Shown here: piece after piece, positions 1-64,000 of the stretch | Layout: each line of letters opens with the position of its first letter | Numbering within the stretch: the stretch's first letter is position 1 | Virus record (IMG/VR): IMGVR_UViG_3300020577_006910 | Direction: 5' to 3' (one strand) | Source: an uncultured virus (IMG/VR IMGVR_UViG_3300020577_006910) | Lineage: Duplodnaviria; Heunggongvirae; Uroviricota; Caudoviricetes | Length of the DNA stretch: 64,000 bases | Program-made: the position numbers and the translations under genes | Notes under the pieces: model-generated | Database searches by the model: none | What the model was told of the DNA's origin: nothing | The model's input: only the letters and a program-made list of their open reading frames with translations

Positions 1-60
1 CAAGCATCCAGGTAAATACTTTGGATAATCACCCCATAAACTAAACGAAATAAGTTTCAT
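1..60 (-). CDS. 5' part of a gene running off the window (MKLISFSLWGDYPKYLPGCL...), putative glycosyltransferase-like protein
   Basis: Manual translation from ATG at 58-60. The ISFSLWG..PKY..G start resembles a conserved viral/bacterial family recalled from memory; only 20 codons are visible. Confidence 0.5.
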   Translation of the reverse strand, partial: MKLISFSLWGDYPKYLPGCL

Positions 61-109
61 TATGCCGTAAGAAGCCCGTTAAGGCGTCTTACAGCCCACA
101 ACACACAAA

Positions 110-424
110 GGAGCTGCGAGGGATCAAACCTCGTCTAGTCTACCACGTCTTAAGTCTTATTAAATCATAACAACCCCCTATTTTAACTCAATAAGTAAGG
201 GCTGCTTTACTTTTGAGCGAGGTTTGAATATTTAATGTTGTTTACTATAAACCCGCAAACAACACGAGTCTTGTTTTTTATAGGTGTAATCTAACTACAA
301 GACGTTTGTATAGATTACTGCAGAAATCCTGCATTCGAGCTGTAGCCCAGATGTTAACGTAGCTGAGCTTCCTACGGATTCAAGACAAGGCATAGGCGGA
401 CTAGCAATATCTTTATTCAGCTCC
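110..424 (-). ncRNA. ssrA: tmRNA (ssrA)-like RNA, atypical
   Basis: Acceptor stem GGAGCUG/CAGCUCC; T-arm CGAGG-UUUGAUC-CCUCG; P2 CUAGUCCGCC/GGUAGACUAG and GUCUU..GAAUC/GAUUU..AAGAC. PK1 CGUAG/CUACG + AGCUCAG/CUGGGCU; PK2 GUAAUCUA/UAGAUUAC + UCUUGU/ACAAGA; PK3 UGUUGUUU/AAACAACA + GCGGGUUU/AAACCUCGC; PK4 CUCAA..AAGUA/UACUU..UUGAG + GCAGCCC/GGGUUGU. 315 nt. Confidence 0.9.
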
Positions 425-432
425 AATTTCTA

Positions 433-636
433 TTAAATGAAAAGTGTTTTTGGTTTAAACCTGCTACCTCTCTCTATTGTATCGAATTCATGCCCGCATG
501 TATTACATTTATTAACCACTACTTTTTCTTCTTTGACAGGATCTACTGGACCGACCCACGTCGGATACATGTCATTACTTTGACATTTTGGACAGCGTTT
601 TTTTGTTTTAGTCCATGGATTTGTGACTGTTGGCAA
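433..636 (-). CDS. small zinc-ribbon protein (NrdR N-terminal-like)
   Basis: CPKC...CNTCGHEFDTIE; GGAG SD upstream of TTG start. Confidence 0.6.
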   Translation of the reverse strand: MPTVTNPWTKTKKRCPKCQSNDMYPTWVGPVDPVKEEKVVVNKCNTCGHEFDTIERGSRFKPKTLFI

Positions 637-675
637 GGTGGTCTCCGATAGCTAAAAAAATAGTATAAAGAAGAA

Positions 676-745
676 ATCAAAGCAGTGTGACTAGTTACTG
701 AATTAAGCGTTAAACGCATCAGTAAACTAGTCACACTGCTTTGAT
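676..745. repeat. long inverted repeat / RNA hairpin
   Basis: ATCAAAGCAGTGTGACTAGTT pairs perfectly (21 bp) with AACTAGTCACACTGCTTTGAT, extended by ACTGA/TCAGT. Confidence 0.9.
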
Positions 746-754
746 ATTTGAATA

Positions 755-1804
755 TTAAGCGGGGCTTGAGATAAGTCTGTAGGTAGAGGTAAAGTTTGCG
801 CTGTCTCTGTTTAGCGCATAGACATGAGCTCTACCCTCTTTACCTACTTGTTTGATGAGTTTTTCTTTGTGAGCTTTGCTCAACATTACCGACACATGTG
901 CCGGGCTTAGCCCAGGTAGCACTGGTTTAAGCTTTTGAAGTATTTGACTGCTTGTCAACTCGGCATCGCACAGACATCCAAGCGCCTGATCGGTAAGCGT
1001 ACTAAGCCTGTTGGACTTACGTCTAACAAGCAATGTTTTCTTCTTCTGAGCAGGTGTTTCTTTTGGAAGTGTCTTAAGCGTACTGTGTAGCGTATCAGAT
1101 ATTTTTTCAGATCCGCTTGACATACGCTTATCGTATTTTTCAACGATTTCCAAAAGCTGCCTCAGCACAGGTTTAAGCGCAGCTACGAGCTCGCCTTCAG
1201 AACCGCTTACTGTGCCAACGTTGACCGTGATTTCAACATTTTGAGTAGAGGTGATAGATGGTGGAGTTGCACTGGAGTACACAGGCGTGTTTTCACCAAG
1301 GTACATGAATGCCTGCTCCTTGGGGAAATACACCAGATCCTCATCGTTAGCCGACAAACTTTCCCAAAGATGAACTACCTGGGAAAGCGTAAACAGTGCC
1401 GCCTGGTTTGGATTGTTTGACCACACGCCTCGTGGGGTATATACCTGATTTGTTCTACCACAAATCAGTATATACTTAATTGCATCGTCTGTCTGTTTTA
1501 GCAACAAAGCCGGATTTTTGTCGCTATCAACGCGACCAGAGTTAAGACACGCATCTAGGTCTACATTGATCTCGGTGGCCAGCAAACGCATGGCCGCTTC
1601 CCACAGTCTGACTGTATGGAACTCCACCGTCTCAGCCTTACCGTGACCAAACGGTTGTATCACAAACTTTTCGCCTTGTACACCTAAAAGACGAGCTTTG
1701 TGATAATGTGAGCTGATACCTTCACCAGGGTCTGAGCGAAGATAGACCCTTGGAAAAGTACGCAACAAACTCTTTGCTGCTTCGCTAGACAATACCTTGT
1801 TCAT
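755..1804 (-). CDS. hypothetical protein with C-terminal winged-helix DNA-binding domain
   Basis: C-terminal LTSSQILQKL...HVSVMLSKAHKEKLIKQVGKEGRAHVYAL fits a BlaI-like wHTH; GGGAG SD. Confidence 0.6.
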   Translation of the reverse strand: MNKVLSSEAAKSLLRTFPRVYLRSDPGEGISSHYHKARLLGVQGEKFVIQPFGHGKAETVEFHTVRLWEAAMRLLATEINVDLDACLNSGRVDSDKNPALLLKQTDDAIKYILICGRTNQVYTPRGVWSNNPNQAALFTLSQVVHLWESLSANDEDLVYFPKEQAFMYLGENTPVYSSATPPSITSTQNVEITVNVGTVSGSEGELVAALKPVLRQLLEIVEKYDKRMSSGSEKISDTLHSTLKTLPKETPAQKKKTLLVRRKSNRLSTLTDQALGCLCDAELTSSQILQKLKPVLPGLSPAHVSVMLSKAHKEKLIKQVGKEGRAHVYALNRDSANFTSTYRLISSPA

Positions 1805-1819
1805 AAAAATATTCTCCCG

Positions 1820-2224
1820 CTAAAGATAGCCCATCTATCTTTAGAAACGCTTACCGGTCTCTGTACGAGACCGGTAAACTTATTTATACTCGTCACTTAA
1901 GCCGAGTTTGATGTCGCATACAGCAGCTACTTTGAACCGAGCGCTCGGGCATTTGGCACGCTGTATACTATCTACCTTGATCAGAGGTAGACCTGAAATT
2001 TACGGCCATCTGAGTCCTGATAATATGCAATACCCATCACGCATTGCATATTTTAGACGAACTCAGAAGAAAGTAAAGAATCAGTAACCTTTCACCACAT
2101 CTAATGGTTAAGGCTCTCTCTTGTTCAAACCTTGACAGCCTGAACAAGAGATTGTTACCGGTAGTCGCTGATTTCAGTGACTACCGGTAAGCTAATAAAC
2201 AAGGCTTTTTTAGGGCCTTGTTTT
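1820..2224 (-). ncRNA. putative structured RNA (about 10 consecutive hairpins) directly downstream of the Ro60 gene
   Basis: No ORF; stems at 1820-1844, 1851-1877, 1888-1907, ~1917-1968, 1971-1991, 2009-2067, 2085-2110, 2117-2151, 2155-2190, 2197-2224. Most G.U extensions favour the minus strand. Confidence 0.55.
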
Positions 2225-2283
2225 AGATGCTAAATGTGCCTTCATAGTATGATGACGCATTTTTGGCGTTATTTTAGGTATAT

Positions 2284-3897
2284 TTAGAAGCCTGAAACAA
2301 ACTCGGAAATAAGCTGTGGAACGGCGGAATCGAACCCTACCACGTCCATTGACCCTGCATCGTTGGGGTCGGCTACGCTGTATTCAGTAGCTGTTGCGGC
2401 AACGCAGATAAGCTTAGCGTCTATACCCATAGACTGCCTATATTGTTTAAGCGCTTCGTGTGGCTTAATAGTACCTAAATTGGCTTCATTATCAGTATAA
2501 ACGACAAAAGCGTCTACGGGCATCTTACGTGCCTGCGCATCCAGGATTATGGAAGCGGGGTTTGTTGCGCCAAAGCTTATAGCCGACATACGAGTTATTA
2601 CACTATTTACCGTATCGTTGGAATTTATAGCAAAAGGCACTAAATCAGAACTAAATGCACTGCTGTAATAATTGGGTTCCGTTTTAGCCATAATAAGGCT
2701 CATAGCAGCGCAGACGTCTCGCGCTGTAAGCGGTAGATTTCTAACTGGATTTGAACGCATAGAACCAGATACATCTAAACCTAGATAAAAACGTTTATTG
2801 GTAGGTTCAACTGTTTTAAAAGATAACCTAAACGCTTCATCTAAAGCGTTATTAATCTGAGGAATAGGTACCCAAGTACTGGACGTACCTTCGCCTTTAG
2901 AATAGGTGTTCATAGCAATTAAAACATGAATAGGGTGTATTCTAGCATCTTTTAACTGTTCAACGTCAGTTATACGAGCTACGACGTTTGATACGTTTTT
3001 AGATAAAGGTTTAAGTACACCATATTTAGTAAGCCTACCTAATGTTCGGATAAGCGCCGTCATAGGAAGGTTAGGCAATAGTGCTTCCCAGATCTCGGGA
3101 TCACCTGCGAATTTTTTAGGTATCATTTCATGCGTAATTGCACTATTTTGAGTGACAAGATCAACTATCTTTTTGACATCATCAGCCTTTTGCATCTCTT
3201 CATATACGTTAATTAATTTAGGTAGCTTTTCAGTTGTTTTACCGTAGATAATATATTTGTAGAGATCAGAATACACCTCATTAGGTGGTGTAGGTCGTAC
3301 TTTGCGTAAAAGATCTTTATGGGACCACGCACTTCGCGCAACCCCTTCCTCTATAACCCGGCTTTTGTATTTAAGAATTTGATACGCGACATTGTCTACT
3401 GGTTGTTTTGTATAAAAATTAGCAATTGCTTTACGTAGACCGCTTCCCCAATCACGCAATGCATCGCTGTAATGGGCAAACTCAAAAAGGTGCGTACCTA
3501 TACGAGCTACTTGAGGTAATACCGAATAAGCAGCAATTCTTGTAGCTAAGTCACCGTGAGCGGCTGCAGCAGCTAACGCAAATAAAGCAGGGGAGTTTTT
3601 GGGAGCCCTACCACTTTTGCTTATATCGCATATGAGTCTGACAGTAGCTAATCCATTGTTCTTAATACAATTAAGTAAATTACTTGCATTATCCGTAGTC
3701 AACTTACGTGAGTCACAATAATACGTAGGTCGTTCACTTCCTAATATAAGAAAACGAACAAGCTGGGCTTGTTCGTTTATTTTAAATACGTAACCACCTG
3801 CGTTATTTTCAACCATACCAGGTACAGGAGTTGTTTGGCTAGTAACTTTTTTTATTTTTCTAGAGATATCACCGGACATAGATCCGTACTGACTCAT
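2284..3897 (-). CDS. rsr: Ro60/Rsr TROVE-domain RNA-binding protein
   Basis: NNAGGYVF, LVRFLILGS, SGRAPKNSPALFALA, RIGTHLFEF, WGSGLRKA, WSHKDLLR, ARIHP, vWA MIDAS DVSGSM, YTDNE, DVVGFD. Confidence 0.95.
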   Translation of the reverse strand: MSQYGSMSGDISRKIKKVTSQTTPVPGMVENNAGGYVFKINEQAQLVRFLILGSERPTYYCDSRKLTTDNASNLLNCIKNNGLATVRLICDISKSGRAPKNSPALFALAAAAAHGDLATRIAAYSVLPQVARIGTHLFEFAHYSDALRDWGSGLRKAIANFYTKQPVDNVAYQILKYKSRVIEEGVARSAWSHKDLLRKVRPTPPNEVYSDLYKYIIYGKTTEKLPKLINVYEEMQKADDVKKIVDLVTQNSAITHEMIPKKFAGDPEIWEALLPNLPMTALIRTLGRLTKYGVLKPLSKNVSNVVARITDVEQLKDARIHPIHVLIAMNTYSKGEGTSSTWVPIPQINNALDEAFRLSFKTVEPTNKRFYLGLDVSGSMRSNPVRNLPLTARDVCAAMSLIMAKTEPNYYSSAFSSDLVPFAINSNDTVNSVITRMSAISFGATNPASIILDAQARKMPVDAFVVYTDNEANLGTIKPHEALKQYRQSMGIDAKLICVAATATEYSVADPNDAGSMDVVGFDSAVPQLISEFVSGF

Positions 3898-3922
3898 TTC
3901 AACTCCTTAGAGGAATAACCGA

Positions 3923-4711
3923 TCAAGCCTTTCCAGACGGCGTGGAATCACCGTCATCATCTTCCTCGTCGCTATTATCATCAAAATATGCGCCACCAAA
4001 ATCCAAACCAGGGTCTCTTGGCTTAAGCTCAGATAGCTTTACTTGGTGGCCTCTGCTGTCATATATAGCGTATTTAACTATTGCCACATATTTGTTACCT
4101 ACTATTTCACTATATTGCGTAGATTCAACAAACTTTACAGCTGTTTTACGAATAGCAGATAATTTAAGCTCTTCTTGTTTAATTCCATACATCATGGATT
4201 CTAAATCGTCGGCTTCGGCCATAACTATACTGCTATCGCCGTAAAACGCTAGTAACTTGTAATTACAGCGTTTAGGTAGCTTAAGCGGGGAATATCCGTT
4301 TACAGAATCGATTTGCAATAAAGTAGAATCAGGCAAATTAGGAGAGTGTAATACACGTCCTCCCATAGTACTGATTCTGACATATATTTTATCTAAACTT
4401 GGCATTACATTAGTGTCCGGTGAGTACTCTACTAAATCTGGATTAGCGTATTTCATTATATTAAACATACTTACAGCATCGCAGACAGAGCCCAAATCCA
4501 TACTCTTAACAATTATCTCATTGGATTTACGATGCTTTGTTGTAATGGTAAGACGAGCTACCCCATTCTCGGGAAAGTCTTTATCTACACCGTGTAAAGG
4601 AAAACGAAAATCTTTATTATTTATAGAATGGCTGACGCCATAAACATCGGCTAATGCTTTTGATAGTTTTTCAAGTTTATCTTTATCTGGGTTATCAGGT
4701 GTGGTTGTCAT
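3923..4711 (-). CDS. hypothetical protein with acidic C-terminal tail
   Basis: Long ORF; start probably MTTTPDN (4711) rather than 4795. Confidence 0.7.
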   Translation of the reverse strand: MTTTPDNPDKDKLEKLSKALADVYGVSHSINNKDFRFPLHGVDKDFPENGVARLTITTKHRKSNEIIVKSMDLGSVCDAVSMFNIMKYANPDLVEYSPDTNVMPSLDKIYVRISTMGGRVLHSPNLPDSTLLQIDSVNGYSPLKLPKRCNYKLLAFYGDSSIVMAEADDLESMMYGIKQEELKLSAIRKTAVKFVESTQYSEIVGNKYVAIVKYAIYDSRGHQVKLSELKPRDPGLDFGGAYFDDNSDEEDDDGDSTPSGKA

Positions 4712-4837
4712 GAGGCATCCTATGATCCAGCTTGAAAGCCGAAGATAAGCAAAGAGAGAAACAGTGCTCCAAGTGCAATGCACACGATGTACCAAGCTTT
4801 TTTAGTGCAATCTTTACGATGTTTTGGAGTGTAGTCT

Positions 4838-5593
4838 TTAAGCATTAGGTAGACCCAAATCGCAAATTTCATCTCCAGACAATTGTTTCTTTTTTGTTGC
4901 GATTAGATAGTCTCCGTATAACGTTTTAGCATGTTCTGCTGAGAGATAAGTTTTGGCAAATAAATCGTAACCTTGATTAGGTAACAATCTGGAGCTGAGT
5001 TGTTGAGATTCAATTTTTTTCCAGTGTTCCAGATCAGGTCGTTCAAAAGTAAACTTAAACCAAATACCGTTAACTCGAATATATCGAATTAAAGGATCTT
5101 TAGAAATAACTACGTTAGGATCTTTAAACACACGACGCGAAATCTTACTGTAGGTACTGGTTGAATATTTTAGCAAAACACCGTCACTGACATAAAAATC
5201 ACCGTCTCGCAGTTCTAGGTCTATCTTGTAAATAGACACAGGATAATACAGTTTATTACCTACAACCCTATAGTTAAGATATACCAATTCCTTAAAAGCC
5301 GCGCGTACATAGGGGTTTTTGTATTTATGACAAATATCAGACCAGACATCATTCCATTTAAAACCTATTTGTGCGTTAAGCCATTTACGCACAAATGTAT
5401 AGTTAATGTTATTGGGCTTATCGCCCCATTTATTATGCAGTTTTTTAAGAGCAGATAACGGCACTAAATTTACATACCTATCGTACTCAAACAAAGTATC
5501 TACGCGTATACGTGATTTACGCGTAAATTTTTTTGACTCGCTGCTATTAGAAAAAATACGCTCGTCTCGAACACCCGTGTTTCGTCTAAGCAT
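4838..5593 (-). CDS. conserved hypothetical protein
   Basis: RKWLNAQIGFKWNDVWSDIC, FYVSDGVL and KKQLSGDEICDLGL resemble a conserved uncharacterised family (recalled, not searched); AAGGAG SD. Confidence 0.7.
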   Translation of the reverse strand: MLRRNTGVRDERIFSNSSESKKFTRKSRIRVDTLFEYDRYVNLVPLSALKKLHNKWGDKPNNINYTFVRKWLNAQIGFKWNDVWSDICHKYKNPYVRAAFKELVYLNYRVVGNKLYYPVSIYKIDLELRDGDFYVSDGVLLKYSTSTYSKISRRVFKDPNVVISKDPLIRYIRVNGIWFKFTFERPDLEHWKKIESQQLSSRLLPNQGYDLFAKTYLSAEHAKTLYGDYLIATKKKQLSGDEICDLGLPNA

Positions 5594-5612
5594 ACAGGCT
5601 CCTTTAACCTAA

Positions 5613-5683
5613 TAACCCTACCTGAATTTGAATCAGGACTGACGCTTTCAAAGAGCGGCGTGCTACCATTACACCATAGGGTC
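5613..5683 (-). tRNA. tRNA-Gln (UUG)
   Basis: GACCCTA/TAGGGTT acceptor; D-arm GTGT-AATGGTA-GCAC; anticodon loop CT-TTG-AA; T-arm CCTGA-TTCAAAT-TCAGG; no encoded CCA. Confidence 0.9.
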
Positions 5684-6068
5684 ATAGATTTGCCTGACTG
5701 TCATGTAATACAGCATGACAATTATGGCAAATGACGTCGCATTTAGCGATCTCTAGGTATACTTCATCTAGAGTTTTACCGATTCTACCGGCTTCAGAGA
5801 TATTAAATTCTTTGGAATTACGATCTCTATGATGAAAACCCAGACAAGCTGGGCGAGATTCGCCACACTTAACGCACTTACTCACTTTTTTAATCTTTAG
5901 TACCTCATCACGAATTTCATTTCTGCGTTCTTTTGTGTTTAAAGGGGATTTTTTAGGATTTACGTATTGCCCACAAGTAACACATCTACAGTTTTTAGTT
6001 ACTACGGGTTTAGCTTTATGTGGGTTACGTCCCCCGAACTTACTGATGGTACGATGCTTCTTACGCAT
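5682..6068 (-). CDS. HNH endonuclease
   Basis: CVKCGE...LGFHHRD...EIAKCDVICHNCHAVLH. Confidence 0.88.
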   Translation of the reverse strand: MRKKHRTISKFGGRNPHKAKPVVTKNCRCVTCGQYVNPKKSPLNTKERRNEIRDEVLKIKKVSKCVKCGESRPACLGFHHRDRNSKEFNISEAGRIGKTLDEVYLEIAKCDVICHNCHAVLHDSQANL

Positions 6069-6069
6069 A

Positions 6070-6549
6070 TTATTTCACATTGTCTACGGTTTCTATGGTG
6101 AATACACTATCTTTTACATACGTAAATATTTTAGAGTTTTCTATCTTAGGTATAAAAACAGTTAACTCTATTGCTTTTGAAGTATCTACGGGATCCATAC
6201 CACGTATTACTACTGCGTTTATTTCGTATAGATTGAAATCTTTTTTAAACTTAAGGCGTAAACACCATTCTTTAAATTTGTCGTATAGGTCCTTAGCAAC
6301 AGACTGAAAGTTATTTATTTTAGTATCGTTAAAAGATAACAAAACATTACGACTCATATATTCTTTATATAGAGTCTGATCAGTGCAGTTTGTATCTATA
6401 CAAAACTGACCCCATAAATCAACATAATCTGTCAGAGTGTATATAGGCGATAAAATAAAAAAACAACGATCGGATGAATAAGCAGCTAAACAATGTTTCA
6501 GCTCACTTATCTCATACCGCCGTTGATCATTTTGTAATAGATAATCCAT
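6070..6549 (-). CDS. hypothetical protein
   Basis: ORF in tightly packed operon. Confidence 0.65.
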   Translation of the reverse strand: MDYLLQNDQRRYEISELKHCLAAYSSDRCFFILSPIYTLTDYVDLWGQFCIDTNCTDQTLYKEYMSRNVLLSFNDTKINNFQSVAKDLYDKFKEWCLRLKFKKDFNLYEINAVVIRGMDPVDTSKAIELTVFIPKIENSKIFTYVKDSVFTIETVDNVK

Positions 6550-6555
6550 AAATAA

Positions 6556-7077
6556 TTACATTAAGCGATTAACCCAATACTTAAGCCTATCTCTAATACC
6601 GGCAAAATATCTAGTGTCTGAATCAGTTACAGCTTGCAACGACTCCGGGCTACCGTACAGAAATGGTTTGTATGTACCGGCTTTTGCCTCATTGCAATAG
6701 TGACAATAAGCTGACATCGTTACACACATAAAAGCATACGATAGAACAGATAGCGCGCCATGATCTAGTTTATCAAAAGCTCGGGCTTTACAAATTGCCT
6801 TAATACTATCTGTTTTATCTGGCGCGGCTATATCTTGAATAATTTTATTAATACTATCTACCGTATCGTAAAAAGCTTGCATAGATACCACCTTATCTTC
6901 GTAAAACATTCTTTTAAGATAAGGATCCTGTTCCTTCAAGCGATTAACAAACACAACCGCTTTTTCTAAAAAAGGAATATAGTTATGAAAAAGATCTCTT
7001 GAAGGGCTTAACCACACTTCTCCGTGTGTACCCTTAGCATGAACATCCGATCCGTTAGGAGCTTTTAATTGAAACAT
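6556..7077 (-). CDS. hypothetical protein
   Basis: ORF in operon, GAGGT SD. Confidence 0.7.
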   Translation of the reverse strand: MFQLKAPNGSDVHAKGTHGEVWLSPSRDLFHNYIPFLEKAVVFVNRLKEQDPYLKRMFYEDKVVSMQAFYDTVDSINKIIQDIAAPDKTDSIKAICKARAFDKLDHGALSVLSYAFMCVTMSAYCHYCNEAKAGTYKPFLYGSPESLQAVTDSDTRYFAGIRDRLKYWVNRLM

Positions 7078-7083
7078 ATGACC

Positions 7084-7758
7084 TCACATTGAAGACTCTG
7101 CGAGTCTTTGATTCCTATATTTAGTTTTGTTAATTTTTTTTAGATATTCTGAACAATGTAACTGACTACACTGTTCTACGTTGGTATGTTTATTAAACCA
7201 CATGTTTGCGTAAAAACAACAGTTTAATAAATCTGATATTTCACCTTCGTCATTTCTACGGTTGTTTATACCAGATTCACGCAATAGATAATCTATATGC
7301 GTGTCCGCTGATTTCTTAATTATGTACAAGGATTTACGCCCGTAAGCAGGCCCCCATATAGATAGACAGTTTATGTATACGATTAAATCAATTATCTGTA
7401 TATCTTCGATTTTAACGCACGTCAGATAACTAGCTTCCTCGTTTAGTGCTTTTAACGGAGGGCATGCTTTGTTATGTTGAAGTTCGTTAAAATTATGAGC
7501 GACATATAAATACATTTGTAATAGTAATCTATTAGTGATTACCTTATTTGCATAGCCGGATAGAGTGGCTTGAATAGTAGCGATGTCCACTATGTGTTGT
7601 TTAGTGGATAACGTGTTAGCTATAATTCCGCATATACCTAAAAACAATTTACCGTTTAAGGTATAACCTAAAAAATCATATTTAGGTAAACTCTCTAATT
7701 TTTCAAGTATTTTTACGGCTTTATTAAAATTAACCGGCAAAGTACTTGCGGAGTCCAT
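7084..7758 (-). CDS. hypothetical protein
   Basis: ORF in operon, GGAG SD. Confidence 0.7.
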   Translation of the reverse strand: MDSASTLPVNFNKAVKILEKLESLPKYDFLGYTLNGKLFLGICGIIANTLSTKQHIVDIATIQATLSGYANKVITNRLLLQMYLYVAHNFNELQHNKACPPLKALNEEASYLTCVKIEDIQIIDLIVYINCLSIWGPAYGRKSLYIIKKSADTHIDYLLRESGINNRRNDEGEISDLLNCCFYANMWFNKHTNVEQCSQLHCSEYLKKINKTKYRNQRLAESSM

Positions 7759-7916
7759 TATTCTGCTCCACCTTTAGACACTTTATATACAAGCGTAGTT
7801 TTGGTCTTATTAAAACGCGTACATTTAGCGCAGATTCTGTTACCTGGTCCAGTGCTTTCAAATAGTTTACAGCAGCTTAAACAGGTACGTTTTTTCTTGT
7901 TTTTGTTTTGACCCAT
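7758..7916 (-). CDS. small zinc-finger protein (52 aa, below ORF-track cutoff)
   Basis: Manual translation MGQNKNKKKRTCLSCCKLFESTGPGNRICAKCTRF...; stop overlaps next ATG. Confidence 0.75.
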   Translation of the reverse strand: MGQNKNKKKRTCLSCCKLFESTGPGNRICAKCTRFNKTKTTLVYKVSKGGAE

Positions 7917-7937
7917 CGCTACATTTTAGCGATCGCG

Positions 7938-8468
7938 TCAGATTTCGTCAATACGTCTAACTTGACCTGGATCAATAAAAGAAGGTCTACCTGCGGCTTC
8001 ATGCAAACCAGTTGACGGGGTCTTTTTAAATGATTCTGGTCGCATAGACCAAGTTCTTTCGGCTGTCATAAGTTGCTGTTCAAACTGTTTAATCGCGGGA
8101 GTGTTATACAGCTTGCCTCGCGCTCTACCGTTTTTAATGGCCGCATCAAATGTGGATTTGGTTAACCAGACGTCGTATTGCACCACATGTTTATCTGCTC
8201 CAGCTGTTTCGGCTAATATAAACTTAAGCAGCTCAGCAGCACGGATAAGCGCGTCTGCACGGTGGACTGTGTGAACAGCGCCGCTTTCCATGTAATAACC
8301 TATGTAATCCGAATCAGGCATAGATTCTACTTTGACAACTTTACCGTCGGCTTTAGATAATACTTTTTGATTAAAAGCCATGGAAGCTTCTAATCTACGC
8401 GTCTCTTCCTCTTTGGGGATAGGCGTACCTGGAAAAATGATGTCATTACTATCGTTGTTAGTATTCAT
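7938..8468 (-). CDS. hypothetical protein
   Basis: ORF, ATGA overlap with upstream gene. Confidence 0.7.
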   Translation of the reverse strand: MNTNNDSNDIIFPGTPIPKEEETRRLEASMAFNQKVLSKADGKVVKVESMPDSDYIGYYMESGAVHTVHRADALIRAAELLKFILAETAGADKHVVQYDVWLTKSTFDAAIKNGRARGKLYNTPAIKQFEQQLMTAERTWSMRPESFKKTPSTGLHEAAGRPSFIDPGQVRRIDEI

Positions 8469-9307
8469 AAATCATCGCCGGGAGAAAATGCGCGGTGAAC
8501 ACCGCGATGAAATACTTTAAAATCAGTATGAGAAGTTACGCCAAAACGTCTACCGGGGTGCGCCCTAAAACAAGCTCCGCGATGTTTTTGCAAGATTTGC
8601 ATGCTTGTGGTAAAAGCAGTCAATTTATCGCTATCACTCTGAATAGATGTTGGTACATATTTACTTCGCAAACTGTCAGAGTGTTGTCTGTGGACTACCC
8701 AAGGATGCGGATCTACGTAGGATATACTTGAATCTACCATATTGGCTCTATACAAGATATCATACGTTTCCCCTCCCCAGCCAAAACAATCCTCGTCGAA
8801 ACCATTTAAATCATAAAACTTAGCACTACGTATAGCAATCTGACGATCTATGCTGAGATTCTTAGGTAGTTCTTTGAAATAAGGGTTAGCAGTCCACTCG
8901 CCCTTCTCTATTGTATTCATAGGTAAGTTACAAACCATATCAACTAAATAAGTTTCGCTTTCTTTGTCGTATTGCTCAAATAGTTTACGTAAGTTTTTTA
9001 TATAAACAGATGCCACACGAATATCGACATCCACAAATAAAAAAATCTCACCTTTAGCTACCTGAGCACCGATATTACGAGCGTGCGCATGTGAATAAAA
9101 CGGACCAGCTTTAAAGGCATCAACTCTGACAATTACTATACGCGGATCATTAGCATATTTAGATTTTAATAATAATTTGTAGGTGTCTTGTGGACACGCA
9201 TAATCGATTAAAACAAGCTGGTCTATGCCAGCCTTTAACCAGTTTTTAATATTTTTAAACAAAGAAACAGGTCGATCTTTTACTGGCGTTATTTGAGAAA
9301 TAAACAC
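8465..9307 (-). CDS. glycosyltransferase (GT-A fold, GT2/GT7C-like)
   Basis: LVLIDY, ARNIGAQVAKGEIFLFVDVD (DxD), FYDLNGFDEDCFGWGGE. Confidence 0.88.
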   Translation of the reverse strand: MFISQITPVKDRPVSLFKNIKNWLKAGIDQLVLIDYACPQDTYKLLLKSKYANDPRIVIVRVDAFKAGPFYSHAHARNIGAQVAKGEIFLFVDVDIRVASVYIKNLRKLFEQYDKESETYLVDMVCNLPMNTIEKGEWTANPYFKELPKNLSIDRQIAIRSAKFYDLNGFDEDCFGWGGETYDILYRANMVDSSISYVDPHPWVVHRQHSDSLRSKYVPTSIQSDSDKLTAFTTSMQILQKHRGACFRAHPGRRFGVTSHTDFKVFHRGVHRAFSPGDDL

Positions 9308-9309
9308 AG

Positions 9310-10092
9310 TTATATACCCGTTTGACCACCTACCAGGTTACCATCCTGAGAATCAGAGTTAACAATTGCAGCAAAGCCATAGATTTTTGGCGTTTCACCG
9401 TAGCAGTTAAACGGGAGGTATGGTTCATTTGGAAGCAGTACAGCGCCTTGTGTGACTGCTTGCTGATGCGTCAACCATTTAAATTTATCTTCGTTCAAAT
9501 TACCTGATCTGTATACATCGGCTTTAACATATACGGCAGAACCATCAAACGTCTTATTATTATATATATGTCTATAAGCAGGCGCAGCAATAAATGTAAC
9601 ACTATCTATCTCAGTTGAACTTAACCCAACGTCGATGTAAAAATACGATCCAACTGCACGCTCGACGATAGGAAATTCGTAAAAACTTTTTACTGTGTCA
9701 TTAGTTAGAGGTGCGTTACTGTTTACAGTGCTAATACGTAAAACATCGCCAGCTACAATGTTTGTCTGTGAACCGAGATCCACCAACGCCCCTGAGTTAT
9801 CGCAGAGACTTACAAGTACACGACTCGGTCCTTTGGAAGTATCGACAGCCTTTAAAAATGTATAGGCGTTACTGGCGACCAAAGATACTTTACGCATACC
9901 AACGTTATCCACTACCCCGCCAATCGCCCCGTAAATACGAGCGTTCATGATCACAGAGACAGGGGTAGGTGACAAAGCTTTTAGCGACAAACCAGCTACG
10001 CCGCCACCAAATAGTCTAAAATTAACACCATTATTTGGAATGGTTTTTCCCGGATAACCTAGGCCGAAAGAGCGTACTATTTGTGTTGACAT
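9310..10092 (-). CDS. hypothetical protein (possibly virion)
   Basis: Gly/Val-rich ORF with own promoter and AAGGA SD. Confidence 0.65.
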   Translation of the reverse strand: MSTQIVRSFGLGYPGKTIPNNGVNFRLFGGGVAGLSLKALSPTPVSVIMNARIYGAIGGVVDNVGMRKVSLVASNAYTFLKAVDTSKGPSRVLVSLCDNSGALVDLGSQTNIVAGDVLRISTVNSNAPLTNDTVKSFYEFPIVERAVGSYFYIDVGLSSTEIDSVTFIAAPAYRHIYNNKTFDGSAVYVKADVYRSGNLNEDKFKWLTHQQAVTQGAVLLPNEPYLPFNCYGETPKIYGFAAIVNSDSQDGNLVGGQTGI

Positions 10093-10111
10093 TATTTAAT
10101 CCTTTAATATT

Positions 10112-10120
10112 ATTATAGCA
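10112..10120 (-). promoter_or_regulatory. extended -10 promoter (TGcTATAAT)
   Basis: Exact TGnTATAAT upstream of the SD of 9310..10092. Confidence 0.55.
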
Positions 10121-10122
10121 AA

Positions 10123-10506
10123 TTAAAAGTCTTCGTCATCATCCTCGTCTATAATACTTTCCATAAACTCTTCCGGCGGTATATCCCTATCAGCTTCCTC
10201 ATCTATATACGTATTATCCGGATTATCGTTTAAAAAAGACTCCATTTCGTCTTCATCAAATATTTCGTCAGATTCATCCCATGTATTAGGTCCCGTCATA
10301 ACCATCTCCGGTATATCGCTAGATTTTACCTTTTGTATCTCACCAATATGCACAGTAAGTACACGTCCTGACATATCTTCTATTTCACATAAAAAATCAT
10401 AATCAAAGATGGTTCTAATTGTTTTATTTACTTTAAATATCGGCGCAAATCCGTTTTTAATATATTTACTAGGATAAAGAAAACAATACAAATCTGTTCT
10501 TTTCAT
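10123..10506 (-). CDS. hypothetical protein, acidic C-terminus
   Basis: ORF in operon. Confidence 0.65.
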   Translation of the reverse strand: MKRTDLYCFLYPSKYIKNGFAPIFKVNKTIRTIFDYDFLCEIEDMSGRVLTVHIGEIQKVKSSDIPEMVMTGPNTWDESDEIFDEDEMESFLNDNPDNTYIDEEADRDIPPEEFMESIIDEDDDEDF

Positions 10507-10508
10507 TA

Positions 10509-11054
10509 TTAGCGCACTTTTTCAAACACCAGGATACTACCATCCTTTGTTGTTATATGTTCAATTAAAGTAAATATTTTCTCATTGTCGGGTATAAAGG
10601 TATGAGTAGAGCTGGTGATTAAGCGAATTAATTTAGTTAAAGATGTACGAGTTACGTTTGGTTTATATATTATAAATCTGCCGCCAAGTTTTAAACTATT
10701 CCAAGCATCTAATATACCTTTGGATAGATACGTCGGCGTACCTGATCTACACTCATCTATATCCCTATTTCCGTACTTATTATCAAATAAAAAAAGATAC
10801 GCTATAAAATCATACGAATAAACAATATCATAAACTAAACTATCCACAACTAAATCAGTCGTGTCTATTTGTTTTATTAAGTTATACGCTTTCTTTACCT
10901 TAAAATCAGGATCAGTTAAAGGCATGTAATTTAATATAAGAAAACGACAAACAGTGAACTTCTCCACTGTCTGTCTGAAAACACTTATATCAGAGTTGCT
11001 TAAGGTTCTTCGAATAAGTGTTTTTATTTTAGATAGTTCCGAGCGGGAAAACAT
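10509..11054 (-). CDS. hypothetical protein, possibly degenerate class I SAM-methyltransferase fold
   Basis: YDFI...ILDAWNSLKLGGRFII resembles the C-terminal MTase motifs; no clear GxGxG. Confidence 0.45.
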   Translation of the reverse strand: MFSRSELSKIKTLIRRTLSNSDISVFRQTVEKFTVCRFLILNYMPLTDPDFKVKKAYNLIKQIDTTDLVVDSLVYDIVYSYDFIAYLFLFDNKYGNRDIDECRSGTPTYLSKGILDAWNSLKLGGRFIIYKPNVTRTSLTKLIRLITSSTHTFIPDNEKIFTLIEHITTKDGSILVFEKVR

Positions 11055-11491
11055 TACATACGTACAATCTTTTCACTGCCACTAGAAGAAGTATTATTTA
11101 AATTAGACGTGCCAGGTTTAAGCATGGTCTCTATTCTTTTGCTTATTTCGTCAATCTTGTCTAACTGCCGATCTATATTAGGTAGCTCATCGTTAATTTT
11201 AGCTGACATGGGGTTAATCAACGCATTAACAAGCTTGTTAAACCTGTCAGATATAGTTTTAATAGTTTGATCATATTGATCAGAGTCTAGAGAAACAGTG
11301 TCAGCGGCAGGTAGTGTATTAACTACAAAATCCAACAAAGCAGAATTGCTAAGACAGCTGGCCTGTAGCTGACTAGATAAATTAAAAATATCAGTTTTTA
11401 AATCAACGTCCTCTTCTGTAATAGCCGCCATGTCCGCAATTTCATTAAGATCTTTGATTAGCTTATCATCGATATGAGGTAGGTTTTGCAT
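11054..11491 (-). CDS. hypothetical coiled-coil protein
   Basis: Start probably MQNLP (11491), just after the RNR stop. Confidence 0.65.
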   Translation of the reverse strand: MQNLPHIDDKLIKDLNEIADMAAITEEDVDLKTDIFNLSSQLQASCLSNSALLDFVVNTLPAADTVSLDSDQYDQTIKTISDRFNKLVNALINPMSAKINDELPNIDRQLDKIDEISKRIETMLKPGTSNLNNTSSSGSEKIVRM

Positions 11492-11496
11492 GTTTT

Positions 11497-14400
11497 TCAC
11501 AAAATGGAACAGGCACCACCGACACACGCCGCCTCGCCTTGTCTATCTGTGGTGTCTTCAATTTCAATCATCTGTTGATAATCAACGGGTTTAAAGTTAG
11601 AAATTAGGTCATTCCAGAATATCTCTTCGGATAGTGTCTTAACTGACTCGAATGGCGCGAAGGCGTACTTCTTATCACCATCATCTGGTATAAAAGATAC
11701 AGCTGCAAAGCTATAACGATTATCCCATAGATACTCTAAAACAGTAGCGGTCTCATCCGCTTTGATCATAACAGTATTAGACACGTTGTGGGTTATGTCG
11801 GTACCGTCGTGACCGCTGCCAGGTACCACCCAGTTAAGGTAACTCTTTTTAATGATCTCTAAATGGTCAATTGCGCTTAAATCAGATTTAATCAAAGTAT
11901 CCGGAGACACTTCAACTGGGAACATAATAGTAGCATCTGTATCTGACTTATCTACACACATATGTGGATTAAGACTCTTAAAATATTGATAACAAGCTTC
12001 CATTTTATTAGCTGTAATTCGTCTAATAAAGCGTCGACTATGTGCCGGGTGAATACCTGTTTCCATGATACCTAGCTCAAGTGAACTAGTACCCGATGGT
12101 TTAATGCATGTATTACGCGCACCTGGGCGGATACCCAACTTCTTAGCTATTTCTTTATTAGTAGAATTAATAACGTCAGCGCCAGCTTTTTGCCAATCTG
12201 GATTAGTGCACTTAGCGCCATTCGCTAACATGCCTGTCATGCTTACGCCTAGCAGAGCGTCACGCTTAGCAATAGTACCAGTGACCCAACCTAGATAAGG
12301 TAACTTTGTACGAGCAGCCTGTATGGTTCCAATTATTGCAGCGGCTTTGCATCTAGATAAGAAATCATCTAAATCTGTAACCGTAGCTGCATTAATCTCG
12401 CAAAGATTACACAGACCAAAACCAGAATAAATTTCACCTACTTTAACATCTGGCATTGGCTGATTGTTTTCACTACACCATTCTTTGATAAGCGGGAGAG
12501 TAGTGTCGTCTATATGTAAATACGAGTAGAAGTTAATTTCTGCGCAATTAGATACGTTTAAACCGCCTGACCAGTATGTATGTGTTGCATTATCTACAGT
12601 GATATCAAAAGTTTCCTCTTCCGAAACCTGAGCTTTTTGCAGAATATCATACGCAAGCGATTTATCGGAGTGAGTAGCTGAATTATTCTGCTTAAGCATA
12701 TCGCATACACTGCTGTAAATATCCGAAAGCTTAAACAACACATTATCCAGAAATACATTTAAAGAGTCTGGGGAATTAATAGATAACTTACCGTTGGTGT
12801 CTAAAATAGACATAACTCCGATAGATGAAAGAGCTATTTGCAATTGAGACAATACAGGGATATTATCTGATTCGATATATACGTCGTATTCAGATACAAC
12901 GCCCACTGCAGCAAACAAACCGTGTAAAAAGCTGCGTAGAGACTTGGCATCACGTGGAATTGATGTTAAATCTACTTTCTTTTGAACCGCTACAGCAGAG
13001 TCTGTTTCTGTCTTCTCACATATAGACACGCCGAACACCGCTCCGCGTGCAGCAATATCAGCATCAAGTTCAGCGGCAGTAATAGGGCCAACTAAACCAT
13101 CGATATTTTTTGCAAACTGCAAAGGTACCTTGTTTTTGTTAGATACGATTCTGTGCCCGTCTGTACCTACAAACTCACCTACCTCGGTATGGCAGCGGTA
13201 TACTTTGTTTACGCCAGTAGACCACTTTTTAACTACAGAGGTCCAGCCGCTTTCAGACCAGATTCTGTCGCCTACATTGATCTCGCCGATAGTAGACAGA
13301 CCGTTAGGAGTCAGTACCGTGGCCCAAGCAGGTTGACAAGGGTTACAACCGACTTCATAAGAATTGGTAAAGAAGAAGCCCGGCTCACCGTAGTTAGTAG
13401 CTGCCAAATCAAGAATATATTTAAACTGTTCTTTTGTAGTCTTGTCGCGTACAAGCACCGCAGAATTGTTCGCCATAGCGTATTCTGGGTGCTTAATATA
13501 CCACTTACCGATTTTACAGGTAAGCATTTCAAGATCGTCAAAAGAAAATAATGCGATTAAGGAAGATCGACGAATACCGCCAGATAAAACTGCTTGTGCT
13601 AAAATGCACATTATTCTATGCGCTTCAATTGGTCTAAGTTTACGCCCCTCTGCTTCCAGTAAAATGCTACGCACTACTTCGAGCGCTTTTTTAAGGGGTT
13701 TGTAACCAGGTGCTTTACCGCCACTTGTCTTTAGTGGCGCGCCTTTTGGTCTAATCTTGTTATATGCAAACTCAACCCAATAACCTTTAATAGCGCTATC
13801 AATTAATACTTTAGCAGCCTCTGCCCATCCAGCTATACTATCCTCAATAACATGATGTACTATGTGCTCGCTATTATCAAAAAACGAAATAGGTGGCAGC
13901 TTATCTACGTGGTGTTTTTGAACAGAGTAACCTACGCCAGTGCCGCACAGAAGTGCGTAAAAAGACTGAGAGAAAACTTCGGGTCTATCAATGTATGTAA
14001 ACGAACAATTATACTGACGTAGATTTTCTAACTGAATCGGTAAACCGCCAAACTGATATGAACGCATAGACGGCAGCACCTTTTTATCGTACATAAAGGG
14101 CGCTGCCCATCTGATCTCTTCCGCTAGATGCGGGAAATCCTCTAGATCCATATTTACACGACGATCCACTGTCTCCGAATAAGTTTCTCTACGTAATTTA
14201 TCAGGTAAATACTTAGCGTATTTTGCTATGTGAATATATTCAGATAATTCAGCTAAATTAAACTTCTTGCGATTTTGCCTAATCTTATCACGTTCATTTC
14301 TATAAATAATGTAGGCTTTGGCTACTTTTTCATTGTAAGTAACCAACACATGTTCAACAGTATCTTGAATCTTATTTATCGACAGAGTTTTAACGTCCTC

Positions 14401-14592
14401 TGCTTTAAGTAAGTCAACAACAGATTGTGTTATTACTTTAAGATCATCATCAGTTACAAAGGTATTAGTCGCTTTAAAAGCCGCTTTAACAGCTTTTAAA
14501 ATTTTATTGGAGTTAAAGCGTTCTTTAGCTCCGTTACGTTTAGTGACGAATAAAGTAGAAACAGCTGTTTTAGTACCAGTGTCCGTTGCCAT
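11497..14592 (-). CDS. nrdJ: class II (B12-dependent) ribonucleotide reductase with N-terminal ATP-cone, intein-containing
   Basis: ATP cone VTKRNGAKERFNSNKI; YNCSF, LCGTGVGYSV, GGKAPG, VLSGGIRRSS, GEPG, split NP|CAEI, CNLCEIN, TCIKPSGTSS, HNVSNT, C-terminal ACVGGAC. Confidence 0.93.
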   Translation of the reverse strand: MATDTGTKTAVSTLFVTKRNGAKERFNSNKILKAVKAAFKATNTFVTDDDLKVITQSVVDLLKAEDVKTLSINKIQDTVEHVLVTYNEKVAKAYIIYRNERDKIRQNRKKFNLAELSEYIHIAKYAKYLPDKLRRETYSETVDRRVNMDLEDFPHLAEEIRWAAPFMYDKKVLPSMRSYQFGGLPIQLENLRQYNCSFTYIDRPEVFSQSFYALLCGTGVGYSVQKHHVDKLPPISFFDNSEHIVHHVIEDSIAGWAEAAKVLIDSAIKGYWVEFAYNKIRPKGAPLKTSGGKAPGYKPLKKALEVVRSILLEAEGRKLRPIEAHRIMCILAQAVLSGGIRRSSLIALFSFDDLEMLTCKIGKWYIKHPEYAMANNSAVLVRDKTTKEQFKYILDLAATNYGEPGFFFTNSYEVGCNPCQPAWATVLTPNGLSTIGEINVGDRIWSESGWTSVVKKWSTGVNKVYRCHTEVGEFVGTDGHRIVSNKNKVPLQFAKNIDGLVGPITAAELDADIAARGAVFGVSICEKTETDSAVAVQKKVDLTSIPRDAKSLRSFLHGLFAAVGVVSEYDVYIESDNIPVLSQLQIALSSIGVMSILDTNGKLSINSPDSLNVFLDNVLFKLSDIYSSVCDMLKQNNSATHSDKSLAYDILQKAQVSEEETFDITVDNATHTYWSGGLNVSNCAEINFYSYLHIDDTTLPLIKEWCSENNQPMPDVKVGEIYSGFGLCNLCEINAATVTDLDDFLSRCKAAAIIGTIQAARTKLPYLGWVTGTIAKRDALLGVSMTGMLANGAKCTNPDWQKAGADVINSTNKEIAKKLGIRPGARNTCIKPSGTSSLELGIMETGIHPAHSRRFIRRITANKMEACYQYFKSLNPHMCVDKSDTDATIMFPVEVSPDTLIKSDLSAIDHLEIIKKSYLNWVVPGSGHDGTDITHNVSNTVMIKADETATVLEYLWDNRYSFAAVSFIPDDGDKKYAFAPFESVKTLSEEIFWNDLISNFKPVDYQQMIEIEDTTDRQGEAACVGGACSIL
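12547..13338 (-). mobile_element. intein (264 aa) with degenerate LAGLIDADG domain
   Basis: Begins CQPAWATVLTPNG; block B GTDGHRI; ends TFDITVDNATHTYWSGGLNVSN followed by Cys. Removal restores GCNPCAEI. Confidence 0.93.
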
Positions 14593-14618
14593 TACAAATC
14601 CTTATTATTTATGATTAA

Positions 14619-15530
14619 TTAAACAGAGGCAAAACTAGCGGGAAATTTATTAATAGTGTCAGTGAAAAGCTTACTATACGTAGGGGCTGCTTCATTAGCG
14701 GCTAAGCAGTCCTTAACGGCCTGATACCAAGGCATAGAAGTATCCCATGGAGCCACTGGAGTACCTTTTGCGGGATCGCCATAACCATCCCAATCCCACA
14801 AGACGATGCCGTCGCAATTAGTAAGACACCAACTGACGTTAGCTAACATAGTTTTATAATCTAGGAAATAACGTTTACCGTCAGCTCTGTACGCCATTCT
14901 AGGTTGTACCCATGCATAGATAGGTAGATTGCGTGGGTTATTGGCACGCATGACGCCTAGCATTGTTTCGTTATATTTAATTTGAGTAGGGAAGCTACCA
15001 ATAGGGTCGTCTTTTCCTGTGTACTCACTTGGATACGCTGAAAATGTCAGCGCATCTATATTATCCATAATAAGCTTGCTTAGCTCACCGCCGCTAAGTG
15101 TAGGCACCGCAACATTAGTACGCCACGATTCAGTAGCTGCAACAGGATTCAATGGATTAAAATTACCGTTTGGGTGGCCGTAAACAAAGACCTTACCTGT
15201 GGGGTTTTTACTCTTATATTTTTTAAGTAGCGTACCCGCCCATAGTTTAAAATTGTAAATCTTGATAAGATCAAGTGGAGCAACGTTATAAGGATCAGCA
15301 AGCCACGGCTCTAAATCAAAATAAACATGTTTAGTTGTATCTAAGGCAGCTAGTGCAGCCTCTACATCGGTAGCCCACTTAGGCTCGATATTTGGCACTT
15401 CTTTACCTGTGCTATCTTTACCGTAAAAATTACGATTACACGTCTGTATGAACTCGCAACCAGGAAGCCCAGCATCGGCAGGCATTCCTGTTCGATATCC
15501 CATGGCATTAAATACTTTCTTATTAGGCAT
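14619..15530 (-). CDS. putative glycoside hydrolase-like TIM-barrel protein (GH56/hyaluronidase-like motif order)
   Basis: VYFDLEPW, KVFVYGHP, DALTFSAYP, LPIYAWV, DGIVLW. Confidence 0.55.
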   Translation of the reverse strand: MPNKKVFNAMGYRTGMPADAGLPGCEFIQTCNRNFYGKDSTGKEVPNIEPKWATDVEAALAALDTTKHVYFDLEPWLADPYNVAPLDLIKIYNFKLWAGTLLKKYKSKNPTGKVFVYGHPNGNFNPLNPVAATESWRTNVAVPTLSGGELSKLIMDNIDALTFSAYPSEYTGKDDPIGSFPTQIKYNETMLGVMRANNPRNLPIYAWVQPRMAYRADGKRYFLDYKTMLANVSWCLTNCDGIVLWDWDGYGDPAKGTPVAPWDTSMPWYQAVKDCLAANEAAPTYSKLFTDTINKFPASFASV

Positions 15531-15551
15531 TAGAGTGTCCTTAATTAGAGA

Positions 15552-16121
15552 TTAAAAATTACCAGCAACAGGTAACGAAGGTTTAGGTATACTAGAAAAC
15601 TGATTATTATAATTACCTTTATCAGAATAATTTTCGGAAACAGAATTCTGTCCTAAGACAGGCACTCCATCAGATCCAAGTGCAGCGATAAAAGCAACTT
15701 GACCTATTCTCATATTTGAATAAATAATAGTTGGTTTAGTTACAGTTATCTCAAGCGTCCAGTGTCCGGCAAATCCTATATCTCCGAAACCAGCTGCTTG
15801 ATGTATAGTTATATTATATCGCGCAGTCGATGATCTACCTTCCAAAATCGGCACAGTTGTAGTACATCTAGTCCATTCTTTTGTAACGCCTAAATAAAAA
15901 GAACCCGGTTTAAGCGTAAAGCCGTCCGGATAATCGTTTAAATTATATTCACGATATTTAGGTGTTTTTCTTGTATTTAAAATATTTGAAGTAAATTCAA
16001 ATAAAGTATTAGCCAGTGTTATATCGTAACTATTGGGACCTAGACATTTTTCATTAAATGGTTTAATTTCAATTTCTTTTTTGTTAATCAGTTCAATGAT
16101 CTTTGACCGCAGCAGAATCAT
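15552..16121 (-). CDS. dcd: dCTP deaminase
   Basis: GPNSYDITL, LEGRSSTAR, AGFGDIGFAGHWTLEI, RIGQV. Confidence 0.93.
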   Translation of the reverse strand: MILLRSKIIELINKKEIEIKPFNEKCLGPNSYDITLANTLFEFTSNILNTRKTPKYREYNLNDYPDGFTLKPGSFYLGVTKEWTRCTTTVPILEGRSSTARYNITIHQAAGFGDIGFAGHWTLEITVTKPTIIYSNMRIGQVAFIAALGSDGVPVLGQNSVSENYSDKGNYNNQFSSIPKPSLPVAGNF

Positions 16122-16749
16122 TCAGAATTCCTTCCATTCCGGAAATGCGCAGAATAGGTCTTCCAGCGTGCACCCAACCAAAAACATTTTTCTTTATCAC
16201 GTTTACTATGCTTTCAGTTGGTAGTTCACCTGGAACTACAAAATTAAATGGACACAGATCTTGCTGTTTTTCGGATACGTCATTCCAAACCGAATCAGGA
16301 ATTTCACCATATAAAGCGGTAGCTCGTTCTCTACGTACAATTTCTGTAACTGTAACCATTAAAACAATACTTCGGCTGTTGGCATCTTTTGTAAGTCCCC
16401 ACTCAGCTTCATTCACGTGCCTACAGTCAGTAATTACCACAGGCCCATCTAACTTTTCTCGCATCTCTTGTACTTTGTTGACCCAATAAAATGGATCAAT
16501 CTTTCGCATATCTTTACCGTGCTGCTGCAGCTCAGCACGATATACCGATTTATTGTTATTTAAATAATCTACAGTAATTCCGTGTCTATCTGCTACTTCT
16601 TGTTTAAGAGCATCTGCGAAAGCTAGTCTGGTATATCCGCAGTGACGCACTAATTGTTGACCTATGTAATCTTTACCCGCACACATTTTTCCTACTAAAC
16701 ATATCGTATGCGCATAATAGTTAAATATTTGATCTACCGTTGTATTCAT
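16093..16749 (-). CDS. deoxynucleoside monophosphate kinase
   Basis: LVGKMCAGKD, AFADALK, RAELQQHG, VITDCRHVNE. Confidence 0.85.
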   Translation of the reverse strand: MNTTVDQIFNYYAHTICLVGKMCAGKDYIGQQLVRHCGYTRLAFADALKQEVADRHGITVDYLNNNKSVYRAELQQHGKDMRKIDPFYWVNKVQEMREKLDGPVVITDCRHVNEAEWGLTKDANSRSIVLMVTVTEIVRRERATALYGEIPDSVWNDVSEKQQDLCPFNFVVPGELPTESIVNVIKKNVFGWVHAGRPILRISGMEGILNDSAAVKDH

Positions 16750-16779
16750 GAAATAAATGTCCTTTAATTTAATTAATGA

Positions 16780-17262
16780 TTACTGTAAGTCAGCAAATAG
16801 ATTTATAGCATCAGAAATACTCGGTACTCTAAAGTTAATTAATTGGCGAATAAAAATATGGTCATGGGGGTTACCTGTAGGTTCCATGACAGCTATAACA
16901 ATTTTATTTAATTCTGACGCTAATGTGATTTCACATACTGTACCGATTGAAACAGTTTTAGCGTTTAAAAGATTAACGATCAAATAATCGCACTTACGTA
17001 CATCGTTAAAATCTCGACTGATTATACCTTTTTCAGTTGTTAGCGGGTCCAGGTCTAATGCCTTATTAGGAATAACTGTTTTACCGTAGACGTTAGCTAG
17101 ATGTTCCTTTTTGCGCATAGGATCATGCACGTCTACTTCATTCATACCACGCTTTTTTAATTCTTCAACAAAATCATTACGCCAACCAGTTGCTTCTTCG
17201 TATGTAAGATGACTGATGGGTCCTGCAAGATACACTCTAGGTTGCAGTAAAACGGCGCTCAT
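16780..17262 (-). CDS. nucleoside 2-deoxyribosyltransferase / nucleotide N-glycosidase superfamily protein
   Basis: VYLAGPI, DP, RDFNDVRKCD, SIGTVCEI. Confidence 0.85.
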   Translation of the reverse strand: MSAVLLQPRVYLAGPISHLTYEEATGWRNDFVEELKKRGMNEVDVHDPMRKKEHLANVYGKTVIPNKALDLDPLTTEKGIISRDFNDVRKCDYLIVNLLNAKTVSIGTVCEITLASELNKIVIAVMEPTGNPHDHIFIRQLINFRVPSISDAINLFADLQ

Positions 17263-17750
17263 TCAAATACCTCTTTATACTTTGTCGTGTAAGCCCAATT
17301 TGCTACATTTAAAGCATCGGCTTCATTGTCATCGCCTATGTCTATCATAGGAAAGCTTTTACTAGCTGCATCAATCATTTCTTCTTTAGACGCTCTACCG
17401 TTACCAGTGGAATGCTTTTTCAGAGTGCCCACGGATACTGAAACTAACTTTTTATTGAAATCGTGGGCACTCAACATCAGTACACTAAGAAGCTGGTGGT
17501 GTACCGCGTGCGCCATGGTATACTTTGAGAAATCTACTCTTTCAAAAACAAAAGAATGGATTTGTGGGTGTTTCGTAAGCATTTGATTGATAGCTTCACG
17601 GAATTTTACCACCCTGGACAAATCCGAATCTTTGCTTTTCTTACTAAAGTTAAACGTACCGCTGTCTAGAATTACACCTTTGTTATCTATTACGGCGTAA
17701 CCTGTTTTTGTAGCTATGTCTAAACAAAGTATGCTGCTAGTGTTTGTCAT
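17259..17750 (-). CDS. RuvC-like Holliday junction resolvase
   Basis: ILCLDIATKTGYA, VFERV, LKKHSTGNGRASKEEM, DDNEADAL. Confidence 0.9.
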   Translation of the reverse strand: MTNTSSILCLDIATKTGYAVIDNKGVILDSGTFNFSKKSKDSDLSRVVKFREAINQMLTKHPQIHSFVFERVDFSKYTMAHAVHHQLLSVLMLSAHDFNKKLVSVSVGTLKKHSTGNGRASKEEMIDAASKSFPMIDIGDDNEADALNVANWAYTTKYKEVFE

Positions 17751-17756
17751 ACTAGC

Positions 17757-17765
17757 AGCATAGCA
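17757..17765 (-). promoter_or_regulatory. extended -10 (TGcTATGCT), 6 nt before ATG; putative leaderless promoter
   Basis: TGCTATGCT-GCTAGT-ATG, no SD. Confidence 0.45.
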
Positions 17766-17775
17766 TACTAAGTTA

Positions 17776-18108
17776 TTATGTCAAGGGGATACGATTGCGA
17801 AGAACCTCTTTGAGAGGCACTATAAAACCACGCGTGTTAGGATTTGTATAATCTAACAACAAATGCTCGCCAGGACGAACCCGTGTGCAAGAATTCGGGA
17901 AACGTTCAGCATCTTCTTTAGTAAAAGATCTACAATTACGAAGCTGAAGATTAACCCGCGGTTTTTTATCAATTTTACCGTTTAAAATATCGACTCTACG
18001 AGCAGTAGAAAAGGTATAAACTTTACTGTTTTCTAATTGCGAACCCAAATCACCTGGTTTAGTAGTAGGTGTAGAAAGCGAAGGCGAGGCAGCGATAGAA
18101 CCAGACAT
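17776..18108 (-). CDS. hypothetical protein
   Basis: ORF with AAGGA SD. Confidence 0.65.
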   Translation of the reverse strand: MSGSIAASPSLSTPTTKPGDLGSQLENSKVYTFSTARRVDILNGKIDKKPRVNLQLRNCRSFTKEDAERFPNSCTRVRPGEHLLLDYTNPNTRGFIVPLKEVLRNRIPLT

Positions 18109-18152
18109 AGGAAGTCCTTGTTGTGAAACGGTTATGGCAACGCATCAACACA

Positions 18153-18191
18153 ATAACAGCGATTAGGTGCCATGAACACTAACCGCTGTTA
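18153..18191 (-). terminator. intergenic hairpin, putative terminator
   Basis: TAACAGCGGTTAG...CTAATCGCTGTTA followed by TTGT. Confidence 0.5.
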
Positions 18192-18217
18192 CGTGATACG
18201 ACTATTTATAATATTAT

Positions 18218-19447
18218 TTACGACGGCTTATCTTGTCTGTTACGGACAGCGTTATCGTAATTAATCTCGACATAAATGTCTCTAAACTCGGGAAACTGTT
18301 CTACGGTGTTTTCCAGATCATATTCAGATACAACTCTATCGCCAATCCATCCAGCAATACGATTACGCGATCTAGGTGTCTTAAAGTTATGTGTGGATAA
18401 CTCGGAAGCAAAGTTAAGTAATTCGTACACAGTCGCACGAACTGGTAACGTACGCATGTGTCTATGCGATAGATCCTTAAGATTAGAAATAGACCACAGT
18501 GTCATTGGATCGCCTGTAAGATCGGACAGTCTTCGCATGACACTGTGTTTGGCGGTGAGCCCCCATTTCTCTTCGGCCATACTAGTAGTCAGAGCGTCGC
18601 TTAGAGTAACCAGCTCTCTAAAGGATGCCCAGCTTCTAGACGCTGTACGGAATCGATCATTGAGAGCATGGAACCCCTCTTCGTTATTAAACGAAGAAAT
18701 AGCTCTATCTAAAACAAGTCCGATATCTTTGTCGTCTTTGCCTAACGAGAACTCAGTTCTAAACGCCTTATGTCGAACGACAGCCCCGTTAGAACAAACT
18801 TGACGATAGATCTGCAAGAAAGATGCAGGTAACCCATATCCATGTAGTGGGAAATCCATCGCAAAGCGTGTCTGAAACGTACTGTCCTGTTTTCCTGTAA
18901 TCTGAAAGCTTGTCTGGAACGGACAATCAAAACTGGCTGAGATTACGCCGTCTTGATATGTTACTTCTGTGCCACTGTATTTCTTAATTAATTCAATAGC
19001 ACCGTCTTTATCCAACACAGCTCTGTTGGGGTTAGTAAAAGATAATACGCTTCCACTGGTATCGTTTTTCTTATTTTTAGCAGACACGTCAAAACACAAT
19101 CTGACGCCGCCGGTATTTTTAAGACCTACCGCTTTAAATACATCTTCGCCTGACCAGTAATCAAACGTAGTTCGGGAGAGTCCAAACATTTTTGCAAATG
19201 TATCAAACATAGAATCGGTAACAGCCATGACACGCCCATCACTCAGCTGTAGGCGCATGTTGTCGTTTTCTTCTCTACGTGTCTTAAATTTTGTTTTATC
19301 GCCAATAAAACAAGTTTTAAGACTACTGACAGGAATTACAGCGTATTCAATATCTACGCCAGTCAAACTACTAACATCTCCACTTTTCCAACGATTTTCA
19401 ACTACAGGTACAGCGTTGTTATTTACAGCAATTACATCATTATCCAT
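18218..19447 (-). CDS. DUF932-like protein
   Basis: IYRQVCSNGAV motif and C-terminal TVYELLNFASELSTH. Confidence 0.65.
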   Translation of the reverse strand: MDNDVIAVNNNAVPVVENRWKSGDVSSLTGVDIEYAVIPVSSLKTCFIGDKTKFKTRREENDNMRLQLSDGRVMAVTDSMFDTFAKMFGLSRTTFDYWSGEDVFKAVGLKNTGGVRLCFDVSAKNKKNDTSGSVLSFTNPNRAVLDKDGAIELIKKYSGTEVTYQDGVISASFDCPFQTSFQITGKQDSTFQTRFAMDFPLHGYGLPASFLQIYRQVCSNGAVVRHKAFRTEFSLGKDDKDIGLVLDRAISSFNNEEGFHALNDRFRTASRSWASFRELVTLSDALTTSMAEEKWGLTAKHSVMRRLSDLTGDPMTLWSISNLKDLSHRHMRTLPVRATVYELLNFASELSTHNFKTPRSRNRIAGWIGDRVVSEYDLENTVEQFPEFRDIYVEINYDNAVRNRQDKPS

Positions 19448-19541
19448 AGAACCTTCCTTTTTGTTTGAGCTAAGATGTGATATTCGTTAAGAACAAACAT
19501 TTGTCGCACAAATGGCACAGAGCTTAGAGAACAATTAAAAA

Positions 19542-20780
19542 CTAACGATCAGCCGCTACTTCACCGCCACCTGCGGTAGTAATATCTCTGAAACGAGTAT
19601 TTTTTGCACGCTTAATTATGTACTTAGGTAGTGGAACAGCTTTTTGTTTAGCTAATTCGATTCCTATGCGTTGAGTAACTTTTCTAATGTTATCGATATT
19701 AAGGCTACGCGATATCCACTTACCTTGTTCCATGTTAAAACGATCCGCTGGACTTGCGAACATATGGAAAGGAAAGTGAGTAGCGTAATTTTGCACAATA
19801 TTCGCAAAGGGCTTATCTGCGTGTATTCGAAGAGCTCTGCCACCCATTTGCTGAGTCGGTCCTTTTGCAGAAGGTCTTACAAACACGGTTCTAAGGTCGT
19901 TAGCATCAAACCCTTCAGTCAGTACATATACGTTAATCAACACGGCAATTTCATTACGTCTAAATCTATCTATCTGCTTCTGTTGAGTAGCTATAGAACC
20001 GCCTATAACTACCTCAGAATCTACGCCTTTACTAGCTAAACAAGCTTGTGCCTTATAGCACTGGTCTTTTGTAGTAAAGAACATAACCGATTTACCCCAC
20101 CTAGACATATCGTTTAAATATAAATTTGCAACGTTTTCAGGTGTCCATACGTCGTCATACATATATTGATGAAACTTAGCCAACCACCCTTCGTCTACCA
20201 GTTGACGTATACCAGCGTCTCGAATCACCTTACTGAAACACAGTTTCATATGATCTGTGCGATACGGAGTAGCGGTAAGTGCTATATGTACTTTTGGCTT
20301 TATGCTGCCATACATAGCTGTAGCAGTTGCTGAAGCTGAATGCTGTGCTTCGTCTTCAATAAGCACGTCTATAGCATCTGGAAAGCTGTGTCTAAATGTT
20401 GAAAAATAACAACCAAAGTCGTATCCGAATTTACGCCTATTCTCTTCGGCAGCTTGTTGAACAAGTACGCGACGCATACACGTCCAGCCAAACTTCCATT
20501 TATATTTATCGTATAAAGCTTTAGCCAGTAAATGAGCGCAGATGGTCTTACCCGCTCCTGTAGGTAATTCAATTAAAATAGACTGATGTCCAGCATCTAT
20601 GGCTTTTAACGTATTGTCAATTACTCTGTGCTGGTATAAACGCGTCTGAACAGCTTCAGTTGGCGTAGCATCTTTTACAACAATAATTCCACTATCTTGC
20701 TCGTCAGGAGCTATCGTAGCTAATTCTTTATCCATATCATTAATCTCAAGTATTTCATTAAGTTCAAGCTGTTCAGGCAT
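19542..20780 (-). CDS. superfamily 2 helicase (ResIII/DEAD-like)
   Basis: RLYQ, LPTGAGKT, DEAQH, LTATPYRTD, LTEGFD, QMGGRALR. Confidence 0.92.
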   Translation of the reverse strand: MPEQLELNEILEINDMDKELATIAPDEQDSGIIVVKDATPTEAVQTRLYQHRVIDNTLKAIDAGHQSILIELPTGAGKTICAHLLAKALYDKYKWKFGWTCMRRVLVQQAAEENRRKFGYDFGCYFSTFRHSFPDAIDVLIEDEAQHSASATATAMYGSIKPKVHIALTATPYRTDHMKLCFSKVIRDAGIRQLVDEGWLAKFHQYMYDDVWTPENVANLYLNDMSRWGKSVMFFTTKDQCYKAQACLASKGVDSEVVIGGSIATQQKQIDRFRRNEIAVLINVYVLTEGFDANDLRTVFVRPSAKGPTQQMGGRALRIHADKPFANIVQNYATHFPFHMFASPADRFNMEQGKWISRSLNIDNIRKVTQRIGIELAKQKAVPLPKYIIKRAKNTRFRDITTAGGGEVAADR

Positions 20781-20781
20781 T

Positions 20782-21240
20782 TCAACTCACTTTATTATAC
20801 TTTAGATAGTCAGCCACTTCTAACCTGTACATAACAATACAGATTTTATCTTCAGCCCACCAAGATGGGTAAATTCTATATTCAAGTTGATTGTGCAAGC
20901 ATAAATTACACAGTTCATGCATGATAGAGACATTTAAAATAGCTGGATCACAGTGAGATACGAAAAAGCTGGTCTTACCGTCTAAATCCAGAAGCTCTAA
21001 GTCTGCCCAGCCTTTAAATTTAGAATAATCTATTTTAATCAAATCTAAAAATCCGCAAATAGCTTTAATGCTACCTGGTTTTTTAGAGACTGTGATATTA
21101 CCTGCTTTACCGTTTAAAATAGACTCAGAAAAGTTTACAAATCTAGTAGATTTAAGCGTCGCTTTAAACGAACAAACTACGTCAAGAAAAGATTGCTCTT
21201 CATTATTTGTAGATGTTGTAGGGGTCGAATTGGTTGCCAT
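20782..21240 (-). CDS. hypothetical protein
   Basis: ORF in operon. Confidence 0.65.
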   Translation of the reverse strand: MATNSTPTTSTNNEEQSFLDVVCSFKATLKSTRFVNFSESILNGKAGNITVSKKPGSIKAICGFLDLIKIDYSKFKGWADLELLDLDGKTSFFVSHCDPAILNVSIMHELCNLCLHNQLEYRIYPSWWAEDKICIVMYRLEVADYLKYNKVS

Positions 21241-21248
21241 GTAACACT

Positions 21249-22262
21249 TTAGTTAGTTGTAGGAGCGTTAAAACCGTTAGGGTTTGGTTCTGTGTAAGCA
21301 CCGGAGTCAACCCCCGGCTCTACTAGACTATCGTTATATACGCCCATTGGCATAGCGCTACTAGTAACACCAACCAAACTGTTCGTCATACCCTGTGTAG
21401 TAGATTCATCGCTACAGGCACACGTAATTGTTTTTTGCCCCGTAGAAACGTACGGAGCGGGTTCGGTTTTGTTAGTAATAATGGGCTGTTCAAACGGATT
21501 CATTGGATGCGGAACAGTCGGCTGTCTAAACGGACTGGCAGGCAGTGTAGCAGGCGTAGCTGCCATCTGTCGCTTAATTGCAGTAAGCTCAGACACGATA
21601 GTCACATAATTACTCATCAAAATATTGAACATTCGTGCAATATCATCAGAATTAACCGAGGGCGTATTGTTTGGTTTACTATCAGCAGACGAGTCCGTAG
21701 GAGTAACTGCGCGTGTAGATGTCGTATTAGTAGGCTGAATCACTACACCCGTTCGCTTCATTACAGCGTTTGTGGTGTAGTCACGGATATCTCGATGAAT
21801 ATTGTCTAGAGTAAAGTCTGCATTAAAACGGAATAATTGCTTAAAGATATCATCTACAGTGTTATTGATCGTTACCATCAAACGATAGTCATAAGTAGAT
21901 TTCTTAAGACAATTTTCTTTCAGCGAACTTACTGCCTTATCGATAGCTAATTTTGGATTCTCGTAGTTAGTGTTGACCATTCGTCTAAGCTGATTGTAAG
22001 AAAGCTTATTGATGAACCTACTAATAATGGCTTTATCGACGTTAGACAGCGTAAGTTTGTTGTTTAGCATATGCTGCAAAAATCTATTAAAATCTCTAAC
22101 AATTCGATTAGGCTCATTGGCAGAGAAGAAGCCTGTGCCACTCTCTAGCTTGTACACATTAATAAAATTTGTGTACATATTTCCAAGAACCAGCCACTCA
22201 TTGCTCCGAGTGATTGGCTTAGGCATCATAATAACTTTACCCTTAACTGTAATCGGACGCAT
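21249..22262 (-). CDS. hypothetical protein with Pro/Thr-rich C-terminus
   Basis: Start probably MRPITV (22262) after AAGGA SD. Confidence 0.7.
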   Translation of the reverse strand: MRPITVKGKVIMMPKPITRSNEWLVLGNMYTNFINVYKLESGTGFFSANEPNRIVRDFNRFLQHMLNNKLTLSNVDKAIISRFINKLSYNQLRRMVNTNYENPKLAIDKAVSSLKENCLKKSTYDYRLMVTINNTVDDIFKQLFRFNADFTLDNIHRDIRDYTTNAVMKRTGVVIQPTNTTSTRAVTPTDSSADSKPNNTPSVNSDDIARMFNILMSNYVTIVSELTAIKRQMAATPATLPASPFRQPTVPHPMNPFEQPIITNKTEPAPYVSTGQKTITCACSDESTTQGMTNSLVGVTSSAMPMGVYNDSLVEPGVDSGAYTEPNPNGFNAPTTN

Positions 22263-22266
22263 ACTA

Positions 22267-22917
22267 TTATTCCTTATTGAACTCAATCCATTTTTTATAC
22301 GTCGCACTGGACATAAATCTTTGGTAATTATTTTCTACAGTGATATCGTAAATAAATTTTTCAGATTCGCCTAATATATTTTTATCTTTATGATTTAACA
22401 ACCAGTACAACTGATAAATGTCTAAGTAACGTGAATAATTTAATTTTGCCCACAACTCGTATTTACCTGGAAAATCTACATCTGCAAAAGTAAAAATAGG
22501 TTTAAACGTTTTTATGTTACCTTTAGGTACTCCGTTAACATCTTTACTTAAACTGCAATATAGCTTTTTTTGGTCTGCATCAGTTACATGCACTGGAGTA
22601 GTTGGTTCTAAGTGTAAATATATCCAAGAATATATGTCTAATATACTACCGTCGTACAACCTGAACCAATTACACGGAATAACGTTTATGTTTTTTAGAT
22701 AAGGTAAATATTGAGTAGCCTCATCTGCTGCTTTTATGTTAATAAAACCCTCTTCAATCATTCCAGGTATTTTATTTTTTTGAGCTAATAATTCTACAGG
22801 TGTATATAGGTCTTTACGCCAATTTGCTAGAGACAAGTTTATACGTTTAGCTAAACTAGTCAATGATAATTTGCTAAAACTGGTAAACAAGTCGACCTTA
22901 AGCTCTGTTGTGGTCAT
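22267..22917 (-). CDS. hypothetical protein
   Basis: ORF, ATGA overlap. Confidence 0.65.
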   Translation of the reverse strand: MTTTELKVDLFTSFSKLSLTSLAKRINLSLANWRKDLYTPVELLAQKNKIPGMIEEGFINIKAADEATQYLPYLKNINVIPCNWFRLYDGSILDIYSWIYLHLEPTTPVHVTDADQKKLYCSLSKDVNGVPKGNIKTFKPIFTFADVDFPGKYELWAKLNYSRYLDIYQLYWLLNHKDKNILGESEKFIYDITVENNYQRFMSSATYKKWIEFNKE

Positions 22918-23330
22918 TGTCTTGCGGCTTTAATTAGGTGATTGGTAGTGAGCGATAGACTATCCCCGTTTTTTACACCAATTATTCCTGCACTGCAGTT
23001 TTGCGTAATTCTATCTATTAAAAAGTCTGTTTTATTATCCGCGTTTAATTGCTGTACATACACCACAACTTCCCAGGCGATTTTTGGCGTGTAGTCGTTA
23101 TTTACTGTAACAGTTAGACAACTAGGACGTAACGTATTGACCCAATTTAGGGCTAAATTATTCCAATACATTCCCCATAAAAATTTTAAAACTGGAACAA
23201 TAGTTAAATCACACGATGCTAGCGATTGATACGGAATAGTTATACATTCATTAGTTATTTGTAAAAATCTTCCTGACTGATCAGTAGCTAGAAGTTTGTG
23301 CAAGTCAGTATCTTTGTTGAATATCATCAT
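22914..23330 (-). CDS. hypothetical protein
   Basis: ORF; TATAAT 6 nt before the second ATG. Confidence 0.65.
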   Translation of the reverse strand: MMIFNKDTDLHKLLATDQSGRFLQITNECITIPYQSLASCDLTIVPVLKFLWGMYWNNLALNWVNTLRPSCLTVTVNNDYTPKIAWEVVVYVQQLNADNKTDFLIDRITQNCSAGIIGVKNGDSLSLTTNHLIKAARQ

Positions 23331-23352
23331 AGCATTATAACCTGAATAGAGA

Positions 23353-24456
23353 TTACCTACAATAGACTAGTTTAGTAGATGCGCGTGTAGCAGCTGTATA
23401 TGCCCAACGGTTATAATTCCACGTTTCCGCAATTTGCTCTAGAACAAGCACGGACTCCCATTCGCTACCTTGTGCTTTATGGCAAGTGATTGCGTAACCG
23501 TAATCCCATTGGGTGATGTCACTTTTTAATCGTTTTAAATCTTCTTTTTTATTAGTACCTAATTGAGTTCTGTCTATTTTAATACGCTCATACAGAGTAC
23601 CAGTATCATCTTCGATGTCTACATCTATTACAAAAGTACCTAAATCATTTATTGCTTTAACTTTACCAATTGTGCCGTTGTATACACCTTTGGTTCTATT
23701 ATTTTGTAGACATATGAGTTTATCGCCTACGTTTAAAACATCTGTGTAACCTAAATACTCACGCATTTTGGCATTTATTTCATGTCTAGTTAAATTAAAT
23801 CCACAGATTATTTGTTCTACGTCATAGATGTACTTATCTATATCTGATTCTTGAATTATTTCTACTTCGCCAAGCTTACCGTATTTAAAAGGTTTACCTT
23901 CGCGAAGTATTTGAGAAAATCTAATAATTGGAGAGCTTTTAGCTTGTCTGTGTATTTCTGTTAAAGTGATATCAGGATTAGCCATTACGTTAGGATTTTT
24001 ACCTATTGGCTCCAGCTGACCCATATCACCTACATAAATAACAGGCTTACCGAAAGACAGCAGATCGTCGTTAAGATCGCTGTTTACCATCGATGCCTCG
24101 TCAATAATAATTAAATCATAAGGTATAGTGCTTTTTAAGATAAATGTTTTAATATTATGATCATACGTATACAGCATGCTATGTAAAGTAGTGGCTGAAT
24201 TTATGCCTTTTCTACGTAGCACAGAAACCGCTTTACCTGTGAAAGCGGATATGCCTACCAATGGTCTAGACTCTATTTTATTTAAGCTATCTAATATGGC
24301 TTTAATTAATACAGTTTTACCTGTACCCGCGTAACCACCAATTGAAAGAGTATTAGAAGCGCTATCGTCTGTGTAAAAAGTAACAGCTGCATCTCTTGCA
24401 GCTGTTTGTTCAGAAGTTAATTGAATATCAGGTAGTGTGTTATCAGATGCTATCAT
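23353..24456 (-). CDS. RecD/Dda-like SF1B DNA helicase
   Basis: GGYAGTGKT, AFTGKA, ATTLHS, IIDEASMV, GDMGQLEP, LTEIHRQA, YAITCHKAQGSEW, YTAATRA. Confidence 0.93.
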   Translation of the reverse strand: MIASDNTLPDIQLTSEQTAARDAAVTFYTDDSASNTLSIGGYAGTGKTVLIKAILDSLNKIESRPLVGISAFTGKAVSVLRRKGINSATTLHSMLYTYDHNIKTFILKSTIPYDLIIIDEASMVNSDLNDDLLSFGKPVIYVGDMGQLEPIGKNPNVMANPDITLTEIHRQAKSSPIIRFSQILREGKPFKYGKLGEVEIIQESDIDKYIYDVEQIICGFNLTRHEINAKMREYLGYTDVLNVGDKLICLQNNRTKGVYNGTIGKVKAINDLGTFVIDVDIEDDTGTLYERIKIDRTQLGTNKKEDLKRLKSDITQWDYGYAITCHKAQGSEWESVLVLEQIAETWNYNRWAYTAATRASTKLVYCR

Positions 24457-24892
24457 CTTCTAGATCTTCATCTTCGTCGTCTTCTTCAAATTGTCCGAAG
24501 TTATCATCGTAAGTGTTGCGACTTTCCCAATACGAATCATATTCTTTTCTAAGATCTTCTGCATTTAGCTTTAGTTCTTGAGCCAAAAAATCAATGATGG
24601 CAGAATAATTAAACCCGTTAGGAATGATAGCATTGTCGGTGATAGGATTGTAGTACGGGATGGAAAAACGCAGTAAAAAATTAATAGCAAAATCTGGAGC
24701 GTCTGTACCACCTAGCTCTCTAACAAGATCTGTGATACATCCCTCCATAGCATAAATACTTACTGGATTAAGTGTATGGGTCAGGGAATACTTTTCCGCA
24801 TTTACTGTAATAAAGTTAATAAAATGTTTAGCAAAATCTGATATACCGCAGGTGTCTAACAATGCGCTACTTGTTCTATCAAGTTGTGACAT
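24443..24892 (-). CDS. hypothetical protein, acidic tail
   Basis: GAGGT SD before MSQLD. Confidence 0.65.
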   Translation of the reverse strand: MSQLDRTSSALLDTCGISDFAKHFINFITVNAEKYSLTHTLNPVSIYAMEGCITDLVRELGGTDAPDFAINFLLRFSIPYYNPITDNAIIPNGFNYSAIIDFLAQELKLNAEDLRKEYDSYWESRNTYDDNFGQFEEDDEDEDLEDDSI

Positions 24893-24919
24893 ACTGCACC
24901 TCAAATAAACGTGGGTTGA

Positions 24920-25558
24920 TTAGCCATCAACTATACTATATAAAGCATTAAATTCAGTAGCAGGGGTACCGCTACCACCGTAAAGATCCACAATTATACC
25001 ATCCGCTCCGTATACATCAGGAATGAATAATTCTGCTGGAGATGTGGTCAATCCATCAGACGCGGGTGAATATACAACTGATCCAGGTGAATCTGATGTA
25101 GCTTCAATAGTGGTACCATACGCCGTAAGAGTTAAATTGATAACATCTGCAAAATATACGTTGCTAGAAGTAAACAACGCACCGAAGGTAACTGCGGCGT
25201 TTATAGAAACTTCACCAGTACAAAATTTAGTGAGCACGTAAAAACTTGGGTTTGTTATGTTGTAAGCTACTGGTTTAACTGGTACGACAATTTTCTTGAC
25301 TAAATAGACGTCATAACCAATAGTAGCGCCGTCAACGCCAACACCAAAAAACATTAAACGTAAACCACGGGCTTTTGACGATACACCTGAATTAGGTGAA
25401 TCGTCGCCCATTTTAATGTAAGGTGTGTTAGGTAAATCTGTCTTTGTGGTAGTAGCGAGCAGGGCGGCATCTATAAAACCCGACCCTGTTACAACCAATC
25501 CAGTGGTGTTATTACTGGTGGTATACAATAAATTGTAAGGAGATGATTGTCTAGGCAT
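24920..25558 (-). CDS. putative virion structural protein
   Basis: T/S/G/V-rich, predicted beta-rich, at the end of a structural-looking operon. Confidence 0.55.
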   Translation of the reverse strand: MPRQSSPYNLLYTTSNNTTGLVVTGSGFIDAALLATTTKTDLPNTPYIKMGDDSPNSGVSSKARGLRLMFFGVGVDGATIGYDVYLVKKIVVPVKPVAYNITNPSFYVLTKFCTGEVSINAAVTFGALFTSSNVYFADVINLTLTAYGTTIEATSDSPGSVVYSPASDGLTTSPAELFIPDVYGADGIIVDLYGGSGTPATEFNALYSIVDG

Positions 25559-25561
25559 AAA

Positions 25562-27808
25562 TTATCCAAATATTAATTTACGTGAATTAGTCGCAAGACG
25601 AACGCCTACGGGCGGTCTAAAATTATTTTCTACGGCATTATTTCCATTATATACCCAAGCTATATCTCCAGGAGAGTAGGTATCAGTGTATTCAGTATTT
25701 AAATAAAAATTGTTAGTCAGATCTCTAGGTAGTAAATATTTGTAATTAAACACTAAGTTTGTTTTAAGTACTCCAGCGCGAGATATCTTTATGTAATAAA
25801 TAGATCCGTTAAACGTATCAGAAACAAATGCGCTACCATCAGAAAAACTACCTATTCCGCTACCACATATAATATTACCATTTAATACACAGCCAAGACT
25901 GACATAACCAGTAGCTGAGTTAGTATCTTTATTGGCCGTACCAACATCTGTAAGCGCTATAGTTTGACCATCTATTTCTATAAGTCTAGTGGAGTTAGAT
26001 GGATTATATTGCACACGTATTTTGTGTGTAGCTGTATTGTTAGGATACGCTCCGTAAGTTGTAAAGGTTCCGGAGTTACCTGCTATACGAAAAATAACAC
26101 TTTTAACACCAGAGATATACCCAATAGCTAAACAAAAACCCTTTGTAGCATTTCCGCCAGCCGCTATGACTCCAGACGGATCGCCGTCTCTAGTAAAGTC
26201 TCGTACAATTGTCTCTATCTCAAAAGAACCAGTGGAGCAAATAGAGGAGGCTCCGTTGGATGTAAGACGTATACCGCACGGAGCGTATCTAGTAGAGCCA
26301 GGGAAACGCGTGCCTCTATAGCTAGAGGCCGTAAAATTTGTAGTCGGTACATCGGTTGGAGTAGTACCAGCAGCGGCGTTTTTAAACACCGGCCACCACT
26401 CTGAGTTCTCCCACCATTTGGTGTACTCGTCTGTATCTCTAGAATTTAAATTTCCATAAATCCACGGCTCTGTAGTGGGTGCGGCGCTAGAGTTTACACC
26501 TGGTACACCTAAAAGAGACGCGGTGTTCAGATTATATCCATTAGAATTAGTAGTGAAGGAAAAATCAGTTCTAGACCAGTTAGGCGGTAGGGGTGAGTTA
26601 CTTCCGTTACTGTCAACATTAAGCACAAATCCCTTGTAAGTACCGCTGCCCCACACCCATGCAACACTTACGTTACCTGTGGGAGCATCTAAAGGAAACT
26701 GTTGACCTAATAGGTTACCTACTGCACCCATCTGAGCACGAATAGCTGTTTGTAAAATACCTGCAACCTCAGACATACTATTTGCTGTCGCAGTATTTAT
26801 ACCAGTAATTGGAAAGCTTTGTTTACATACATTTATGTTAAACGCACCATTTGTAATAGTTTTCCAGTTAGCCAATATTTCAGCTTCAGTACCAGTGGGA
26901 GTAAACAGCCAATCTATAGAGGTGTAAGAGCAAAACCAACCTTCCCACAATATAACGCCGTCCGCATTTGCGTTTTTTAACGTGTCTATGACCTTTTGCA
27001 TAGCATAGCCGTTATAAGCTAACATTCTCCAAGCAGAAGATATGTGGTGTAACGGCTGAATATGCGGATAGTTTGGTATAGTGGGAAAGACAGCATTAAT
27101 TAACTCTGTGGATACTGTATTAGATTGAGACCATTGCTCCATCGCTTCAATTGAATTACCGTAATTAGAATAGGCAGCTCTGGATAAAAAATCAACTACA
27201 AAAGGCGTAGTCGTATGGCTTGAGCCATTCCATCTTTTATTGCAGCGTTGCAAACGCTGCAACATTTTGTTATACCAATCAGTATTCCTGTTTGAACCGT
27301 CTTGATAATAGAGATAACCGGTTGGATTAGTAGCGTACCATAGTGGATTAAAGTAACCATCACCTTGATCGGTACTACTAGGAAAATCGTAAAAACCTAC
27401 TTTAAGATCAGGATTACCTTGAGACGCTGCGCGGGCTTTTGCATAATCATATGCGGCTTGAAAAGCGTTGTAGACCACATCTACAGCAGGGTCAGCTTGC
27501 CCATTAACCCAGTTTGGGTAAAAAGATCTAGGATCTGCGTGTTGTGATGATAACTCTTCGTCAAAAACTACGCCGTAATACCCCAAAGCTACGGCGGCGT
27601 CAACTGCCGAATTTATATCTGTGGTACGTAAACTCCAGTCACCACCTGGAACCGGATTTACAAATATCGTATCTGCTGGGGCTTCATAAAATTGTTTAAT
27701 ATTCAACGAATTTAAGGCAGACACAGAAATAAACCCAGTAGTAGAACTGGGTTGATTAGTAGTTGCATTCGACGGAGAACCGATATCTAGAGCGTAGAAG
27801 AAAGGCAT
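25562..27808 (-). CDS. putative virion-associated glycoside hydrolase-like protein with C-terminal LamG/ConA-like domain
   Basis: GVVFDEE, KVGFYDFP, DFLSRAAY, ADGVILWEG; C-terminal FEIET...HKIRVQY...IEIDG...FNGSIYYIKI. Confidence 0.55.
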   Translation of the reverse strand: MPFFYALDIGSPSNATTNQPSSTTGFISVSALNSLNIKQFYEAPADTIFVNPVPGGDWSLRTTDINSAVDAAVALGYYGVVFDEELSSQHADPRSFYPNWVNGQADPAVDVVYNAFQAAYDYAKARAASQGNPDLKVGFYDFPSSTDQGDGYFNPLWYATNPTGYLYYQDGSNRNTDWYNKMLQRLQRCNKRWNGSSHTTTPFVVDFLSRAAYSNYGNSIEAMEQWSQSNTVSTELINAVFPTIPNYPHIQPLHHISSAWRMLAYNGYAMQKVIDTLKNANADGVILWEGWFCSYTSIDWLFTPTGTEAEILANWKTITNGAFNINVCKQSFPITGINTATANSMSEVAGILQTAIRAQMGAVGNLLGQQFPLDAPTGNVSVAWVWGSGTYKGFVLNVDSNGSNSPLPPNWSRTDFSFTTNSNGYNLNTASLLGVPGVNSSAAPTTEPWIYGNLNSRDTDEYTKWWENSEWWPVFKNAAAGTTPTDVPTTNFTASSYRGTRFPGSTRYAPCGIRLTSNGASSICSTGSFEIETIVRDFTRDGDPSGVIAAGGNATKGFCLAIGYISGVKSVIFRIAGNSGTFTTYGAYPNNTATHKIRVQYNPSNSTRLIEIDGQTIALTDVGTANKDTNSATGYVSLGCVLNGNIICGSGIGSFSDGSAFVSDTFNGSIYYIKISRAGVLKTNLVFNYKYLLPRDLTNNFYLNTEYTDTYSPGDIAWVYNGNNAVENNFRPPVGVRLATNSRKLIFG

Positions 27809-27823
27809 TTTGTATTCTCGTCA

Positions 27824-30800
27824 TTAACTATTAGGAATAAAATCAGTTAAAACAGGTACGGCTCCAACTTGCTCTATTTGATTTATGCGCTTAGCTGTTA
27901 ATAGAACGTCGCCAAAACAGTCGTCTAACCCTATACGAACAAAAGGTTGAACCGGTGGGGTTCTATTATACGCTGCATTTAAAAACAAACAAGCAGTTTC
28001 AAACTGTCCAGCAGAGTAGATAAACGGAGCATAGGTATACATTCTATCTGTCATAGGTTTATCAGAAATAATTAGTTTATTTGGATTAGCTATTCTTAAA
28101 TTATATAATTCGTCACCAATCCAAGAATCCGTGACAATGTCAGGCAGACCCTCTAAAATTACACCATCTGCAGCATTGATGGCAGCTCCTACATTTGCAG
28201 CTGTTTGAACTGATCCGTTAAACGCGGATCTAACGTCACTGCTAACTGATGTGGCTAACGCTTGGGCGCGTGTTTTCTTACCTGTAATAGCGGAGGTTAA
28301 CTCAGCGTTCCAAATTGCGTCTGCTGTACCCGTTTGGACATCTCTGTACGCTCTACCGCAGTGCACGTAAACCTTAATACCTGTCTTAGCTGTCCATGCG
28401 GATATGCCTGTAGATGAATTGGTTGCGGTGGTAGATAATCCGCTAGGTAAGTCTACCCAGAAACCCGGCTTATCCTGAGGGCCTGCCCCGTCTCTATGCA
28501 TCAATCTGTGAGCTTTTTCATACAAGTATGTGGCGATAAATCTATTATAGTCTGCGGCCTCTTCTTTATATCCACCGTAACCCCACAAAGTTAAGCCATT
28601 GTTAGAGGTATACAGATCCGCAATAGTTGGCGCTAAATTATGCAATGCCGCAGCGGCAAAGTACTTAGTGCCTTCCAGTTCAGTGTTTATAACATCCAGA
28701 GGAACGTACAATCTAGATCTAAAAAATTGTCCAGGGCACCATAAGTTATCATTTCCATCGTTAAATGTCGTTCTACCTGCTGGATAATGTGCGTATTCGG
28801 TGAAATTGTCTAATCTGGCGTTGTAGGATGTGTCGTAAGAATATTGATTAGCAGGAAATAAATTTGTCAAAGTAACCGCATCTCTCACCGAACAGAAAGG
28901 TTCAACGGGACGACTGTTACCATACGTTTTTGAGAAGTAATAACTGTAAGATAGCGAATCGCTTAAAAACGCCCTATATTGATTAATTTCTTTTAATGTG
29001 TTAGCAGGTACGCTGATTGCAAACTTATCTTGAGGTAAATATTTAGGATAGACGCTAGGGTGTATAGATTGCGTATAAAAAGCATCAGAAAAAATAGAGT
29101 TATCTAGTACAACTTTACGTTTAGAGAAAGCTGTTCCAGGTGACTGATACTTACCTTGAGTCAGATCGTAATCCCATAGGGTAGTAGGTAAGAATGAATA
29201 TACGCCAACGTACGCTGCGGACGGAAATAACGTAATAGCATAGCTATGTAATTGTTTATAAAACTCAGCATACATGTACGTATGATAAGCTTCGTCTAGT
29301 GTGTCTAGAGGGGCACCAATTAAATTGTCAAAAAAGTTCTTATAATAGTTACGTTGTTTAAGCGTTAATGATTGATAATCACATATATATTTTTCATCGA
29401 TAATTTTTTTACCTGTGTTACTGGCAAAGTTTTTACCGAGTGCCTCTATTTGAATTATTTCATTACCTTTGTAATAAGCAGAAACAAAATTATCGGAATC
29501 TACTACGGATATAGTTGCGCTAGATAAAGCACCGCTACCAGTAACAGCATTGATGCTAGCAGCCGACCATAGCGTAGGATCCCCTATAACAATTATAGAA
29601 ACATAAAATTTAGTATAAAATCCAGTTTTACCATACGTTAGCTCATTACCGTAGTCCATCGTAACGATGACTTTTACGTCTTCAGATGTACATCCAAGAT
29701 CGGCATTAACAGCCTCCTGTACGGCGGTCTGTATAGAAGACACACTAAAGTATTGAGGACGCACATCTATGTTTGAGCATAGTGTACCGCTTCCAACTTC
29801 TATGTTAAATGTGTCAGAGCTTGTTGGTACAACGTTTCCGCTTTTAGATATAGTTATGGTTTTAGATACGACTAAACCCAGACCATCAGTTAAACCTTGC
29901 AGCGACGAAATTAGTTTAGTTTCGTATTCTGGTATACCGTCCTCATTGTAACTATTGGAACCCACATCTAAAACATAACTAGGGGCTTTATATGAGTAGG
30001 TGTTTGTGTTTGAATTTATGGTAGCGATATCTGTAAATACCGCAGAGGAACTTGTAACACCGGTCAAACTTGAGGTGTCTAGGGCTACTGCATTGACAGC
30101 TGTAGCTGAGGTATCGTATAAAGACCAACCATATATTTCAAAGACACCGCCTGAAGTAGTAAAAGATGTAATTATTGCAACATCAATAGATGCTACATTA
30201 TTTAAAGCCAACAAAGCAGCTTTAATGGTAGATCTAGCAACTGTGTCAGATGTTAGATTGTTGTAAGTAATGGGAGCAGTGATAAATCCGTTGACTGATA
30301 AAGTAAACGTACCAGCCACTGAAGTACCTGTAATAGTACAGCGCACCTTACCGTTCGCTGACCAGCCGGATCTATACAGAGAAACTAATGAATTACTATT
30401 TACAGTTAAGTTTAAATCATCATAAGTAAGCACTGACATATAAGGGCTGTTATAGCCGTCTACATAATTAAAATTACGTGAAACATCAGATAGACTAGAT
30501 CTACCGCCTAAACCCTTCAAAATAATACCACTTACCTTACGGCGTTTTAGTTCATAGGCTACTTCGTATACGTCGCTACCAAGACTTGTTCTATTTTCAT
30601 CCGAGGTTACCATGTCTTCTAGGATAGCGTCTAAATAAGCTGAGAAAGAAGTTGCATTGTCTGCTCTTACTATAGAACCTGAACTGTTTTTAAACGCTTT
30701 ATAAGATCTAGGTAAGCGGGCGGATCCAACAGATGAGTTATCTTCATAAGTAATCACACAGCTACTTAGACCACTCAAACCTGTCGTATTACTTAAGTTA

Positions 30801-32383
30801 TTGTTATGATAAGGCGTTACGTTGTTGTAATTAGGTACAGCTGAAGAACTACAGAAAAGGGTTCTTATGTTGCCGTAACCTCGTTCATATACTTTAAGAA
30901 CAGCGCCTGAGCTGCTACAAGATATAACCTCGACAGCGACTCTATTTAGCGGAGACAATTGATTCAAAGCCGTTTCAATGTTACTTGCTAGAGTTGAGCC
31001 TACTGAAGACCATGCAATATCTTTTGTTATGAGAGAGTTATAAGTAAGATTAAAGTTACCGGATAAGCTTGTTCCAGTAATTACAATCTTAGCACGAGCT
31101 CCGGCTGTTATAGGAGAAACGTCTATTTCCAGTAGACGTCCATGTATGCGCGGGTTTGCTGGAGAATCACCTAGCGCACCTATCTCAGCCGAGTAGTCTG
31201 AAAGTAAAGATAGTACTTCACTGCTGGAGTTAGTCACACCTGAAACAGATTTCAGATAAACAGAAAAGCGATACGATTGATTGGGAGCTATGAAATCAAT
31301 TCTATCTCTGTCCTGTAACGGTAGCCAGCCGCATGGAACTACTTCGATACCAAACTGGGATTTATACGAGCCAGAGCCGGGTGTTAGCGGATCTAGCAAA
31401 AACATAGTTTCATATCTACAGGCTTTGTCTAAATTACATGAAAATGCTACTAAATCAGCAGTGGCGTTTTCTGCTGCTGAGCTAAACACGTAAAAAGACG
31501 ACTTTAATCCATTAGTACCTATTTCACCGTAATGACACGGTACACCTGACAAAGCAGGTGAATTGTTATTGTTTTTAAAATCTTCATTATACGTTTGCCA
31601 ACCGTACCATTCAGATATTTTTCTACATTGTAGAGTAGGCCCACAATACCACCAGTGACTTGGAGGGTACGTGGCAGAACTCAGGTTAGTTATTGTTGCA
31701 ATGGCGTCAGATGTGGGTGAATCTATTACCACCTTAAAAGCATCTGATTGAGCGCCCCATTGATTATAAGTACACCCGCCGCCGTATTTTTTAAGTAATT
31801 CTGTAGAAGATGTGTTTTTAAATTCTACATCATACTGAACGTTGCTAGTGGTAGCTGAAGTAGATGTAACTACGATATCTGCTGCTCTAGTTGAATCAAC
31901 GCCAAGAGCTGCTATCAACGTGTTACGAATATCGTTTGCGGTAGAAGTAGGTACTAAGCTACCTACACGTACAAAACCAGGGTCGTCAGTTGTCAATTTT
32001 AGTGTACTGTTACCGCTACGAGAATACGACGCGGCTATATATAAAGAATAAGCGTCTAGCGAATTTGTTGCACTAGTTATCGATACTCTAAATTTAGGGT
32101 TAACATCATTCTGTATACGCCATCCGATAGGAAGCTTAAATCGTGGTACTTTTTTATTAGATCCGCTTATATTTTTTATCGTTACGTTTAAAGTTAAATC
32201 CGTTAGAGCAGTACCCACTGCAGTCGGTGCCACGGTTATCTCGTAGCTACTTGTTGTCATTTTATTACCAACGGTAGCTGTGGTGCTTTCTATGTTTACT
32301 TTATCTGAATCTTTTAAAAAACCACTATAACCGAACATCGCAGTCGGTGTGTAATCAGAGGAATTAAAATAACGATTTGGCAT
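27824..32383 (-). CDS. large (1519 aa) putative tail/receptor-binding protein with internal repeats and glycoside hydrolase-like segments
   Basis: Repeats ITGTSLSGNFNLTYN..IETAL / ITGTSVAGTFTLSVN..IKAAL; YVGVYSFLP, IHPSVYP, GLTLWG. Confidence 0.6.
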   Translation of the reverse strand: MPNRYFNSSDYTPTAMFGYSGFLKDSDKVNIESTTATVGNKMTTSSYEITVAPTAVGTALTDLTLNVTIKNISGSNKKVPRFKLPIGWRIQNDVNPKFRVSITSATNSLDAYSLYIAASYSRSGNSTLKLTTDDPGFVRVGSLVPTSTANDIRNTLIAALGVDSTRAADIVVTSTSATTSNVQYDVEFKNTSSTELLKKYGGGCTYNQWGAQSDAFKVVIDSPTSDAIATITNLSSATYPPSHWWYCGPTLQCRKISEWYGWQTYNEDFKNNNNSPALSGVPCHYGEIGTNGLKSSFYVFSSAAENATADLVAFSCNLDKACRYETMFLLDPLTPGSGSYKSQFGIEVVPCGWLPLQDRDRIDFIAPNQSYRFSVYLKSVSGVTNSSSEVLSLLSDYSAEIGALGDSPANPRIHGRLLEIDVSPITAGARAKIVITGTSLSGNFNLTYNSLITKDIAWSSVGSTLASNIETALNQLSPLNRVAVEVISCSSSGAVLKVYERGYGNIRTLFCSSSAVPNYNNVTPYHNNNLSNTTGLSGLSSCVITYEDNSSVGSARLPRSYKAFKNSSGSIVRADNATSFSAYLDAILEDMVTSDENRTSLGSDVYEVAYELKRRKVSGIILKGLGGRSSLSDVSRNFNYVDGYNSPYMSVLTYDDLNLTVNSNSLVSLYRSGWSANGKVRCTITGTSVAGTFTLSVNGFITAPITYNNLTSDTVARSTIKAALLALNNVASIDVAIITSFTTSGGVFEIYGWSLYDTSATAVNAVALDTSSLTGVTSSSAVFTDIATINSNTNTYSYKAPSYVLDVGSNSYNEDGIPEYETKLISSLQGLTDGLGLVVSKTITISKSGNVVPTSSDTFNIEVGSGTLCSNIDVRPQYFSVSSIQTAVQEAVNADLGCTSEDVKVIVTMDYGNELTYGKTGFYTKFYVSIIVIGDPTLWSAASINAVTGSGALSSATISVVDSDNFVSAYYKGNEIIQIEALGKNFASNTGKKIIDEKYICDYQSLTLKQRNYYKNFFDNLIGAPLDTLDEAYHTYMYAEFYKQLHSYAITLFPSAAYVGVYSFLPTTLWDYDLTQGKYQSPGTAFSKRKVVLDNSIFSDAFYTQSIHPSVYPKYLPQDKFAISVPANTLKEINQYRAFLSDSLSYSYYFSKTYGNSRPVEPFCSVRDAVTLTNLFPANQYSYDTSYNARLDNFTEYAHYPAGRTTFNDGNDNLWCPGQFFRSRLYVPLDVINTELEGTKYFAAAALHNLAPTIADLYTSNNGLTLWGYGGYKEEAADYNRFIATYLYEKAHRLMHRDGAGPQDKPGFWVDLPSGLSTTATNSSTGISAWTAKTGIKVYVHCGRAYRDVQTGTADAIWNAELTSAITGKKTRAQALATSVSSDVRSAFNGSVQTAANVGAAINAADGVILEGLPDIVTDSWIGDELYNLRIANPNKLIISDKPMTDRMYTYAPFIYSAGQFETACLFLNAAYNRTPPVQPFVRIGLDDCFGDVLLTAKRINQIEQVGAVPVLTDFIPNS

Positions 32384-32390
32384 AATTACC

Positions 32391-33347
32391 TTAGCTTATT
32401 TTTTGTATTGTCTGATTACCTGCACCGTCATCTGTGATATTTTGCACTTTTAACAGTACATCATTATCGTTATATATAGTTAAAGTACCTGGGCTGTTAC
32501 CGGATTTGGTGACTTTACCTAAGAAACGTTGAGCAAGGTACCATAAGCGGTCTCTAAAATTAAGATCAGCCAAAGTAGAAGATGTTGCGGGACTTGCCGC
32601 AGAAATAGCGTCTAAGCCATCTGCGGTAAGTTTAGCATTAACAACGTTGTCTACAGGTCTGACCATCACAGATTTAATTACACTGTTAGATGTGGTAGAA
32701 GAAAACTTAAATAAAAGGGTATCCGCGTCTGTATCGGCTTGCGGAATAGGGCTAGCTGTGCTGTAATAGCCGTTACCTATCTCACTCCATGTATACGCCC
32801 TTACGTCAAAAGAAGATCCGTCTATTGACACATATGAGGTTATATTGGACGATTCACCGGTAACAGGTAGACCCGTTACTGAATTATGTATAAAAATAAT
32901 TAATCGTTGTCCGGCTGTGTTTTTATACAATTCATTATTTATAACAGATAAATCAGGTACAGCATAAGCCGTGGGCTCTAACTCAAACTTTAATTCAACG
33001 GGGGCAGCATTCGTACCCCCCTTGAGAAGAAACATTACTTCGGACGCCCCTGAAACAAAGGCGTTGTTTGGCAGATGTAATTCATATACACCTGGCATAT
33101 TCGCGCTGTCTACCTCTTTGAAAGCAGCTGCTGTGGCGCTACCATTGTAAGTACCAAAAGTACTTATGGTATTAATTGTCCCTACAGACACAGACGCAGT
33201 TCCCGAAGAACGTTTGTAATAGAGGGTTCCGCAGGTTGAATTGGTTAAACCGGTTAAACCAGCGCCGGTAGTTACCGTGCTGTTGTATATCTTTATCTGA
33301 ACTATAACCGACGTGACCCCGGCTATAACTTTTTGTACATATCGCAT
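32391..33347 (-). CDS. putative virion structural protein
   Basis: GAGLTGLT, EVDSANMPGVYELHLP, EIGNGYY; first gene of the structural operon. Confidence 0.6.
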   Translation of the reverse strand: MRYVQKVIAGVTSVIVQIKIYNSTVTTGAGLTGLTNSTCGTLYYKRSSGTASVSVGTINTISTFGTYNGSATAAAFKEVDSANMPGVYELHLPNNAFVSGASEVMFLLKGGTNAAPVELKFELEPTAYAVPDLSVINNELYKNTAGQRLIIFIHNSVTGLPVTGESSNITSYVSIDGSSFDVRAYTWSEIGNGYYSTASPIPQADTDADTLLFKFSSTTSNSVIKSVMVRPVDNVVNAKLTADGLDAISAASPATSSTLADLNFRDRLWYLAQRFLGKVTKSGNSPGTLTIYNDNDVLLKVQNITDDGAGNQTIQKIS

Positions 33348-33382
33348 AATAGTGCTACCAAATACAAATAATTAAAAATAAT

Positions 33383-33401
33383 TACCTGGTTAGCCAGGTA
33401 G
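33383..33401 (-). terminator. putative intrinsic terminator
   Basis: TACCTGG/CCAGGTA stem followed by ATTATTTTT on the minus strand. Confidence 0.55.
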
Positions 33402-33430
33402 CTATTTAACATTATATATGAATTAGCCGT

Positions 33431-33772
33431 CTACGGATTAGGTATCTTGTATATTTTACACCAGGTGTCAATGACATCTTTGTCTTTTAACAGCTGTATA
33501 GCGGTATCGTAAAAGTTATCGTTTAATTTAGTAAATACGAGTTTTGGTGGCTTATTCTTGAATTGTTTAATCAATAGAAACTTATTTACGACGCCACATA
33601 CATTAGCTAAATAATGATCAAAAGTCACTTTTACCTGATTTTTAGAACATACAGCTAAATATATAGAATCGTTGTATGCGTAAATAGCCACTACCTTTAA
33701 GTCGCTTGTAGACTCACAGCGACAACCAGGAAGTAGGTGCTTACATACATATTCTACGGATGTGTAAAACAT
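33431..33772 (-). CDS. hypothetical protein
   Basis: ORF in operon. Confidence 0.6.
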   Translation of the reverse strand: MFYTSVEYVCKHLLPGCRCESTSDLKVVAIYAYNDSIYLAVCSKNQVKVTFDHYLANVCGVVNKFLLIKQFKNKPPKLVFTKLNDNFYDTAIQLLKDKDVIDTWCKIYKIPNP

Positions 33773-33778
33773 TTAATT

Positions 33779-34021
33779 TTACTGCGAATCCTGTTGTTGC
33801 TGCTTACGACTAACAGCTGACCTGGATTCCATTAAAGAAAGCTGTTTTTTAGAAGGTGTGTTAGAGCGAGGGGCTCCCCACATCCTTTCACGTCTAATTT
33901 TTCTATCCGCATCTAATGCGGCGTATCTACGCTTACCCCTAGCAGTTGAAGGCTTAGGGTTGTGTTCAGGTACTGTAAAAACAGTTACAGGACAACCGCT
34001 ACCGACACCTATGTGATTCAT
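33779..34021 (-). CDS. small basic hypothetical protein
   Basis: ORF, TAATG coupling. Confidence 0.6.
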   Translation of the reverse strand: MNHIGVGSGCPVTVFTVPEHNPKPSTARGKRRYAALDADRKIRRERMWGAPRSNTPSKKQLSLMESRSAVSRKQQQQDSQ

Positions 34022-34269
34022 TACTTTACCTTTTCTGCGGGACTACCGGCCTTACGTCCGGGTTTGCCTTTAGTGGTTACCATTTCAAGGTTCGCTTCTA
34101 GCGCGCGAGCGCGAAGCACAGAGGCAGAATAACCTTTATTCTTAGCCCACTCAGTTCCAGCGAGAGCCTCAAATAGCTCCGAATAACCGTTATACTTATT
34201 TGCTTTTTCTAGTGCATTAAGCTCAGTAGCCAATTCAACCAAATCAACGTTAATTTTAGTTCTAGCCAT
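34021..34269 (-). CDS. small hypothetical protein (possible DNA-binding, KPGRK tail)
   Basis: ORF with AAGGA SD. Confidence 0.65.
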   Translation of the reverse strand: MARTKINVDLVELATELNALEKANKYNGYSELFEALAGTEWAKNKGYSASVLRARALEANLEMVTTKGKPGRKAGSPAEKVK

Positions 34270-35170
34270 TGTTATTTTCCTTAAAAACTAAAAAACCCAA
34301 TTTTTTACACTTTTCAATAAATTCAAGCTGTTCACGCTTGTTGTCTAAAATATCGAAAATATCTTTTTCATTAATACTTTTACCATTAGCTAGCGAAAGT
34401 AGTTTGATTTCTATAGCAGATAAAACTATTGATGAGTTAACGTACTCGTCAAACGCCTCAATTACAGTAGGTACAAACGGTTTAATTAAATCATATATAG
34501 CTTGCGCATACACACGAATTTCGTGCTGTGCGTGAGGCGATAATCTTAATTTTAAGAAATGTAGTAAATTATGTAAATCCATTTTCCAGTATTTTTCTGT
34601 GTAAATATTAACAGGCAATACTGTCCTAGCTAATTCTCTGGCTAGATTTTTTTCTAGGTATTTAGTATACATAGAATAAGAGTTTTCACAGAAAGCCTTA
34701 AGTTCACTAGAGAAGGATAGAGCCGTATGAAGCTCTACGGGCGTATCGCCGCCTTGTTTATTAGTCAAGCTTTGCTGTCGCACGTCATCGCCTTTTGGTA
34801 TATAAAACTCATCTTTTAATACCGAATAACGTGCACTTTGCTCATTCATTGAGCAAGTACGGTGACGAACCATTTGACGTTCTACAAATATAGGTAAGCG
34901 TATATGGAACTTGAATTCAACCATCTCAAATGGAGAGGTATGTTTATTTCTAAGTAAATAGCGTATCAAAGTAGCATCTTCGCTTAATTTTTTAGTGCCG
35001 TCACCGTAACTAACCCTTGCAGCCTGACATATTGCATATTCAGGTAAGCGTCCTGGCGGACATATGCGAGGCATGAGATCGACCAAACGAACAAAGCCAT
35101 GGTCTAGAACATTTACAACAGGTTCTTTATCTTTGTAGACTTCTGTAATAATGTCTAAATTATTCTGCAT
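34262..35170 (-). CDS. thyX: FAD-dependent thymidylate synthase
   Basis: VLDHGFVRLVD, AARVSY, HTSPFEMV, RQMVRHR, NEQSARY, RELAR, NLLHFLKLR, HAQHEIR. Confidence 0.96.
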   Translation of the reverse strand: MQNNLDIITEVYKDKEPVVNVLDHGFVRLVDLMPRICPPGRLPEYAICQAARVSYGDGTKKLSEDATLIRYLLRNKHTSPFEMVEFKFHIRLPIFVERQMVRHRTCSMNEQSARYSVLKDEFYIPKGDDVRQQSLTNKQGGDTPVELHTALSFSSELKAFCENSYSMYTKYLEKNLARELARTVLPVNIYTEKYWKMDLHNLLHFLKLRLSPHAQHEIRVYAQAIYDLIKPFVPTVIEAFDEYVNSSIVLSAIEIKLLSLANGKSINEKDIFDILDNKREQLEFIEKCKKLGFLVFKENNNG

Positions 35171-35999
35171 TCTTTACCTCTGTATAAAGCTCAACTAGTT
35201 TACGTAAGACGTTTAATTTAGAGACATCTACTTTTGATTGTTTAACTAAATTAAACGTAAATGTCAACATTCTATTAGAAGGTGAATCCGAATACATCCA
35301 TATATTACGTAACTCTATACCATAAGAACTAAACGGTAGAGTAGACAGCTCTACATATTTGACGCAATAACTCATAGCCAACTTATCTATATCAGATACC
35401 ACTCCATTGACTAATACGGGATCGATTACATTTTTTTCAATCATTTCATGCATACGTGTATCTAACGGAGTAAATTTAAGCCGAACTTTATCATACAAAT
35501 TGGTTAAAAGATGCGGTTTACCAATATGTCGTTGCGGGGCAGCTAAATAAGTAAAAGATACAATTAGATTATCTGAGAACATCGGACTTATACTGTTAAG
35601 CCACAGTAAATCTAAAATGTTTGGATAGCCGCAATAATCTAAAACTAACTTATCCAGTTTACGGCCCTTTAATTTATTAAGTAAACTTACGACATCTAAC
35701 TCGTTTAGAGCGCCAGAGTGTACGTAATGTTTTAAACCAGTTTCTGTTAAAGATTTACGCACTTCTGATACTACTGCTGATTCTGATTCAGCTGTAATTA
35801 CAAACGTATCTTTAGTATATACGCCAGATTGAATCCCTAGACGTATGTCTTCTGCGTGCCTACCCACTAAAGACAGTACGCAGTTTACAGGTTTATCTGC
35901 TGAAACGAGTAACTTTCGTGCAATTTGTTTATTAGGACGTAGAGCAGTATTTTTCCAATCAATTTTAGAGCTTATTTCAAAACCAGACATTATGTTCAC
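35160..35999 (-). CDS. hypothetical protein, possible SAM-dependent methyltransferase fold
   Basis: VLSLVG..., VITAE, DKLVLDYCG, VSFTY follow Rossmann MTase strand order. Confidence 0.45.
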   Translation of the reverse strand: MNIMSGFEISSKIDWKNTALRPNKQIARKLLVSADKPVNCVLSLVGRHAEDIRLGIQSGVYTKDTFVITAESESAVVSEVRKSLTETGLKHYVHSGALNELDVVSLLNKLKGRKLDKLVLDYCGYPNILDLLWLNSISPMFSDNLIVSFTYLAAPQRHIGKPHLLTNLYDKVRLKFTPLDTRMHEMIEKNVIDPVLVNGVVSDIDKLAMSYCVKYVELSTLPFSSYGIELRNIWMYSDSPSNRMLTFTFNLVKQSKVDVSKLNVLRKLVELYTEVKNAE

Positions 36000-36041
36000 T
36001 CAGTTAAGTAGTTTACAACACTTAGTTGCTAGTGGACGTAG

Positions 36042-36770
36042 TTAGCGTAAAATATCCCATTTAATAGATGGGGTTAAACAAAACTCTAAAGGTTCTGTAG
36101 ATCTTATTTGATTTTCAGCTCCTAGTAATGCGCCATTTGCAAACACTAAAGGCAACGAATGTACACGTTCGATAGTTTCAATTCTACCGCCTTGTTCATG
36201 TACGTGGCCAAATAATACTAATTGAAGTTTCTCGTTCCAAGCGCCTCTAGATAATGCTTTACCATTTAAAGCTCTAGCTAATGCGTGACTACCTACTGAT
36301 ACATTAGGATTCATTTTATCTAACACACCAGCAGGTGGTCCGTGTGACACAATTACATGAACATCTGGTATTTCTTTAAATTCCTCATATAATTCGTCTT
36401 CAGAAGATTTTGTAAAAGCGTTAAATCTTTTACTAGCTATTAATGTATTAGGCGTAAAAAATATATCTACGCCATTTATATTTATACTTTTATTAACGTG
36501 AAATTGGCATTTACCAAAACTTTTAAGCGAACCTATATAAATATCGTGATTACCGAAGGTAGCGTGAATCTCTTTAACTGGTGTATCCTCTAGCCATTTA
36601 GCGAAAGGACCTTCCATAAAATCAAAAGCTTGTTTTTTATCTGCGCCATCTGTAATATCTCCACCAATTAAAATCACGTCATACGGTAAACTAATTTTAG
36701 GTAGCGCTTTGGCAACACCGTGTATATCTGAGAAATAGGCTATATTAATTTCGTCTTTTTTATCAGACAC
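36042..36770 (-). CDS. calcineurin-like metallophosphoesterase
   Basis: SDIHG, GGDI, GNHD, SHGPP, FGHVHE. Confidence 0.92.
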   Translation of the reverse strand: MSDKKDEINIAYFSDIHGVAKALPKISLPYDVILIGGDITDGADKKQAFDFMEGPFAKWLEDTPVKEIHATFGNHDIYIGSLKSFGKCQFHVNKSININGVDIFFTPNTLIASKRFNAFTKSSEDELYEEFKEIPDVHVIVSHGPPAGVLDKMNPNVSVGSHALARALNGKALSRGAWNEKLQLVLFGHVHEQGGRIETIERVHSLPLVFANGALLGAENQIRSTEPLEFCLTPSIKWDILR

Positions 36771-36800
36771 GTAAGCAACCTTTTGTTAGGAGTCCTTCCA

Positions 36801-37430
36801 GTGAATGAGTTTGACAATAATAACGTAGAGTGTAAGCTCTTTAATTTACATAATTTAATTTTATGGACTGACAAGGGTAACAGAAATACAGCTAAAAAGC
36901 TTATCAATGTGTACCCAGGTATTGTCTTAAACAATAAAGATTTCTACGATATATTAACAATAAATAAAAAAGGTGAATCTGAAATACGCGTACTGTCGGT
37001 AGAAGACATTCATTCTGCGCGAACTATGACTAGTGGCGTATACATACAATTTGTAGATAACGCTGGACAAATTTTTTACGTAGGTAAACAAGACGAAGAG
37101 GCTTACAACTCGCCCGAGATTTTAGTTCCGTTTAACTCTATTGAAAGCGCTAACGATCACTGGAAGTATCTTTTAGGAAATCACAAAATATGGTTAAGAT
37201 ATAATCCAGTATTTATAGATTCTTATGAAGCGATTAGACGCTATGTTATGACTAAAAAGATAGCTTCGTTAATTATGTTAAACAATGCTATCGATTCAAT
37301 TCTTAAAAAGCAATTAGATGTGCCGGTATTATCTGGATCAACACATTTCAATGAATTGCTTGCATTAGCGGGATCGCTTGAAATAACAATTACTACTATA
37401 AAGACCACTACTCAGCGAGCTTTTCTTTAA
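36801..37430 (+). CDS. hypothetical protein (only plus-strand gene in the window)
   Basis: AGGAG SD then GTG at 36801; fills a gap with no long minus-strand ORF. Confidence 0.75.
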   Translation: MNEFDNNNVECKLFNLHNLILWTDKGNRNTAKKLINVYPGIVLNNKDFYDILTINKKGESEIRVLSVEDIHSARTMTSGVYIQFVDNAGQIFYVGKQDEEAYNSPEILVPFNSIESANDHWKYLLGNHKIWLRYNPVFIDSYEAIRRYVMTKKIASLIMLNNAIDSILKKQLDVPVLSGSTHFNELLALAGSLEITITTIKTTTQRAFL

Positions 37431-38163
37431 TAAGCTCAAACACAGGGCCACCTGAAGCCCGCAAAGCCTCCAATCGAACATGGAGTTCGCTAACCAATTC
37501 TTTATACTTACGTTTATCTTCTTTCGATAGATTATCCCATTTATCCTTAAAAACTATAAATAGATCGGGCAACGATTCTAATAGAGCGTCTAAATTCTTA
37601 ATATTCTTCTGAATTGATCTTACCAATCCATGTAAAGAGCCTAGTTCATCTGTAGGCTCTTCTTTACTTATTTCGTTTTGCTGTCGTTGTTTAGCCTCGG
37701 CTGCGGTTTCGCCTACATCTTGTACTTGTTTTACCGCATCAGCGAACCGAGTCGGTTCAACGACACCCTCGATTACCTTATCTACGGTATCCACCACTAC
37801 CGTTGGATCTGACGCTAGGGTTTTCTGGATTTGCGACCAGCTTATGCCCGCAGCGATCATCTTGTCGCGCTCAGCTGCACTGTAGTTTTGATTAAATTTT
37901 AGCGCTCTGTATAAAGTACTTTTGTCTATCTCTACTGGCTTATCTTTTTTAGCTGCTAATTGTTTACTAAAGTTTTCTACACTATTTGTACCGTACTTCC
38001 TATCTAACTTAGACAACAGCTCGCCTATAGACCAATAAAAAACTATAGTACTATTAACAAAAGCTGAAAATAGTTCATTAGCTCGTTCTATAGCTAGATC
38101 TATATCAGTTTGCTCATTAGAGTTAGAGTCATTGTTGCCAGGCGTTGCCAGTATATCAGACAT
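37408..38163 (-). CDS. DUF1016/YhcG N-terminal-like (ParB-HTH-like) protein
   Basis: YWSIGELL..KYGTNSVENFSKQL..STLYRALKF..ISWSQ. Confidence 0.7.
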   Translation of the reverse strand: MSDILATPGNNDSNSNEQTDIDLAIERANELFSAFVNSTIVFYWSIGELLSKLDRKYGTNSVENFSKQLAAKKDKPVEIDKSTLYRALKFNQNYSAAERDKMIAAGISWSQIQKTLASDPTVVVDTVDKVIEGVVEPTRFADAVKQVQDVGETAAEAKQRQQNEISKEEPTDELGSLHGLVRSIQKNIKNLDALLESLPDLFIVFKDKWDNLSKEDKRKYKELVSELHVRLEALRASGGPVFELIKEKLAE

Positions 38164-38647
38164 TGTTTTCTCTTGTGAATGCTGCCATAAACGAGTTTAA
38201 GGATTGTATAAAATAGGTACAATCCTGTACGCATACACGTATACACCAATCAGCTTGTTCAGCATATGTTGCACTATTATGCAAAACTAGGTCGGTTATA
38301 GCATCTCCGTGTTTATCGAAGATAAGCGCAAACACTGATACTGTGGAATAGTTTTGCTTTAAATCAATGTATAGTTTAAAAAAATCCGCTTTTTCAATAG
38401 CGGATTTTTTAGCGAGCAACATGTTTAAATTAACGTTAACTTTTGGCCTATATGCTTCACACGCAAAGTTTACAAACAAGCCCTCATTAAGTGTTTTCAG
38501 TGTCAGTGCGCCAGTTTGTTTTTTATAATACGTAGGACTTATGTTATATGCGTTTAAAAATAGTTTAGTAAGCTTTTCATCGTAGCGTTCAGTTTTATCG
38601 TAATCAGCTTGTAAATGATCTCTTAAATCACCTATAAAGTCAGACAT
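38156..38647 (-). CDS. hypothetical protein
   Basis: ORF in operon. Confidence 0.65.
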   Translation of the reverse strand: MSDFIGDLRDHLQADYDKTERYDEKLTKLFLNAYNISPTYYKKQTGALTLKTLNEGLFVNFACEAYRPKVNVNLNMLLAKKSAIEKADFFKLYIDLKQNYSTVSVFALIFDKHGDAITDLVLHNSATYAEQADWCIRVCVQDCTYFIQSLNSFMAAFTRENNV

Positions 38648-38649
38648 AG

Positions 38650-38955
38650 TTAATCAGCATGGTTATCGTAGTTTAAACGTAGATCACGTTCCATCTTAGC
38701 TAATTCATCTTCATCCAGATCAAGATCATCTTGCTCAGCATCTTCTTGTAGGTTAGTGATTTCGTCGAGAGTACCTAAGTGTATACACTTTAACGGTATA
38801 TCTATATCTCTACCTGTTTTGGTGGTCACGCGTCCGTAACGAGTATCGCTATGCACTTCGCGTAACTTACCCTCTTTATATTCTTTTTGCAAAGAATCCC
38901 AATACACTACTATCGAGCCAATATTTGATTTAGCTTCCTTAATATCCACAAACAT
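38650..38955 (-). CDS. hypothetical protein (SH3/KOW-like N-terminus, acidic tail)
   Basis: IGSIVVYW..EGKLREV..GRVTT. Confidence 0.6.
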   Translation of the reverse strand: MFVDIKEAKSNIGSIVVYWDSLQKEYKEGKLREVHSDTRYGRVTTKTGRDIDIPLKCIHLGTLDEITNLQEDAEQDDLDLDEDELAKMERDLRLNYDNHAD

Positions 38956-38964
38956 ATCCTTTTA

Positions 38965-39291
38965 CTAAACAGCGCGTCTAGAATTTGTAATATCTAGAGC
39001 AAGCCGCTGAGAACGCGCAAATTTAATTCCACTAAAAAGTGTAGTCAAAGCGCTAACGTCTGCATTATTGTAGGCAGTATAAAACTTATACTTCTTGTCT
39101 ACAGAGTCAAAGCTGAACACAGCCACATCTCCAGCCGCGTTAATCATAATTAGACTATATGTTTTATTATTAGATTGATACAATCCTTCGCCGTTAGATC
39201 TAGCTTGCGCAAAAGTCAAATTGTACGCTAGTTTCTCTAGTTTGTTATAACCTAGACGAAGTGCAAAATTAGGGTTAGCTTGCGATGCCAT
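38965..39291 (-). CDS. hypothetical protein, probable distant paralogue of the next two genes
   Basis: EGLYQSNNKTYSLI and QRLALDI align with motifs of 39312 and 39782. Confidence 0.6.
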   Translation of the reverse strand: MASQANPNFALRLGYNKLEKLAYNLTFAQARSNGEGLYQSNNKTYSLIMINAAGDVAVFSFDSVDKKYKFYTAYNNADVSALTTLFSGIKFARSQRLALDITNSRRAV

Positions 39292-39311
39292 AGATTAAAA
39301 ATCCTTATAAA

Positions 39312-39761
39312 TTAAGCTCGATTAGGTTTCTCGAATCTCGGAGTAAAGTTTGTAAAATGCACTTTTAAATTAGTCGCCAATCTATATTGCATAGATTGCA
39401 ATTTTTCTCTGTCATCCTCTTGGAAAGAATAGTAAAAACCACCGTCATCGTTTCCACAGTACACTTGATTATGTACATAATAACCATTGTTAACAGACGG
39501 GTCTTTTTTAATAACTATGGCTAATATTGGTTGATACCCGTCATTATTACTACCTATCATATGATCGGGAACGTAAATAATAACTACTGGGTAGTTTTTG
39601 TCGTTTGTTACGTAAATACCACCAAGTTCGGACACAGATTGATTTGTAACAGACGAATTAGTTGATTTTACTATATTTGAGTATGTTAGAGGATAGCTAG
39701 AATAGGTTTCTAGTCCCTCTAACTCCACGTTAACTAAAACTTTTATAGGGCTGCCTGCCAT
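39312..39761 (-). CDS. hypothetical protein, paralogue of 39782..40243
   Basis: GGIYVTNDKNYP, GNDDGGFY, PRFE. Confidence 0.75.
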   Translation of the reverse strand: MAGSPIKVLVNVELEGLETYSSYPLTYSNIVKSTNSSVTNQSVSELGGIYVTNDKNYPVVIIYVPDHMIGSNNDGYQPILAIVIKKDPSVNNGYYVHNQVYCGNDDGGFYYSFQEDDREKLQSMQYRLATNLKVHFTNFTPRFEKPNRA

Positions 39762-39781
39762 AATACCCTCTATATAAAAAA

Positions 39782-40243
39782 TTAGAATTTCTGTTCAAAA
39801 CGCGGTTCTGTGTAGTTCTCTAAAGTTATTCGTACGCCATCAGCTAAACAAAAACCGGTTGTGAGCAAGGTCTTGCCTGCAGGGTCTGCTTCAACAAGCG
39901 CAGGACTTCCTGAGGATGGTGGTATAGTATTAAAATAGAATCCACCGTCATCTTGCCCTGTCTGTACGCAAGTATGCAAGAAAGCATTTTTATATGACGC
40001 TGGGTCTGCTTTAAATACAAGATAAAAAGTGCCGCGTAGTCCTAGCGGATCCACTGGATAACCTGCCCCAATAAACGGTGTAAACTTTGCAATTAGCGGA
40101 TATTTTTTGTGATCAGTAAAATAAATGCCGCCTCTATTAGATTGTGGAGAACCGCAATCGTGTATGTATCCGGCTGGTAGCGTACAAAGTTTTGGGTCAA
40201 GTACGCTTCGTCTATTAATAGTTACTTTAATGTTTTTTGCCAT
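39782..40243 (-). CDS. hypothetical protein, paralogue of 39312..39761
   Basis: GGIYFTDHKKYP, GQDDGGFY, PRFE. Confidence 0.75.
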   Translation of the reverse strand: MAKNIKVTINRRSVLDPKLCTLPAGYIHDCGSPQSNRGGIYFTDHKKYPLIAKFTPFIGAGYPVDPLGLRGTFYLVFKADPASYKNAFLHTCVQTGQDDGGFYFNTIPPSSGSPALVEADPAGKTLLTTGFCLADGVRITLENYTEPRFEQKF

Positions 40244-40249
40244 AATCTA

Positions 40250-40258
40250 ATTATATCA
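40250..40258 (-). promoter_or_regulatory. extended -10 (TGaTATAAT), 6 nt before ATG; putative leaderless promoter
   Basis: TGATATAAT-TAGATT-ATG, no SD. Confidence 0.55.
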
Positions 40259-40279
40259 AAAGTGGGAGATCTGCCACAA

Positions 40280-41512
40280 TTACATATCTAAATCAGGTGA
40301 CCATTTTACGCAAGGCTGTACACGCAAGGCTTTTTTAACTTCATTTCGAAGTTCCGGATTTGTTTGAATTAATTTACCTAAAACAGAAGCTGTGATATTG
40401 TCTTCCATGGCTTGTGTACGTGTAATTCCCAACTTATCGCATGTATAGACCTTACCTATACCTGTCTTAGGATATTCTACCACATTGCCCAATACTGCTT
40501 TTAAGCGGTCCCTTAAATCTGTGTTATTTTCAAAAAGGTCCATTAATAAAATAATAAAAGCTTCATCCCAGTCAAAGTAAGCTTTTTGCGCATCGTTTTC
40601 ATCATATGTTTCAATATACGGAATTTTAATCTTACGCTTATCCCGGCCAAGAGAATTGTAATGTAAGCGCCAAGTAAGGTAAGCGCCCTCAGAAGCGGCC
40701 TTCTTGATTTCACCTGCATTCTGTACGCGAATCTCCATTGAACACATAAAACCAGTAGTGGTACCACCAGCAGTTGTTTTAATAGGTAGACCCGTAGAAT
40801 TTCCATCAATTTTGTCCAACAGATGCTGAGACACAACAACTGTCGCAGGTAAACCAACTAGCTCGGAACCCCAGCTTCTAAACCACATGGAGTTAATCTG
40901 AGCGCGGTCTTGGTATGTCTTTTTACCAAAACCCTCTTTCTCTACCTCTTCTTTGATCTTCAAGCTCTGAGACCCTGTTAGAGAGTCTACACCTATGATA
41001 ACAGGTGGAACAGGTGGTCCCTTCTTGGACTTGTGCGCAATTACAGCATCTTTAATGTAGTTTAGAGTATTTGTACCAGCGAGCTGCCACTCTTCTACCG
41101 AAGTCGCGTGTATAACGGTCAGCTTCTCGGCTTTCTCACCTAGCATTGAACGTACTTTGCTATCAGACCATTTGCCCTCAGTATTTATTACGATACCTAC
41201 GCCGTTGTAGGTGTCTTGCATAGCCATAGCACAAAACTCAATCAATCCAGACGTCTTATAACACTTAGCTTCACCGGCAATAGAAATAAATGCCTGCAAA
41301 GGGAACACCTCTAGATCCATTAAATATTGTAAAGCTATGGAGTACGGTTCTATACCTATCACACGATTGTTTGTACCTATAAAAACGTTTTTCTGCCCTA
41401 GCTTCTTTTGATTAGCAGCTAGCAGACCAGTAAGAAATGGAGAAGCGTCTGTCGCTTGTTTAGCAGGTAAAAGTTCATCGCTATCAATAACTTTACGTGA
41501 AGGCTTACTCAT
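40280..41512 (-). CDS. RecA/UvsX-like recombinase
   Basis: SIALQYLM..FP, IAGEAKCYKTS (variant Walker A), INTEG, IIGVDSL, TAGG. Confidence 0.8.
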   Translation of the reverse strand: MSKPSRKVIDSDELLPAKQATDASPFLTGLLAANQKKLGQKNVFIGTNNRVIGIEPYSIALQYLMDLEVFPLQAFISIAGEAKCYKTSGLIEFCAMAMQDTYNGVGIVINTEGKWSDSKVRSMLGEKAEKLTVIHATSVEEWQLAGTNTLNYIKDAVIAHKSKKGPPVPPVIIGVDSLTGSQSLKIKEEVEKEGFGKKTYQDRAQINSMWFRSWGSELVGLPATVVVSQHLLDKIDGNSTGLPIKTTAGGTTTGFMCSMEIRVQNAGEIKKAASEGAYLTWRLHYNSLGRDKRKIKIPYIETYDENDAQKAYFDWDEAFIILLMDLFENNTDLRDRLKAVLGNVVEYPKTGIGKVYTCDKLGITRTQAMEDNITASVLGKLIQTNPELRNEVKKALRVQPCVKWSPDLDM

Positions 41513-41537
41513 ACAAAACTCCTTTAGATAGAAAACA

Positions 41538-41561
41538 ACTACAGCTAGTTAAAGCTGTAGT
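41538..41561 (-). terminator. putative intrinsic terminator
   Basis: ACTACAGCT/AGCTGTAGT stem followed by TGTTTT on the minus strand. Confidence 0.55.
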
Positions 41562-41584
41562 CGGTGCTTATACTAATAATTTGT

Positions 41585-42871
41585 TTAATTTGGTTTAGCG
41601 CCGCCAGCACGTCTAGCTGCAAGCAGTGCTTCTAGTCTAGCTGTACTGCTGGCTGCTTGTTCAGCGTTAATTGCTGGATTAGCAGGGGTAATAGGTGTCA
41701 CAACCTGAACCGGAGTTACAGGTGTAACCGGATTAATTGTGGATTGCGTTGGAGTAAGCACGACAGGTGCACCAGTTATTGGGGCGCTTTGTAGTGGCTT
41801 ATTCTTATTTAGCATACTACCTATAAATGACGCCGTTCCCTCAGATTGTTCCGAATCGCCGGACATGTCAAATGGAGCTGTAGAGGGGGCTCCACTTGTC
41901 AGCTTTTGTGTATTTGTATTTAACGGAATAGAGTGCACAGGCGGTGCCGATTGGCGATTACGCAACCATTGCGGCAAATACTCCCAGAACTCCGAATCCT
42001 TGTAAGCGTTGTAAATAACCGATGGCTCAAACGAACCACATAGAATTTCCATCTGAGAAGAGATGTTTAGAACGCGGATTACTTCATTCCACGGTCTAAA
42101 GGCACCTAGCATGTATTCCTCGGACGGTACGTTGAGCGATTGCGGTGGTGCGACCACATGCGCAACGTGTTGCTTAAACATACTGTCTAAGATATTTTGA
42201 GCAATACCCGCAGTTTGATTAATGATTATGTTCCAACCCATCGGAACCTGTGGTCGGTGCACAATCTGCGAATAATAGAACATCAGATGAGACGCAAACA
42301 AATGCTCTTGAAGGATTTTCTGGTTTTCTGCGTTCTCAAACATAGCGCCCATCGAAGATGTGGCCGAAGCCGAAATAGCAAAAACGACCCCAGCTTTTGG
42401 ATTAGCCGAATAATCTTTATTATTATGATAGTACAGGATACCTTGCATAAGACCAATTCTATGCATCTTAGGCAGGGCCGGGCCATTCTTAGAATCGCCC
42501 TTTAGCAGCTGCTCATACTCTGAAAAACCCGCTGTTTTTGCTAGCTGGCTCACTACTCGACGAAGTCGCGCATATGGGAGTTCGGTTAGAACTTGAGCCT
42601 CATCTTCAGGTAGCGACGCGTCAAAACTAATCTTTCGTGTACTACCAGCTGCTTTGACGTATCTAGGTGCTTCATGCATCCAAGGCGTCAGACTTTCGTA
42701 GTCAGCTGTAAAAGGCGGCAATATTTTGCCGTCTTCATTAGCAGCTATAGGACAGAAGATAGTAGGGTGATCCCAACTAGGTCCAAACACGGACATACCG
42801 GAATTCTCATGCAGCAAATAAGATCCTGCGCTAAAACCTGCCGAAGTATTCTTTAGATTAGAAATTTTCAT
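41585..42871 (-). CDS. hypothetical protein (position between polymerase and recombinase suggests SSB-like)
   Basis: 428 aa, low-complexity C-terminus; function inferred from synteny only. Confidence 0.55.
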   Translation of the reverse strand: MKISNLKNTSAGFSAGSYLLHENSGMSVFGPSWDHPTIFCPIAANEDGKILPPFTADYESLTPWMHEAPRYVKAAGSTRKISFDASLPEDEAQVLTELPYARLRRVVSQLAKTAGFSEYEQLLKGDSKNGPALPKMHRIGLMQGILYYHNNKDYSANPKAGVVFAISASATSSMGAMFENAENQKILQEHLFASHLMFYYSQIVHRPQVPMGWNIIINQTAGIAQNILDSMFKQHVAHVVAPPQSLNVPSEEYMLGAFRPWNEVIRVLNISSQMEILCGSFEPSVIYNAYKDSEFWEYLPQWLRNRQSAPPVHSIPLNTNTQKLTSGAPSTAPFDMSGDSEQSEGTASFIGSMLNKNKPLQSAPITGAPVVLTPTQSTINPVTPVTPVQVVTPITPANPAINAEQAASSTARLEALLAARRAGGAKPN

Positions 42872-42901
42872 AACTCACGCCTTTCAAAATATAGTAACAA
42901 C

Positions 42902-43459
42902 TCAAACAACACATAATTGTGACACTTCATCTTTAGACAAATTTTCGCCCCAACGCTTTTGAATATCAATATCGCCTAATGTGTAATGTAATTTAATTTC
43001 AGGTACTTCTAAATTGGTGCACATGCAGTAAGGTAAAACTTCTTTTGTGACTACGTTAATTTGATCAAATGGGCAAAGTAAAATAATTGCGTCATGAACA
43101 GATAAAACAATTTTGTATTTTAAATGGTTATTTTGCTTACGATAATTAAATAAATTAATTAATGCACAAGACATTGAATCAGCTACGGTACTTTGAATAC
43201 CAAAATTTACTGCCTCACGCTGCATAGCGGCAACTATTTGCCGGTCATCGCAAGGCGGAAAATAGCGATATCTACCATAGACGTTCTTTACATATCCTAC
43301 CTGAATTACCGCATCTTTGCAAGCTTGAATGTACGCTGCAATTTTATCGTACTCGGATAAAAAAGCATTAATCCAAGATTGTGCCTGCTCTACAGTAGCG
43401 TGTACGCCTTGAGCTTTTAATTGCTGACAAATAGCTCTAGCACCACGGCAATAAGGAAT
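42902..43459 (-). CDS. polA: DNA polymerase family A, exon 2
   Basis: Frame is open upstream of the 43225 ATG: IPYCRGARAI...GYVKNVYGRYRYF...REAVNFGIQSTVAD...LSVHDAI (motif C). Confidence 0.93.
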   Translation of the reverse strand: MPYCRGARAICQQLKAQGVHATVEQAQSWINAFLSEYDKIAAYIQACKDAVIQVGYVKNVYGRYRYFPPCDDRQIVAAMQREAVNFGIQSTVADSMSCALINLFNYRKQNNHLKYKIVLSVHDAIILLCPFDQINVVTKEVLPYCMCTNLEVPEIKLHYTLGDIDIQKRWGENLSKDEVSQLCVV

Positions 43460-43571
43460 CAGTTTGTTATCTTAGAGGCTTTTTATCCTCTAACTCTTGT
43501 TATCACTAACAAGCTCGGCATATATTTTCAGCGTATTACGCTGTCGCGGCCTCGTGCCAGGATTATAGTCT

Positions 43572-44528
43572 CTATTGAGGATCACCTGGTATGCTCTGCC
43601 CCTGTTGAGATCTTTGATTCTCAACTTCGGTTCGAATTGTCTCTATCGAGAGTTTTTCGCTTAATTCCGCGATTTTACTTCGGCGTTCTTTTTTCAACCA
43701 AGGACAAACATCTTCGAACGTGGCAAGACGTTCTTCTACAGTTTCCTGTCGTTTATTGTGTAGTTTACCCATGTGACAGGATTCGCAAACAGGTACTAGG
43801 TTGGTTATATCACTGTTTAGTGGATCGCCATCAATATGATGTATGTCGATCTTTACTTCACTAGCGCATATGACACAGCATTTTGGATACTTACGTAAAC
43901 ATACGCGTCTATAGTCGGGAGCATAGTAGCCAATATTTGCTCTATTAGGGTTGTTAATGTTATACGCAGAGTTTTTGTTGTACCTATGATTAAACGGACC
44001 CCACTGAGTATTACCGGATCCGATACCAGATCTAACGACCCTTCCATGTTTTATGCTATACCGAGTATTTTTTTCTTTATTTTTTACTTTTCTACATGCT
44101 TTGCAATAGAGTGCGGATGTTCGCCCTTTAAACTCAAACTCTGTCTTGCAGTTAGTACATACCAATTTTTTAGTTATTTTTGGCGTTGCATCAGACAAAC
44201 CACACGATAAAGAGCAGTATCTGTGCGTTAAGCTATTTGTCTTAAACTCTTTTTTACAGTGTTCACATACACGTGTGTGTATGGGATTAGCCGTCTGATA
44301 AGCGCGTTTGCACTTATTATCGCAGAAACGTTTACGCTTATTGGGTTTAAAGTGCTTACCACACCCTGGTGCTGCACACATAACAGTTTCAGGTAATAAC
44401 GGTAAATTATCAGCATGTCTGCTTTTACATTTACTGGTACAGAAGCGTCCCCATAAATGACCTAATTGTGGTGCGTATGCCTTGCCACAGTACGCACAAA
44501 GTTTATCCGTTGGTTGATCGTTGTTCAT
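43572..44528 (-). CDS. intron-encoded HNH homing endonuclease with tandem Cys4 zinc-finger repeats
   Basis: Four CxxC...(F/Y)C repeats, then CVIC..IDIHHIDGDPLNSDITNLVPVCESCH. Confidence 0.92.
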   Translation of the reverse strand: MNNDQPTDKLCAYCGKAYAPQLGHLWGRFCTSKCKSRHADNLPLLPETVMCAAPGCGKHFKPNKRKRFCDNKCKRAYQTANPIHTRVCEHCKKEFKTNSLTHRYCSLSCGLSDATPKITKKLVCTNCKTEFEFKGRTSALYCKACRKVKNKEKNTRYSIKHGRVVRSGIGSGNTQWGPFNHRYNKNSAYNINNPNRANIGYYAPDYRRVCLRKYPKCCVICASEVKIDIHHIDGDPLNSDITNLVPVCESCHMGKLHNKRQETVEERLATFEDVCPWLKKERRSKIAELSEKLSIETIRTEVENQRSQQGQSIPGDPQ

Positions 44529-44534
44529 GTATCT

Positions 44535-44563
44535 AGTGTAGCTAGTTTGTATTTTGAAGTCAA
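44535..44563 (-). promoter_or_regulatory. sigma70-type promoter inside the intron driving the homing endonuclease
   Basis: TTGACT-17 nt-TACACT, then 6 nt to ATG. Confidence 0.7.
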
Positions 44564-44605
44564 GAAGCTAAAACTAGCTTTTGCTAAAGATCTCTATGTT
44601 GCGAC

Positions 44606-47002
44606 ACCGAAGACAACGGCCTTGGCCGATGTGCGCCAAGACTCCAGCAATTTATCTTTTTTACGAAGCACATTTAATTCTTCAACTGTAAAATCTGATA
44701 GATATTTATCTTTATATTTAAACTCACCCATCATCTTACGCATCATATACGTATGAAGATCTGTACTTTGTAATGTATGTATGAACTTCATATCATTTGA
44801 TACGTAACCCAGCGTCCACAGTTCTGCTTGATTCCAATCGGCTTCGAGTAGAACCATGCCAGGATCAGCCACTAACACTGATTTTGCTAGCTTATAGCGT
44901 GAATCTAAGACATTGTCTTTAGTAAATATTTTAATTAATTCAGCTTCTTGTTTCTTAGGCCAGTTTTGAAGCTGTGGGCTTGTAGCATAGCGACCTGTTT
45001 CAAGGGTAGTTCTAAAAGATGTTCTAAAGCGACCATCGGCGCTTAGATTACCCCCGACACCGCCTTCATATACGCATTCACCTGTTTCTGGATTATGCGT
45101 ATAGGGTGTAAATAGATTTTTAACTAACTGATTTACTACTTTATATTTATGTAAAGTGCTGACGATGGGGCTTTCGTTAACCAGAATACCTAGCGTTTCA
45201 GCGTCAACTGCGGCAGCTGTTACTTGTGTCATATTAGCTGCTTCTACATCTTCCCATGGTAAACTACCAGCTTTACCGCCAGTGGATTTAACCGGAGTCA
45301 GTTTTAATAAATTAGCATCTGGTGGTGCTTTACGCCCCTTCTTATTAAATTTACTAAACAGGACCTCTTGACAGTGTTGAGGGGAATCCGGATTAAACCC
45401 TTCTTCTATAACATCTACTGTCTTTTCTTTACCACGTACAATCTTAGTTTGCTGAACTGTACGGGTTTTCCAATTAACCATTTCTTGTAATTGGTTAAGT
45501 AATTCTTTGGATTTATTTACAAATAAATCTGACAGATCTCTAAGTCTATGTTGATCACATAACAGACCTGTCTCTTCCATTTCTAAAATAGCTTCATTTA
45601 GCGGATGATTAACATTGTAATAAAGTTTATATATATGTTCGTTTGTACTGAGCTCTTTACTTAACAGTAAAAAAACACGATAAGTAACAATAGCGTCCAT
45701 GGCACCGTATGGAATTAGTATATCATCCGGAACTGTGCCATAACCTAATAGTTCCTTTTGTTCTTCACTGATTTTATTTTCAGCAAACCAGTCACGCAGA
45801 GGTTTGTCGTATCGTTGACAATTGAGCATTCTAAAAGCAACAAGTTCTAACTGTTTCTCAAGTGTCTCGTTACCGGGTACTAGATGATACGCTATCATTG
45901 TGTCGAAACCACCCGACACAAATAAAGGCATTAGGTCTAATCCAAAACGACGTAAGATCTTAATGTCGCCTCTAATGTTGTGACCTATCACTTTGTAACT
46001 ATTGGCGTTAAATAGCTTTGTAAGCAGTTGTACAAACGTTTTAAAGTTTTCCGGAGAACCTAATTCTGTGGGTATTAAACCGGCTTTATTAAGATGAAAA
46101 ACAACGCAATCATCTGGAGACCAGGCCAACTGAAAAGTGCGTAATGTGTGACCAGCTCCCCACTCAAGGTCAACTGACATGTACGCATTTTTAATACTAT
46201 CTGTAAACCAATCAACAAAAACAGTTAAATCTGCCAATGTGTCAATTACAATTGGTTTAATGTTTATATGAGCCTGACTGGCAGCTACTTTTTCTTCTTC
46301 ACTGTTAGCTGCCTTAAGTACAGATATAAAGTAATTTATATCTAAATTAAAATCATTTAAAGACTCGGGCGCTTTTAGCACTTCTTCGGGTGAAGTACAT
46401 ACAACGCCAATAGTGCCGTCAGGCATTACCAGTGTAGAACCTCTACAGTCTTTAAACGCTACTTTATGTTTATGTTTATCGTATAAGCGTAAAAAAGCTT
46501 TCATTGCCTCTGCGCCTAACAATAGTACATATTTTGGTTTTACTTTTTCAAATATTTGTTTCAGTAAAAACTGACCTTGCGCAATATTAGAATCTTTTTT
46601 TGTAGCTAAGTGTTTAGGTGGAGTATAGGGGCAAGCACCTGCTACCACCCATCTATTGCAATCAATTTGTTTTTCTTCAAAGGCGTTGCGAACCAGGTTA
46701 CCTTTACGAGAACATCCGTAACGATTGTCACGGGTTTCGGCAGGATCTGGATAACGAGTAAGAATTAAAACATCTGATCTGTATGCGCCAATTACGCCGT
46801 CTAATCGTGTAGGGGGTATAAAGCGCACTGATAACCCACTACCGTCATCCAGAGAAACATCTACTGGATTTGTTAAAAATAATTCAGTTGTCTCTTCCAA
46901 AGACTGCGCGTAAGTTTTTGCAGCTTGGTACACCAGTTGAGACGGGTCCAAGCCTGCCTTCTGTAAATAATCTACCAATTCCTGCTTTATCTGCTGACTC
47001 AT
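44606..47002 (-). CDS. polA: DNA polymerase family A, exon 1 (UDG-like domain + 3'-5' exonuclease + polymerase); spliced product ~984 aa
   Basis: VKPKYVLLLGAEA (UDG-like); VDLE, GHNIRGD, FDTM, YGAMDA (exo); MEETG, FNPDSP, ETGRY..PQLQNWP, EADWNQAEL (motif A), DLH, RTSAKAVVFG (motif B). Confidence 0.94.
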
Positions 47003-48152
47003 ATATATATTTCCAAACTATATTATGCGGTAAATCACCAGGATCTTTGTCATCAGGTAAATCTACAGCAACTACGCGATTACCGAATAACGTACGTAAC
47101 TTATTCAACTGAGAATACGTAGATTCTTTTGCATCGCCGTCAAATAACAAAAAACAAGCACCGTTGAAATTTATCCAGTGGTCTAATAGTTTAGTTTGAT
47201 TTGTCGTTAATTTTTTATTAGAAACAGCTACAGCTGGTCCGGCGGCATCCGATTCCTGCGGATTACCTACACGCCAAACATCCGCAGGTCCTTCTGTGAT
47301 AATGACATAAGGGTAATGCTTAGCTTGATTGTAATTGTAAAGATTATCGCCTATCTTAGAACCTGGTGCGGTATACCACTTAACTAATCTAATCGGAGCT
47401 AAATCAGTATTACACATGGAACATTTAACTGATTTAGCGTCATCAGAGTGTATCGTCTGTCCGCACATTACATTAGCGCATAAATGTAAACCAGTACAAT
47501 CCCCGCTACCTGCATATGTTACGTATCTACCCTGCCAAGCGTAAAGACCTGTGCTGTTGTACATCGGGACAATAATACGACTAGAACCTGGGGTTGTTCC
47601 GTTACCCTCGTACCAACGTAAATCAAACGCATTTGCTACTTTATGGGGATCGTGTCCTCTACTTAACAAATAAGCACATGCTCGATGATGCAGAGGTAAA
47701 CTAGCAACGTCAACTATGCCTACAGGTAATTCTATTTTTTTAATTGCGCCCTGTATTATATTGTGTAATTTAGGTTTATTAGTCGTGTTAAGCATTACAC
47801 TTATTGTTGATAAGCTGTTTATCACGTACTCAATAAACTCTGAATCCTGTTGACAATCTTCGTTAAAACATTTGATTAAATGTTTATTTTTAGTTTTGGT
47901 ATCAGCGTCATATTCATTAAACATATGACTAATATATAAACGATGTCGCGTATCTCCACACCACGGACAACAGACTTGATAGGTCTCACCCCATTCAGTT
48001 ATTTGAAACTTTTTACGTGCCGGATTAGACGGGTCTGGTATGGAATGTCCGCTCATCTTAACATTCGCATTAGTTACTTTAATGCGATTACCGCCAAATA
48101 AACCTTTGTCTATCGCTTTTAATAAACGATTATATAAATCATCATTGAGCAT
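46884..48152 (-). CDS. DNA primase (Zn-finger + TOPRIM)
   Basis: CPWCGD..RLY..CFNEDC, YLLSRG, RIIVP..WQGR, ITEGPADV, LFDGDA, DPGD; 3' end overlaps the polA start. Confidence 0.9.
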   Translation of the reverse strand: MLNDDLYNRLLKAIDKGLFGGNRIKVTNANVKMSGHSIPDPSNPARKKFQITEWGETYQVCCPWCGDTRHRLYISHMFNEYDADTKTKNKHLIKCFNEDCQQDSEFIEYVINSLSTISVMLNTTNKPKLHNIIQGAIKKIELPVGIVDVASLPLHHRACAYLLSRGHDPHKVANAFDLRWYEGNGTTPGSSRIIVPMYNSTGLYAWQGRYVTYAGSGDCTGLHLCANVMCGQTIHSDDAKSVKCSMCNTDLAPIRLVKWYTAPGSKIGDNLYNYNQAKHYPYVIITEGPADVWRVGNPQESDAAGPAVAVSNKKLTTNQTKLLDHWINFNGACFLLFDGDAKESTYSQLNKLRTLFGNRVVAVDLPDDKDPGDLPHNIVWKYIYESADKAGIGRLFTEGRLGPVSTGVPSCKNLRAVFGRDN

Positions 48153-49644
48153 TTAGCGCTCCTGCCTGTTTTCGCAAACCAGCGGAGATCTCATTAATTC
48201 GGTCTAATGGATTCTTTGCTTTTGGTAGTCCTTGTAATTTATTTACATCCAACCTGTTACCCATAGCACCTACTACATCATCAACTATTTCAAATTTACA
48301 GACATCACCTAGGTTACGTACTCGAATATCTGAGGCCAATCCGCGATTCTTATCAGTGTATATACGAGCTAAACCTGTCTTAATGTCTGTTTTTGTCATC
48401 AATAAACAAGTATCCATCAGAGCAGCAAATTGTTTAAATTCAGAAGCATCGTAAACTGTAGCTTTACCTTTGCCTTTAATATTGCCGCCTGTACCGTTTA
48501 ATTGATGCGTAATTATAAATTCACACTTATGTTTATCAGCAATTAATTGACGTGCTTGGCCGCACATTTCTCTGTAAACAGAATACATGTTTTCTTTTAA
48601 GTTCAGATTATGTGCGTTACAGTATTTTAATACAGCAAAACCTAACCAATCTAAGATAACCAAACGAGGTTTAATTCCAGCATCTTCCGCTCTACATAGA
48701 ATACTGTCCAACTCCAACATTCCGTTGATACCCTCTGTAGGAGTCGTCATGTCTTTTACATGCAAATATTCATTATAAGAAGCTGTAGCCCTCAATTTTT
48801 CTTTTATATCAGCGGGTAGATCTTTTGGTTTTGTGTCAGATAGTATCTTCGATGAAATACCTGAAGCACAGCTCCAAATACGCGGACGTAATTTAGTTTC
48901 AAACGGTAGTTCGTATTGAAAAAAGAATACGTGCTCACGTTGTTTTGCTGTATTTACCGCGACATCAATAGACAACATAGTCTTGCCGCCACCATAGGGG
49001 GCAAGAATTCCGCATAGATGTTGGGCACGCAAGCCGCCATTTGTAAGGCGATCAAATACGTGACAACCAGATGGTATAGTGCTAACGGATGAATTAATTG
49101 CCGATGCTTCATCAAAAACATCTTCATCAAATATTTTATGATCTTTTGATACAGATATACGCGTGGCTGAGTAACTGTTAATTACACCGCTAATAAATTT
49201 AGATATATCTAAACTATTTGCATCAGATGGTACTGCTGTGCTTGCTAAGACAACACGATGGTCTAAAAAGCGTTGTATGATGTTAGATACCGCCGAAGGT
49301 ACTAACATATTATCAGTCACGTCTTTAAAAACCCAAGTCATTAACTCGATTATCTTATCGACTGATTCTGCGTACTCAGGTTTTTCTTTCAGTTTTTTAC
49401 TTACCTCTGAAATTACGAATGGTTCAGACGGTAATACCTTGTGTTCCCTGTAGAACTCCCTAACGACCGACCATATAACATGATGCGGAATCTCGTTAGG
49501 TCTATTAAACAAATCCGGTTCTAAGGTATAAAATGCAGACTGAATTACAATGTCAGAACGTAGTAAATGTAAAATAATTAAATCCAACTCCTCAGGAGTT
49601 ACCACCTGGGCCGAAGTATTTTGGAATAATTGCTTTGAACTCAT
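48142..49644 (-). CDS. DnaB-like replicative helicase
   Basis: FDRLTNGGL, APYGGGKT, FQYEL, VILDW, THQLN, KNRG. Confidence 0.88.
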   Translation of the reverse strand: MSSKQLFQNTSAQVVTPEELDLIILHLLRSDIVIQSAFYTLEPDLFNRPNEIPHHVIWSVVREFYREHKVLPSEPFVISEVSKKLKEKPEYAESVDKIIELMTWVFKDVTDNMLVPSAVSNIIQRFLDHRVVLASTAVPSDANSLDISKFISGVINSYSATRISVSKDHKIFDEDVFDEASAINSSVSTIPSGCHVFDRLTNGGLRAQHLCGILAPYGGGKTMLSIDVAVNTAKQREHVFFFQYELPFETKLRPRIWSCASGISSKILSDTKPKDLPADIKEKLRATASYNEYLHVKDMTTPTEGINGMLELDSILCRAEDAGIKPRLVILDWLGFAVLKYCNAHNLNLKENMYSVYREMCGQARQLIADKHKCEFIITHQLNGTGGNIKGKGKATVYDASEFKQFAALMDTCLLMTKTDIKTGLARIYTDKNRGLASDIRVRNLGDVCKFEIVDDVVGAMGNRLDVNKLQGLPKAKNPLDRINEISAGLRKQAGALNAQ

Positions 49645-50239
49645 TGTGATAATCCTGTGGAATTAATGGATTATAGATCTGATAGTAGAGCGGTTGCTCA
49701 TAAGCTTGCACTAGCGCTAGATCTTTATATTTTTTGATTACATCTATGCACTTAAATTTACAGGCCATAACAAACCTAAACATAGGCGTAAAGTATAAAT
49801 CGATGTCGAGCAGTACTTCTTCGACAGGTCTGTTTAGTTCAGTATAGTGTCGATGAAATAAGATGAAAGAAGACTTGAAATCATTTTCAATAACTTCTTT
49901 TACACCTAATAACAACTCTTTACTTTTAACATATTGAATAAATTTATTTGAGATAAGTGTATTTACTGGAAAGTTAGGGACGGCATTAAAATCAAAACAT
50001 GCGTTTACATACAACTCAGGTGATACGCTTTCTTGTAAACAGATTAAAGCAACACGACTAAAAACATCGTGATATTGTTTTTGAAAATTAGGATTAGGCT
50101 TAAAGTCAGAATTCTCTTCTTGCCGTTTATATATGTAAGCGTCCACTACGCGCAATAAGTATTGATTAAATAATGCAATTGAATCGGATGACGCTGTAGC
50201 GTTATCTAACTCAGCTGCAGTTGGTTCATCATAACCCAT
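49592..50239 (-). CDS. hypothetical protein
   Basis: ORF within the replication operon. Confidence 0.7.
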   Translation of the reverse strand: MGYDEPTAAELDNATASSDSIALFNQYLLRVVDAYIYKRQEENSDFKPNPNFQKQYHDVFSRVALICLQESVSPELYVNACFDFNAVPNFPVNTLISNKFIQYVKSKELLLGVKEVIENDFKSSFILFHRHYTELNRPVEEVLLDIDLYFTPMFRFVMACKFKCIDVIKKYKDLALVQAYEQPLYYQIYNPLIPQDYHNEFKAIIPKYFGPGGNS

Positions 50240-51764
50240 ACAAATTTTCCACTAAATTAAAACCGTTTTTACGATAAGAGCTTTTACGCTTATCCGCTCG
50301 ACGCTTTGCCCATAAGTCAAAGGAATCGTCAAAATCAACTAATAGACCTTCATATTTTGATTCGGTTATTCTACTTAACCTACCCGGTAATTGTACGCTA
50401 TCTATTCCTGATGTGCCACCATCAGCACGTATGAAAGCTTGAAGGTGTTTAGGGTCTATACCTTGCTTCCAGCATTTGTTGGCGATTACTCGTTTAAGTC
50501 TACCAGCTTCAAATTCTTTTAAAAGCCAGTTACGTCGTTCTAGTGTCATACTAGGTTCGTTCTCGTCCAATAATCCTCTAGATATTAAACGCATTCTGAG
50601 AGAGTTTAATTCCCCGTCCTGCATATTTGCGTAAACCACCTCCCAGCCGGGTAAATACTGTCTAAGTTCGTATATATGCTCTACTGTCTCTACCATTATC
50701 AGCATCTGTGGATTATCTTGCTGAAGATAAGCCGGTATACGTGAACACACTGAAGCTATCAAACTGTTACGTTGGCTGTTGCACCAATAAGCGCTTTTTT
50801 TACGTTGCCACATCTCTCCACTAACATTTGGAGAGTCATCTGTTTTTGGTACATTTACAAAAACAGTGTTTATCTTAGCTACAGAACCGGCCTCAACCGC
50901 TTCAGCGTAATCTATTTTAAGTAACACCGGACCAAAAATTGATTCAATTATCGCATCTGCGCCATCCGCTCGCATATTTGGTGAGGCGGTAAATCCTATA
51001 AATTTTGCATCGGTATAACTAGCACACAAATTTTTAGCTCTAACATCTGTTGCAAATGAGTGTACCTCGTCTCCGACTATAAGGTTATACCAACCTAAGT
51101 CTATTTTGTGTAAAGAATCAATTGAACAGAGTGTTATTCTTTCGGATAACTCTAATTTTCCATTACCTACTCGTCCAACATTACCTGGTGCATATGTCAG
51201 TAATCTTTCATATGTGCTTTTAAGTAAATCTATTCCTGGACTTACTATTAATATACGTGCAGTAGGATATACGACTGTAAGCAATATCATTAAAAAAGTT
51301 TTACCGTATCCTGTTGGAGCGTGGAAAATACCTCCATCGCAGGCATCAACTATAGATAATACATCAGCTTGTTTGTATCTAAGATCTAGCTCTGGGTACT
51401 CTAGTAATCTGTCATAATTAGCTGCAGGTAGCTTTTTCTTACGTAAATCTTCGTATGTGTATTTAATGTTTGAATTGGACAGAAGGGTAACAATCTTCGC
51501 TTTCAACCCTGCTGCACAATACAGTTTATTACCGTGAATTTGATACAGTTTTTTAGGAACCACTTCAAATTCTGGATTTATTCTTTTATGAGGATCTTTT
51601 CTAGCTAGAGCTTTTCGTTTGTACAGCTCAGCCCCTTGAAAAAAGGTTCTGTGATTATAAGTCAAAGCAGGTGCTATATATTTGTAAAGATCTTCAGTAG
51701 CTGTTACTTCTAACAAATTACCACATCGCTTAATACTTACAACTATATCGTAATTTAATACCAT
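50229..51764 (-). CDS. superfamily 2 helicase (UvsW-like)
   Basis: LRYKQ, APTGYGKT, DEVH, GFTASP, QGID, QLPGRLSR. Confidence 0.9.
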   Translation of the reverse strand: MVLNYDIVVSIKRCGNLLEVTATEDLYKYIAPALTYNHRTFFQGAELYKRKALARKDPHKRINPEFEVVPKKLYQIHGNKLYCAAGLKAKIVTLLSNSNIKYTYEDLRKKKLPAANYDRLLEYPELDLRYKQADVLSIVDACDGGIFHAPTGYGKTFLMILLTVVYPTARILIVSPGIDLLKSTYERLLTYAPGNVGRVGNGKLELSERITLCSIDSLHKIDLGWYNLIVGDEVHSFATDVRAKNLCASYTDAKFIGFTASPNMRADGADAIIESIFGPVLLKIDYAEAVEAGSVAKINTVFVNVPKTDDSPNVSGEMWQRKKSAYWCNSQRNSLIASVCSRIPAYLQQDNPQMLIMVETVEHIYELRQYLPGWEVVYANMQDGELNSLRMRLISRGLLDENEPSMTLERRNWLLKEFEAGRLKRVIANKCWKQGIDPKHLQAFIRADGGTSGIDSVQLPGRLSRITESKYEGLLVDFDDSFDLWAKRRADKRKSSYRKNGFNLVENLYGL

Positions 51765-51789
51765 TTATTACCTCAATCGATAAAAAAAA

Positions 51790-53310
51790 TTAATCTACGC
51801 CAGAAGAAGAGTAACTGGCAATTGCGGTATTTCTCGAGAACATTACCCAGCCATTAGTGTAATCTGTAGACTGTCCAACAATTTCAAGCTCTGGATGCTC
51901 GTCATGCTCTACGATGATCTTTACACCTGTTGGAATGCGTACATAGAAGCGACCGTTAGTGGCAGCAAAAGCTTCTAAGCCATCAACATTATGATTATCA
52001 GAATTAATACGACACACAATATTGTGATCATTGGATCGATTGCTTTCTTTTGGCAACACACAAAGATTCGCACACGTACCAACAGTTTTATTTTCATCAA
52101 ACGTGTCTGGTTTATTTACATAAAATCTATCCATAAAGCTAGGTAAGTTTCTATAGCTTATAGGTGTAGCAAACCATTCACCTTGACGTAATACAGAAGA
52201 AGCGGGTAGCTTTCTAATATCTGCTGGTTTAAGTAATGTATAAGCTTCGTTAATAGATTTAGCGGATTCGGGCAAAATACAACCAAAGTAAGATCCGTCA
52301 TCCTGTCCAAACAGAGCATATTGTTTATTATCGTTTTTATCATAATAAGAAAGTAATACCGAACCAGACCTGTGCCATACCCAATCACTGCCACTTTTTA
52401 TTAAAGAATAGCCTTTATCGGGCTGGTGGGTTTTTTCAAATTTACGTCTATTCTCTGCTGTTAATCGGCTGAAATTTTTACAGTGCTTAGATAGCTTAGA
52501 TACAAAATCAGGTGAAACAGCAATACGACTGTCTTCAATATAATCAATGACCTGCTCAATTTTAAAGTTTATAGCATTAACTAAATGAGGGGACGTACCT
52601 CCGGAGATAAGAAGAGACAAGCAAGAAAAACTAATAGGTACACAATTCTTAAACTTAGAAGATAGATTTAGTTCAACGGCATTATCAAAAGCTCGACAAT
52701 ATGCACCACTACCCTGATCAGCGTTAATGAGCAAAATATTGTTAATAAAATAAAAATTGTATCTGTTATTATGAGTAAAGTTAAATTTAGTGCGTGAGTA
52801 AGAAGCTGCAACAAATGCACTATAGTTACCAGATTCATTGCCTTTACTATCAGAAATAATTACGTCGCGTAGTTTAAGCGTTGGTTTAGGGGTTACGCCA
52901 TGCTCTAAATTTTCTTCTTCCTCTACGCAAATACCAACATCGAGTCTAAGAGCACTAAACTCTTGACATAACATACCATTACCGTTTGAGTCAAAAACAG
53001 CAACTAATGTACTCTCGTCGTCACATGAATAAGCATCATTATCTAGATCACAGGCGGATACTTTATCACTAATAAGAGTAACAAAAAAATCACCGTCTTT
53101 AACGTTAGACTTACCACCATTATTAATAAAACTATTTAACGAAGTCATTCTATTAATAATTTGTAGCGGATTAAGCGGCCTACGTCTTTCTCTGTAGGAT
53201 CTAAGATTATAAGGTCTATCTAAACTACCGTCAAATGAACGTTTATTAAAATACGTCTTAACTACTCTGGCAATATCTTCGTTTTTCTCCAAATCGTAAA
53301 TTACAGACAT
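51790..53310 (-). CDS. hypothetical protein with C-terminal RQGE...EH.EH motif
   Basis: VLRQGEWFATP...VEHDEHP. Confidence 0.7.
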   Translation of the reverse strand: MSVIYDLEKNEDIARVVKTYFNKRSFDGSLDRPYNLRSYRERRRPLNPLQIINRMTSLNSFINNGGKSNVKDGDFFVTLISDKVSACDLDNDAYSCDDESTLVAVFDSNGNGMLCQEFSALRLDVGICVEEEENLEHGVTPKPTLKLRDVIISDSKGNESGNYSAFVAASYSRTKFNFTHNNRYNFYFINNILLINADQGSGAYCRAFDNAVELNLSSKFKNCVPISFSCLSLLISGGTSPHLVNAINFKIEQVIDYIEDSRIAVSPDFVSKLSKHCKNFSRLTAENRRKFEKTHQPDKGYSLIKSGSDWVWHRSGSVLLSYYDKNDNKQYALFGQDDGSYFGCILPESAKSINEAYTLLKPADIRKLPASSVLRQGEWFATPISYRNLPSFMDRFYVNKPDTFDENKTVGTCANLCVLPKESNRSNDHNIVCRINSDNHNVDGLEAFAATNGRFYVRIPTGVKIIVEHDEHPELEIVGQSTDYTNGWVMFSRNTAIASYSSSGVD

Positions 53311-53335
53311 GTTTTTCTCGCATCAAATGCAGCAA

Positions 53336-54142
53336 CTATACAGTTGCAGTTAAACTTAAAGTATCTGTCATACGCTCTAGTAAAGTTACTTTTTTATAAG
53401 CAGATAATTTAGACGGAGCACCATGTGCAACTATGGCAACGGTGGCTGCGTTTTCTAGCTTACCCCATTTAGTGCCAGTGCACGCTCTACATTGAGAACA
53501 GGTCAAACGATAACCAGCTAATTCAGATGCAGGGCATATAAATTCTTTATCAAATAAAACATCATCATTGATAAACGTTCTAAACGTACGCCAACCCATT
53601 TCTCTGGCAAGCAGATACTCGTCTTTTGAATCTACGCTAGCCATCAAGATGTTTCTAAATAAAACATCGCACTTTTTCCAGGTATGCGTGTAACCAGTGT
53701 ACCCCGCTGATTTTTTAGTCAGCGTATCCCACAAGTCATATGGAACAGCTGTTGGCTCTCCGTAGCTGCCGACACGTAAATACCTGCCATCTAACCAAGA
53801 AAAATCAACTAATTTTGAATATTTACCTTTTTTAAATGTTTTGTATATATTGAGCGGAGCTTGCCCTATGTTTACATAACAACTTCTATCTTTACCGTTA
53901 CCGGTGCCACGATGTCTGCAGTCTCCACACACTGAAGCATCTTGTTCAGTCTTGACTGCTTCAACTGGATTTACGTCTGATCGTAATATCCATGTTTGAA
54001 TCATAGGTCCGGTTTTAGTATTAGAGGTTTTAAGCGTAGCTATACAGACAATTGGTGCGCCGTCTAATTGAGATGGTCCTTCATACAGGATCACTCCACC
54101 AGAGGCGTGATTATTGTTTAATACATGAAGACTTAAAGACAT
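53336..54142 (-). CDS. conserved Cys-rich phage protein (possibly Fe-S binding)
   Basis: YEGPSQLDG, NTKTG, CGDCRHR..CYV, RVGSYGEP, GYTH, MASVD, CPA..CSQCRAC, AHG. Confidence 0.7.
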   Translation of the reverse strand: MSLSLHVLNNNHASGGVILYEGPSQLDGAPIVCIATLKTSNTKTGPMIQTWILRSDVNPVEAVKTEQDASVCGDCRHRGTGNGKDRSCYVNIGQAPLNIYKTFKKGKYSKLVDFSWLDGRYLRVGSYGEPTAVPYDLWDTLTKKSAGYTGYTHTWKKCDVLFRNILMASVDSKDEYLLAREMGWRTFRTFINDDVLFDKEFICPASELAGYRLTCSQCRACTGTKWGKLENAATVAIVAHGAPSKLSAYKKVTLLERMTDTLSLTATV

Positions 54143-54179
54143 AAAGCACCAAGTAATTATTAATATAAATTCAAAAGAA

Positions 54180-56330
54180 TTACAAAGAAATTACATAAGG
54201 AGCATATGTTTTTAATTTATCTTCATGCGTGACTACGAGCATCTGAATATTTTTAGATGTAGTGTATGTCTGTAAATTTGTAAATAGGTCTGCTACTCTA
54301 TCAAGATGATCGCTGTCCAATCCGTAGGTAGGCTCATCCAGCGCTATAAAACCTACAGACTGATTAAACAAACTACTTACTGTAAGTAAAAACGATAGAG
54401 CTAAGCAGCAACGCTGTCCACCACTTAACTGTTCAGTTATGGCTGATTGATTATTTGAAAATTTAACTTGAATAGTAGAATCAGCTAATAATTCAACTGT
54501 AAACGGTACGTCGAGTTGAGATAGCAGCTGATTCCAGCTGGCATTAAGTCTAGAAAAATATACGCTTGCTAAAGCTTGAGGAAGTTTGGTAGGGTGTAAA
54601 GCTTGCTTGATTTGCTCCAAACAACCGCAATAACTTTCAATTACATTGCGTTGTTTAAGTGTTTTATGTAGCGTCTCTAATCTTGCATTAATTGACGGTA
54701 ATAGTTTTTGCTCTAAAGCATTTAACTCTGCCTCTGCAAGACTTAATTGTTTTATCTCAGCCCTACAAACAGCCAACTCTGTTTCTAACTTAATTAAGTT
54801 AGTTTGACTTAGTTTTGTTTCTTTTTGAATTAAGCCAGATAAATGTGTTGTAATGTGTTCTATAGCTGCGTTTGTAGCAGATAGTTCTTTGTCTAAAGTA
54901 TTTAAATTATTTAATAGCTCATCTACATTTTGCAGTTGTTTATCTAAATAAGCAAGTTTGTCTTGAATAACAGCTATTTCATTATTTAATTGCGTTTCGT
55001 CTAAATCCTTAAACGCAGCTAATTGCGCATCTAGTCCATCTAGCTTTTGCTTTAAACCGATCTCTTGCGTCAGCAGACTTACAAGCTTTGTGTAGTATTC
55101 GTAGATTTTTGTCGTGTTATTGACAGCTTGCGTATAAGTGTTTACGGCAAAAGTTGCCTTTTCTACTAAGTCAGATAAGTGTAAATGTTCTGTACCTTTA
55201 ATTACTGTATCTGTACCGCAAGTTGGACAGACGCCATCTTTAAAGCTAGTCAGTTTTGCCTGCTCTATAGATAAATTTAAAGCAGCTTCTTGTTTTACTT
55301 TTAGCGCTTCAGCTTGTTTAGCGGTAGCTTCGCTGTACGTTATGTACGAACCGTGCACAGCTACAATTTCAGAATGCTTAGCAGTACACTCGGTAACAGC
55401 TTCTGAGCGTCTAGTTAGCAGTTCTTTTTGCTTAGCTATTTGAGTTAATTTTTGTCTACACGTAGATAAAGCTACGGACTCAGCTATTTTTTCCTTAGCC
55501 AAGTGTTCTCTAGTTAAACAGTTTGATACGTTTTCAGCTACAGCAGATTTTTGCAAAGTTAGGTTGTTTAATTTAGTCTGCAGAGTTTCAGCTGTTTTAA
55601 GTGACGCAGATAGCCCTGTTGCCGGATTATTTAGATCGGCAGCTATACTGTGGCATGTAATTACTATTTGTTGCAGACTTGTCTCAGTGGAGCGTAATAC
55701 ATCTAAAGAATGCCCCTTAAGTTCAGCGTTTAGTACATCTACGCGTTTAACTGCGTCAGAGTGTTCAGCTGTTAACTTCGAGAGATCCTCTAGTACCATA
55801 CCATTTAACTTACCGGTATAAAAATTTAATTCTGTTGTAGCTAAAGCATATATAGCTTGAAATCTATCGGTACCAAGTAATTTATGTAACATAACATTAC
55901 GCTCACTTGGGCGAGCGTCTAATATAGCTGTAGTATCACCTTGTTTTACAAATACAAAATTATCGGATAAATTTTTTGCGGCCCCAAGTAAATCATTTAT
56001 ACAAGCGTCTATGTCACTTAACTTAGAATAAATCTGACCATCATAGTTCAATAAAGCTTTTGAACTATGTAATTGTCGGGATATGTGCCCTTTTTTACCG
56101 TTGGCCTCGAAGGTCAACTCTACCCTACCCTCATCCGCATCCCATTTTAAAGCCTCTAATTTTTTAACGTTTGGAGTTACGCCGGTCAATACAAACTGTA
56201 AAGCTTTTAATATATTAGATTTACCGGTACCGTTAGGACCTTGTATAACACACAACCCATTATCAGGAAAAGCGATTACTAAATCAGAATGAATGCCGTA
56301 ATTAACTATGTGTAGCTTTTGAAGTTTCAT
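54180..56330 (-). CDS. sbcC: SbcC/Rad50-like (gp46-like) ATPase
   Basis: GPNGTGKS, VKQG, coiled coil with CPTCG zinc hook, LSGGQ, LDEPT, VVTHE. Confidence 0.94.
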   Translation of the reverse strand: MKLQKLHIVNYGIHSDLVIAFPDNGLCVIQGPNGTGKSNILKALQFVLTGVTPNVKKLEALKWDADEGRVELTFEANGKKGHISRQLHSSKALLNYDGQIYSKLSDIDACINDLLGAAKNLSDNFVFVKQGDTTAILDARPSERNVMLHKLLGTDRFQAIYALATTELNFYTGKLNGMVLEDLSKLTAEHSDAVKRVDVLNAELKGHSLDVLRSTETSLQQIVITCHSIAADLNNPATGLSASLKTAETLQTKLNNLTLQKSAVAENVSNCLTREHLAKEKIAESVALSTCRQKLTQIAKQKELLTRRSEAVTECTAKHSEIVAVHGSYITYSEATAKQAEALKVKQEAALNLSIEQAKLTSFKDGVCPTCGTDTVIKGTEHLHLSDLVEKATFAVNTYTQAVNNTTKIYEYYTKLVSLLTQEIGLKQKLDGLDAQLAAFKDLDETQLNNEIAVIQDKLAYLDKQLQNVDELLNNLNTLDKELSATNAAIEHITTHLSGLIQKETKLSQTNLIKLETELAVCRAEIKQLSLAEAELNALEQKLLPSINARLETLHKTLKQRNVIESYCGCLEQIKQALHPTKLPQALASVYFSRLNASWNQLLSQLDVPFTVELLADSTIQVKFSNNQSAITEQLSGGQRCCLALSFLLTVSSLFNQSVGFIALDEPTYGLDSDHLDRVADLFTNLQTYTTSKNIQMLVVTHEDKLKTYAPYVISL

Positions 56331-56332
56331 TA

Positions 56333-57445
56333 TTACAATCCAATAGCTTTTTTATATTGTTCTAGTTGTAATTTGGGATCGTTGTTCATCATGGCTTTTA
56401 AAAAAGCTGCAGCTGCTGGATCTTTTACATAGGAATTAACCAACGTGTCGAGGCTTAAGTCTAATTTGAGTTCGGGTGTAACGTCAGGTGTTTCTGCGTC
56501 AAAAAATGAACTAAACACATGTGCTTTGTTATCTATATAAGTTTTTAATCTATCTAGAGCTTTATTAATAGAACTGGATATCTTTACACTTACAACAGGT
56601 GTAACAATATCAGGATATTTTTGTTTTTTTATCTCATCATCTATAGTAGGTGTGTTTAATTTTGCGTCTAAGTCGCTAAACATCGCCACTAGGTCTGCTT
56701 CAGTACACAAAGTATAATAATAAAAATCTCGTGTAACTAGTTTATGTTGAGTTAAACTGATCTCACCATTTACTTCATTTACAAGGTATACATATTTTTT
56801 AGATGCCTCTTTTAGAGCTTGTACGCTTGTGCTACCGGGATACGCAAATAGCGTATTACCGTGACGTTCTTGTATATTTACGTGGTAATCACCAAGAAGC
56901 ACTGCGGGTATTTCTTTGGGTACCCAGTTAGCTTTCATATTTACCATTGCGTCAAATTTACAAAAAACATCTAAAAGTTGGTGACCTACCACTATTGTGC
57001 TAGATGGTTTGCTTAAATGAGGCAACAACTCTTTTGCGTAAAACTGCTCTAACTCTGACGGATTACCGCAAAAAGGTACGCCATACAAATAGAAATTATT
57101 TAAACGCGTTTCTTTATTCTGTATATCCAACCCACCTATTACTTTAATCCAATCGTGTTCTTTACTCTTATCATGATTACCAGGTATACCGTAAAAGTTT
57201 AAACCATTTTTATTTAGAGCACTAACGCCTTGTTTAGCTACGTATACGCTCTCCGCATCAGGGCGAGCTGAATCAAATAAATCCCCGCCATCAACATAAT
57301 TACAATTGTGTTCTACGCATAGTTGAATAGTTTGGTCAAACGATGCATACGCATCACCAAATATAGACGCCCGAGCCGTCCATACGTGCTTTCGTAAATG
57401 TTGATCAGCTCCAAAAATAAATAATAGATTTGGTTGTTTTGGCAT
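56333..57445 (-). CDS. sbcD: SbcD/Mre11-like (gp47-like) nuclease
   Basis: ADQHL, GGDLFD, GNHD, GHQ, LGDYH, YPGS. Confidence 0.93.
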   Translation of the reverse strand: MPKQPNLLFIFGADQHLRKHVWTARASIFGDAYASFDQTIQLCVEHNCNYVDGGDLFDSARPDAESVYVAKQGVSALNKNGLNFYGIPGNHDKSKEHDWIKVIGGLDIQNKETRLNNFYLYGVPFCGNPSELEQFYAKELLPHLSKPSSTIVVGHQLLDVFCKFDAMVNMKANWVPKEIPAVLLGDYHVNIQERHGNTLFAYPGSTSVQALKEASKKYVYLVNEVNGEISLTQHKLVTRDFYYYTLCTEADLVAMFSDLDAKLNTPTIDDEIKKQKYPDIVTPVVSVKISSSINKALDRLKTYIDNKAHVFSSFFDAETPDVTPELKLDLSLDTLVNSYVKDPAAAAFLKAMMNNDPKLQLEQYKKAIGL

Positions 57446-57491
57446 AAAGCAAAAGAACGAATTAACGTTACTTTAACTGTCAAACAGGCGA

Positions 57492-57791
57492 TCAGGGAGA
57501 TAAGCTTGCAAAAATACGTTTCACATCTTCACGGGATAAAATAATCACGCCGTAAATCGTAAAGCTACTATTAAAAGGGTGCGTAGCTTTATTTATATTA
57601 TGCATTAAAAATTTTATCATGTATGGTTTATAGTTAGTGTCAAATAATACATGAGACATATACACGCACTTAATATGGTAGGCAATAGAGGCACTAAAGC
57701 TAAAACCAAACGTTAACATAAACAAACTAGAGCTATTAATATTCATACTACCTGTTCTTAAGTAGTTAAACTTTTTAAAGCAGTAAATCAT
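57492..57791 (-). CDS. YxF-array ORF (MIYCF)
   Basis: ORF track; GGAG upstream. Confidence 0.6.
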   Translation of the reverse strand: MIYCFKKFNYLRTGSMNINSSSLFMLTFGFSFSASIAYHIKCVYMSHVLFDTNYKPYMIKFLMHNINKATHPFNSSFTIYGVIILSREDVKRIFASLSP

Positions 57792-58113
57792 TTATACGTA
57801 GCTCCGCATCTGCGTGCTCGAACTGCTTCGTAGACATAGAATTAACAAAATAAATTAAAGCGGAAGTTTTTGGTTTACGCCGTAGATTTAAAACTACGTG
57901 ACCATGGTTATTAAATACGTAATATTCGTTATCACTATGGTGCCGCATAGTACGTGGTTTGGTGCTATCTACAAATATAAAACAAAAACAAGTGCTACGC
58001 CAGAAGTAGCCTTTCATGTAGTTAACGCAATAAAACATAAAAAACGTATAATAAAAAGCAGTCTTTCCTGAATAATTGTGGCATTTAAAGACGTAACCAA
58101 AAGGTGCTTTCAT
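57775..58113 (-). CDS. YxF-array ORF (MKAPFGYVF)
   Basis: ORF track; ATGA coupling. Confidence 0.6.
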   Translation of the reverse strand: MKAPFGYVFKCHNYSGKTAFYYTFFMFYCVNYMKGYFWRSTCFCFIFVDSTKPRTMRHHSDNEYYVFNNHGHVVLNLRRKPKTSALIYFVNSMSTKQFEHADAELRINDLLL

Positions 58114-58577
58114 GTTTTTTGTAAAGAATAAATACCGTATAAGTAATATTCATATGAGACCATGTTAAGTTGAAACTCTCTATTTTTTCTAGAGTATCTC
58201 GTTCGTTGTTTATGTGTGCGATCAAGTACGGTAAGCGCCAAGAACACCTCCTCTTCTGGTACATATGCATGTTTATGTAAATTACGCAACGTCAATATAG
58301 ACAGATTGAGACTAGTGTAAATTAAATAAGTAGAACGTCCCCACATAGTGGAATGTATCGCGTGATCACCGTATTTTTTTGCTTTAATTGAAACAGTTAA
58401 AAAATCCGAAGGATCGGTTTTGTCTTTATAAAACATATAAATAAGACCGTGCAATAAATTAAATATTTTTAACTTTTGATTCGTTAACGCGGGTGTAGTA
58501 TTAGGGCGTAGTTTATTCGCTAAATCGTTGTACTCGTCAGATAAAAAGGTGTAGTTTTGACGTGCCTTAGTTTTCAT
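58110..58577 (-). CDS. YxF-array ORF (MKTKARQNYTF)
   Basis: ORF track; overlaps upstream stop. Confidence 0.6.
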   Translation of the reverse strand: MKTKARQNYTFLSDEYNDLANKLRPNTTPALTNQKLKIFNLLHGLIYMFYKDKTDPSDFLTVSIKAKKYGDHAIHSTMWGRSTYLIYTSLNLSILTLRNLHKHAYVPEEEVFLALTVLDRTHKQRTRYSRKNREFQLNMVSYEYYLYGIYSLQKT

Positions 58578-58869
58578 ATATAGGGAAACCTGTCGGACAA
58601 TACACCACGTTTATGCTAATTATTTGATCAAAAAACGTACATTTAACACTGTAGCTAAACACCTCCGTGTGTTTACTAATAAAAAATTGAGGTCTAAAAA
58701 CATAAAAACAATAACAACGATAAAAATGAAAAGGTCTACGTTCAACTCCAAATGCAGTAATAGGATAGTTTCCCAGTATCTGCTTTGTTGCAGAAGTAAA
58801 AAATGTTTGTTCTTTATCAGATAAACAGAATAGATGTTTACTTAGTTTAAAAACATAGTTAATTGTCAT
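58567..58869 (-). CDS. YxF-array ORF (MTINYVF)
   Basis: ORF track; ATGA coupling. Confidence 0.6.
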   Translation of the reverse strand: MTINYVFKLSKHLFCLSDKEQTFFTSATKQILGNYPITAFGVERRPFHFYRCYCFYVFRPQFFISKHTEVFSYSVKCTFFDQIISINVVYCPTGFPIYEN

Positions 58870-59180
58870 TTTTTTAGCGTTACTTTCAATTTACCGTGAT
58901 TGCGTAGCTTTTTTTGTTTTTTTACGTATATATAGTTATTGTTGTTAATGGGCACTGGAGTAACTGCAAAATAGGAAACCATCAAATTTCTGCCAGGACG
59001 TACACTGAACCGTCTTGTTGAGCGTCCGCCTATATGTACAAAGCAGTACATCTTGCGTGAATAAGGTGGTACATATTTAGAATCAGCGCAGCAAACAGTA
59101 AACCAGCTAGAACGACGATGTATTCTAGTAAAATATAAAAAGCGTGAATTATCTGGTTTGAAAGAATAGTTAGTTTTTAC
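58866..59180 (-). CDS. YxF-array ORF, inferred GTA start (xKTNYSF)
   Basis: Frame of 58866..59051 is open 43 codons further up to GAGGT-gcgct-GTA, which overlaps the upstream TAA. Confidence 0.45.
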   Translation of the reverse strand, partial: VKTNYSFKPDNSRFLYFTRIHRRSSWFTVCCADSKYVPPYSRKMYCFVHIGGRSTRRFSVRPGRNLMVSYFAVTPVPINNNNYIYVKKQKKLRNHGKLKVTLKK

Positions 59181-59500
59181 AGCGCACCTCGGAATACACG
59201 ACGCAGGTTAAAAACTTTTTGTTTGGAATCGGAATACACGACGCAGGTTAAAAACTTTTTGTTTGGAATCGTGATGTCCATATACACCGCGCACTCAAAA
59301 ACTTGAACGTAAAAATCTACGAACATATAAACACAAGAATATTCAGTACGAAAACCAATCGGCAAATTAGTGCAATTAATATGAATGTCATCACTTATGC
59401 ACGAAGACATGTACATTAATGACAAATAAATAAACGAATTTGCGCGTAAAATGCTGTCTAGTTTAGGGTTAAGTTTAAATCTGCTAAAGCTGTACAGCAT
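59177..59500 (-). CDS. YxF-array ORF (MLYSF), C-terminus altered by 40-bp duplication
   Basis: Internal ATG at 59500 lies just after the upstream stop. Confidence 0.55.
   Translation of the reverse strand: MLYSFSRFKLNPKLDSILRANSFIYLSLMYMSSCISDDIHINCTNLPIGFRTEYSCVYMFVDFYVQVFECAVYMDITIPNKKFLTCVVYSDSKQKVFNLRRVFRGAL
59191..59270. repeat. exact 40-bp tandem duplication
   Basis: GGAATACACGACGCAGGTTAAAAACTTTTTGTTTGGAATC x2. Confidence 0.97.
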
Positions 59501-59502
59501 AG

Positions 59503-59928
59503 TTAACACACAGGATACTGTAATAGCGGTGGACATTCTACGCTACCAATATTTATGGGCATAGTTGATTTATCAAGAGGTAAACTTACCCAACTGTACG
59601 CCGTAATATCTATAACAAGTTTGTGTGCGTATGGTGTATACGTAAACTTATATTTTGTGTTATTGCGTAACCTAAACACGATAAACTCAACACGATCTCT
59701 ACCGTAAGTTGCCTGTAACATAAAAGCAACGCTTATTACCACAAAGTAATCAGCACGTTTTCCAGTTTTTTTCTGTAAATATTTTAACGTATACCAAGCT
59801 ACACAATAAGGATTATAGACGTTCACTTGACGTAAAGGGAACAGCTTATCAGCAGTTGTTGTTTTTAAAACACTAAACGATCTGTAGTTAAATAAATAGC
59901 GCACTTTTGAATTGTTAGCTATCAGCAT
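59503..59928 (-). CDS. YxF-array ORF (MLIANNSKVRYLF)
   Basis: ORF track; overlaps upstream stop. Confidence 0.6.
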   Translation of the reverse strand: MLIANNSKVRYLFNYRSFSVLKTTTADKLFPLRQVNVYNPYCVAWYTLKYLQKKTGKRADYFVVISVAFMLQATYGRDRVEFIVFRLRNNTKYKFTYTPYAHKLVIDITAYSWVSLPLDKSTMPINIGSVECPPLLQYPVC

Positions 59929-60226
59929 CGGTTTTAATTAAAACGTTTTTCTGAGGTTTTAAATACCAGCTAGATAACAACATAAGACCGTAAAGTTGTG
60001 GTTTTGTATACGTGCAGCTGTAACATTTATTATCGACAGCTTTGATTGTAAATATACAAAAATTAAATAACATATAAATTGCAGGGCAATTAGTATAAAC
60101 GTTTATAGCCAATTTGCTTAAATCACGTTTATTAAAAACTTTTTGTGATAATGCATATAATGAAGATGAAAAATTTACAACATCAACAGGCGAGTAATAA
60201 GTAAATCCAAAAGCGTATCGGACTAT
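59915..60226 (-). CDS. YxF-array ORF, inferred ATA start (xVRYAF)
   Basis: AGGAG-7 nt-ATA in frame with 59915..60112. Confidence 0.5.
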   Translation of the reverse strand: MVRYAFGFTYYSPVDVVNFSSSLYALSQKVFNKRDLSKLAINVYTNCPAIYMLFNFCIFTIKAVDNKCYSCTYTKPQLYGLMLLSSWYLKPQKNVLIKTDADS

Positions 60227-60270
60227 ACTGTGACTCCTGTTCCTTAGTAAACACAGCTACTACAAGCAAA

Positions 60271-60633
60271 CTAACAAAAGTCCGGCAAAAAATAATGACT
60301 AAACCTATAAGAAGCAACACCTACGATAGATATAAACCCGGTTACGTTATCAAGATCAATACAAAAAGACCACGTGTTTTTTCCTATTTTTAAATTATCT
60401 AAAGGCGTGTGTGGAGTTTTTAGCGGCAAGCTTTTATATATGTACATACGCGAATTAAGTAGACTGATGTTAATAGCCGTATAATGCCTATTACAAGTCC
60501 ACCCAATAAAAGGCGGTCTTACTTTAGGGTTTACATTAAACATGCGAAGCCAGCGTATATTACCTATTGAGACCGCACAATTTGGATCTTCAAGCTCTTT
60601 AAACACATAACTAGATCTTTTGATGAGTTGCAT
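60271..60633 (-). CDS. YxF-array ORF (MQLIKRSSYVF)
   Basis: ATG 1 nt after the upstream TAA. Confidence 0.6.
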   Translation of the reverse strand: MQLIKRSSYVFKELEDPNCAVSIGNIRWLRMFNVNPKVRPPFIGWTCNRHYTAINISLLNSRMYIYKSLPLKTPHTPLDNLKIGKNTWSFCIDLDNVTGFISIVGVASYRFSHYFLPDFC

Positions 60634-60634
60634 G

Positions 60635-60919
60635 TTATGTGATCCGTAAACTGGTTGACATTGCATTGAAGGCATGAACTGATGTTACTATATTCAAAGA
60701 GCTGTAGTCTAGATTGTAGTTGTTACCGGGGTAAGTGTATACATACAAATAAAAATACAAACAATGACAATGCCAAGCGGTGTAGTTAGCCCCGCCATGC
60801 CCATTAATAACACAATTGTTTGTCCAGCGTACGTAACATTTTATCAAAGGTAGAGAATTGGTGTTATTAAAATAAATGTAATGAGGGCTAAACCCATAAT
60901 AGCTTTTATTAGCTAGCAT
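60635..60919 (-). CDS. YxF-array ORF (MLANKSYYGF)
   Basis: ORF track; overlaps upstream stop. Confidence 0.55.
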   Translation of the reverse strand: MLANKSYYGFSPHYIYFNNTNSLPLIKCYVRWTNNCVINGHGGANYTAWHCHCLYFYLYVYTYPGNNYNLDYSSLNIVTSVHAFNAMSTSLRIT

Positions 60920-61095
60920 AGGCGATATTGATATCGATGATTATACATACGCATACGATCTAGAATGACATCAAGATAGTAATATATTAACCATAAAGGT
61001 TCCCACCTATACCATATATAGCTATACGCTACAGGATCTTTAATAAATGCATGACTAAGACTAAAACAATATTTAGGAAAACTGGAGGTTGTCAT
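60913..61095 (-). CDS. YxF-array ORF (MTTSSFPKYCF)
   Basis: ORF track. Confidence 0.5.
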   Translation of the reverse strand: MTTSSFPKYCFSLSHAFIKDPVAYSYIWYRWEPLWLIYYYLDVILDRMRMYNHRYQYRLC

Positions 61096-61126
61096 TCAAT
61101 GGGCAGCCAAACGTAGCTACTGAACT

Positions 61127-61456
61127 CTAGTCAAGAAACAATCTATTATTGCGGTTTGTTGAAAACTTAATGAAAGTTACAGACTCTCTGTAAGAAATTT
61201 TAACGTAATAACTTTCAAGCGTACATAAGTTTAAAGTCATACACCAATCTGGAAAAGTTGGAGGACTACTGTGATTTACAATATACGAACTACCTATATG
61301 AATCATTAAAGAACTGGGACTATACCAATGGTAAATTCCGTCATACGTTAACCAATCAAAATAAGCACAAAGTAAAAGAAAACAACTTTTTTTAATAGAA
61401 GAGTCGGTGTTGATATATCGTTCTTTATAGGGGAGTGCAAAACAATAGTTAAACAA
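61127..61456 (-). CDS. YxF-array ORF (TTG start, MFNYCF)
   Basis: AAGGA SD. Confidence 0.55.
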   Translation of the reverse strand: MFNYCFALPYKERYINTDSSIKKSCFLLLCAYFDWLTYDGIYHWYSPSSLMIHIGSSYIVNHSSPPTFPDWCMTLNLCTLESYYVKISYRESVTFIKFSTNRNNRLFLD

Positions 61457-61484
61457 GGCATCCTTTCAAACGACTGAAGTTAAC

Positions 61485-61709
61485 TTACATAAAAAACATT
61501 TCTATATTAAAAACAAAATTTGGCATTAATACATAAAAATGTATAAATTCCGCAAAAACTATTATCCACACACCTGTGTAGGCACGACTACTGTTAACGG
61601 TTACAGCAGGAGCATCCCATAGTTTTTTACACGCAAAATTAGCCACTATAACACGATAGTTATATTTACTGTACTCGTTAATCATTGAATTAAAGGTATA
61701 GTTACGCAT
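61485..61709 (-). CDS. YxF-array ORF (MRNYTF)
   Basis: ORF track; overlaps upstream stop. Confidence 0.55.
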   Translation of the reverse strand: MRNYTFNSMINEYSKYNYRVIVANFACKKLWDAPAVTVNSSRAYTGVWIIVFAEFIHFYVLMPNFVFNIEMFFM

Positions 61710-61923
61710 TAGCTATTATGTACAGATGTATATCTGTGTCATAATTAAACTTAGCTAAAAAGCCTAACACAACAGGACTGTTAGACGCATAAACGGTATC
61801 ACCATAAAATTTAGCGTAATTTAAACGTTGTAACACATATAAAAAATGTAACGTAGCATCTAGTCTATTTATATGCGTAAGTACAGATGTAATGCGGTGG
61901 TTAAACAAATAGTTATTCAACAA
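61702..61923 (-). CDS. YxF-array ORF (TTG start, MLNNYLF)
   Basis: GGGAG SD. Confidence 0.55.
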   Translation of the reverse strand: MLNNYLFNHRITSVLTHINRLDATLHFLYVLQRLNYAKFYGDTVYASNSPVVLGFLAKFNYDTDIHLYIIANA

Positions 61924-61938
61924 CAGCTCCCTTGTGCT

Positions 61939-62157
61939 TTACGTAGAAAACCACCAAACATCTGGTTCGTGCGAGCTTGGTTTAAACACAACTAACTTAT
62001 AAACAGATACATAAGGATTAGCAAAAACACGTACATAATTATAGGTAGAAAATCGCGTCAAGTATAGCAACACATTAAACGGATTGTAGTAAGTATAAGC
62101 AAGATTTGCACCTGAAAGAATACGTGTGTACTTTTTGCTAAATTTGTAGGTCGGCAT
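61939..62157 (-). CDS. YxF-array ORF (MPTYKF)
   Basis: ORF track. Confidence 0.55.
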   Translation of the reverse strand: MPTYKFSKKYTRILSGANLAYTYYNPFNVLLYLTRFSTYNYVRVFANPYVSVYKLVVFKPSSHEPDVWWFST

Positions 62158-62165
62158 ACAAAGAG

Positions 62166-62471
62166 TTAGGTAAACAGATCAACGTAATTATTATGATTAA
62201 AACTAGTCATATAAGCTTCCACAGTCCAAAAACTAAAAAAAGGTGACTTAGAGATGTAAGTCCGATCACAGAAAAACCTACCTGTAAATAAGATGCCTGC
62301 GTTACGTACAGTTAAAAATACACAACACCGAAAGTCACAATAAGTCATAATTAAATAAAATGTAGGTGTGTACCACTCAATAGGATAGGTACGCCAAAAA
62401 TCAAAATAATGAAAAGCTCCGAGCTTAGACTTAAATCTGTAATGATTACCGGGAACAGTTTTGACAGACAT
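62166..62471 (-). CDS. YxF-array ORF (MSVKTVPGNHYRF)
   Basis: GAGGA SD. Confidence 0.6.
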   Translation of the reverse strand: MSVKTVPGNHYRFKSKLGAFHYFDFWRTYPIEWYTPTFYLIMTYCDFRCCVFLTVRNAGILFTGRFFCDRTYISKSPFFSFWTVEAYMTSFNHNNYVDLFT

Positions 62472-62503
62472 GTGTCCTCAGGATGGCCACGTTTAACCAA
62501 GCA

Positions 62504-62800
62504 CTAAAAGTATGGATAATGCAAAGATCCACAGTCTAACACATAATCCACGCGACCTGTCACACAATTTAGTACAGCTAAACGCCAGTTATACAATGCG
62601 CTATAGACATTACGGTTAATTTCTATGTAGATCTTCGAATACTCTGAATGAGTAGTTATATTACTGTTATAAAAATCTACCTGTCTGCTGTGCCGTCCTG
62701 TATAACTTAAACAAAAAGCACATTGATTAAAAACAGCTGTATCTTCATATATCGGGGTATATTTTTTATATAAAGGTATAAATGTGTAGATCCGTTTAAT
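62504..62800 (-). CDS. YxF-array ORF missed by the ORF track, inferred ATT start (xKRIYTF, 98 aa)
   Basis: AAGGA-8 nt-ATT, 98 open codons to TAG; no ATG in frame. Confidence 0.55.
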   Translation of the reverse strand: MKRIYTFIPLYKKYTPIYEDTAVFNQCAFCLSYTGRHSRQVDFYNSNITTHSEYSKIYIEINRNVYSALYNWRLAVLNCVTGRVDYVLDCGSLHYPYF

Positions 62801-62857
62801 GGATAACGTCCTTTTTTACATAAAAGTTAAGCATAAGAATCAAAATAGACGCCATGC

Positions 62858-62938
62858 TTAGACCTCGCTAAAGGCAACACGTAAAAACGCCCAAACATTA
62901 ACTTGATAAGAGTACTTAAACTCATAGCTATACCTGAT
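62858..62938 (-). pseudogene. short/truncated YxF-array ORF, inferred ATC start (xRYSYEF, 26 aa)
   Basis: AAGGAG-7 nt-ATC; early TAA. Confidence 0.35.
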
Positions 62939-62998
62939 AGCTAAACTCCTTTGCTGTTAGCTGTTTGCACTAAACGTGAACAATTAACACAAAGTTAT

Positions 62999-63331
62999 TT
63001 AATTAAAATCAATGCAAACACTATGACTAAAAATAATTGTAATAAAGTTTGAATGTTTACTAGCGCGGCTAGAATTAGCACTGGTGCGGCTAATGTCAGT
63101 AATTGATATAGTTACGTAACTTAAAAAATACGGATCTGTGGCGTAAACGTAGTAACAGTGACTTGTGTACGAATAACAAGTTGAATGACTTCTTTTAACA
63201 TAAGTACAAACAGTGTACAAACCAATTAAACGATAGACATAAACTGAATTAAAAATTTTTGGTAAATGCAGTATTGAGTTAACGGGAGTAAAATTAATTA
63301 AATTATTAGAATCAAAATTATACAAAATCAT
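62999..63331 (-). CDS. YxF-array ORF (MILYNF)
   Basis: Internal ATG at 63331 overlaps the end of the upstream ORF. Confidence 0.55.
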   Translation of the reverse strand: MILYNFDSNNLINFTPVNSILHLPKIFNSVYVYRLIGLYTVCTYVKRSHSTCYSYTSHCYYVYATDPYFLSYVTISITDISRTSANSSRASKHSNFITIIFSHSVCIDFN

Positions 63332-63614
63332 GAATCTCGTAATACGAATCTGCGTAATGTGGTTTAAAAATACCATCAGCCGTTTGATTAAAATATTGTC
63401 GGCATGTTAACGTAGCTAACCTATAAGGCTCGTGGTCTAAAAAAAATAATGGAAAACATACAAAGCTCACAAATGACATAGCCTCACTATTCCGCTGATA
63501 GCACAAACAGTACTGATCAGTGTGCGACATAAAACGCCCTCCGGGAAGTGAACAATAGTTAGCTATAAAACAACTAGAATTACCTCTAAAAACATAAGCT
63601 TTGTTAACGCGAAT
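63318..63614 (-). CDS. YxF-array ORF, inferred ATT start (xRVNKAYVF)
   Basis: TAAGGAG-7 nt-ATT in frame with 63318..63530. Confidence 0.55.
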   Translation of the reverse strand: MRVNKAYVFRGNSSCFIANYCSLPGGRFMSHTDQYCLCYQRNSEAMSFVSFVCFPLFFLDHEPYRLATLTCRQYFNQTADGIFKPHYADSYYEIHDFV

Positions 63615-63643
63615 GACGCTTCTCCTTAGCGGGCGTTGTTTAA

Positions 63644-64000
63644 TTAGTTAAAATAGTTACAAAAGTGTTTGCTGCAACGAAGCTTAAATACGTACTCACT
63701 ATAAGGGACGTTAACCGAGCAATATCTACGTTCATTCATGTCTGAAGGCGTACGCGTAACCCAAGTCAAATTAGGTAAAGAACAAAACCTAAAAAAGTTT
63801 ACATTTACATAAAAAAAATATTCAGCCTTACACGAACGATCATCGTGTGTAAACATAGAATAATTTACACGTACGTACAACCGTGAGAAAGCAGATATTT
63901 CAAATCCATAAGATAGACAATAAAGACTAGCTAAAGAATAAGCGCAAAATTGTTTATCTAACGCAGTAACTGATTTAACTGCAGAATACTCATGCACACG
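63644..64000 (-). CDS. array-type ORF, start probably outside the window
   Basis: Same Y/F/C-rich composition; frame open to the window edge. Confidence 0.5.
   Translation of the reverse strand, partial: RVHEYSAVKSVTALDKQFCAYSLASLYCLSYGFEISAFSRLYVRVNYSMFTHDDRSCKAEYFFYVNVNFFRFCSLPNLTWVTRTPSDMNERRYCSVNVPYSEYVFKLRCSKHFCNYFN

Follow-up and report, generated by a model that had tools for sequence, protein, structure and literature searches.

An uncultured tailed phage carries a gene with a transfer-messenger RNA (tmRNA) fold that lacks the bases by which tmRNA is recognized for alanine charging. This raises the question of what such an RNA is charged with, if anything, and what it could do for the phage.

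A full-length tmRNA fold in a tailed phage

The window analyzed here (the whole 64-kb stretch) is part of the phage genome, with nearly all long open reading frames (ORFs) on the minus strand. Its genes include a family A polymerase, a primase, helicases, a B12-type ribonucleotide reductase, ThyX and a DUF3383 protein, and its only tRNA is a tRNA-Gln. ORFs were scanned with Pfam (71 ORFs), PHROGs (60) and NCBIfam (51); the full contig measures 73,602 bases (73.6 kb), and the roughly 9.6 kb beyond the window lie outside these scans. The polymerase is at most ~25% identical to those of isolated phages among the 15 matches listed. Polymerase relatives at 43-44% identity come from contigs measuring 71.9-72.8 kb, with a further contig of 92.2 kb; given how close the former lengths are to that of our contig, the window may contain most of the genome. 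The polymerase gene (42902-47002, minus strand) has an N-terminal UDG-like domain and is split, ahead of its last piece (42902-43225), by an HNH ORF (43572-44528); a group I intron is likely at this point, with no Rfam match there at gathering score. The labelled public runs with the best coverage of the phage are wastewater metatranscriptomes, the small-share runs X8-X17 having been set aside in judging habitat, and contigs of runs X2 (study P2), X5 (study P3), X8 (DNA) and X14 (RNA), from 18 runs, were compared with the window.

The RNA gene comprises the following features:

109-424, minus strand: tmRNA-derived RNA gene, 316 nt up to the discriminator
418-424, minus strand: acceptor stem, 5' strand, with A3 at 422; pair probabilities 0.99-1.0
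405-417, minus strand: D-loop of 13 nt, without GG and without D-stem; GA at 411-410 taken as putative G18/A19
377-404, minus strand: P2, 5' strand (P2a 404-399, P2b 397-387, distal helix 382-377 with pair probabilities of 0.12-0.26)
344-376, minus strand: PK1, 5 + 7 bp (scanner and inspection)
315-343, minus strand: short mRNA-like domain (GCA 332-330, hairpin 333-319, UAA 317-315)
268-318, minus strand: PK2, 8 + 7 bp (scanner and inspection)
220-264, minus strand: PK3, 10 + 6 bp (by hand; missed by the strict scanner)
169-218, minus strand: PK4, 11-12 + 8 bp (scanner and inspection)
135-166, minus strand: P2, 3' strand
134, minus strand: connector from P2a to the T-stem, a single A
117-133, minus strand: T-arm of 5 bp (133-129/121-117), loop UUUGAUC with U56
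109-116, minus strand: acceptor stem, 3' strand, and discriminator (112 is U70, 109 is U73); CCA unencoded; unchanged in the X2 and X5 contigs
64-95, minus strand: stable hairpin in the 3' trailer, putative terminator or processing signal

This is the layout of tmRNA: a tRNA-like domain (TLD) without anticodon arm, P2, PK1, a short frame and three further pseudoknots. The first-pass annotation had described a complete tmRNA architecture (TLD, P2, PK1-PK4), and every element was located on the minus strand between 424 and 109. The MFE fold yields the acceptor stem, T-arm, P2a and P2b (z = -3.97, with 0 of 100 shuffles as stable); pair probabilities in these helices are 0.79-1.0 (0.79-0.96 for P2a and P2b), and the distal part of P2 is weakly paired (0.12-0.41). 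A descriptor of TLD and P2, designed with the phage RNA already in view, matches once in the window and in none of 300 shuffled windows. A strict scan for H-type pseudoknots found three of the four knots, with a chain score of 92, whereas the highest score among 1500 shuffles was 77 and six shuffles reached three knots; the scanner bars a first loop of 0 nt, which PK3 has, and so missed it. A helix between 386-381 and 154-159 was dropped, as it is not kept in a relative described below, and a 43-aa ORF overlapping the RNA gene (295-426) was treated as incidental. Upstream, a small CxxC zinc-ribbon ORF (433-636, minus strand) ends 8 nt from the 5' end of the RNA.

Loss of the alanine identity elements

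The acceptor stem (424-418/116-110) consists of seven Watson-Crick pairs out of seven, among them A422-U112, the equivalent of A3-U70; it holds zero G.U pairs and hence no translocated G.U. Both the A3-U70 pair in place of G3.U70 and the uracil discriminator (U109) had been reported from the window sequence, and both withstand comparison with independent assemblies. The contigs of X2 (1-303 and 354-1160) and X5 (1-261) differ from the window at 0 letters, confirming position 3 in one other study and positions 70 and 73 in two. The G at position 3 and A at position 73 that reads might have revealed did not appear: the contigs keep A3 (X2), U70 and U73 (X2, X5). Because they are identical to the window over these positions, A3 and U73 are not read errors.

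To place these changes, we collected 75 one-piece ARAGORN calls from fetched loci, of which 38 distinct references could be parsed, the remainder being duplicates, calls too close to a locus edge or parse failures. In agreement with the premise that they are near-universal in tmRNA, G3.U70 is present in 37/38 and A73 in 38/38 of these references, positions 3 and 73 being free in the search patterns and U70 fixed for most references. The one reference read without G3.U70 (L358) had been misparsed, and G3 is present at its true 5' end. G3.U70 is termed "completely conserved" in tmRNA in PMC3985003, and a G3A ssrA mutant is described as impaired in alanine charging and ribosome delivery (bioRxiv 10.64898/2026.04.23.720132), the effect on alanine charging being supported also by section 22 of PMC9976931. 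With A3-U70 and U73 both in place, and G3A known as a charging-impaired mutation, the proposed loss of alanine identity is supported.

The RNA might still be an alanine tmRNA weakly charged by a host AlaRS of relaxed specificity, as six of its seven acceptor pairs are those of the ordinary tmRNA stem and tRNA-Ala mutants without G.U work in vivo, albeit with mispairs and not A-U (PMC9976931, section 22). We consider this very unlikely: both identity positions are changed, the stem has no translocated G.U, and of 93 tRNA-Ala all have A73 and none combines G1-C72, G2-C71 and A3-U70.

Other departures proved less telling than first thought. CCA is indeed unencoded after U109, but this is no oddity, since the same holds for 32/38 references (CCA is encoded in 6/38). 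Likewise, the UUUGAUC T-loop and the D-loop without GG are both present as annotated but are not defects, for a U56 T-loop and a missing GG are found in ordinary G3.U70 tmRNAs (L079, L143, L019). The 19-56 elbow pair is normally G19-C56. Among 18 distinct ARAGORN genes with U56, the D-loop has GA in 13, GG in 4 (two of them judged poor calls) and another sequence in 1, and GA and U56 co-occur in tRNA-Ala. Because GA accompanies U56 in 13/18 genes, the missing GG and the UUUGAUC loop can be read as one compensatory change at 19-56, and the elbow is probably intact.

The junction of P2 with the TLD is more divergent. The connector from P2 to the T-stem is 1 nt here versus 3 nt in 29/34 and 4-5 nt in 5/34 measurable references. 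When SmpB contacts are mapped following the numbering of PMC8363625, G405 appears to be the equivalent of E. coli tmRNA G19, with A20 apparently lost; the equivalents of U17, G19 and A334 would be kept, and those of A15, C18 and A20 changed or missing. The features that stay unusual are A3-U70, U73, the 1-nt connector, an A20 that seems to be missing, a short frame and a G at -4 of the resume codon. As a separate observation, the tRNA-Gln(UUG) of the window (5612-5684, minus strand) likewise has A3-U70, U73 and an unencoded CCA; the ORF at 4838-5593 (minus strand) is similar to unnamed phage protein clusters (score 0.93).

Recognition by tmRNA models and search for homologues

The covariance model of Rfam, suggested earlier as a check, does not recognize the RNA: 424-109 falls below the gathering threshold of RF00023, and the sole tmRNA-family match is to RF01851, over 34 nt of the 3' end (10.4 bits, E = 0.92). 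ARAGORN did not call it in the window, returning at relaxed ps70 only wrong, permuted calls, and a profile HMM built from 34 references matches its 3' end only (E = 3.5). Since both alanine identity and the expected model scores are missing, we did not file the RNA as an ordinary tmRNA.

Blastn of the RNA returned four short chance matches against phages and none against plasmids. Sequence patterns run on IMG/VR gave 0, 1 and 64 matches and no homologue, the single match being a fragment of tRNA-Ala whose agreement at the 5' side arose by chance. A metagenome pattern gave at least 120 matches, with no homologue among those listed, and a pattern run on genomes to find tmRNAs of 346-376 nt with A3-U70 likewise gave at least 120, with no A3-U70 tmRNA among the matches listed. 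No similar RNA was found with the descriptor in 80 Ro60 loci, and RF00023 run over 50 records found six tmRNAs above cut-off, all ordinary. Global similarity was highest to L421 and L340 (the latter from Cytophagales), with z values of 3.3 and 2.4 once ends were fixed, as the best of 34 candidates; because this similarity drops with the ends held fixed, an origin in the Bacteroidota is a hint only. The RNA very likely descends from a tmRNA, with weak sequence support for that descent.

Probable maintenance of the fold in a relative

Runs X8 (DNA) and X14 (RNA) contain a relative ~93% identical to the window, with 72 differing letters over 157-1237; the variants discussed here are 40 listed out of a longer list (198 more). 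Of the 10 listed substitutions within the RNA, seven fall at unpaired positions, which make up 37% of the gene (P ~ 0.04), a preference for loops that bears out the earlier argument against simple decay. At paired sites, two of the three listed substitutions (208 and 202, in PK4) keep the pair, and the one at 347 breaks stem 2 of PK1 unless its partner has changed. Six further changes, judged by eye at a loose contig end, comprise three kept pairs, one gained, one bulge and one broken unless compensated; against the window's own 3' strand, those at 399, 395 and 392 keep P2 pairs and that at 390 gains one. A deletion at 211 slightly weakens PK4, and no double compensatory changes in the RNA gene are visible among the variants listed. 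The divergence of the RNA (~5%) is similar to that of a Ro60 coding piece (26/530), and the relative appears to retain most of the fold.

One X14 RNA contig covers 117-382, has adapter sequence at 117 and carries 53 loose letters that reach into the D-loop; X8 DNA contigs continue past both ends of the RNA gene. These contigs, from one study, are a weak hint of a discrete transcript with ends near those of the gene.

A decaying tmRNA relic, still transcribed within an operon, would fit an RNA that lies below Rfam and ARAGORN detection and has many conserved bases changed in this lineage only. We nevertheless regard decay as improbable. All acceptor pairs are Watson-Crick, U56 is apparently compensated, the listed substitutions fall mostly in loops or keep their pair, divergence matches that of the Ro60 coding piece and the RNA contig is nearly bounded by the gene. 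The locus, in sum, probably encodes a maintained, non-alanylated RNA derived from tmRNA.

A short mRNA-like domain

After PK1, an 11-nt linker leads to the hairpin at 333-319. The GCA at 332-330 begins at the 12th nucleotide after PK1, the resume spacing reported for E. coli (PMC2481249), and at position 93 of the RNA; the resume position is 85-100 in 22/23 references, the exception (L079) being mis-started. Read from GCA, the frame encodes AGFLQ followed by UAA, without a hydrophobic, degron-type end, and tags of only 2 residues are known (PMC11915505).

The bases before GCA are C at -5, G at -4 and A at -3. The -4 base is A in 23/23 references, a count that is partly circular as it reflects ARAGORN's consensus, and A86G in E. 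coli tmRNA is reported to leave very low activity (PMC2481249). The pyrimidine-purine pattern upstream of the resume codon (PMC8363625) is retained. Frames with A at -4 begin at 339, 331 or 330; that from 330 ends in VL, and the changes of the relative are, by hand, more conservative in it. In the GCA frame the relative alters the candidate tag from G to E and from F to L. Because its changes are few and all in loops, the relative does not fix the frame.

A serine-like acceptor end

The RNA has no anticodon, so it could be charged only by enzymes that do not depend on one. Serine identity is set by the variable arm and not the anticodon, and recognition by SerRS depends on that long arm together with the G1-C72 and G2-C71 pairs, G73 having moderate weight (PMC9976931, section 26); the serine signature is given in PMC5389517 as a long variable arm with G73 or U73. 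P2 of tmRNA is oriented like a long variable arm (PMC3985003), and in the phage RNA this candidate arm is joined to the T-stem by a 1-nt connector. Such a connector is also the mode in tRNA-Ser (14/27; 0, 2 or 3 nt in 13/27) and, by a crude count, occurs in 24/32 tRNA-Leu.

We compared the acceptor end with 685 distinct tRNAs from the fetched loci (out of 691 parsed, after removal of 'Ser' calls with a short arm and of undetermined, Sec and Pyl calls), a set that is mostly phage and may not represent the tRNAs of the host. The RNA combines G1-C72, G2-C71 and A3-U70 with one of the two serine discriminators. The three pairs occur together in 25/28 tRNA-Ser, 10/35 tRNA-Lys and 0/93 tRNA-Ala. Scored on pairs 1-4 and N73, serine (-4.8 bits) precedes lysine and cysteine (both -8.1) and alanine (-15.5), leading by 3.3 bits; with each tRNA left out in turn, this classifier named 26/28 true tRNA-Ser as such, and eight others were wrongly called. 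The signature is imperfect: tRNA-Ser discriminators are G73 in 21/28, U73 in 5/28 and A73 in 0/28, and the C5-G68 pair of the phage RNA, which is not purine-pyrimidine, occurs in 0/28 tRNA-Ser. Scored on all seven pairs, lysine (-13.9) lies slightly above serine (-14.8). Among three G3:U70 allo-tRNAs, serine was inserted by the G73 variant only (PMC5389517, section 15). The resemblance is also not independent of the loss of G3.U70, because ordinary tmRNA is the source of pairs 1, 2 and 4, so that any G3A change yields the Ser-like signature.

The first-pass annotation had proposed charging with another amino acid, possibly by a phage synthetase. No aminoacyl-tRNA synthetase or SmpB was found in the window ORFs scanned with Pfam, PHROGs or NCBIfam, which leaves the second part of the proposal unsupported; the first can be narrowed to serine, which a host enzyme would attach. 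Charging with cysteine, glycine or lysine, whether through a host enzyme or through a synthetase that the phage encodes outside the window, is the least probable of the readings considered here. U73 alone confers cysteine identity on minihelices (PMC9976931), and the full signature of three pairs with U73 is found in four tRNA-Lys and one tRNA-Cys. Set against this, these synthetases also read the anticodon, which the RNA lacks, glycine requires C2-G71, and the scanned ORFs hold no synthetase.

Rescue RNA or mimic

We tentatively favor a serine-charged rescue RNA, in which the identity of a tmRNA would have moved from alanine to serine. The RNA would be matured by RNase P of the host, by trimming at the 3' end and by the CCA-adding enzyme, and host AlaRS would pass it over. 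Host SerRS would read P2 as a long variable arm and charge the G1-C72/G2-C71/A3-U70/U73 end. With host SmpB and EF-Tu, the RNA would then enter stalled ribosomes, resume at GCA and stop after about five codons, so that ribosomes would be freed without an AA-type degradation tag. The phage would gain a rescue system independent of alanine charging and of conserved tmRNA bases that host defence could target. As a whole, this scenario of a natural Ala-to-Ser switch, with P2 as a class II variable arm and a rescue-active RNA adding a short, non-degrading tag for the phage, is possible but doubtful.

Serine charging comes narrowly first, since the RNA has retained its pseudoknot ring, resume codon and stop and its changes cluster at identity positions and at the arm junction. 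The canonical GCA, the in-frame UAA and the putative U17, G19 and A334 equivalents would serve as its rescue cues. Counting against it are the missing D-stem, C5-G68, the G at -4, the greater frequency of G73 in tRNA-Ser and the altered tag of the relative.

Several of these points would also suit an uncharged mimic of tmRNA or tRNA, matured but never aminoacylated, that titrates host SmpB, and so dampens trans-translation, or absorbs a defence enzyme directed at tRNA or tmRNA. G3A is the classical charging-impaired mutant, the -4 base and tag seem unconstrained, and the U17, G19 and A334 equivalents are apparently retained. A DS6A-like molecule consisting of the TLD only is reported to inhibit tmRNA irrespective of its capacity for alanylation, possibly through titration of SmpB (PMC4131195, citing Mao 2009), and RNA-targeting defence systems with SmpB-like domains have been predicted (PMC11090510). 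However, the TLD alone suffices to titrate SmpB, yet four pseudoknots, a resume codon and a stop are kept here; moreover, the junction that faces SmpB, with A20 apparently lost and a shorter connector, ranks among the parts that have changed most, which is odd for bait. We hold an uncharged mimic to be a conceivable but uncertain explanation, close behind serine charging.

The Ro60 neighborhood

Two neighbors of the RNA gene bear on a further possible function:

2284-3897, minus strand: Ro60/Rsr gene (TROVE and vWA domains), 1.9 kb upstream of the RNA
1873-2173, minus strand: second structured non-coding RNA candidate, between the ORF at 755-1804 and Ro60 (MFE z = -13)

The position of the Ro60 gene, on the same strand, suggests that the tmRNA fold could have been reused as a tRNA-mimic partner, a ligand resembling Y RNA for the Ro60 that the phage itself encodes. 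YrlA RNAs are encoded no farther than 4 kb from Ro60 and share its strand (PMC4201824), as does the tmRNA-derived RNA, and Rfam finds no YrlA in the window; at three related phage Ro60 loci, an upstream tRNA-like RNA with GGUCGA is present. The RNA nevertheless does not combine the other YrlA features, namely the GNCGAAN0-1G motif, D and T stem-loops and an Rfam match. It has no GGUCCGA either, and the motif core minus its first G occurs at 339 only, for which we estimate a chance expectation of about 1/3. P2a was rejected as the bulged helix of a Y RNA, agreeing with GGUCCGA at 5/7 positions (4/7 in the relative). In addition, phage records carrying Ro60 have ordinary G3.U70 tmRNAs, and the second RNA is an equally good candidate. 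A role as Ro60 ligand is therefore unlikely.

The RNA at 1873-2173 is hairpin-rich and forms its own contig in RNA run X14. Of 26 changes in its minus-strand fold, 3 are double compensatory, 9 are single changes that keep the pair, 3 break it and 11 lie in loops; a plus-strand fold has 9 broken. It has no Rfam family and no blastn match in phages, and is a possible Ro60 partner. Contig depth in X14 is 88.7 and 61.1 for the two RNAs and 2.4-4.6 for ORF pieces, values that cannot rank expression. For the ORF at 755-1804 (minus strand) two relatives are known, at 90% and 42%, and its C terminus may form a winged helix; just downstream lies a long, near-perfect hairpin (673-748), whose miRNA matches are incidental. 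The Ro60 search itself returned no close viral locus. The three tRNA-like RNAs at other Ro60 loci (L187:9296-9419, L192:9301-9422, L189:9811-9933) are 122-124 nt long, with GGUCGA in an enlarged anticodon-arm region, and belong to large phages, where they are located upstream of Ro60 at a distance of 70-700 nt. Their scores are those of tRNA and not of YrlA, and they are possible uncatalogued Y RNAs.

Comparison with known tmRNAs and tRNA mimics

Phage carriage of tmRNA is not new, since ~2% of cultured phage genomes encode one (PMC9004378); a full-length tmRNA fold that has lost its alanine identity is what we did not find described within the Creative Commons literature of PMC and bioRxiv. 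Curators are reported to have rejected some duplicate or archaeal tmRNA calls for poor AlaRS features (PMC4131195), and non-alanine variants may for that reason be absent from databases.

With one-piece bacterial tmRNA (SsrA, RF00023) the phage RNA shares a TLD without anticodon arm or D-stem, P2, PK1-PK4, GCA at the 12th nucleotide after PK1 and six of seven acceptor pairs. It differs in A3-U70, U73, the 1-nt connector, a frame of about five codons, the G at -4, the lack of an Rfam or ARAGORN call and its length (316 nt vs 338-433 in 37 tmRNA references). Full-length phage tmRNAs (the mycobacteriophage Cali/Bxz1 type; L287-L291 and the permuted L243 from IMG/VR) are also phage-borne and mostly leave CCA unencoded, several in genomes that carry Ro60, but G3.U70 and A73 are present in 7/7 examined, of which the six in one piece score above the RF00023 cut-off. 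The TLD-only tmRNA of DS6A (PMC4131195, PMC11915505), compared here by its description, is likewise a phage derivative proposed to act on host trans-translation and not to perform it; it comprises little beyond the TLD, whereas in the phage RNA the pseudoknot ring is complete and a short frame is present.

With tRNA-Ser and the serine allo-tRNAs of PMC5389517, the RNA has in common G1-C72/G2-C71/A3-U70, a U73 that is allowed and a long arm 1 nt from the T-stem; unlike them it has no D-stem or anticodon arm and has C5-G68, and its long arm is P2, leading into pseudoknots. YrlA, as described in PMC4201824, is also a tRNA mimic near Ro60 on the same strand, but the phage RNA has no YrlA match in Rfam and no full Ro60 motif, is more than twice as long and contains pseudoknots.

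If charged with serine, the RNA would represent a natural identity switch in trans-translation; if it is an uncharged full-length mimic, it would give the phage an RNA that inhibits ribosome rescue or serves as a decoy for it. Both readings bear on why phages carry tmRNA.

Two further kinds of tmRNA-like element came to light in the loci examined. An IMG/VR contig (L028) holds a DS6A-like, TLD-only element of 68 nt up to the match at 601-621, with G3.U70 and A73 and without an Rfam match at gathering score. In L004 and many similar gut-phage loci, on contigs of up to ~100 kb, tmRNA is represented solely by a 3' fragment whose T-loop has U56; this fragment is probably an attachment site.

Follow-up and report, generated by a model that had tools for sequence, protein, structure and literature searches.

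How does a phage come to carry at least 20 small genes, side by side, whose products share little beyond a tyrosine and a phenylalanine near the start? The question is posed by one end of a 64,000-nucleotide stretch (the window) of a large and very novel phage sampled from wastewater and rivers. From 57492 to 64000 the minus strand holds 19 long open frames and two short ones, tightly packed and with frequent overlaps between neighbors, in keeping with the head-to-tail and often coupled arrangement that an earlier note had described. On the same strand, the array is followed by the SbcD/SbcC and replication genes of the phage. A gap of 46 nt separates its last gene from an SbcD-like gene (56333-57445, minus), which lies directly downstream along with an SbcC-like gene (54180-56330, minus); both were assigned by Pfam and together (54180..57445) they form the start of the replication module, in which helicase, primase and polymerase genes are also found. 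No terminator-like site was found between the array and the SbcD gene. The array genes are probably early or accessory and co-transcribed with the replication genes, "early" being suggested by position and strand. At the other end, the window edge truncates the 5' part of the first frame (63644..64000), leaving 118 codons of equally odd composition visible and the N-terminus out of view, and the array therefore probably extends past the window. The block is hypervariable, and its genes encode small (60-155 aa), basic, aromatic-rich proteins without known relatives.

The open reading frames of the array are real. Fifteen frames of at least 100 codons lie on the minus strand and none on the plus strand; 300 first-order Markov simulations averaged 0.37 such frames and never exceeded 4. 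A codon model trained on 51 other genes of the phage favors the open frame of every one of the 19; its per-codon scores range from 0.14 to 0.49 (mean for real genes, 0.35) and are boosted by the absence of stops.

What do these genes look like? In the following, all genes are on the minus strand, and the higher coordinate of each Y-x-F motif is the T of its TAY codon. After the truncated frame comes a gene of 98 aa if it starts at an ATT behind AAGGAG (63318..63614; Y-V-F at 63588-63596); an in-frame ATG at 63530 with its own GGAGG gives a 70-aa form that is P0017 in the protein collection. The next (62999..63376; P0016) encodes 125 aa from its first ATG or 110 aa from the ATG at 63331 (M-I-L-Y-N-F; Y-N-F at 63314-63322). 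A 26-codon mini-frame with AAGGAG and ATC (62858..62938; Y-E-F at 62918-62926) is probably a decayed gene start, and its region is unalignable in variant X6 (joint 62818-62944). It is followed by a 98-aa gene with ATT behind AAGGA (62504..62800; Y-T-F at 62780-62788), a 101-aa gene with GAGGA and ATG (62166..62471; Y-R-F at 62433-62441; P0015), a 72-aa gene starting with ATG as M-P-T-Y-K-F (61939..62157; motif at 62140-62148), a 73-aa gene with GGGAG and TTG (61702..61923; Y-L-F at 61903-61911) and a 74-aa gene, M-R-N-Y-T-F, whose ATG overlaps the upstream stop (61485..61709; motif at 61692-61700; P0013). Further along are a 109-aa gene with AAGGA and TTG (61127..61456; Y-C-F at 61439-61447), a 60-aa gene with ATG (60913..61095; Y-C-F at 61063-61071) and a 94-aa gene whose ATG again overlaps the upstream stop (60635..60919; Y-G-F at 60890-60898). 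The gene at 60271..60675 (P0010, P0011, P0012) gives 134 aa from the first ATG or 120 aa from the ATG at 60633 (M-Q-L-I-K-R-S-S-Y-V-F; motif at 60601-60609), and that at 59915..60226 gives 103 aa if an ATA behind AAGGAACAGGAG is the start (Y-A-F at 60209-60217). A 141-aa gene (59503..59928; Y-L-F at 59890-59898; P0008) has an ATG that overlaps the upstream gene, and a 119-aa gene with ATG (59177..59536; Y-S-F at 59486-59494; P0007) has its 3' end shifted by a perfect 40-nt tandem duplication (two copies, 59189..59268), the length of which is not a multiple of three. The 113-codon open frame at 58866..59207 contains Y-S-F at 59160-59168 and also reads M-Y-C-F from an ATG at 59051 (61 aa). The last four genes comprise a 100-aa gene, M-T-I-N-Y-V-F, with an ATGA overlap with the upstream stop (58567..58869; motif at 58849-58857; P0005), the largest and best-conserved member, of 155 aa with N-Y-T-F (58110..58577; motif at 58545-58553), a 112-aa gene with an ATGA overlap and G-Y-V-F (57775..58113; motif at 58087-58095; P0003, P0004) and a 99-aa gene, M-I-Y-C-F (57492..57791; motif at 57777-57785).

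ATG is absent from the start of seven of the 21 motif-bearing frames. In four, the motif is not preceded by ATG, GTG or TTG, and the candidate starts are ATT, ATT, ATC and ATA, each with a strong Shine-Dalgarno sequence ahead of it; two start with TTG, and the frame of the motif at 59168 has no plausible start; many members have no Shine-Dalgarno sequence. The caveat that some starts had been picked by hand therefore stands. The non-ATG frames, the startless frame and the duplication that shifts a gene end could mean that some of the array is in decay.

The shared feature is Y-x-F: the reading frame preserves it, and all other parts of the proteins differ. All 20 sites reported earlier are present on the minus strand, and a further one, M-YCF at 59048, brings the number to 21. 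Among the 19 stop-to-stop frames (60-166 codons), 18 contain the motif in codons 1-26, whereas 5000 within-protein residue shuffles yield a mean of 3.28 frames and a maximum of 10. The first 28 residues, 532 of the 2079 residues in these frames, hold 19 of their 29 Y-x-F occurrences. The motif is specific to the array: among 100 minus-strand ORFs of 40 aa or more elsewhere, 4 carry it in the first 16 residues, and only one genuine gene among the other 51 of the phage has it.

Could the signal reside in the nucleic acid, with TAYNNNTTTA acting as a promoter, processing or recombination site that is found near gene starts by chance? TTT is followed by A at 16 of 20 sites, as against 47% for the array's other Phe codons, and serine at the position after the motif is encoded by AGY in four of four cases. 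However, TAYNNNTTY occurs 19 times in frame and twice out of frame within the first 27 codons (binomial P = 8.4e-8 against 1/3), as opposed to 10 in frame and 15 out in the remainder of the frames. Tyrosine is encoded by TAT 12 times and TAC 8 times (118 and 70 in the whole array, a matching ratio), which places the signal at the protein or translation level rather than in the DNA, the earlier note having proposed the protein level; phenylalanine is TTT 19 times and TTC once (147 and 16). The middle codon is free, the flanking DNA columns are unconserved apart from the A, and the distance from motif to start codon varies. Repeated junction DNA between array genes was not found, and sigma-70-like promoters show no excess (23, with 28.3 expected). 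A nucleic-acid signal is disfavored and very improbable.

The proteins themselves are unusual in a uniform way. Their Y (9.0%), F (7.8%) and C (3.2%) contents exceed those of the phage's other genes (4.3, 4.1 and 1.6%), and E (1.8%) and D (3.4%) are scarcer than elsewhere (4.9 and 6.2%), as the earlier note had judged by eye. All members share this composition, and the proteins are basic (pI 7.0-11.2). The composition is also near-random for a T-rich strand, with G at 18% of first codon positions against 31% in other genes. No match to a known family was found in Pfam, PHROGs, 5.8 billion clustered proteins or an HMMER search over 1.84 billion representatives, and among the latter the 155-aa member has no relative besides its variant P0001.

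Do the genes descend from a single ancestor, by tandem duplications that have diverged past recognition, with Y-x-F as the last remnant of a shared fold, for example its first beta-strand? The tandem same-strand layout, the mostly similar sizes (most are 70-140 aa), the uniform composition and the fast evolution of the block between close variants would all fit such a history, and two AlphaFold models place the motif in a predicted N-terminal strand, although only weakly, at pLDDT below 50. Against this, the best E value in all-against-all BLASTP is 0.044, no better than the 0.016-0.37 obtained in 10 shuffles. In motif-anchored alignments, conservation stops at Y, F and the position that follows (mean column score -0.871, null -0.905, sd 0.027), and lengths span a 2.5-fold range. 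No confident fold is available for comparison (Atlas model pLDDT 0.42; AlphaFold runs 45.6 and 36.7). The absence of by-eye similarity reported before is confirmed, the "greatly expanded paralogue family" suggested alongside it is not demonstrable, and common descent is rather unlikely. Shuffle-level similarity, no column beyond the motif and its neighbor, and the spread of lengths point to a tag rather than a domain.

Variant contigs show how the block changes, with the proviso that for contigs from RNA libraries an origin in RNA or in phage DNA is indistinguishable. In seven orthologue pairs the frame is intact throughout, and 743 of the 819 aligned columns are identical. The 155-aa member differs from P0001 at one residue (154 of 155 identical), and the contig piece that covers it (58036-59188) carries 36 base differences in 1153. 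Identities are 119 of 134 for 60271..60675 and P0012, 133 of 141 for 59503..59928 and P0009, and 92 of 100 for 58567..58869 and P0006. The variant of 61485..61709, P0014, reads M-R-I-Y-T-F. One pair, 62166..62471 and P0018, is only 71% identical and retains its frame through a single indel of two codons, its W, Y, F and C positions and, in P0018, Y-V-F. Y and F are unchanged in seven of seven pairs while the residues at -3, -1 and x vary; zero changes in 14 residues, with about 1.3 expected, is not significant alone. In variant X6, divergence amounts to about 3% for core genes and 3-11% for the array, where several stretches are unalignable, and this variant has only one copy of the 40-nt duplication (joint 59188-59229 skips 40). 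The block turns over fast between close variants.

Another possibility is that the frames have no protein function and are filler or leader DNA kept translatable for read-through to the downstream genes, their peptides inert. In 60635..60919 the differences shown for X6 are 5 synonymous and 7 non-synonymous, and the two genes with listed differences total 9 and 14, an omega of about 0.62 that is not significantly below 1 (P = 0.19); the same type of count in core genes gives 13 synonymous to 2 non-synonymous. Some members may accordingly be nearly unconstrained, and the near-random composition, degenerate starts, frame-shifting duplication and lack of a fold or homologues found would agree with inert products. 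Such an account leaves unexplained the invariant Y-x-F at every start, the single change in the 155-aa member and the retention of W, Y, F and C in the 71% pair, and 6.5 kb of filler would be costly for a phage. We regard it as quite improbable.

A serious rival, not raised in the earlier note, is that the motif has no binding partner and instead acts on translation. Y-x-F-(K/S/N), often after N or K, would ease the first elongation steps as a translational ramp or nascent-chain effect, and so permit expression of poor, near-random frames, many with a weak start or no Shine-Dalgarno sequence. The motif is frame-locked, start-proximal, independent of the remainder of the protein and tolerant of synonymous codons. 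It lies 2-15 residues past the start, with K, S or N after F at 14 of 21 sites and N or K before Y at 7 of 21, and six members start with ATT, ATC, ATA or TTG. This context resembles findings from E. coli reporter libraries, in which K/N-Y/I at codons 3-5 is the most enriched high-yield motif and K-F-S a high-expressing triplet (PMC6920384). However, the effect described there is a statistical preference bound to fixed codons. Counted from the most plausible starts, Y is at codon 2-5 in 12 of 21 array genes and at codon 7-15 in 9, so the array's Y and F, two residues apart, can sit anywhere from codon 2 to 15. A general residue preference does not predict Y and F invariant at i and i+2 in 21 of 21 cases, nor do the phage's other genes use the motif. 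A ramp, including its role in rescuing poor frames, is on balance unlikely.

If the motif is a recognition peptide, what might recognize it? The earlier note drew an analogy with T4, where the prohead protease cleaves off a capsid-targeting sequence after a Glu; by that analogy the motif would be a targeting peptide that brings these basic proteins into the prohead, to be injected together with the DNA. The likeness is that, in the T-even internal proteins, a short N-terminal peptide is the sole common part of a diverse set of small, basic phage proteins, variable from one close relative to another (PMC3012670), which is also what this hypervariable block presents. The differences are that the array has 20 or more proteins in one row, an unprecedented number of cargo species where T4 has a handful; that its motif is just Y-x-F-(K/S/N), with no conserved acidic or other cleavage position after it; that its genes adjoin replication genes rather than head genes; and that no prohead protease or scaffold gene was seen within the window. 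Capsid cargo is improbable.

A common N-terminal peptide is not known from the hyperplastic or "ORFanage" regions of other large phages, which hold blocks of small early genes. In other respects such blocks, namely the T4-type PeSL cassettes, the SPO1 host-takeover module and the cyanophage ORFanage, are similar, with dense same-strand small orphan genes that change quickly between close relatives (PMC2839356, PMC4122927, PMC4503421), and the SPO1 module is given as 26 genes (10.1101/569657). PeSL blocks differ in being defined by intergenic repeats of promoter and stem-loop DNA, none of which was found in the array.

We tentatively favor the explanation that these are fast-evolving accessory genes, probably early, with a common short N-terminal recognition motif. 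What stands of the earlier interpretation is that the frames are real, that the motif is kept at the protein or translation level and that no described family matches; its expanded paralogue family and its capsid-cargo library are less probable. We hypothesize that the motif is most likely a short beta-strand that presents two aromatic side chains on one face, and that all of these proteins, unrelated in other respects, would be handled through it by a putative single partner, which might be a protein or machine of phage or host. Such recognition may serve their delivery, the timing of their breakdown or their assembly.

The minus strand at 57492–64000 contains 19 stop-to-stop frames of 60–166 codons, together with one frame cut by the window edge and one 26-codon mini-frame. 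The frames are arranged head to tail such that 9 of the 19 junctions overlap and the remaining gaps are at most 60 nt, save one of 125 nt, and no tRNA is found in the array. An earlier note, made from the sequence by eye, had listed 20 Tyr-x-Phe (Y-x-F) sites near the N-termini of these frames. All 20 are present, and a 21st beyond that list, M-Y-C-F, lies at 59048. The motif starts within the first 26 codons in 18 of the 19 open frames, compared with a mean of 3.28 and a maximum of 10 in 5000 within-protein residue shuffles. Elsewhere in the window, scanning the first 16 residues of each minus-strand ORF of at least 40 aa reveals the motif in 4 of 100, one of which is a plausible gene. That Y-x-F occurs in this position is confirmed, and chance falls far short of explaining it.

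Are these frames real genes? Fifteen minus-strand frames of at least 100 codons are observed and none on the plus strand, and 300 first-order Markov simulations gave a mean of 0.37 such frames and a maximum of 4. A codon model trained on 51 other genes favoured the open frame for all 19, with scores resembling those of real genes; the lack of stops boosts this score. The ideas that these frames are antisense shadows of genes on the plus strand, or that they reflect a different genetic code, were rejected, since stops make up 8% of every plus-strand frame and no open stretch there reaches 100 codons. Variant contigs supplied seven orthologue pairs that all keep the full frame, with 743 of 819 aligned columns identical and individual pairs spanning 154/155 to 72/101; the lone indel, found in the pair of the 101-aa ORF (62166–62471, minus), is two codons long. 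In all seven pairs the N-terminal Y and F stay the same and the −3, −1 and x residues vary, a pattern that is suggestive for the motif and not significant by itself.

Constraint across the array is uneven. Because 40 of the 557 base differences of X6, a divergent variant from a public sequencing run, are listed, per-gene dN/dS is available for two array genes and the selection figures describe a small part of the block. The two genes at 60271–60919 carry 9 synonymous and 14 non-synonymous differences (omega ~0.62, not different from 1, P = 0.19), compared with 13 synonymous to 2 non-synonymous among the listed differences in core genes (Fisher P = 0.006). One could suppose that the block is filler DNA kept open, but this would leave the motif unexplained, and we consider it highly improbable.

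A fundamental question is whether the motif is a nucleic acid site or a property of the encoded protein. Near the starts, the corresponding DNA word TAYNNNTTY occurs 19 times in frame and twice out of frame (P = 8.4e-8 if frame were irrelevant), and over the remainder of these same ORFs it occurs 10 times in frame and 15 times out, matching chance. Synonymous codons are free: the motif Tyr is encoded by TAT 12 times and TAC 8 times, the same ratio as in the whole array (118 to 70), the motif Phe by TTT 19 times and TTC once, like the whole array (147 to 16), and the middle codon varies freely. Between −60 and +45, weak bias is seen in two other columns, +19 and +29, both downstream. The one consistent extra is an A directly after TTT in 16 of 20 sites, and in the protein reading K, S or N follows F in 14 of 21 sites. 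No repeated junction DNA shared between array genes was found, and neither promoter-like sites (23 versus 28.3 expected) nor terminator-like sites (2 versus 4.4 expected) are in excess. The frame lock, the free synonymous codons and the lack of junction repeats or site excess indicate that the signal is tied to the reading frame. A site acting in the DNA or RNA is disfavoured, as the frame lock speaks against it, and the evidence favours selection on the protein or its translation, in line with the protein-level selection proposed in the earlier note. The array is a rapidly evolving set of genuine small ORFs whose common feature is only a frame-locked N-terminal Y-x-F-(K/S/N).

The array proteins are basic (pI 7.0–11.2), with extremely abundant aromatic residues and Cys (13–31% per protein) and scarce Asp and Glu (0–8%); Y, F and E make up 9.0%, 7.8% and 1.8% of the array overall, and G occupies 18% of first codon positions versus 31% in other genes. 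Arithmetic from the strand base composition places these frequencies close to those of random translation of a T-rich strand. Membrane proteins were rejected as an explanation, since just 1 of 20 exceeds a Kyte-Doolittle value of 1.6 over any 19-residue window.

The suggestion that the array is an expanded paralogue family gains no support from sequence comparison, which found no similarity between members: the best all-against-all BLASTP E value is 0.044 versus 0.016–0.37 in 10 shuffled sets, and motif-anchored alignments score at null level with no conserved column past Y, F and +3. A family so diverged that a common first strand is all that is left is an unlikely origin. None of 20 array frames reaches the Pfam cut-off (two weak matches, E 0.017 and 0.43) or E < 0.001 against PHROGs (three weak matches at 0.009–0.09), and Rfam at E up to 1 gives no match in 57000–64000. 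A full HMMER search of the 155-aa ORF (58110–58577, minus) against 1.84 billion representatives returned only itself or its own variant, and word-indexed protein searches with three queries yielded nothing beyond the query, near-identical variants and a single orthologue at 71%. For the 155-aa ORF, the ESM Atlas provides a model with a pLDDT of 0.42, for which no structural neighbour reaches TM 0.5. AlphaFold gave pLDDT 45.6 for the 141-aa ORF (59503–59928, minus) from a single sequence and 36.7 for the 101-aa ORF with its one orthologue. The AlphaFold models are too poor for fold searches, and none of the three members modelled, out of about 20, gave a confident fold.

The array bears marks of turnover and decay. 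X6 differs from the window by ~3% in core genes and by 3%, 4%, 8% and 11% moving upstream through the array, with several stretches unalignable at 80%. Over 58000–64000 the T content of the coding (minus) strand also climbs steadily in the direction of the window end, with plus-strand AT skew per 2 kb rising from 0.04 to 0.11 to 0.18, the same direction in which X6 divergence increases. The sole strong repeat in the array is a perfect 40-nt tandem duplication at 59189–59268, which lies inside an array gene and moves that gene’s end out of frame; it is polymorphic, X6 being without one copy. In four motif-bearing frames the only plausible starts are ATT, ATC or ATA (63614 ATT, 62938 ATC, 62800 ATT and 60226 ATA, all minus), each 6–8 nt past a strong Shine-Dalgarno site, and these may be either unusual start codons in use or recently decayed ATG codons. 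Two further motif-bearing frames start with TTG, and the frame of 59168 is without a start. A Shine-Dalgarno site is absent from many ATG members of the array and present in 22 of 51 genes elsewhere in the window.

The window represents the replication and nucleotide-metabolism section of a large phage, with nearly all long ORFs on the minus strand. Pfam identifies a ribonucleotide reductase (11497–14592), several genes for dCTP deaminase-like, kinase and RuvC proteins, ThyX (34262–35170), a family A polymerase with a UDG-like domain (44594–47002, minus), a DnaB-like helicase (48142–49644), an SbcC-like protein (54180–56330) and an SbcD-like protein (56333–57445), and PHROGs contributes two more, a primase and a UvsX-like recombinase. 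The uracil-DNA-glycosylase-superfamily domain of the polymerase is N-terminal, at residues 73–213, and the upstream 46884–48152 gene, which has a primase match, ends within the polymerase gene and covers its first 119 nt. A Ro60/TROVE protein is encoded at 2284–3897 (minus; Pfam TROVE and Ro60 vWA domains, E 5e-51 and 5e-31). Cellular Ro60 proteins act together with Y RNAs; Rfam at E up to 1 finds no Y RNA in 1–6200, where its sole match is a tRNA-Gln at 5612–5684. An ORF-poor gap of 480 nt (1805–2283) lies beside the Ro60 homologue, and immediately downstream of the 755–1804 ORF is a long hairpin (662–754) that matches microRNA-precursor models on both strands below gathering scores and is likely to be a strong terminator or some other stem-loop.

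By sequence comparison, the phage is very isolated. Its polymerase matches phage polymerases at 25% identity or less, a search with the SbcD-like protein against 5.8 billion clustered proteins returns nothing but the query, the array has no blastn relatives among 50,697 phage records, and neither the SbcD-like protein nor the 155-aa ORF has relatives in IMG/VR and JGI metagenome contigs. Near-identical DNA is present in public runs labelled wastewater, riverine and activated sludge. The array stretch is present in three wastewater RNA-library runs, one of which was aligned, where the contigs may be phage DNA and are therefore uninformative on transcription. The protein of unknown function encoded at 53336–54142 (minus; phrog_2554, E 7.8e-70) has homologues, 40–49% identical, in 152 phage records of unrelated groups, including Ruegeria, Klebsiella, Mycobacterium, Gordonia and Microcystis phages. 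The genome is otherwise isolated, yet this gene is one that is widely exchanged, and because its homologues span so many unrelated groups it is no guide to the phage’s relatives.

What, then, would the motif do? The array would be expressed together with the early and replication genes, because it lies on the same strand, 46 nt upstream of the SbcD-like gene, with no terminator between. We tentatively hypothesize, at somewhat less than even odds, that Y-x-F serves as a short peptide by which a common partner recognises these proteins, because an invariant aromatic pair two residues apart is carried by unrelated proteins. An alternative hypothesis is that the motif acts as a translational ramp. 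Among E. coli reporters, K/N-Y/I at codons 3–5 and K-F-S are top yield motifs (PMC6920384); N or K stands before Y in 7 of 21 array sites, and with the most plausible starts Y falls at codons 2–5 in 12 of 21 genes. However, Y falls at codons 7–15 in the other 9 of 21, and a mere preference does not predict invariance; we regard a ramp as a serious but less likely alternative.

The array resembles T4-type capsid targeting in having a short N-terminal peptide common to otherwise diverse small proteins. In T4, however, the targeting peptide ends in a conserved protease cleavage position, an acidic residue, and this feature is absent from the array proteins, which have no conserved E or D column within 24 residues after the motif. 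The earlier note had drawn this analogy in proposing a library of tagged cargo, and T-even internal proteins do have the capsid-targeting sequence as their sole shared part (PMC3012670). We consider capsid cargo very unlikely: the array lacks both a cleavage position and a connection to head genes, and within the window Pfam recognises no gene for a head protein, scaffold or prohead protease. Of that interpretation, real ORFs with a shared N-terminal motif are supported, while paralogy and cargo lack support. A RiPP precursor array does not fit either, as just 3–4 residues are common, rather than a leader of some length, and no radical-SAM, YcaO, lanthipeptide or similar domain is present among 51 window proteins.

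Large phages are well known to carry quickly changing groups of small genes that lack relatives. Examples are the T4-type hyperplastic regions with PeSL cassettes (PMC2839356, PMC4122927), the cyanophage ‘ORFanage’ (PMC4503421) and the SPO1 host-takeover module (10.1101/569657). Unlike PeSL cassettes, the array is without the defining repeated promoter and stem-loop DNA between genes. No match to a three-residue N-terminal tag on at least 20 near-random proteins in a relative-less phage was found in the limited literature searched, and we class the array as a hypervariable block of small genes whose products share a terminal tag. A more speculative, and quite unlikely, extension is that at least 20 unrelated near-random basic proteins form a library addressed to one machine by the minimal Y-x-F tag, either as a changeable set of effectors (anti-defence or takeover) that are loaded into the capsid and injected or as a protease timer, with new members arising from scratch by gaining the tag. 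If true, the phage would evolve new effectors through a tagging system of which neither the motif nor the scale has been described before.

The functions and origins of the relative-less small-gene blocks of large phages are mostly obscure, and the array presents about twenty such genes that share one minimal frame-locked N-terminal signature and are otherwise unrelated and near-random in composition. Should the motif be a docking tag, it would give a direct handle on the function of a whole block of dark-matter genes; should it be a translational device, it would show how a phage expresses poorly adapted new ORFs and would bear on viral gene birth. Either way, the motif is short enough for simple tests, and its mechanism is directly testable.

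Follow-up and report, generated by a model that had tools for sequence, protein, structure and literature searches.

Shine-Dalgarno-led near-cognate codons as probable weak starts in a small-gene array of an uncultured phage

In an array of small genes carried by an uncultured phage, the codons ATT, ATA and ATC that stand behind Shine-Dalgarno (SD) sites are, on balance, real but weak translation starts, probably selected, that would hold the array proteins at a low level. Judged from the DNA alone, three or four of five odd codons are likely to be starts of this kind, with the ATT at 62800 as the best case, the ATA at 60226 as the other strong one and a GTA at 59180 as the weakest. The window analysed comprises 64,000 nucleotides of a 73.6 kb phage contig that is estimated to be 38% complete. 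The array consists of 22 short ORFs of 26-155 aa (57492..64000, minus strand), the first two of which (starts at 64256 and 64051 of the contig) begin outside the window, and it is flanked by SbcD (56333-57445) on one side and by the terminase side of the contig on the other. An N-terminal YxF motif is present in all 22 ORFs versus 1 of 57 core genes, and the array proteins contain 5.6% D+E versus 10.9% in the core, with an amino-acid composition that is near-neutral and close to random. No PHROGs or Pfam family was found for any array protein, tblastn against 160 family-level loci gave no match, and an all-against-all phmmer comparison yielded nothing significant beyond YxF (best E 0.005), so paralogy of the array proteins is unproven. 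For the 62800 protein, the Atlas gave no usable match and single-sequence AlphaFold a pLDDT of 39. Searches of the array found no DNA repeat common to the gene junctions and no excess of promoters or terminators, and Rfam returned one tRNA and no other match. Single queries of IMG/VR and JGI with SbcD, SbcC, terminase and helicase found no close relative, and cultured phages gave about 20-30% identity or no match. The internal proteins of T4 carry an N-terminal capsid targeting sequence with the motif YxxF and undergo packaging and cleavage. The array is similar in that otherwise unrelated small phage proteins share a short N-terminal aromatic motif; the likeness consists of that motif, spaced YxF here and YxxF in T4, and offers a lead on the array rather than on its start codons.

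A sequence-only reading of this DNA had described five SD sites followed by ATT, ATC, ATT, ATA and GTA, each with YxF soon after, and two further array genes starting at TTG; all of these are present on the minus strand. The ATT at 63614 opens an ORF of 98 aa (63318..63614) 7 nt behind TAAGGAG (63628-63622), its stop overlapping the start ATG (63331) of the following gene. The ATC at 62938 opens 26 codons (62858..62938) 7 nt behind AAGGAG (62951-62946), encoding a peptide that is probably a remnant, and the ATT at 62800 opens 98 aa (62504..62800) 8 nt behind AAGGA (62813-62809). The ATA at 60226, 7 nt behind AGGAG (60238-60234), opens 103 aa (59915..60226) and heads seven abutting or overlapping genes that reach 57492. 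The GTA at 59180 opens 104 aa (58866..59180) 5 nt behind GAGGT (59190-59186), and adjoining it upstream is an exact 40-nt tandem duplication (59189..59268) that alters the end of the upstream ORF and of which one copy is missing from relative X6. The Y of YxF falls at codon 7, 5, 5, 4 and 5, respectively. The in-frame upstream stop is TAA at four of the five sites, and the codon is the near-cognate AUU, AUA or AUC at four, the GTA of 59180 being outside this set. One TTG gene (72 aa, 61702..61920) starts at 61920, 6 nt behind GGAG, with a second TTG at 61923; the other (109 aa, 61127..61456) has AAGGA 4 nt upstream of its start at 61456, closer than every AGGA spacing used in the core (6-10 nt).

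An obvious question is whether the true starts are canonical codons farther downstream, with the SD and odd-codon pairs as relics or chance. This is likely true for one or two sites and unlikely for all five, and as a general account we consider it quite improbable. In the 63614 frame, an ATG at 63530 lies 7 nt behind GGAGG (63528..63542, minus strand; 70-aa product) with an SD of -10.0 kcal/mol, as strong as that of the ATT, and the called start of the homologue P0015 (77% identical) is the equivalent ATG; however, gene callers cannot start at ATT, and this called start is thus not independent evidence. In the 59180 frame, an internal ATG at 59051 lacks an SD and is directly followed by YCF. 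Neither ATG had figured in the sequence-only reading. Downstream initiation is impossible at 62938, whose frame holds no downstream canonical start, and at 62800, whose nearest canonical codon is 68 codons away, while the next canonical codon in the 60226 frame, a TTG 38 codons downstream, has no SD. Moreover, the stretch from odd codon to first canonical codon scores as coding in frame in 4 of 4 cases (p<=0.002), and the first 27 codons of the 63614 ORF attain a coding score reached by 0 of 1000 shuffles. From the odd codon on, a codon-model test finds all five frames coding (p<=0.004), four of them 98-104 codons long. All five sites are confirmed in the sequence. The claim of five genes was too generous: no canonical start explains 62800, 62938 or 60226, but 63614 and 59180 have competing ATGs and 62938 is the 26-codon remnant. 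In our estimate the ATT at 62800 is very probably a used start and the ATA at 60226 nearly as probably so, whereas the ATT at 63614 would be used by a modest balance of probability, possibly beside ATG 63530; the prospects of the ATC at 62938 are even, and use of the GTA at 59180 is doubtful.

Within the array, an SD precedes 7 of 7 non-ATG starts and 2 of 15 ATG starts (Fisher p=2e-4), a link that is inflated by the fact that an SD makes odd starts easier to recognise and for which YxF provides a partly independent anchor. The array ATG starts mostly abut the upstream stop, and 12 of the 14 ATG genes with an upstream neighbour overlap it or lie within 8 nt of it. Among the 57 core genes, 26 are SD-led and all 26 start at ATG as assigned (38949 may be an SD-led GTG). 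Aligned SD spacing is 5 at all five odd codons (AGGA+8 or the equivalent GAGGT+5), while spacings in the core spread from AGGA+6 to +10. Their SDs pair with a generic anti-SD at -5.7 to -9.1 kcal/mol. The array was scanned for an SD 5-mer, 5-9 nt, ATH or GTA and 25 open codons; five instances were counted, where dinucleotide shuffles average 0.54 and 1 in 1000 has at least five, and with YxF also required the shuffle mean fell to 0.02 with a maximum of 1 (1000 dinucleotide shuffles), p-values that are optimistic given that the criteria were derived from the observed cases. Without YxF, a scan of the whole 73.6 kb contig covered 93 tiled ORFs and picked out four, each of them inside the array, the 26-codon ORF at 62938 being under its size limit. 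Host-wide relaxed start choice, or a recoded stop that extends the frames to an upstream ATG, was rejected as an explanation and is highly improbable, given that the scan hits the array only, core genes begin at an ATG or GTG no more than about 13 codons into the open frame, the phage uses all three stop codons, and TAA is the upstream stop at most of the odd-codon sites. The polymerase C-terminal exon is a long exception to this 13-codon rule.

Relatives in sequencing runs X2, X5, X6 and X9 were compared as assembled contigs; runs X12 and X14 gave no contig across 62670-62900, which says nothing for or against. Contigs from X2, a run possibly linked to the source sample, are identical at all five odd codons; X5, from a different study, has the same codons at 60226 and 62938, and X9, from a third, the same codon at 60226. 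These independent assemblies dispose of the concern that the third base is an assembly error. The X2 contigs come from an RNA library, in which the presence of the array does not show transcription. In X6 and X9 the SD AAGGA of 62800 is kept although the DNA upstream of it is unrelated. X6, ~84% identical around 62800, has positions 2-3 of the codon unchanged, which leaves no ATG, GTG or TTG; this is the one site of five, and the one relative, at which the odd codon was directly read, the evidence for 60226 being indirect. A point against is that in X9 an in-frame TTG stands two codons upstream of the 62800 codon, with AAGGA just 3 nt before it. Among the changes listed over ~25 codons of this ORF, four codons are synonymous and three non-synonymous in X6, and four and four in X9. 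In X2, the 63614 gene has a diverged homologue with a G immediately before the codon two above YxF, which would fit an NTG start. The protein collection contains no called homologue of either the 60226 ORF or the 62800 ORF, relatives included, as is expected if the relative likewise has no canonical start; it does contain neighbouring proteins from Logan contigs whose lengths, 2432 and 3493 bases, equal those of X6's contigs. A DGR-like adenine bias was rejected, the X6 changes among those listed being symmetric transitions, as was an ancestral ATG-then-stop at 62821, where the in-frame TAA is present in X6 and X9 but the ATG is not.

The relatives also show how fast the array changes, and this bears on a second alternative, in which SD-led, strongly translated and costly genes recently lost their ATG and are now silent with frames still unbroken. 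Segment 62819-62943, including the 62938 site, is swapped in X6 for 995 other letters; the 62157 gene has a 4-nt deletion in X2 and X5; and X6 has single-base gaps in the array, one at 62557 within the 62800 ORF. Such frameshift polymorphisms and replaced segments, the 26-codon remnant and the fresh duplication fit decay, as do the many replacements in ATG-started array proteins (1-15 residue differences from near relatives) and the near-random composition. Four of the five odd codons are a single change from ATG, and ATH codons account for 46% of the start-loss changes expected and are common in this T-rich DNA. However, the mutational target for nonsense is 4.0-5.9 fold larger per gene than that for start loss, yet four of five frames are whole and all five SDs intact; the array holds no YxF frame that lacks both ATG and SD; and X6 keeps both the SD and the non-canonical codon of 62800. 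For these reasons neutral decay fits poorly as a general explanation, and the earlier suggestion of genes switched off while their frames persist fares badly; 62938 and 59180 may be decay cases, and we regard the alternative as a whole as rather unlikely. Of the interpretations first offered, that of expression tuned down is best supported because of the link between SD and non-ATG starts, the identical spacing, the coding-like character of the frames and the retention of the SD in relatives.

How would weak starts of this kind operate? The SD would hold the near-cognate codon at the ribosomal P site, where fMet-tRNA would initiate a few per cent as often as at AUG. SD-placed near-cognate starts are found in E. 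coli infC and pcnB (AUU) and in S. aureus infC, ccpN, citZ (AUA) and cvfC1 (AUU), cases that share normal SD spacing, an open frame, no nearby canonical start and low output. Near-cognate output is 1-2% of AUG in E. coli (bioRxiv 10.1101/063800) and about 10%, with values up to 30%, in S. aureus reporters (PMC13009471). Whereas each gene of the infC, pcnB and ccpN type is a conserved host gene standing alone, with its start mapped, four or five putative ones cluster here within 4.7 kb in a fast-evolving phage array whose SD-led genes avoid ATG. A genome-wide tendency for sub-optimal start codons to accompany stronger SDs is described by Belinky, Rogozin and Koonin (2017, PMC5622118) for AUG to GUG/UUG switches; the array link differs in that it includes ATH, is nearly complete and is absent from the core. 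Since several odd-codon genes stand first in runs of ATG genes that lack an SD and are coupled stop to start, a weak head start would throttle the followers too, as in the run of seven behind 60226, if the layout of the genes reflects coupling. SD-less array ATGs that overlap or abut the upstream stop recall the translational coupling and re-initiation of M13 gene V-gene VII (PMC2268962), although in the array the head gene itself would be a weak initiator. A literature search, with most subscription journals outside it, turned up no phage small-gene array in which near-cognate starts are clustered.

A third alternative makes the array conditional: all its entry points would be IF3-sensitive, and its expression would follow a drop in IF3 activity or a change in the nutrient state of the host. 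Three sources lend it some plausibility: IF3 overexpression blocks M13 growth and cuts re-initiation, more so without an SD (PMC2268962); non-AUG mRNAs are disfavoured under nutrient limitation and ppGpp (PMC5499595); and the ccpN AUA start depends on the medium (PMC13009471). However, the sequence gives no sign of regulation over a fixed low level, core genes do not use such codons, and no match to IF3_C was found in this contig (38% complete) or in five related records, of which two are complete. Nor does infC-type autoregulation apply, as the array has no autoregulatory product: no IF3 product and no Pfam family were found in it. The proposal of dependence on reduced IF3 fidelity thus goes without support, and we consider this alternative improbable. 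In its fullest form, the array would be a translationally gated module in which near-cognate heads and SD-less re-initiation, all IF3-sensitive, keep the YxF proteins near silent until, in the course of infection, host initiation fidelity or nutrient state changes, a speculative and equally improbable scheme.

Weak starts would have consequences for annotation. Gene callers miss or truncate odd-start genes, the 60226 and 62800 ORFs being uncalled even in relatives, and phage accessory arrays may for this reason hold more genes than annotated. If the mutual exclusion of SD and ATG is selected, a few codons would offer a simple way to dampen a whole coupled gene block. Clusters of odd starts are rare within the terminase group, with 17 odd-start matches in 105 distinct loci and at most two per locus. 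In the syntenic array of the distantly related locus L002, two starts are SD-led ATC, but there the link between SD and non-ATG starts is not significant (p=0.33, with one row misplaced by three bases). Support for weak starts also comes from an MSMEG_6728-family (glycosylase-like) gene of the same terminase group, whose 100/100 clade starts at ATT in four rows, ATA in one and GTG in three, never at ATG and always with an SD upstream, and the family profile begins at this start codon. Such switching among ATT, ATA and GTG without return to ATG makes the clade a clean natural test of whether selection acts against strong starts in phages.

The virus record that the window covers over bases 1-64000 is linear, 73.6 kb and 38% complete; its best matches among cultured phages reach only ~20-30% identity. 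The window encodes a DNA polymerase, primase, helicases, ribonucleotide reductase and SbcCD, and a GpA-type terminase gene lies outside it on the same contig. The interval from SbcD to the terminase region is occupied by a minus-strand array of 22 short ORFs, 26-155 aa long (57492-64000, continuing to contig position 64256), and all 22 carry a YxF motif inside their first 11 codons, compared with 1 of 57 core genes. The array proteins match no PHROGs or Pfam family, contain many aromatic and few acidic residues, show barely any similarity to each other and cannot be aligned outside YxF. The motif looks to act at the protein level since its tyrosine is encoded by both TAT and TAC, and it might be the first strand of a highly diverged fold, or else a targeting tag.

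The sequence-only reading had claimed that five array genes start at ATT (63614), ATC (62938), ATT (62800), ATA (60226) and GTA (59180) behind Shine-Dalgarno (SD) sites, and each site is present exactly as reported. The codons are not assembly errors, because independent contigs from other sequencing runs carry the same ones (5 of 5 in X2, two in X5, one in X9). Aligned SD spacing is identical at all five (AGGA+8, equal to GAGGT+5). By criteria fitted to the observed cases, the SD and odd-codon pattern, present five times in the array, averaged 0.54 occurrences over 1000 shuffles and reached five in one of them, or in none when YxF was also demanded. When the entire contig was scanned without regard to YxF, 4 of its 93 tiled ORFs were flagged, and every one of these lies inside the array. 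Core frames have a canonical start (ATG, GTG or TTG) within ~13 codons of the frame start, the polymerase C-terminal exon excepted; in four array frames the first lies 39-73 codons in, and each stretch between the odd codon and that start carries in-frame coding signal (p<=0.002) under a codon model trained on array genes with canonical starts. We regard the cluster as a real feature that fits SD-led near-cognate initiation.

That reading had not noticed a near mutual exclusion of SD and ATG within the array: an SD of at least -4 kcal/mol in strength, found at 5.8% of random positions, precedes 7 of 7 non-ATG but 2 of 15 ATG starts (p=2e-4). Among ATG genes with an upstream neighbour, 12 of 14 overlap its stop or begin <=8 nt away; 6 of 7 non-ATG genes are separated from theirs by 18-60 nt. 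Geometry, codons, frames and this exclusion are established here. Of the 57 core genes, 26 are SD-led, and every one of these was assigned ATG. Host-wide or genetic-code effects are a highly improbable source of the odd codons. Upstream, the first array ORF may begin at a TTG that a strong SD precedes, with a YTY motif (contig 64337, L001:10337, minus); the protein P0020 is called from it, and if used it would be the eighth SD-led non-ATG array start. A candidate regulatory region or origin lies still farther upstream (L001:10421-10721, contig 64421-64721); it contains a hairpin of 18 nt, a direct repeat of 23 nt spaced at 30 nt, and a perfect inverted repeat of 15 nt.

In E. coli, initiation at AUA, AUC and AUU is reported to reach 1-2% of the AUG level, and initiation at all other codons, including GUA, to be lower (10.1101/063800); for the first three, about 10-30% is described in S. 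aureus (PMC13009471). Stronger SDs are described as tending to accrue at weak starts (PMC5622118). We hypothesize that SD-led head genes initiate weakly, which would yield less of their own product and less from coupled followers. That the odd codons are retained weak starts is somewhat probable and favoured over every rival, in line with the earlier proposal that expression is tuned down; toxicity or host-takeover roles are guesses at why the proteins would be kept scarce. The alternative that the genes are being switched off by start loss is unlikely: under neutral decay each start loss should be matched by 4-6 nonsense lesions, and SDs should be damaged as well; retained weak starts are preferred because neither is observed. 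Counted against retained starts are at least one single-base gap in X6 (at 62557, with 11 further gap rows for that relative) and a 4-nt deletion within the 62157 gene in X2 and X5. IF3 is reported to treat AUA, AUC and AUU as non-canonical (PMC5499595) and also to curb SD-less re-initiation (PMC2268962). The suggestion of a switch conditional on IF3 fidelity is quite improbable, no IF3 gene being found in the 38%-complete contig or five related records.

As predicted starts, three of the five sites are good and two doubtful. Rival ATGs lie in the 63614 and 59180 frames, and the 62938 ORF has only 26 codons. The 63614 rival (GGAGG-7nt-ATG, 63530) is also the called start of P0015, a 77%-identical homologue, and the 59180 rival is an ATG-YCF at 59051; initiation at downstream starts only is nonetheless very improbable for the set. 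Counted against odd starts are a diverged 63614 homologue in X2, which may start with NTG, and a TTG in X9 two codons upstream of the 62800 codon, at 3-nt spacing. An exact 40-nt tandem duplication (59189-59268), single-copy in the relative X6, extends the ORF upstream of the GTA site from 96 to 107 codons, so that its stop falls over the GTA. X6 also has 995 other letters in place of 62819-62943, the 62938 ORF region, and both breakpoints fall right at SD sites, a hint that genes may be exchanged at their starts.

X6 is ~96% identical over 58800-60507 and ~84% over 62297-62818 and 63193-63700. At 62800, AAGGA is kept in both X6 and X9, with unrelated DNA upstream of it. No canonical codon stands at this site in X6, since positions 2 and 3 are unchanged among the 10 of 24 differences listed, position 1 (and in X9 the whole codon) being too close to the alignment end. 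Among the differences listed (11 of 14 for X9), this ORF has four synonymous and three non-synonymous codons in X6 and four of each in X9, a small sample that suggests weak purifying selection much like that on ATG array genes. Neither the 60226 nor the 62800 ORF had a called homologue in the collection searched, though it does include neighbours on Logan contigs that match those of X6 in length.

Among 160 loci fetched with an alignment of the terminase and six homologues, many keep the SbcD-terminase synteny and none has the YxF array. The 105 distinct loci among them (1.45 Mb) contain 17 SD-led non-canonical starts, never more than two in one locus, and this rarity makes the cluster special to this phage lineage. 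Near-cognate initiation behind an SD is known; here the predicted sites cluster within an accessory array of a phage and go with its coupling layout, and no paper describing such a cluster emerged from the literature searched. L002 (53% terminase identity; duplicates L083 and L162 omitted) has an unrelated 18-gene small-ORF array with a shared basic N-terminus in the same interval (L002:3493-8009, minus), with two SD-led ATC, five GTG and one TTG starts; the SD/non-ATG link in this array lacks significance, and the stricter, YxF-blind scan of the whole record flagged one site, within that array. An MSMEG_6728-family (PF03013), pyrimidine-dimer glycosylase-like gene starts at ATG in 16 of 26 rows and TTG in two. 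One clade (100/100 support; eight rows, seven different) uses ATT, ATA or GTG, never ATG, always behind GAGGA(G), whereas sister clades use ATG (L023:18462-18911, L025:7707-8219, L041:8476-8928, L048:15280-15732, L054, L055, L062 and L127, minus); the first position of the NCBIfam profile is that clade's ATT. This clade shows that terminase-group phages are able to retain ATH starts (ATT, ATA or ATC) on intact genes.

Elsewhere in the window, an insertion (43226-44593) interrupts the DNA polymerase gene; it carries an ORF for an HNH endonuclease (43572-44528) and is probably a group I intron, although it has no Rfam match at gathering score. A Ro60/TROVE gene (2284-3897) and a tRNA-Gln(TTG) gene (5612-5684) lie close together, and a Y-RNA-like partner for the former is possible.
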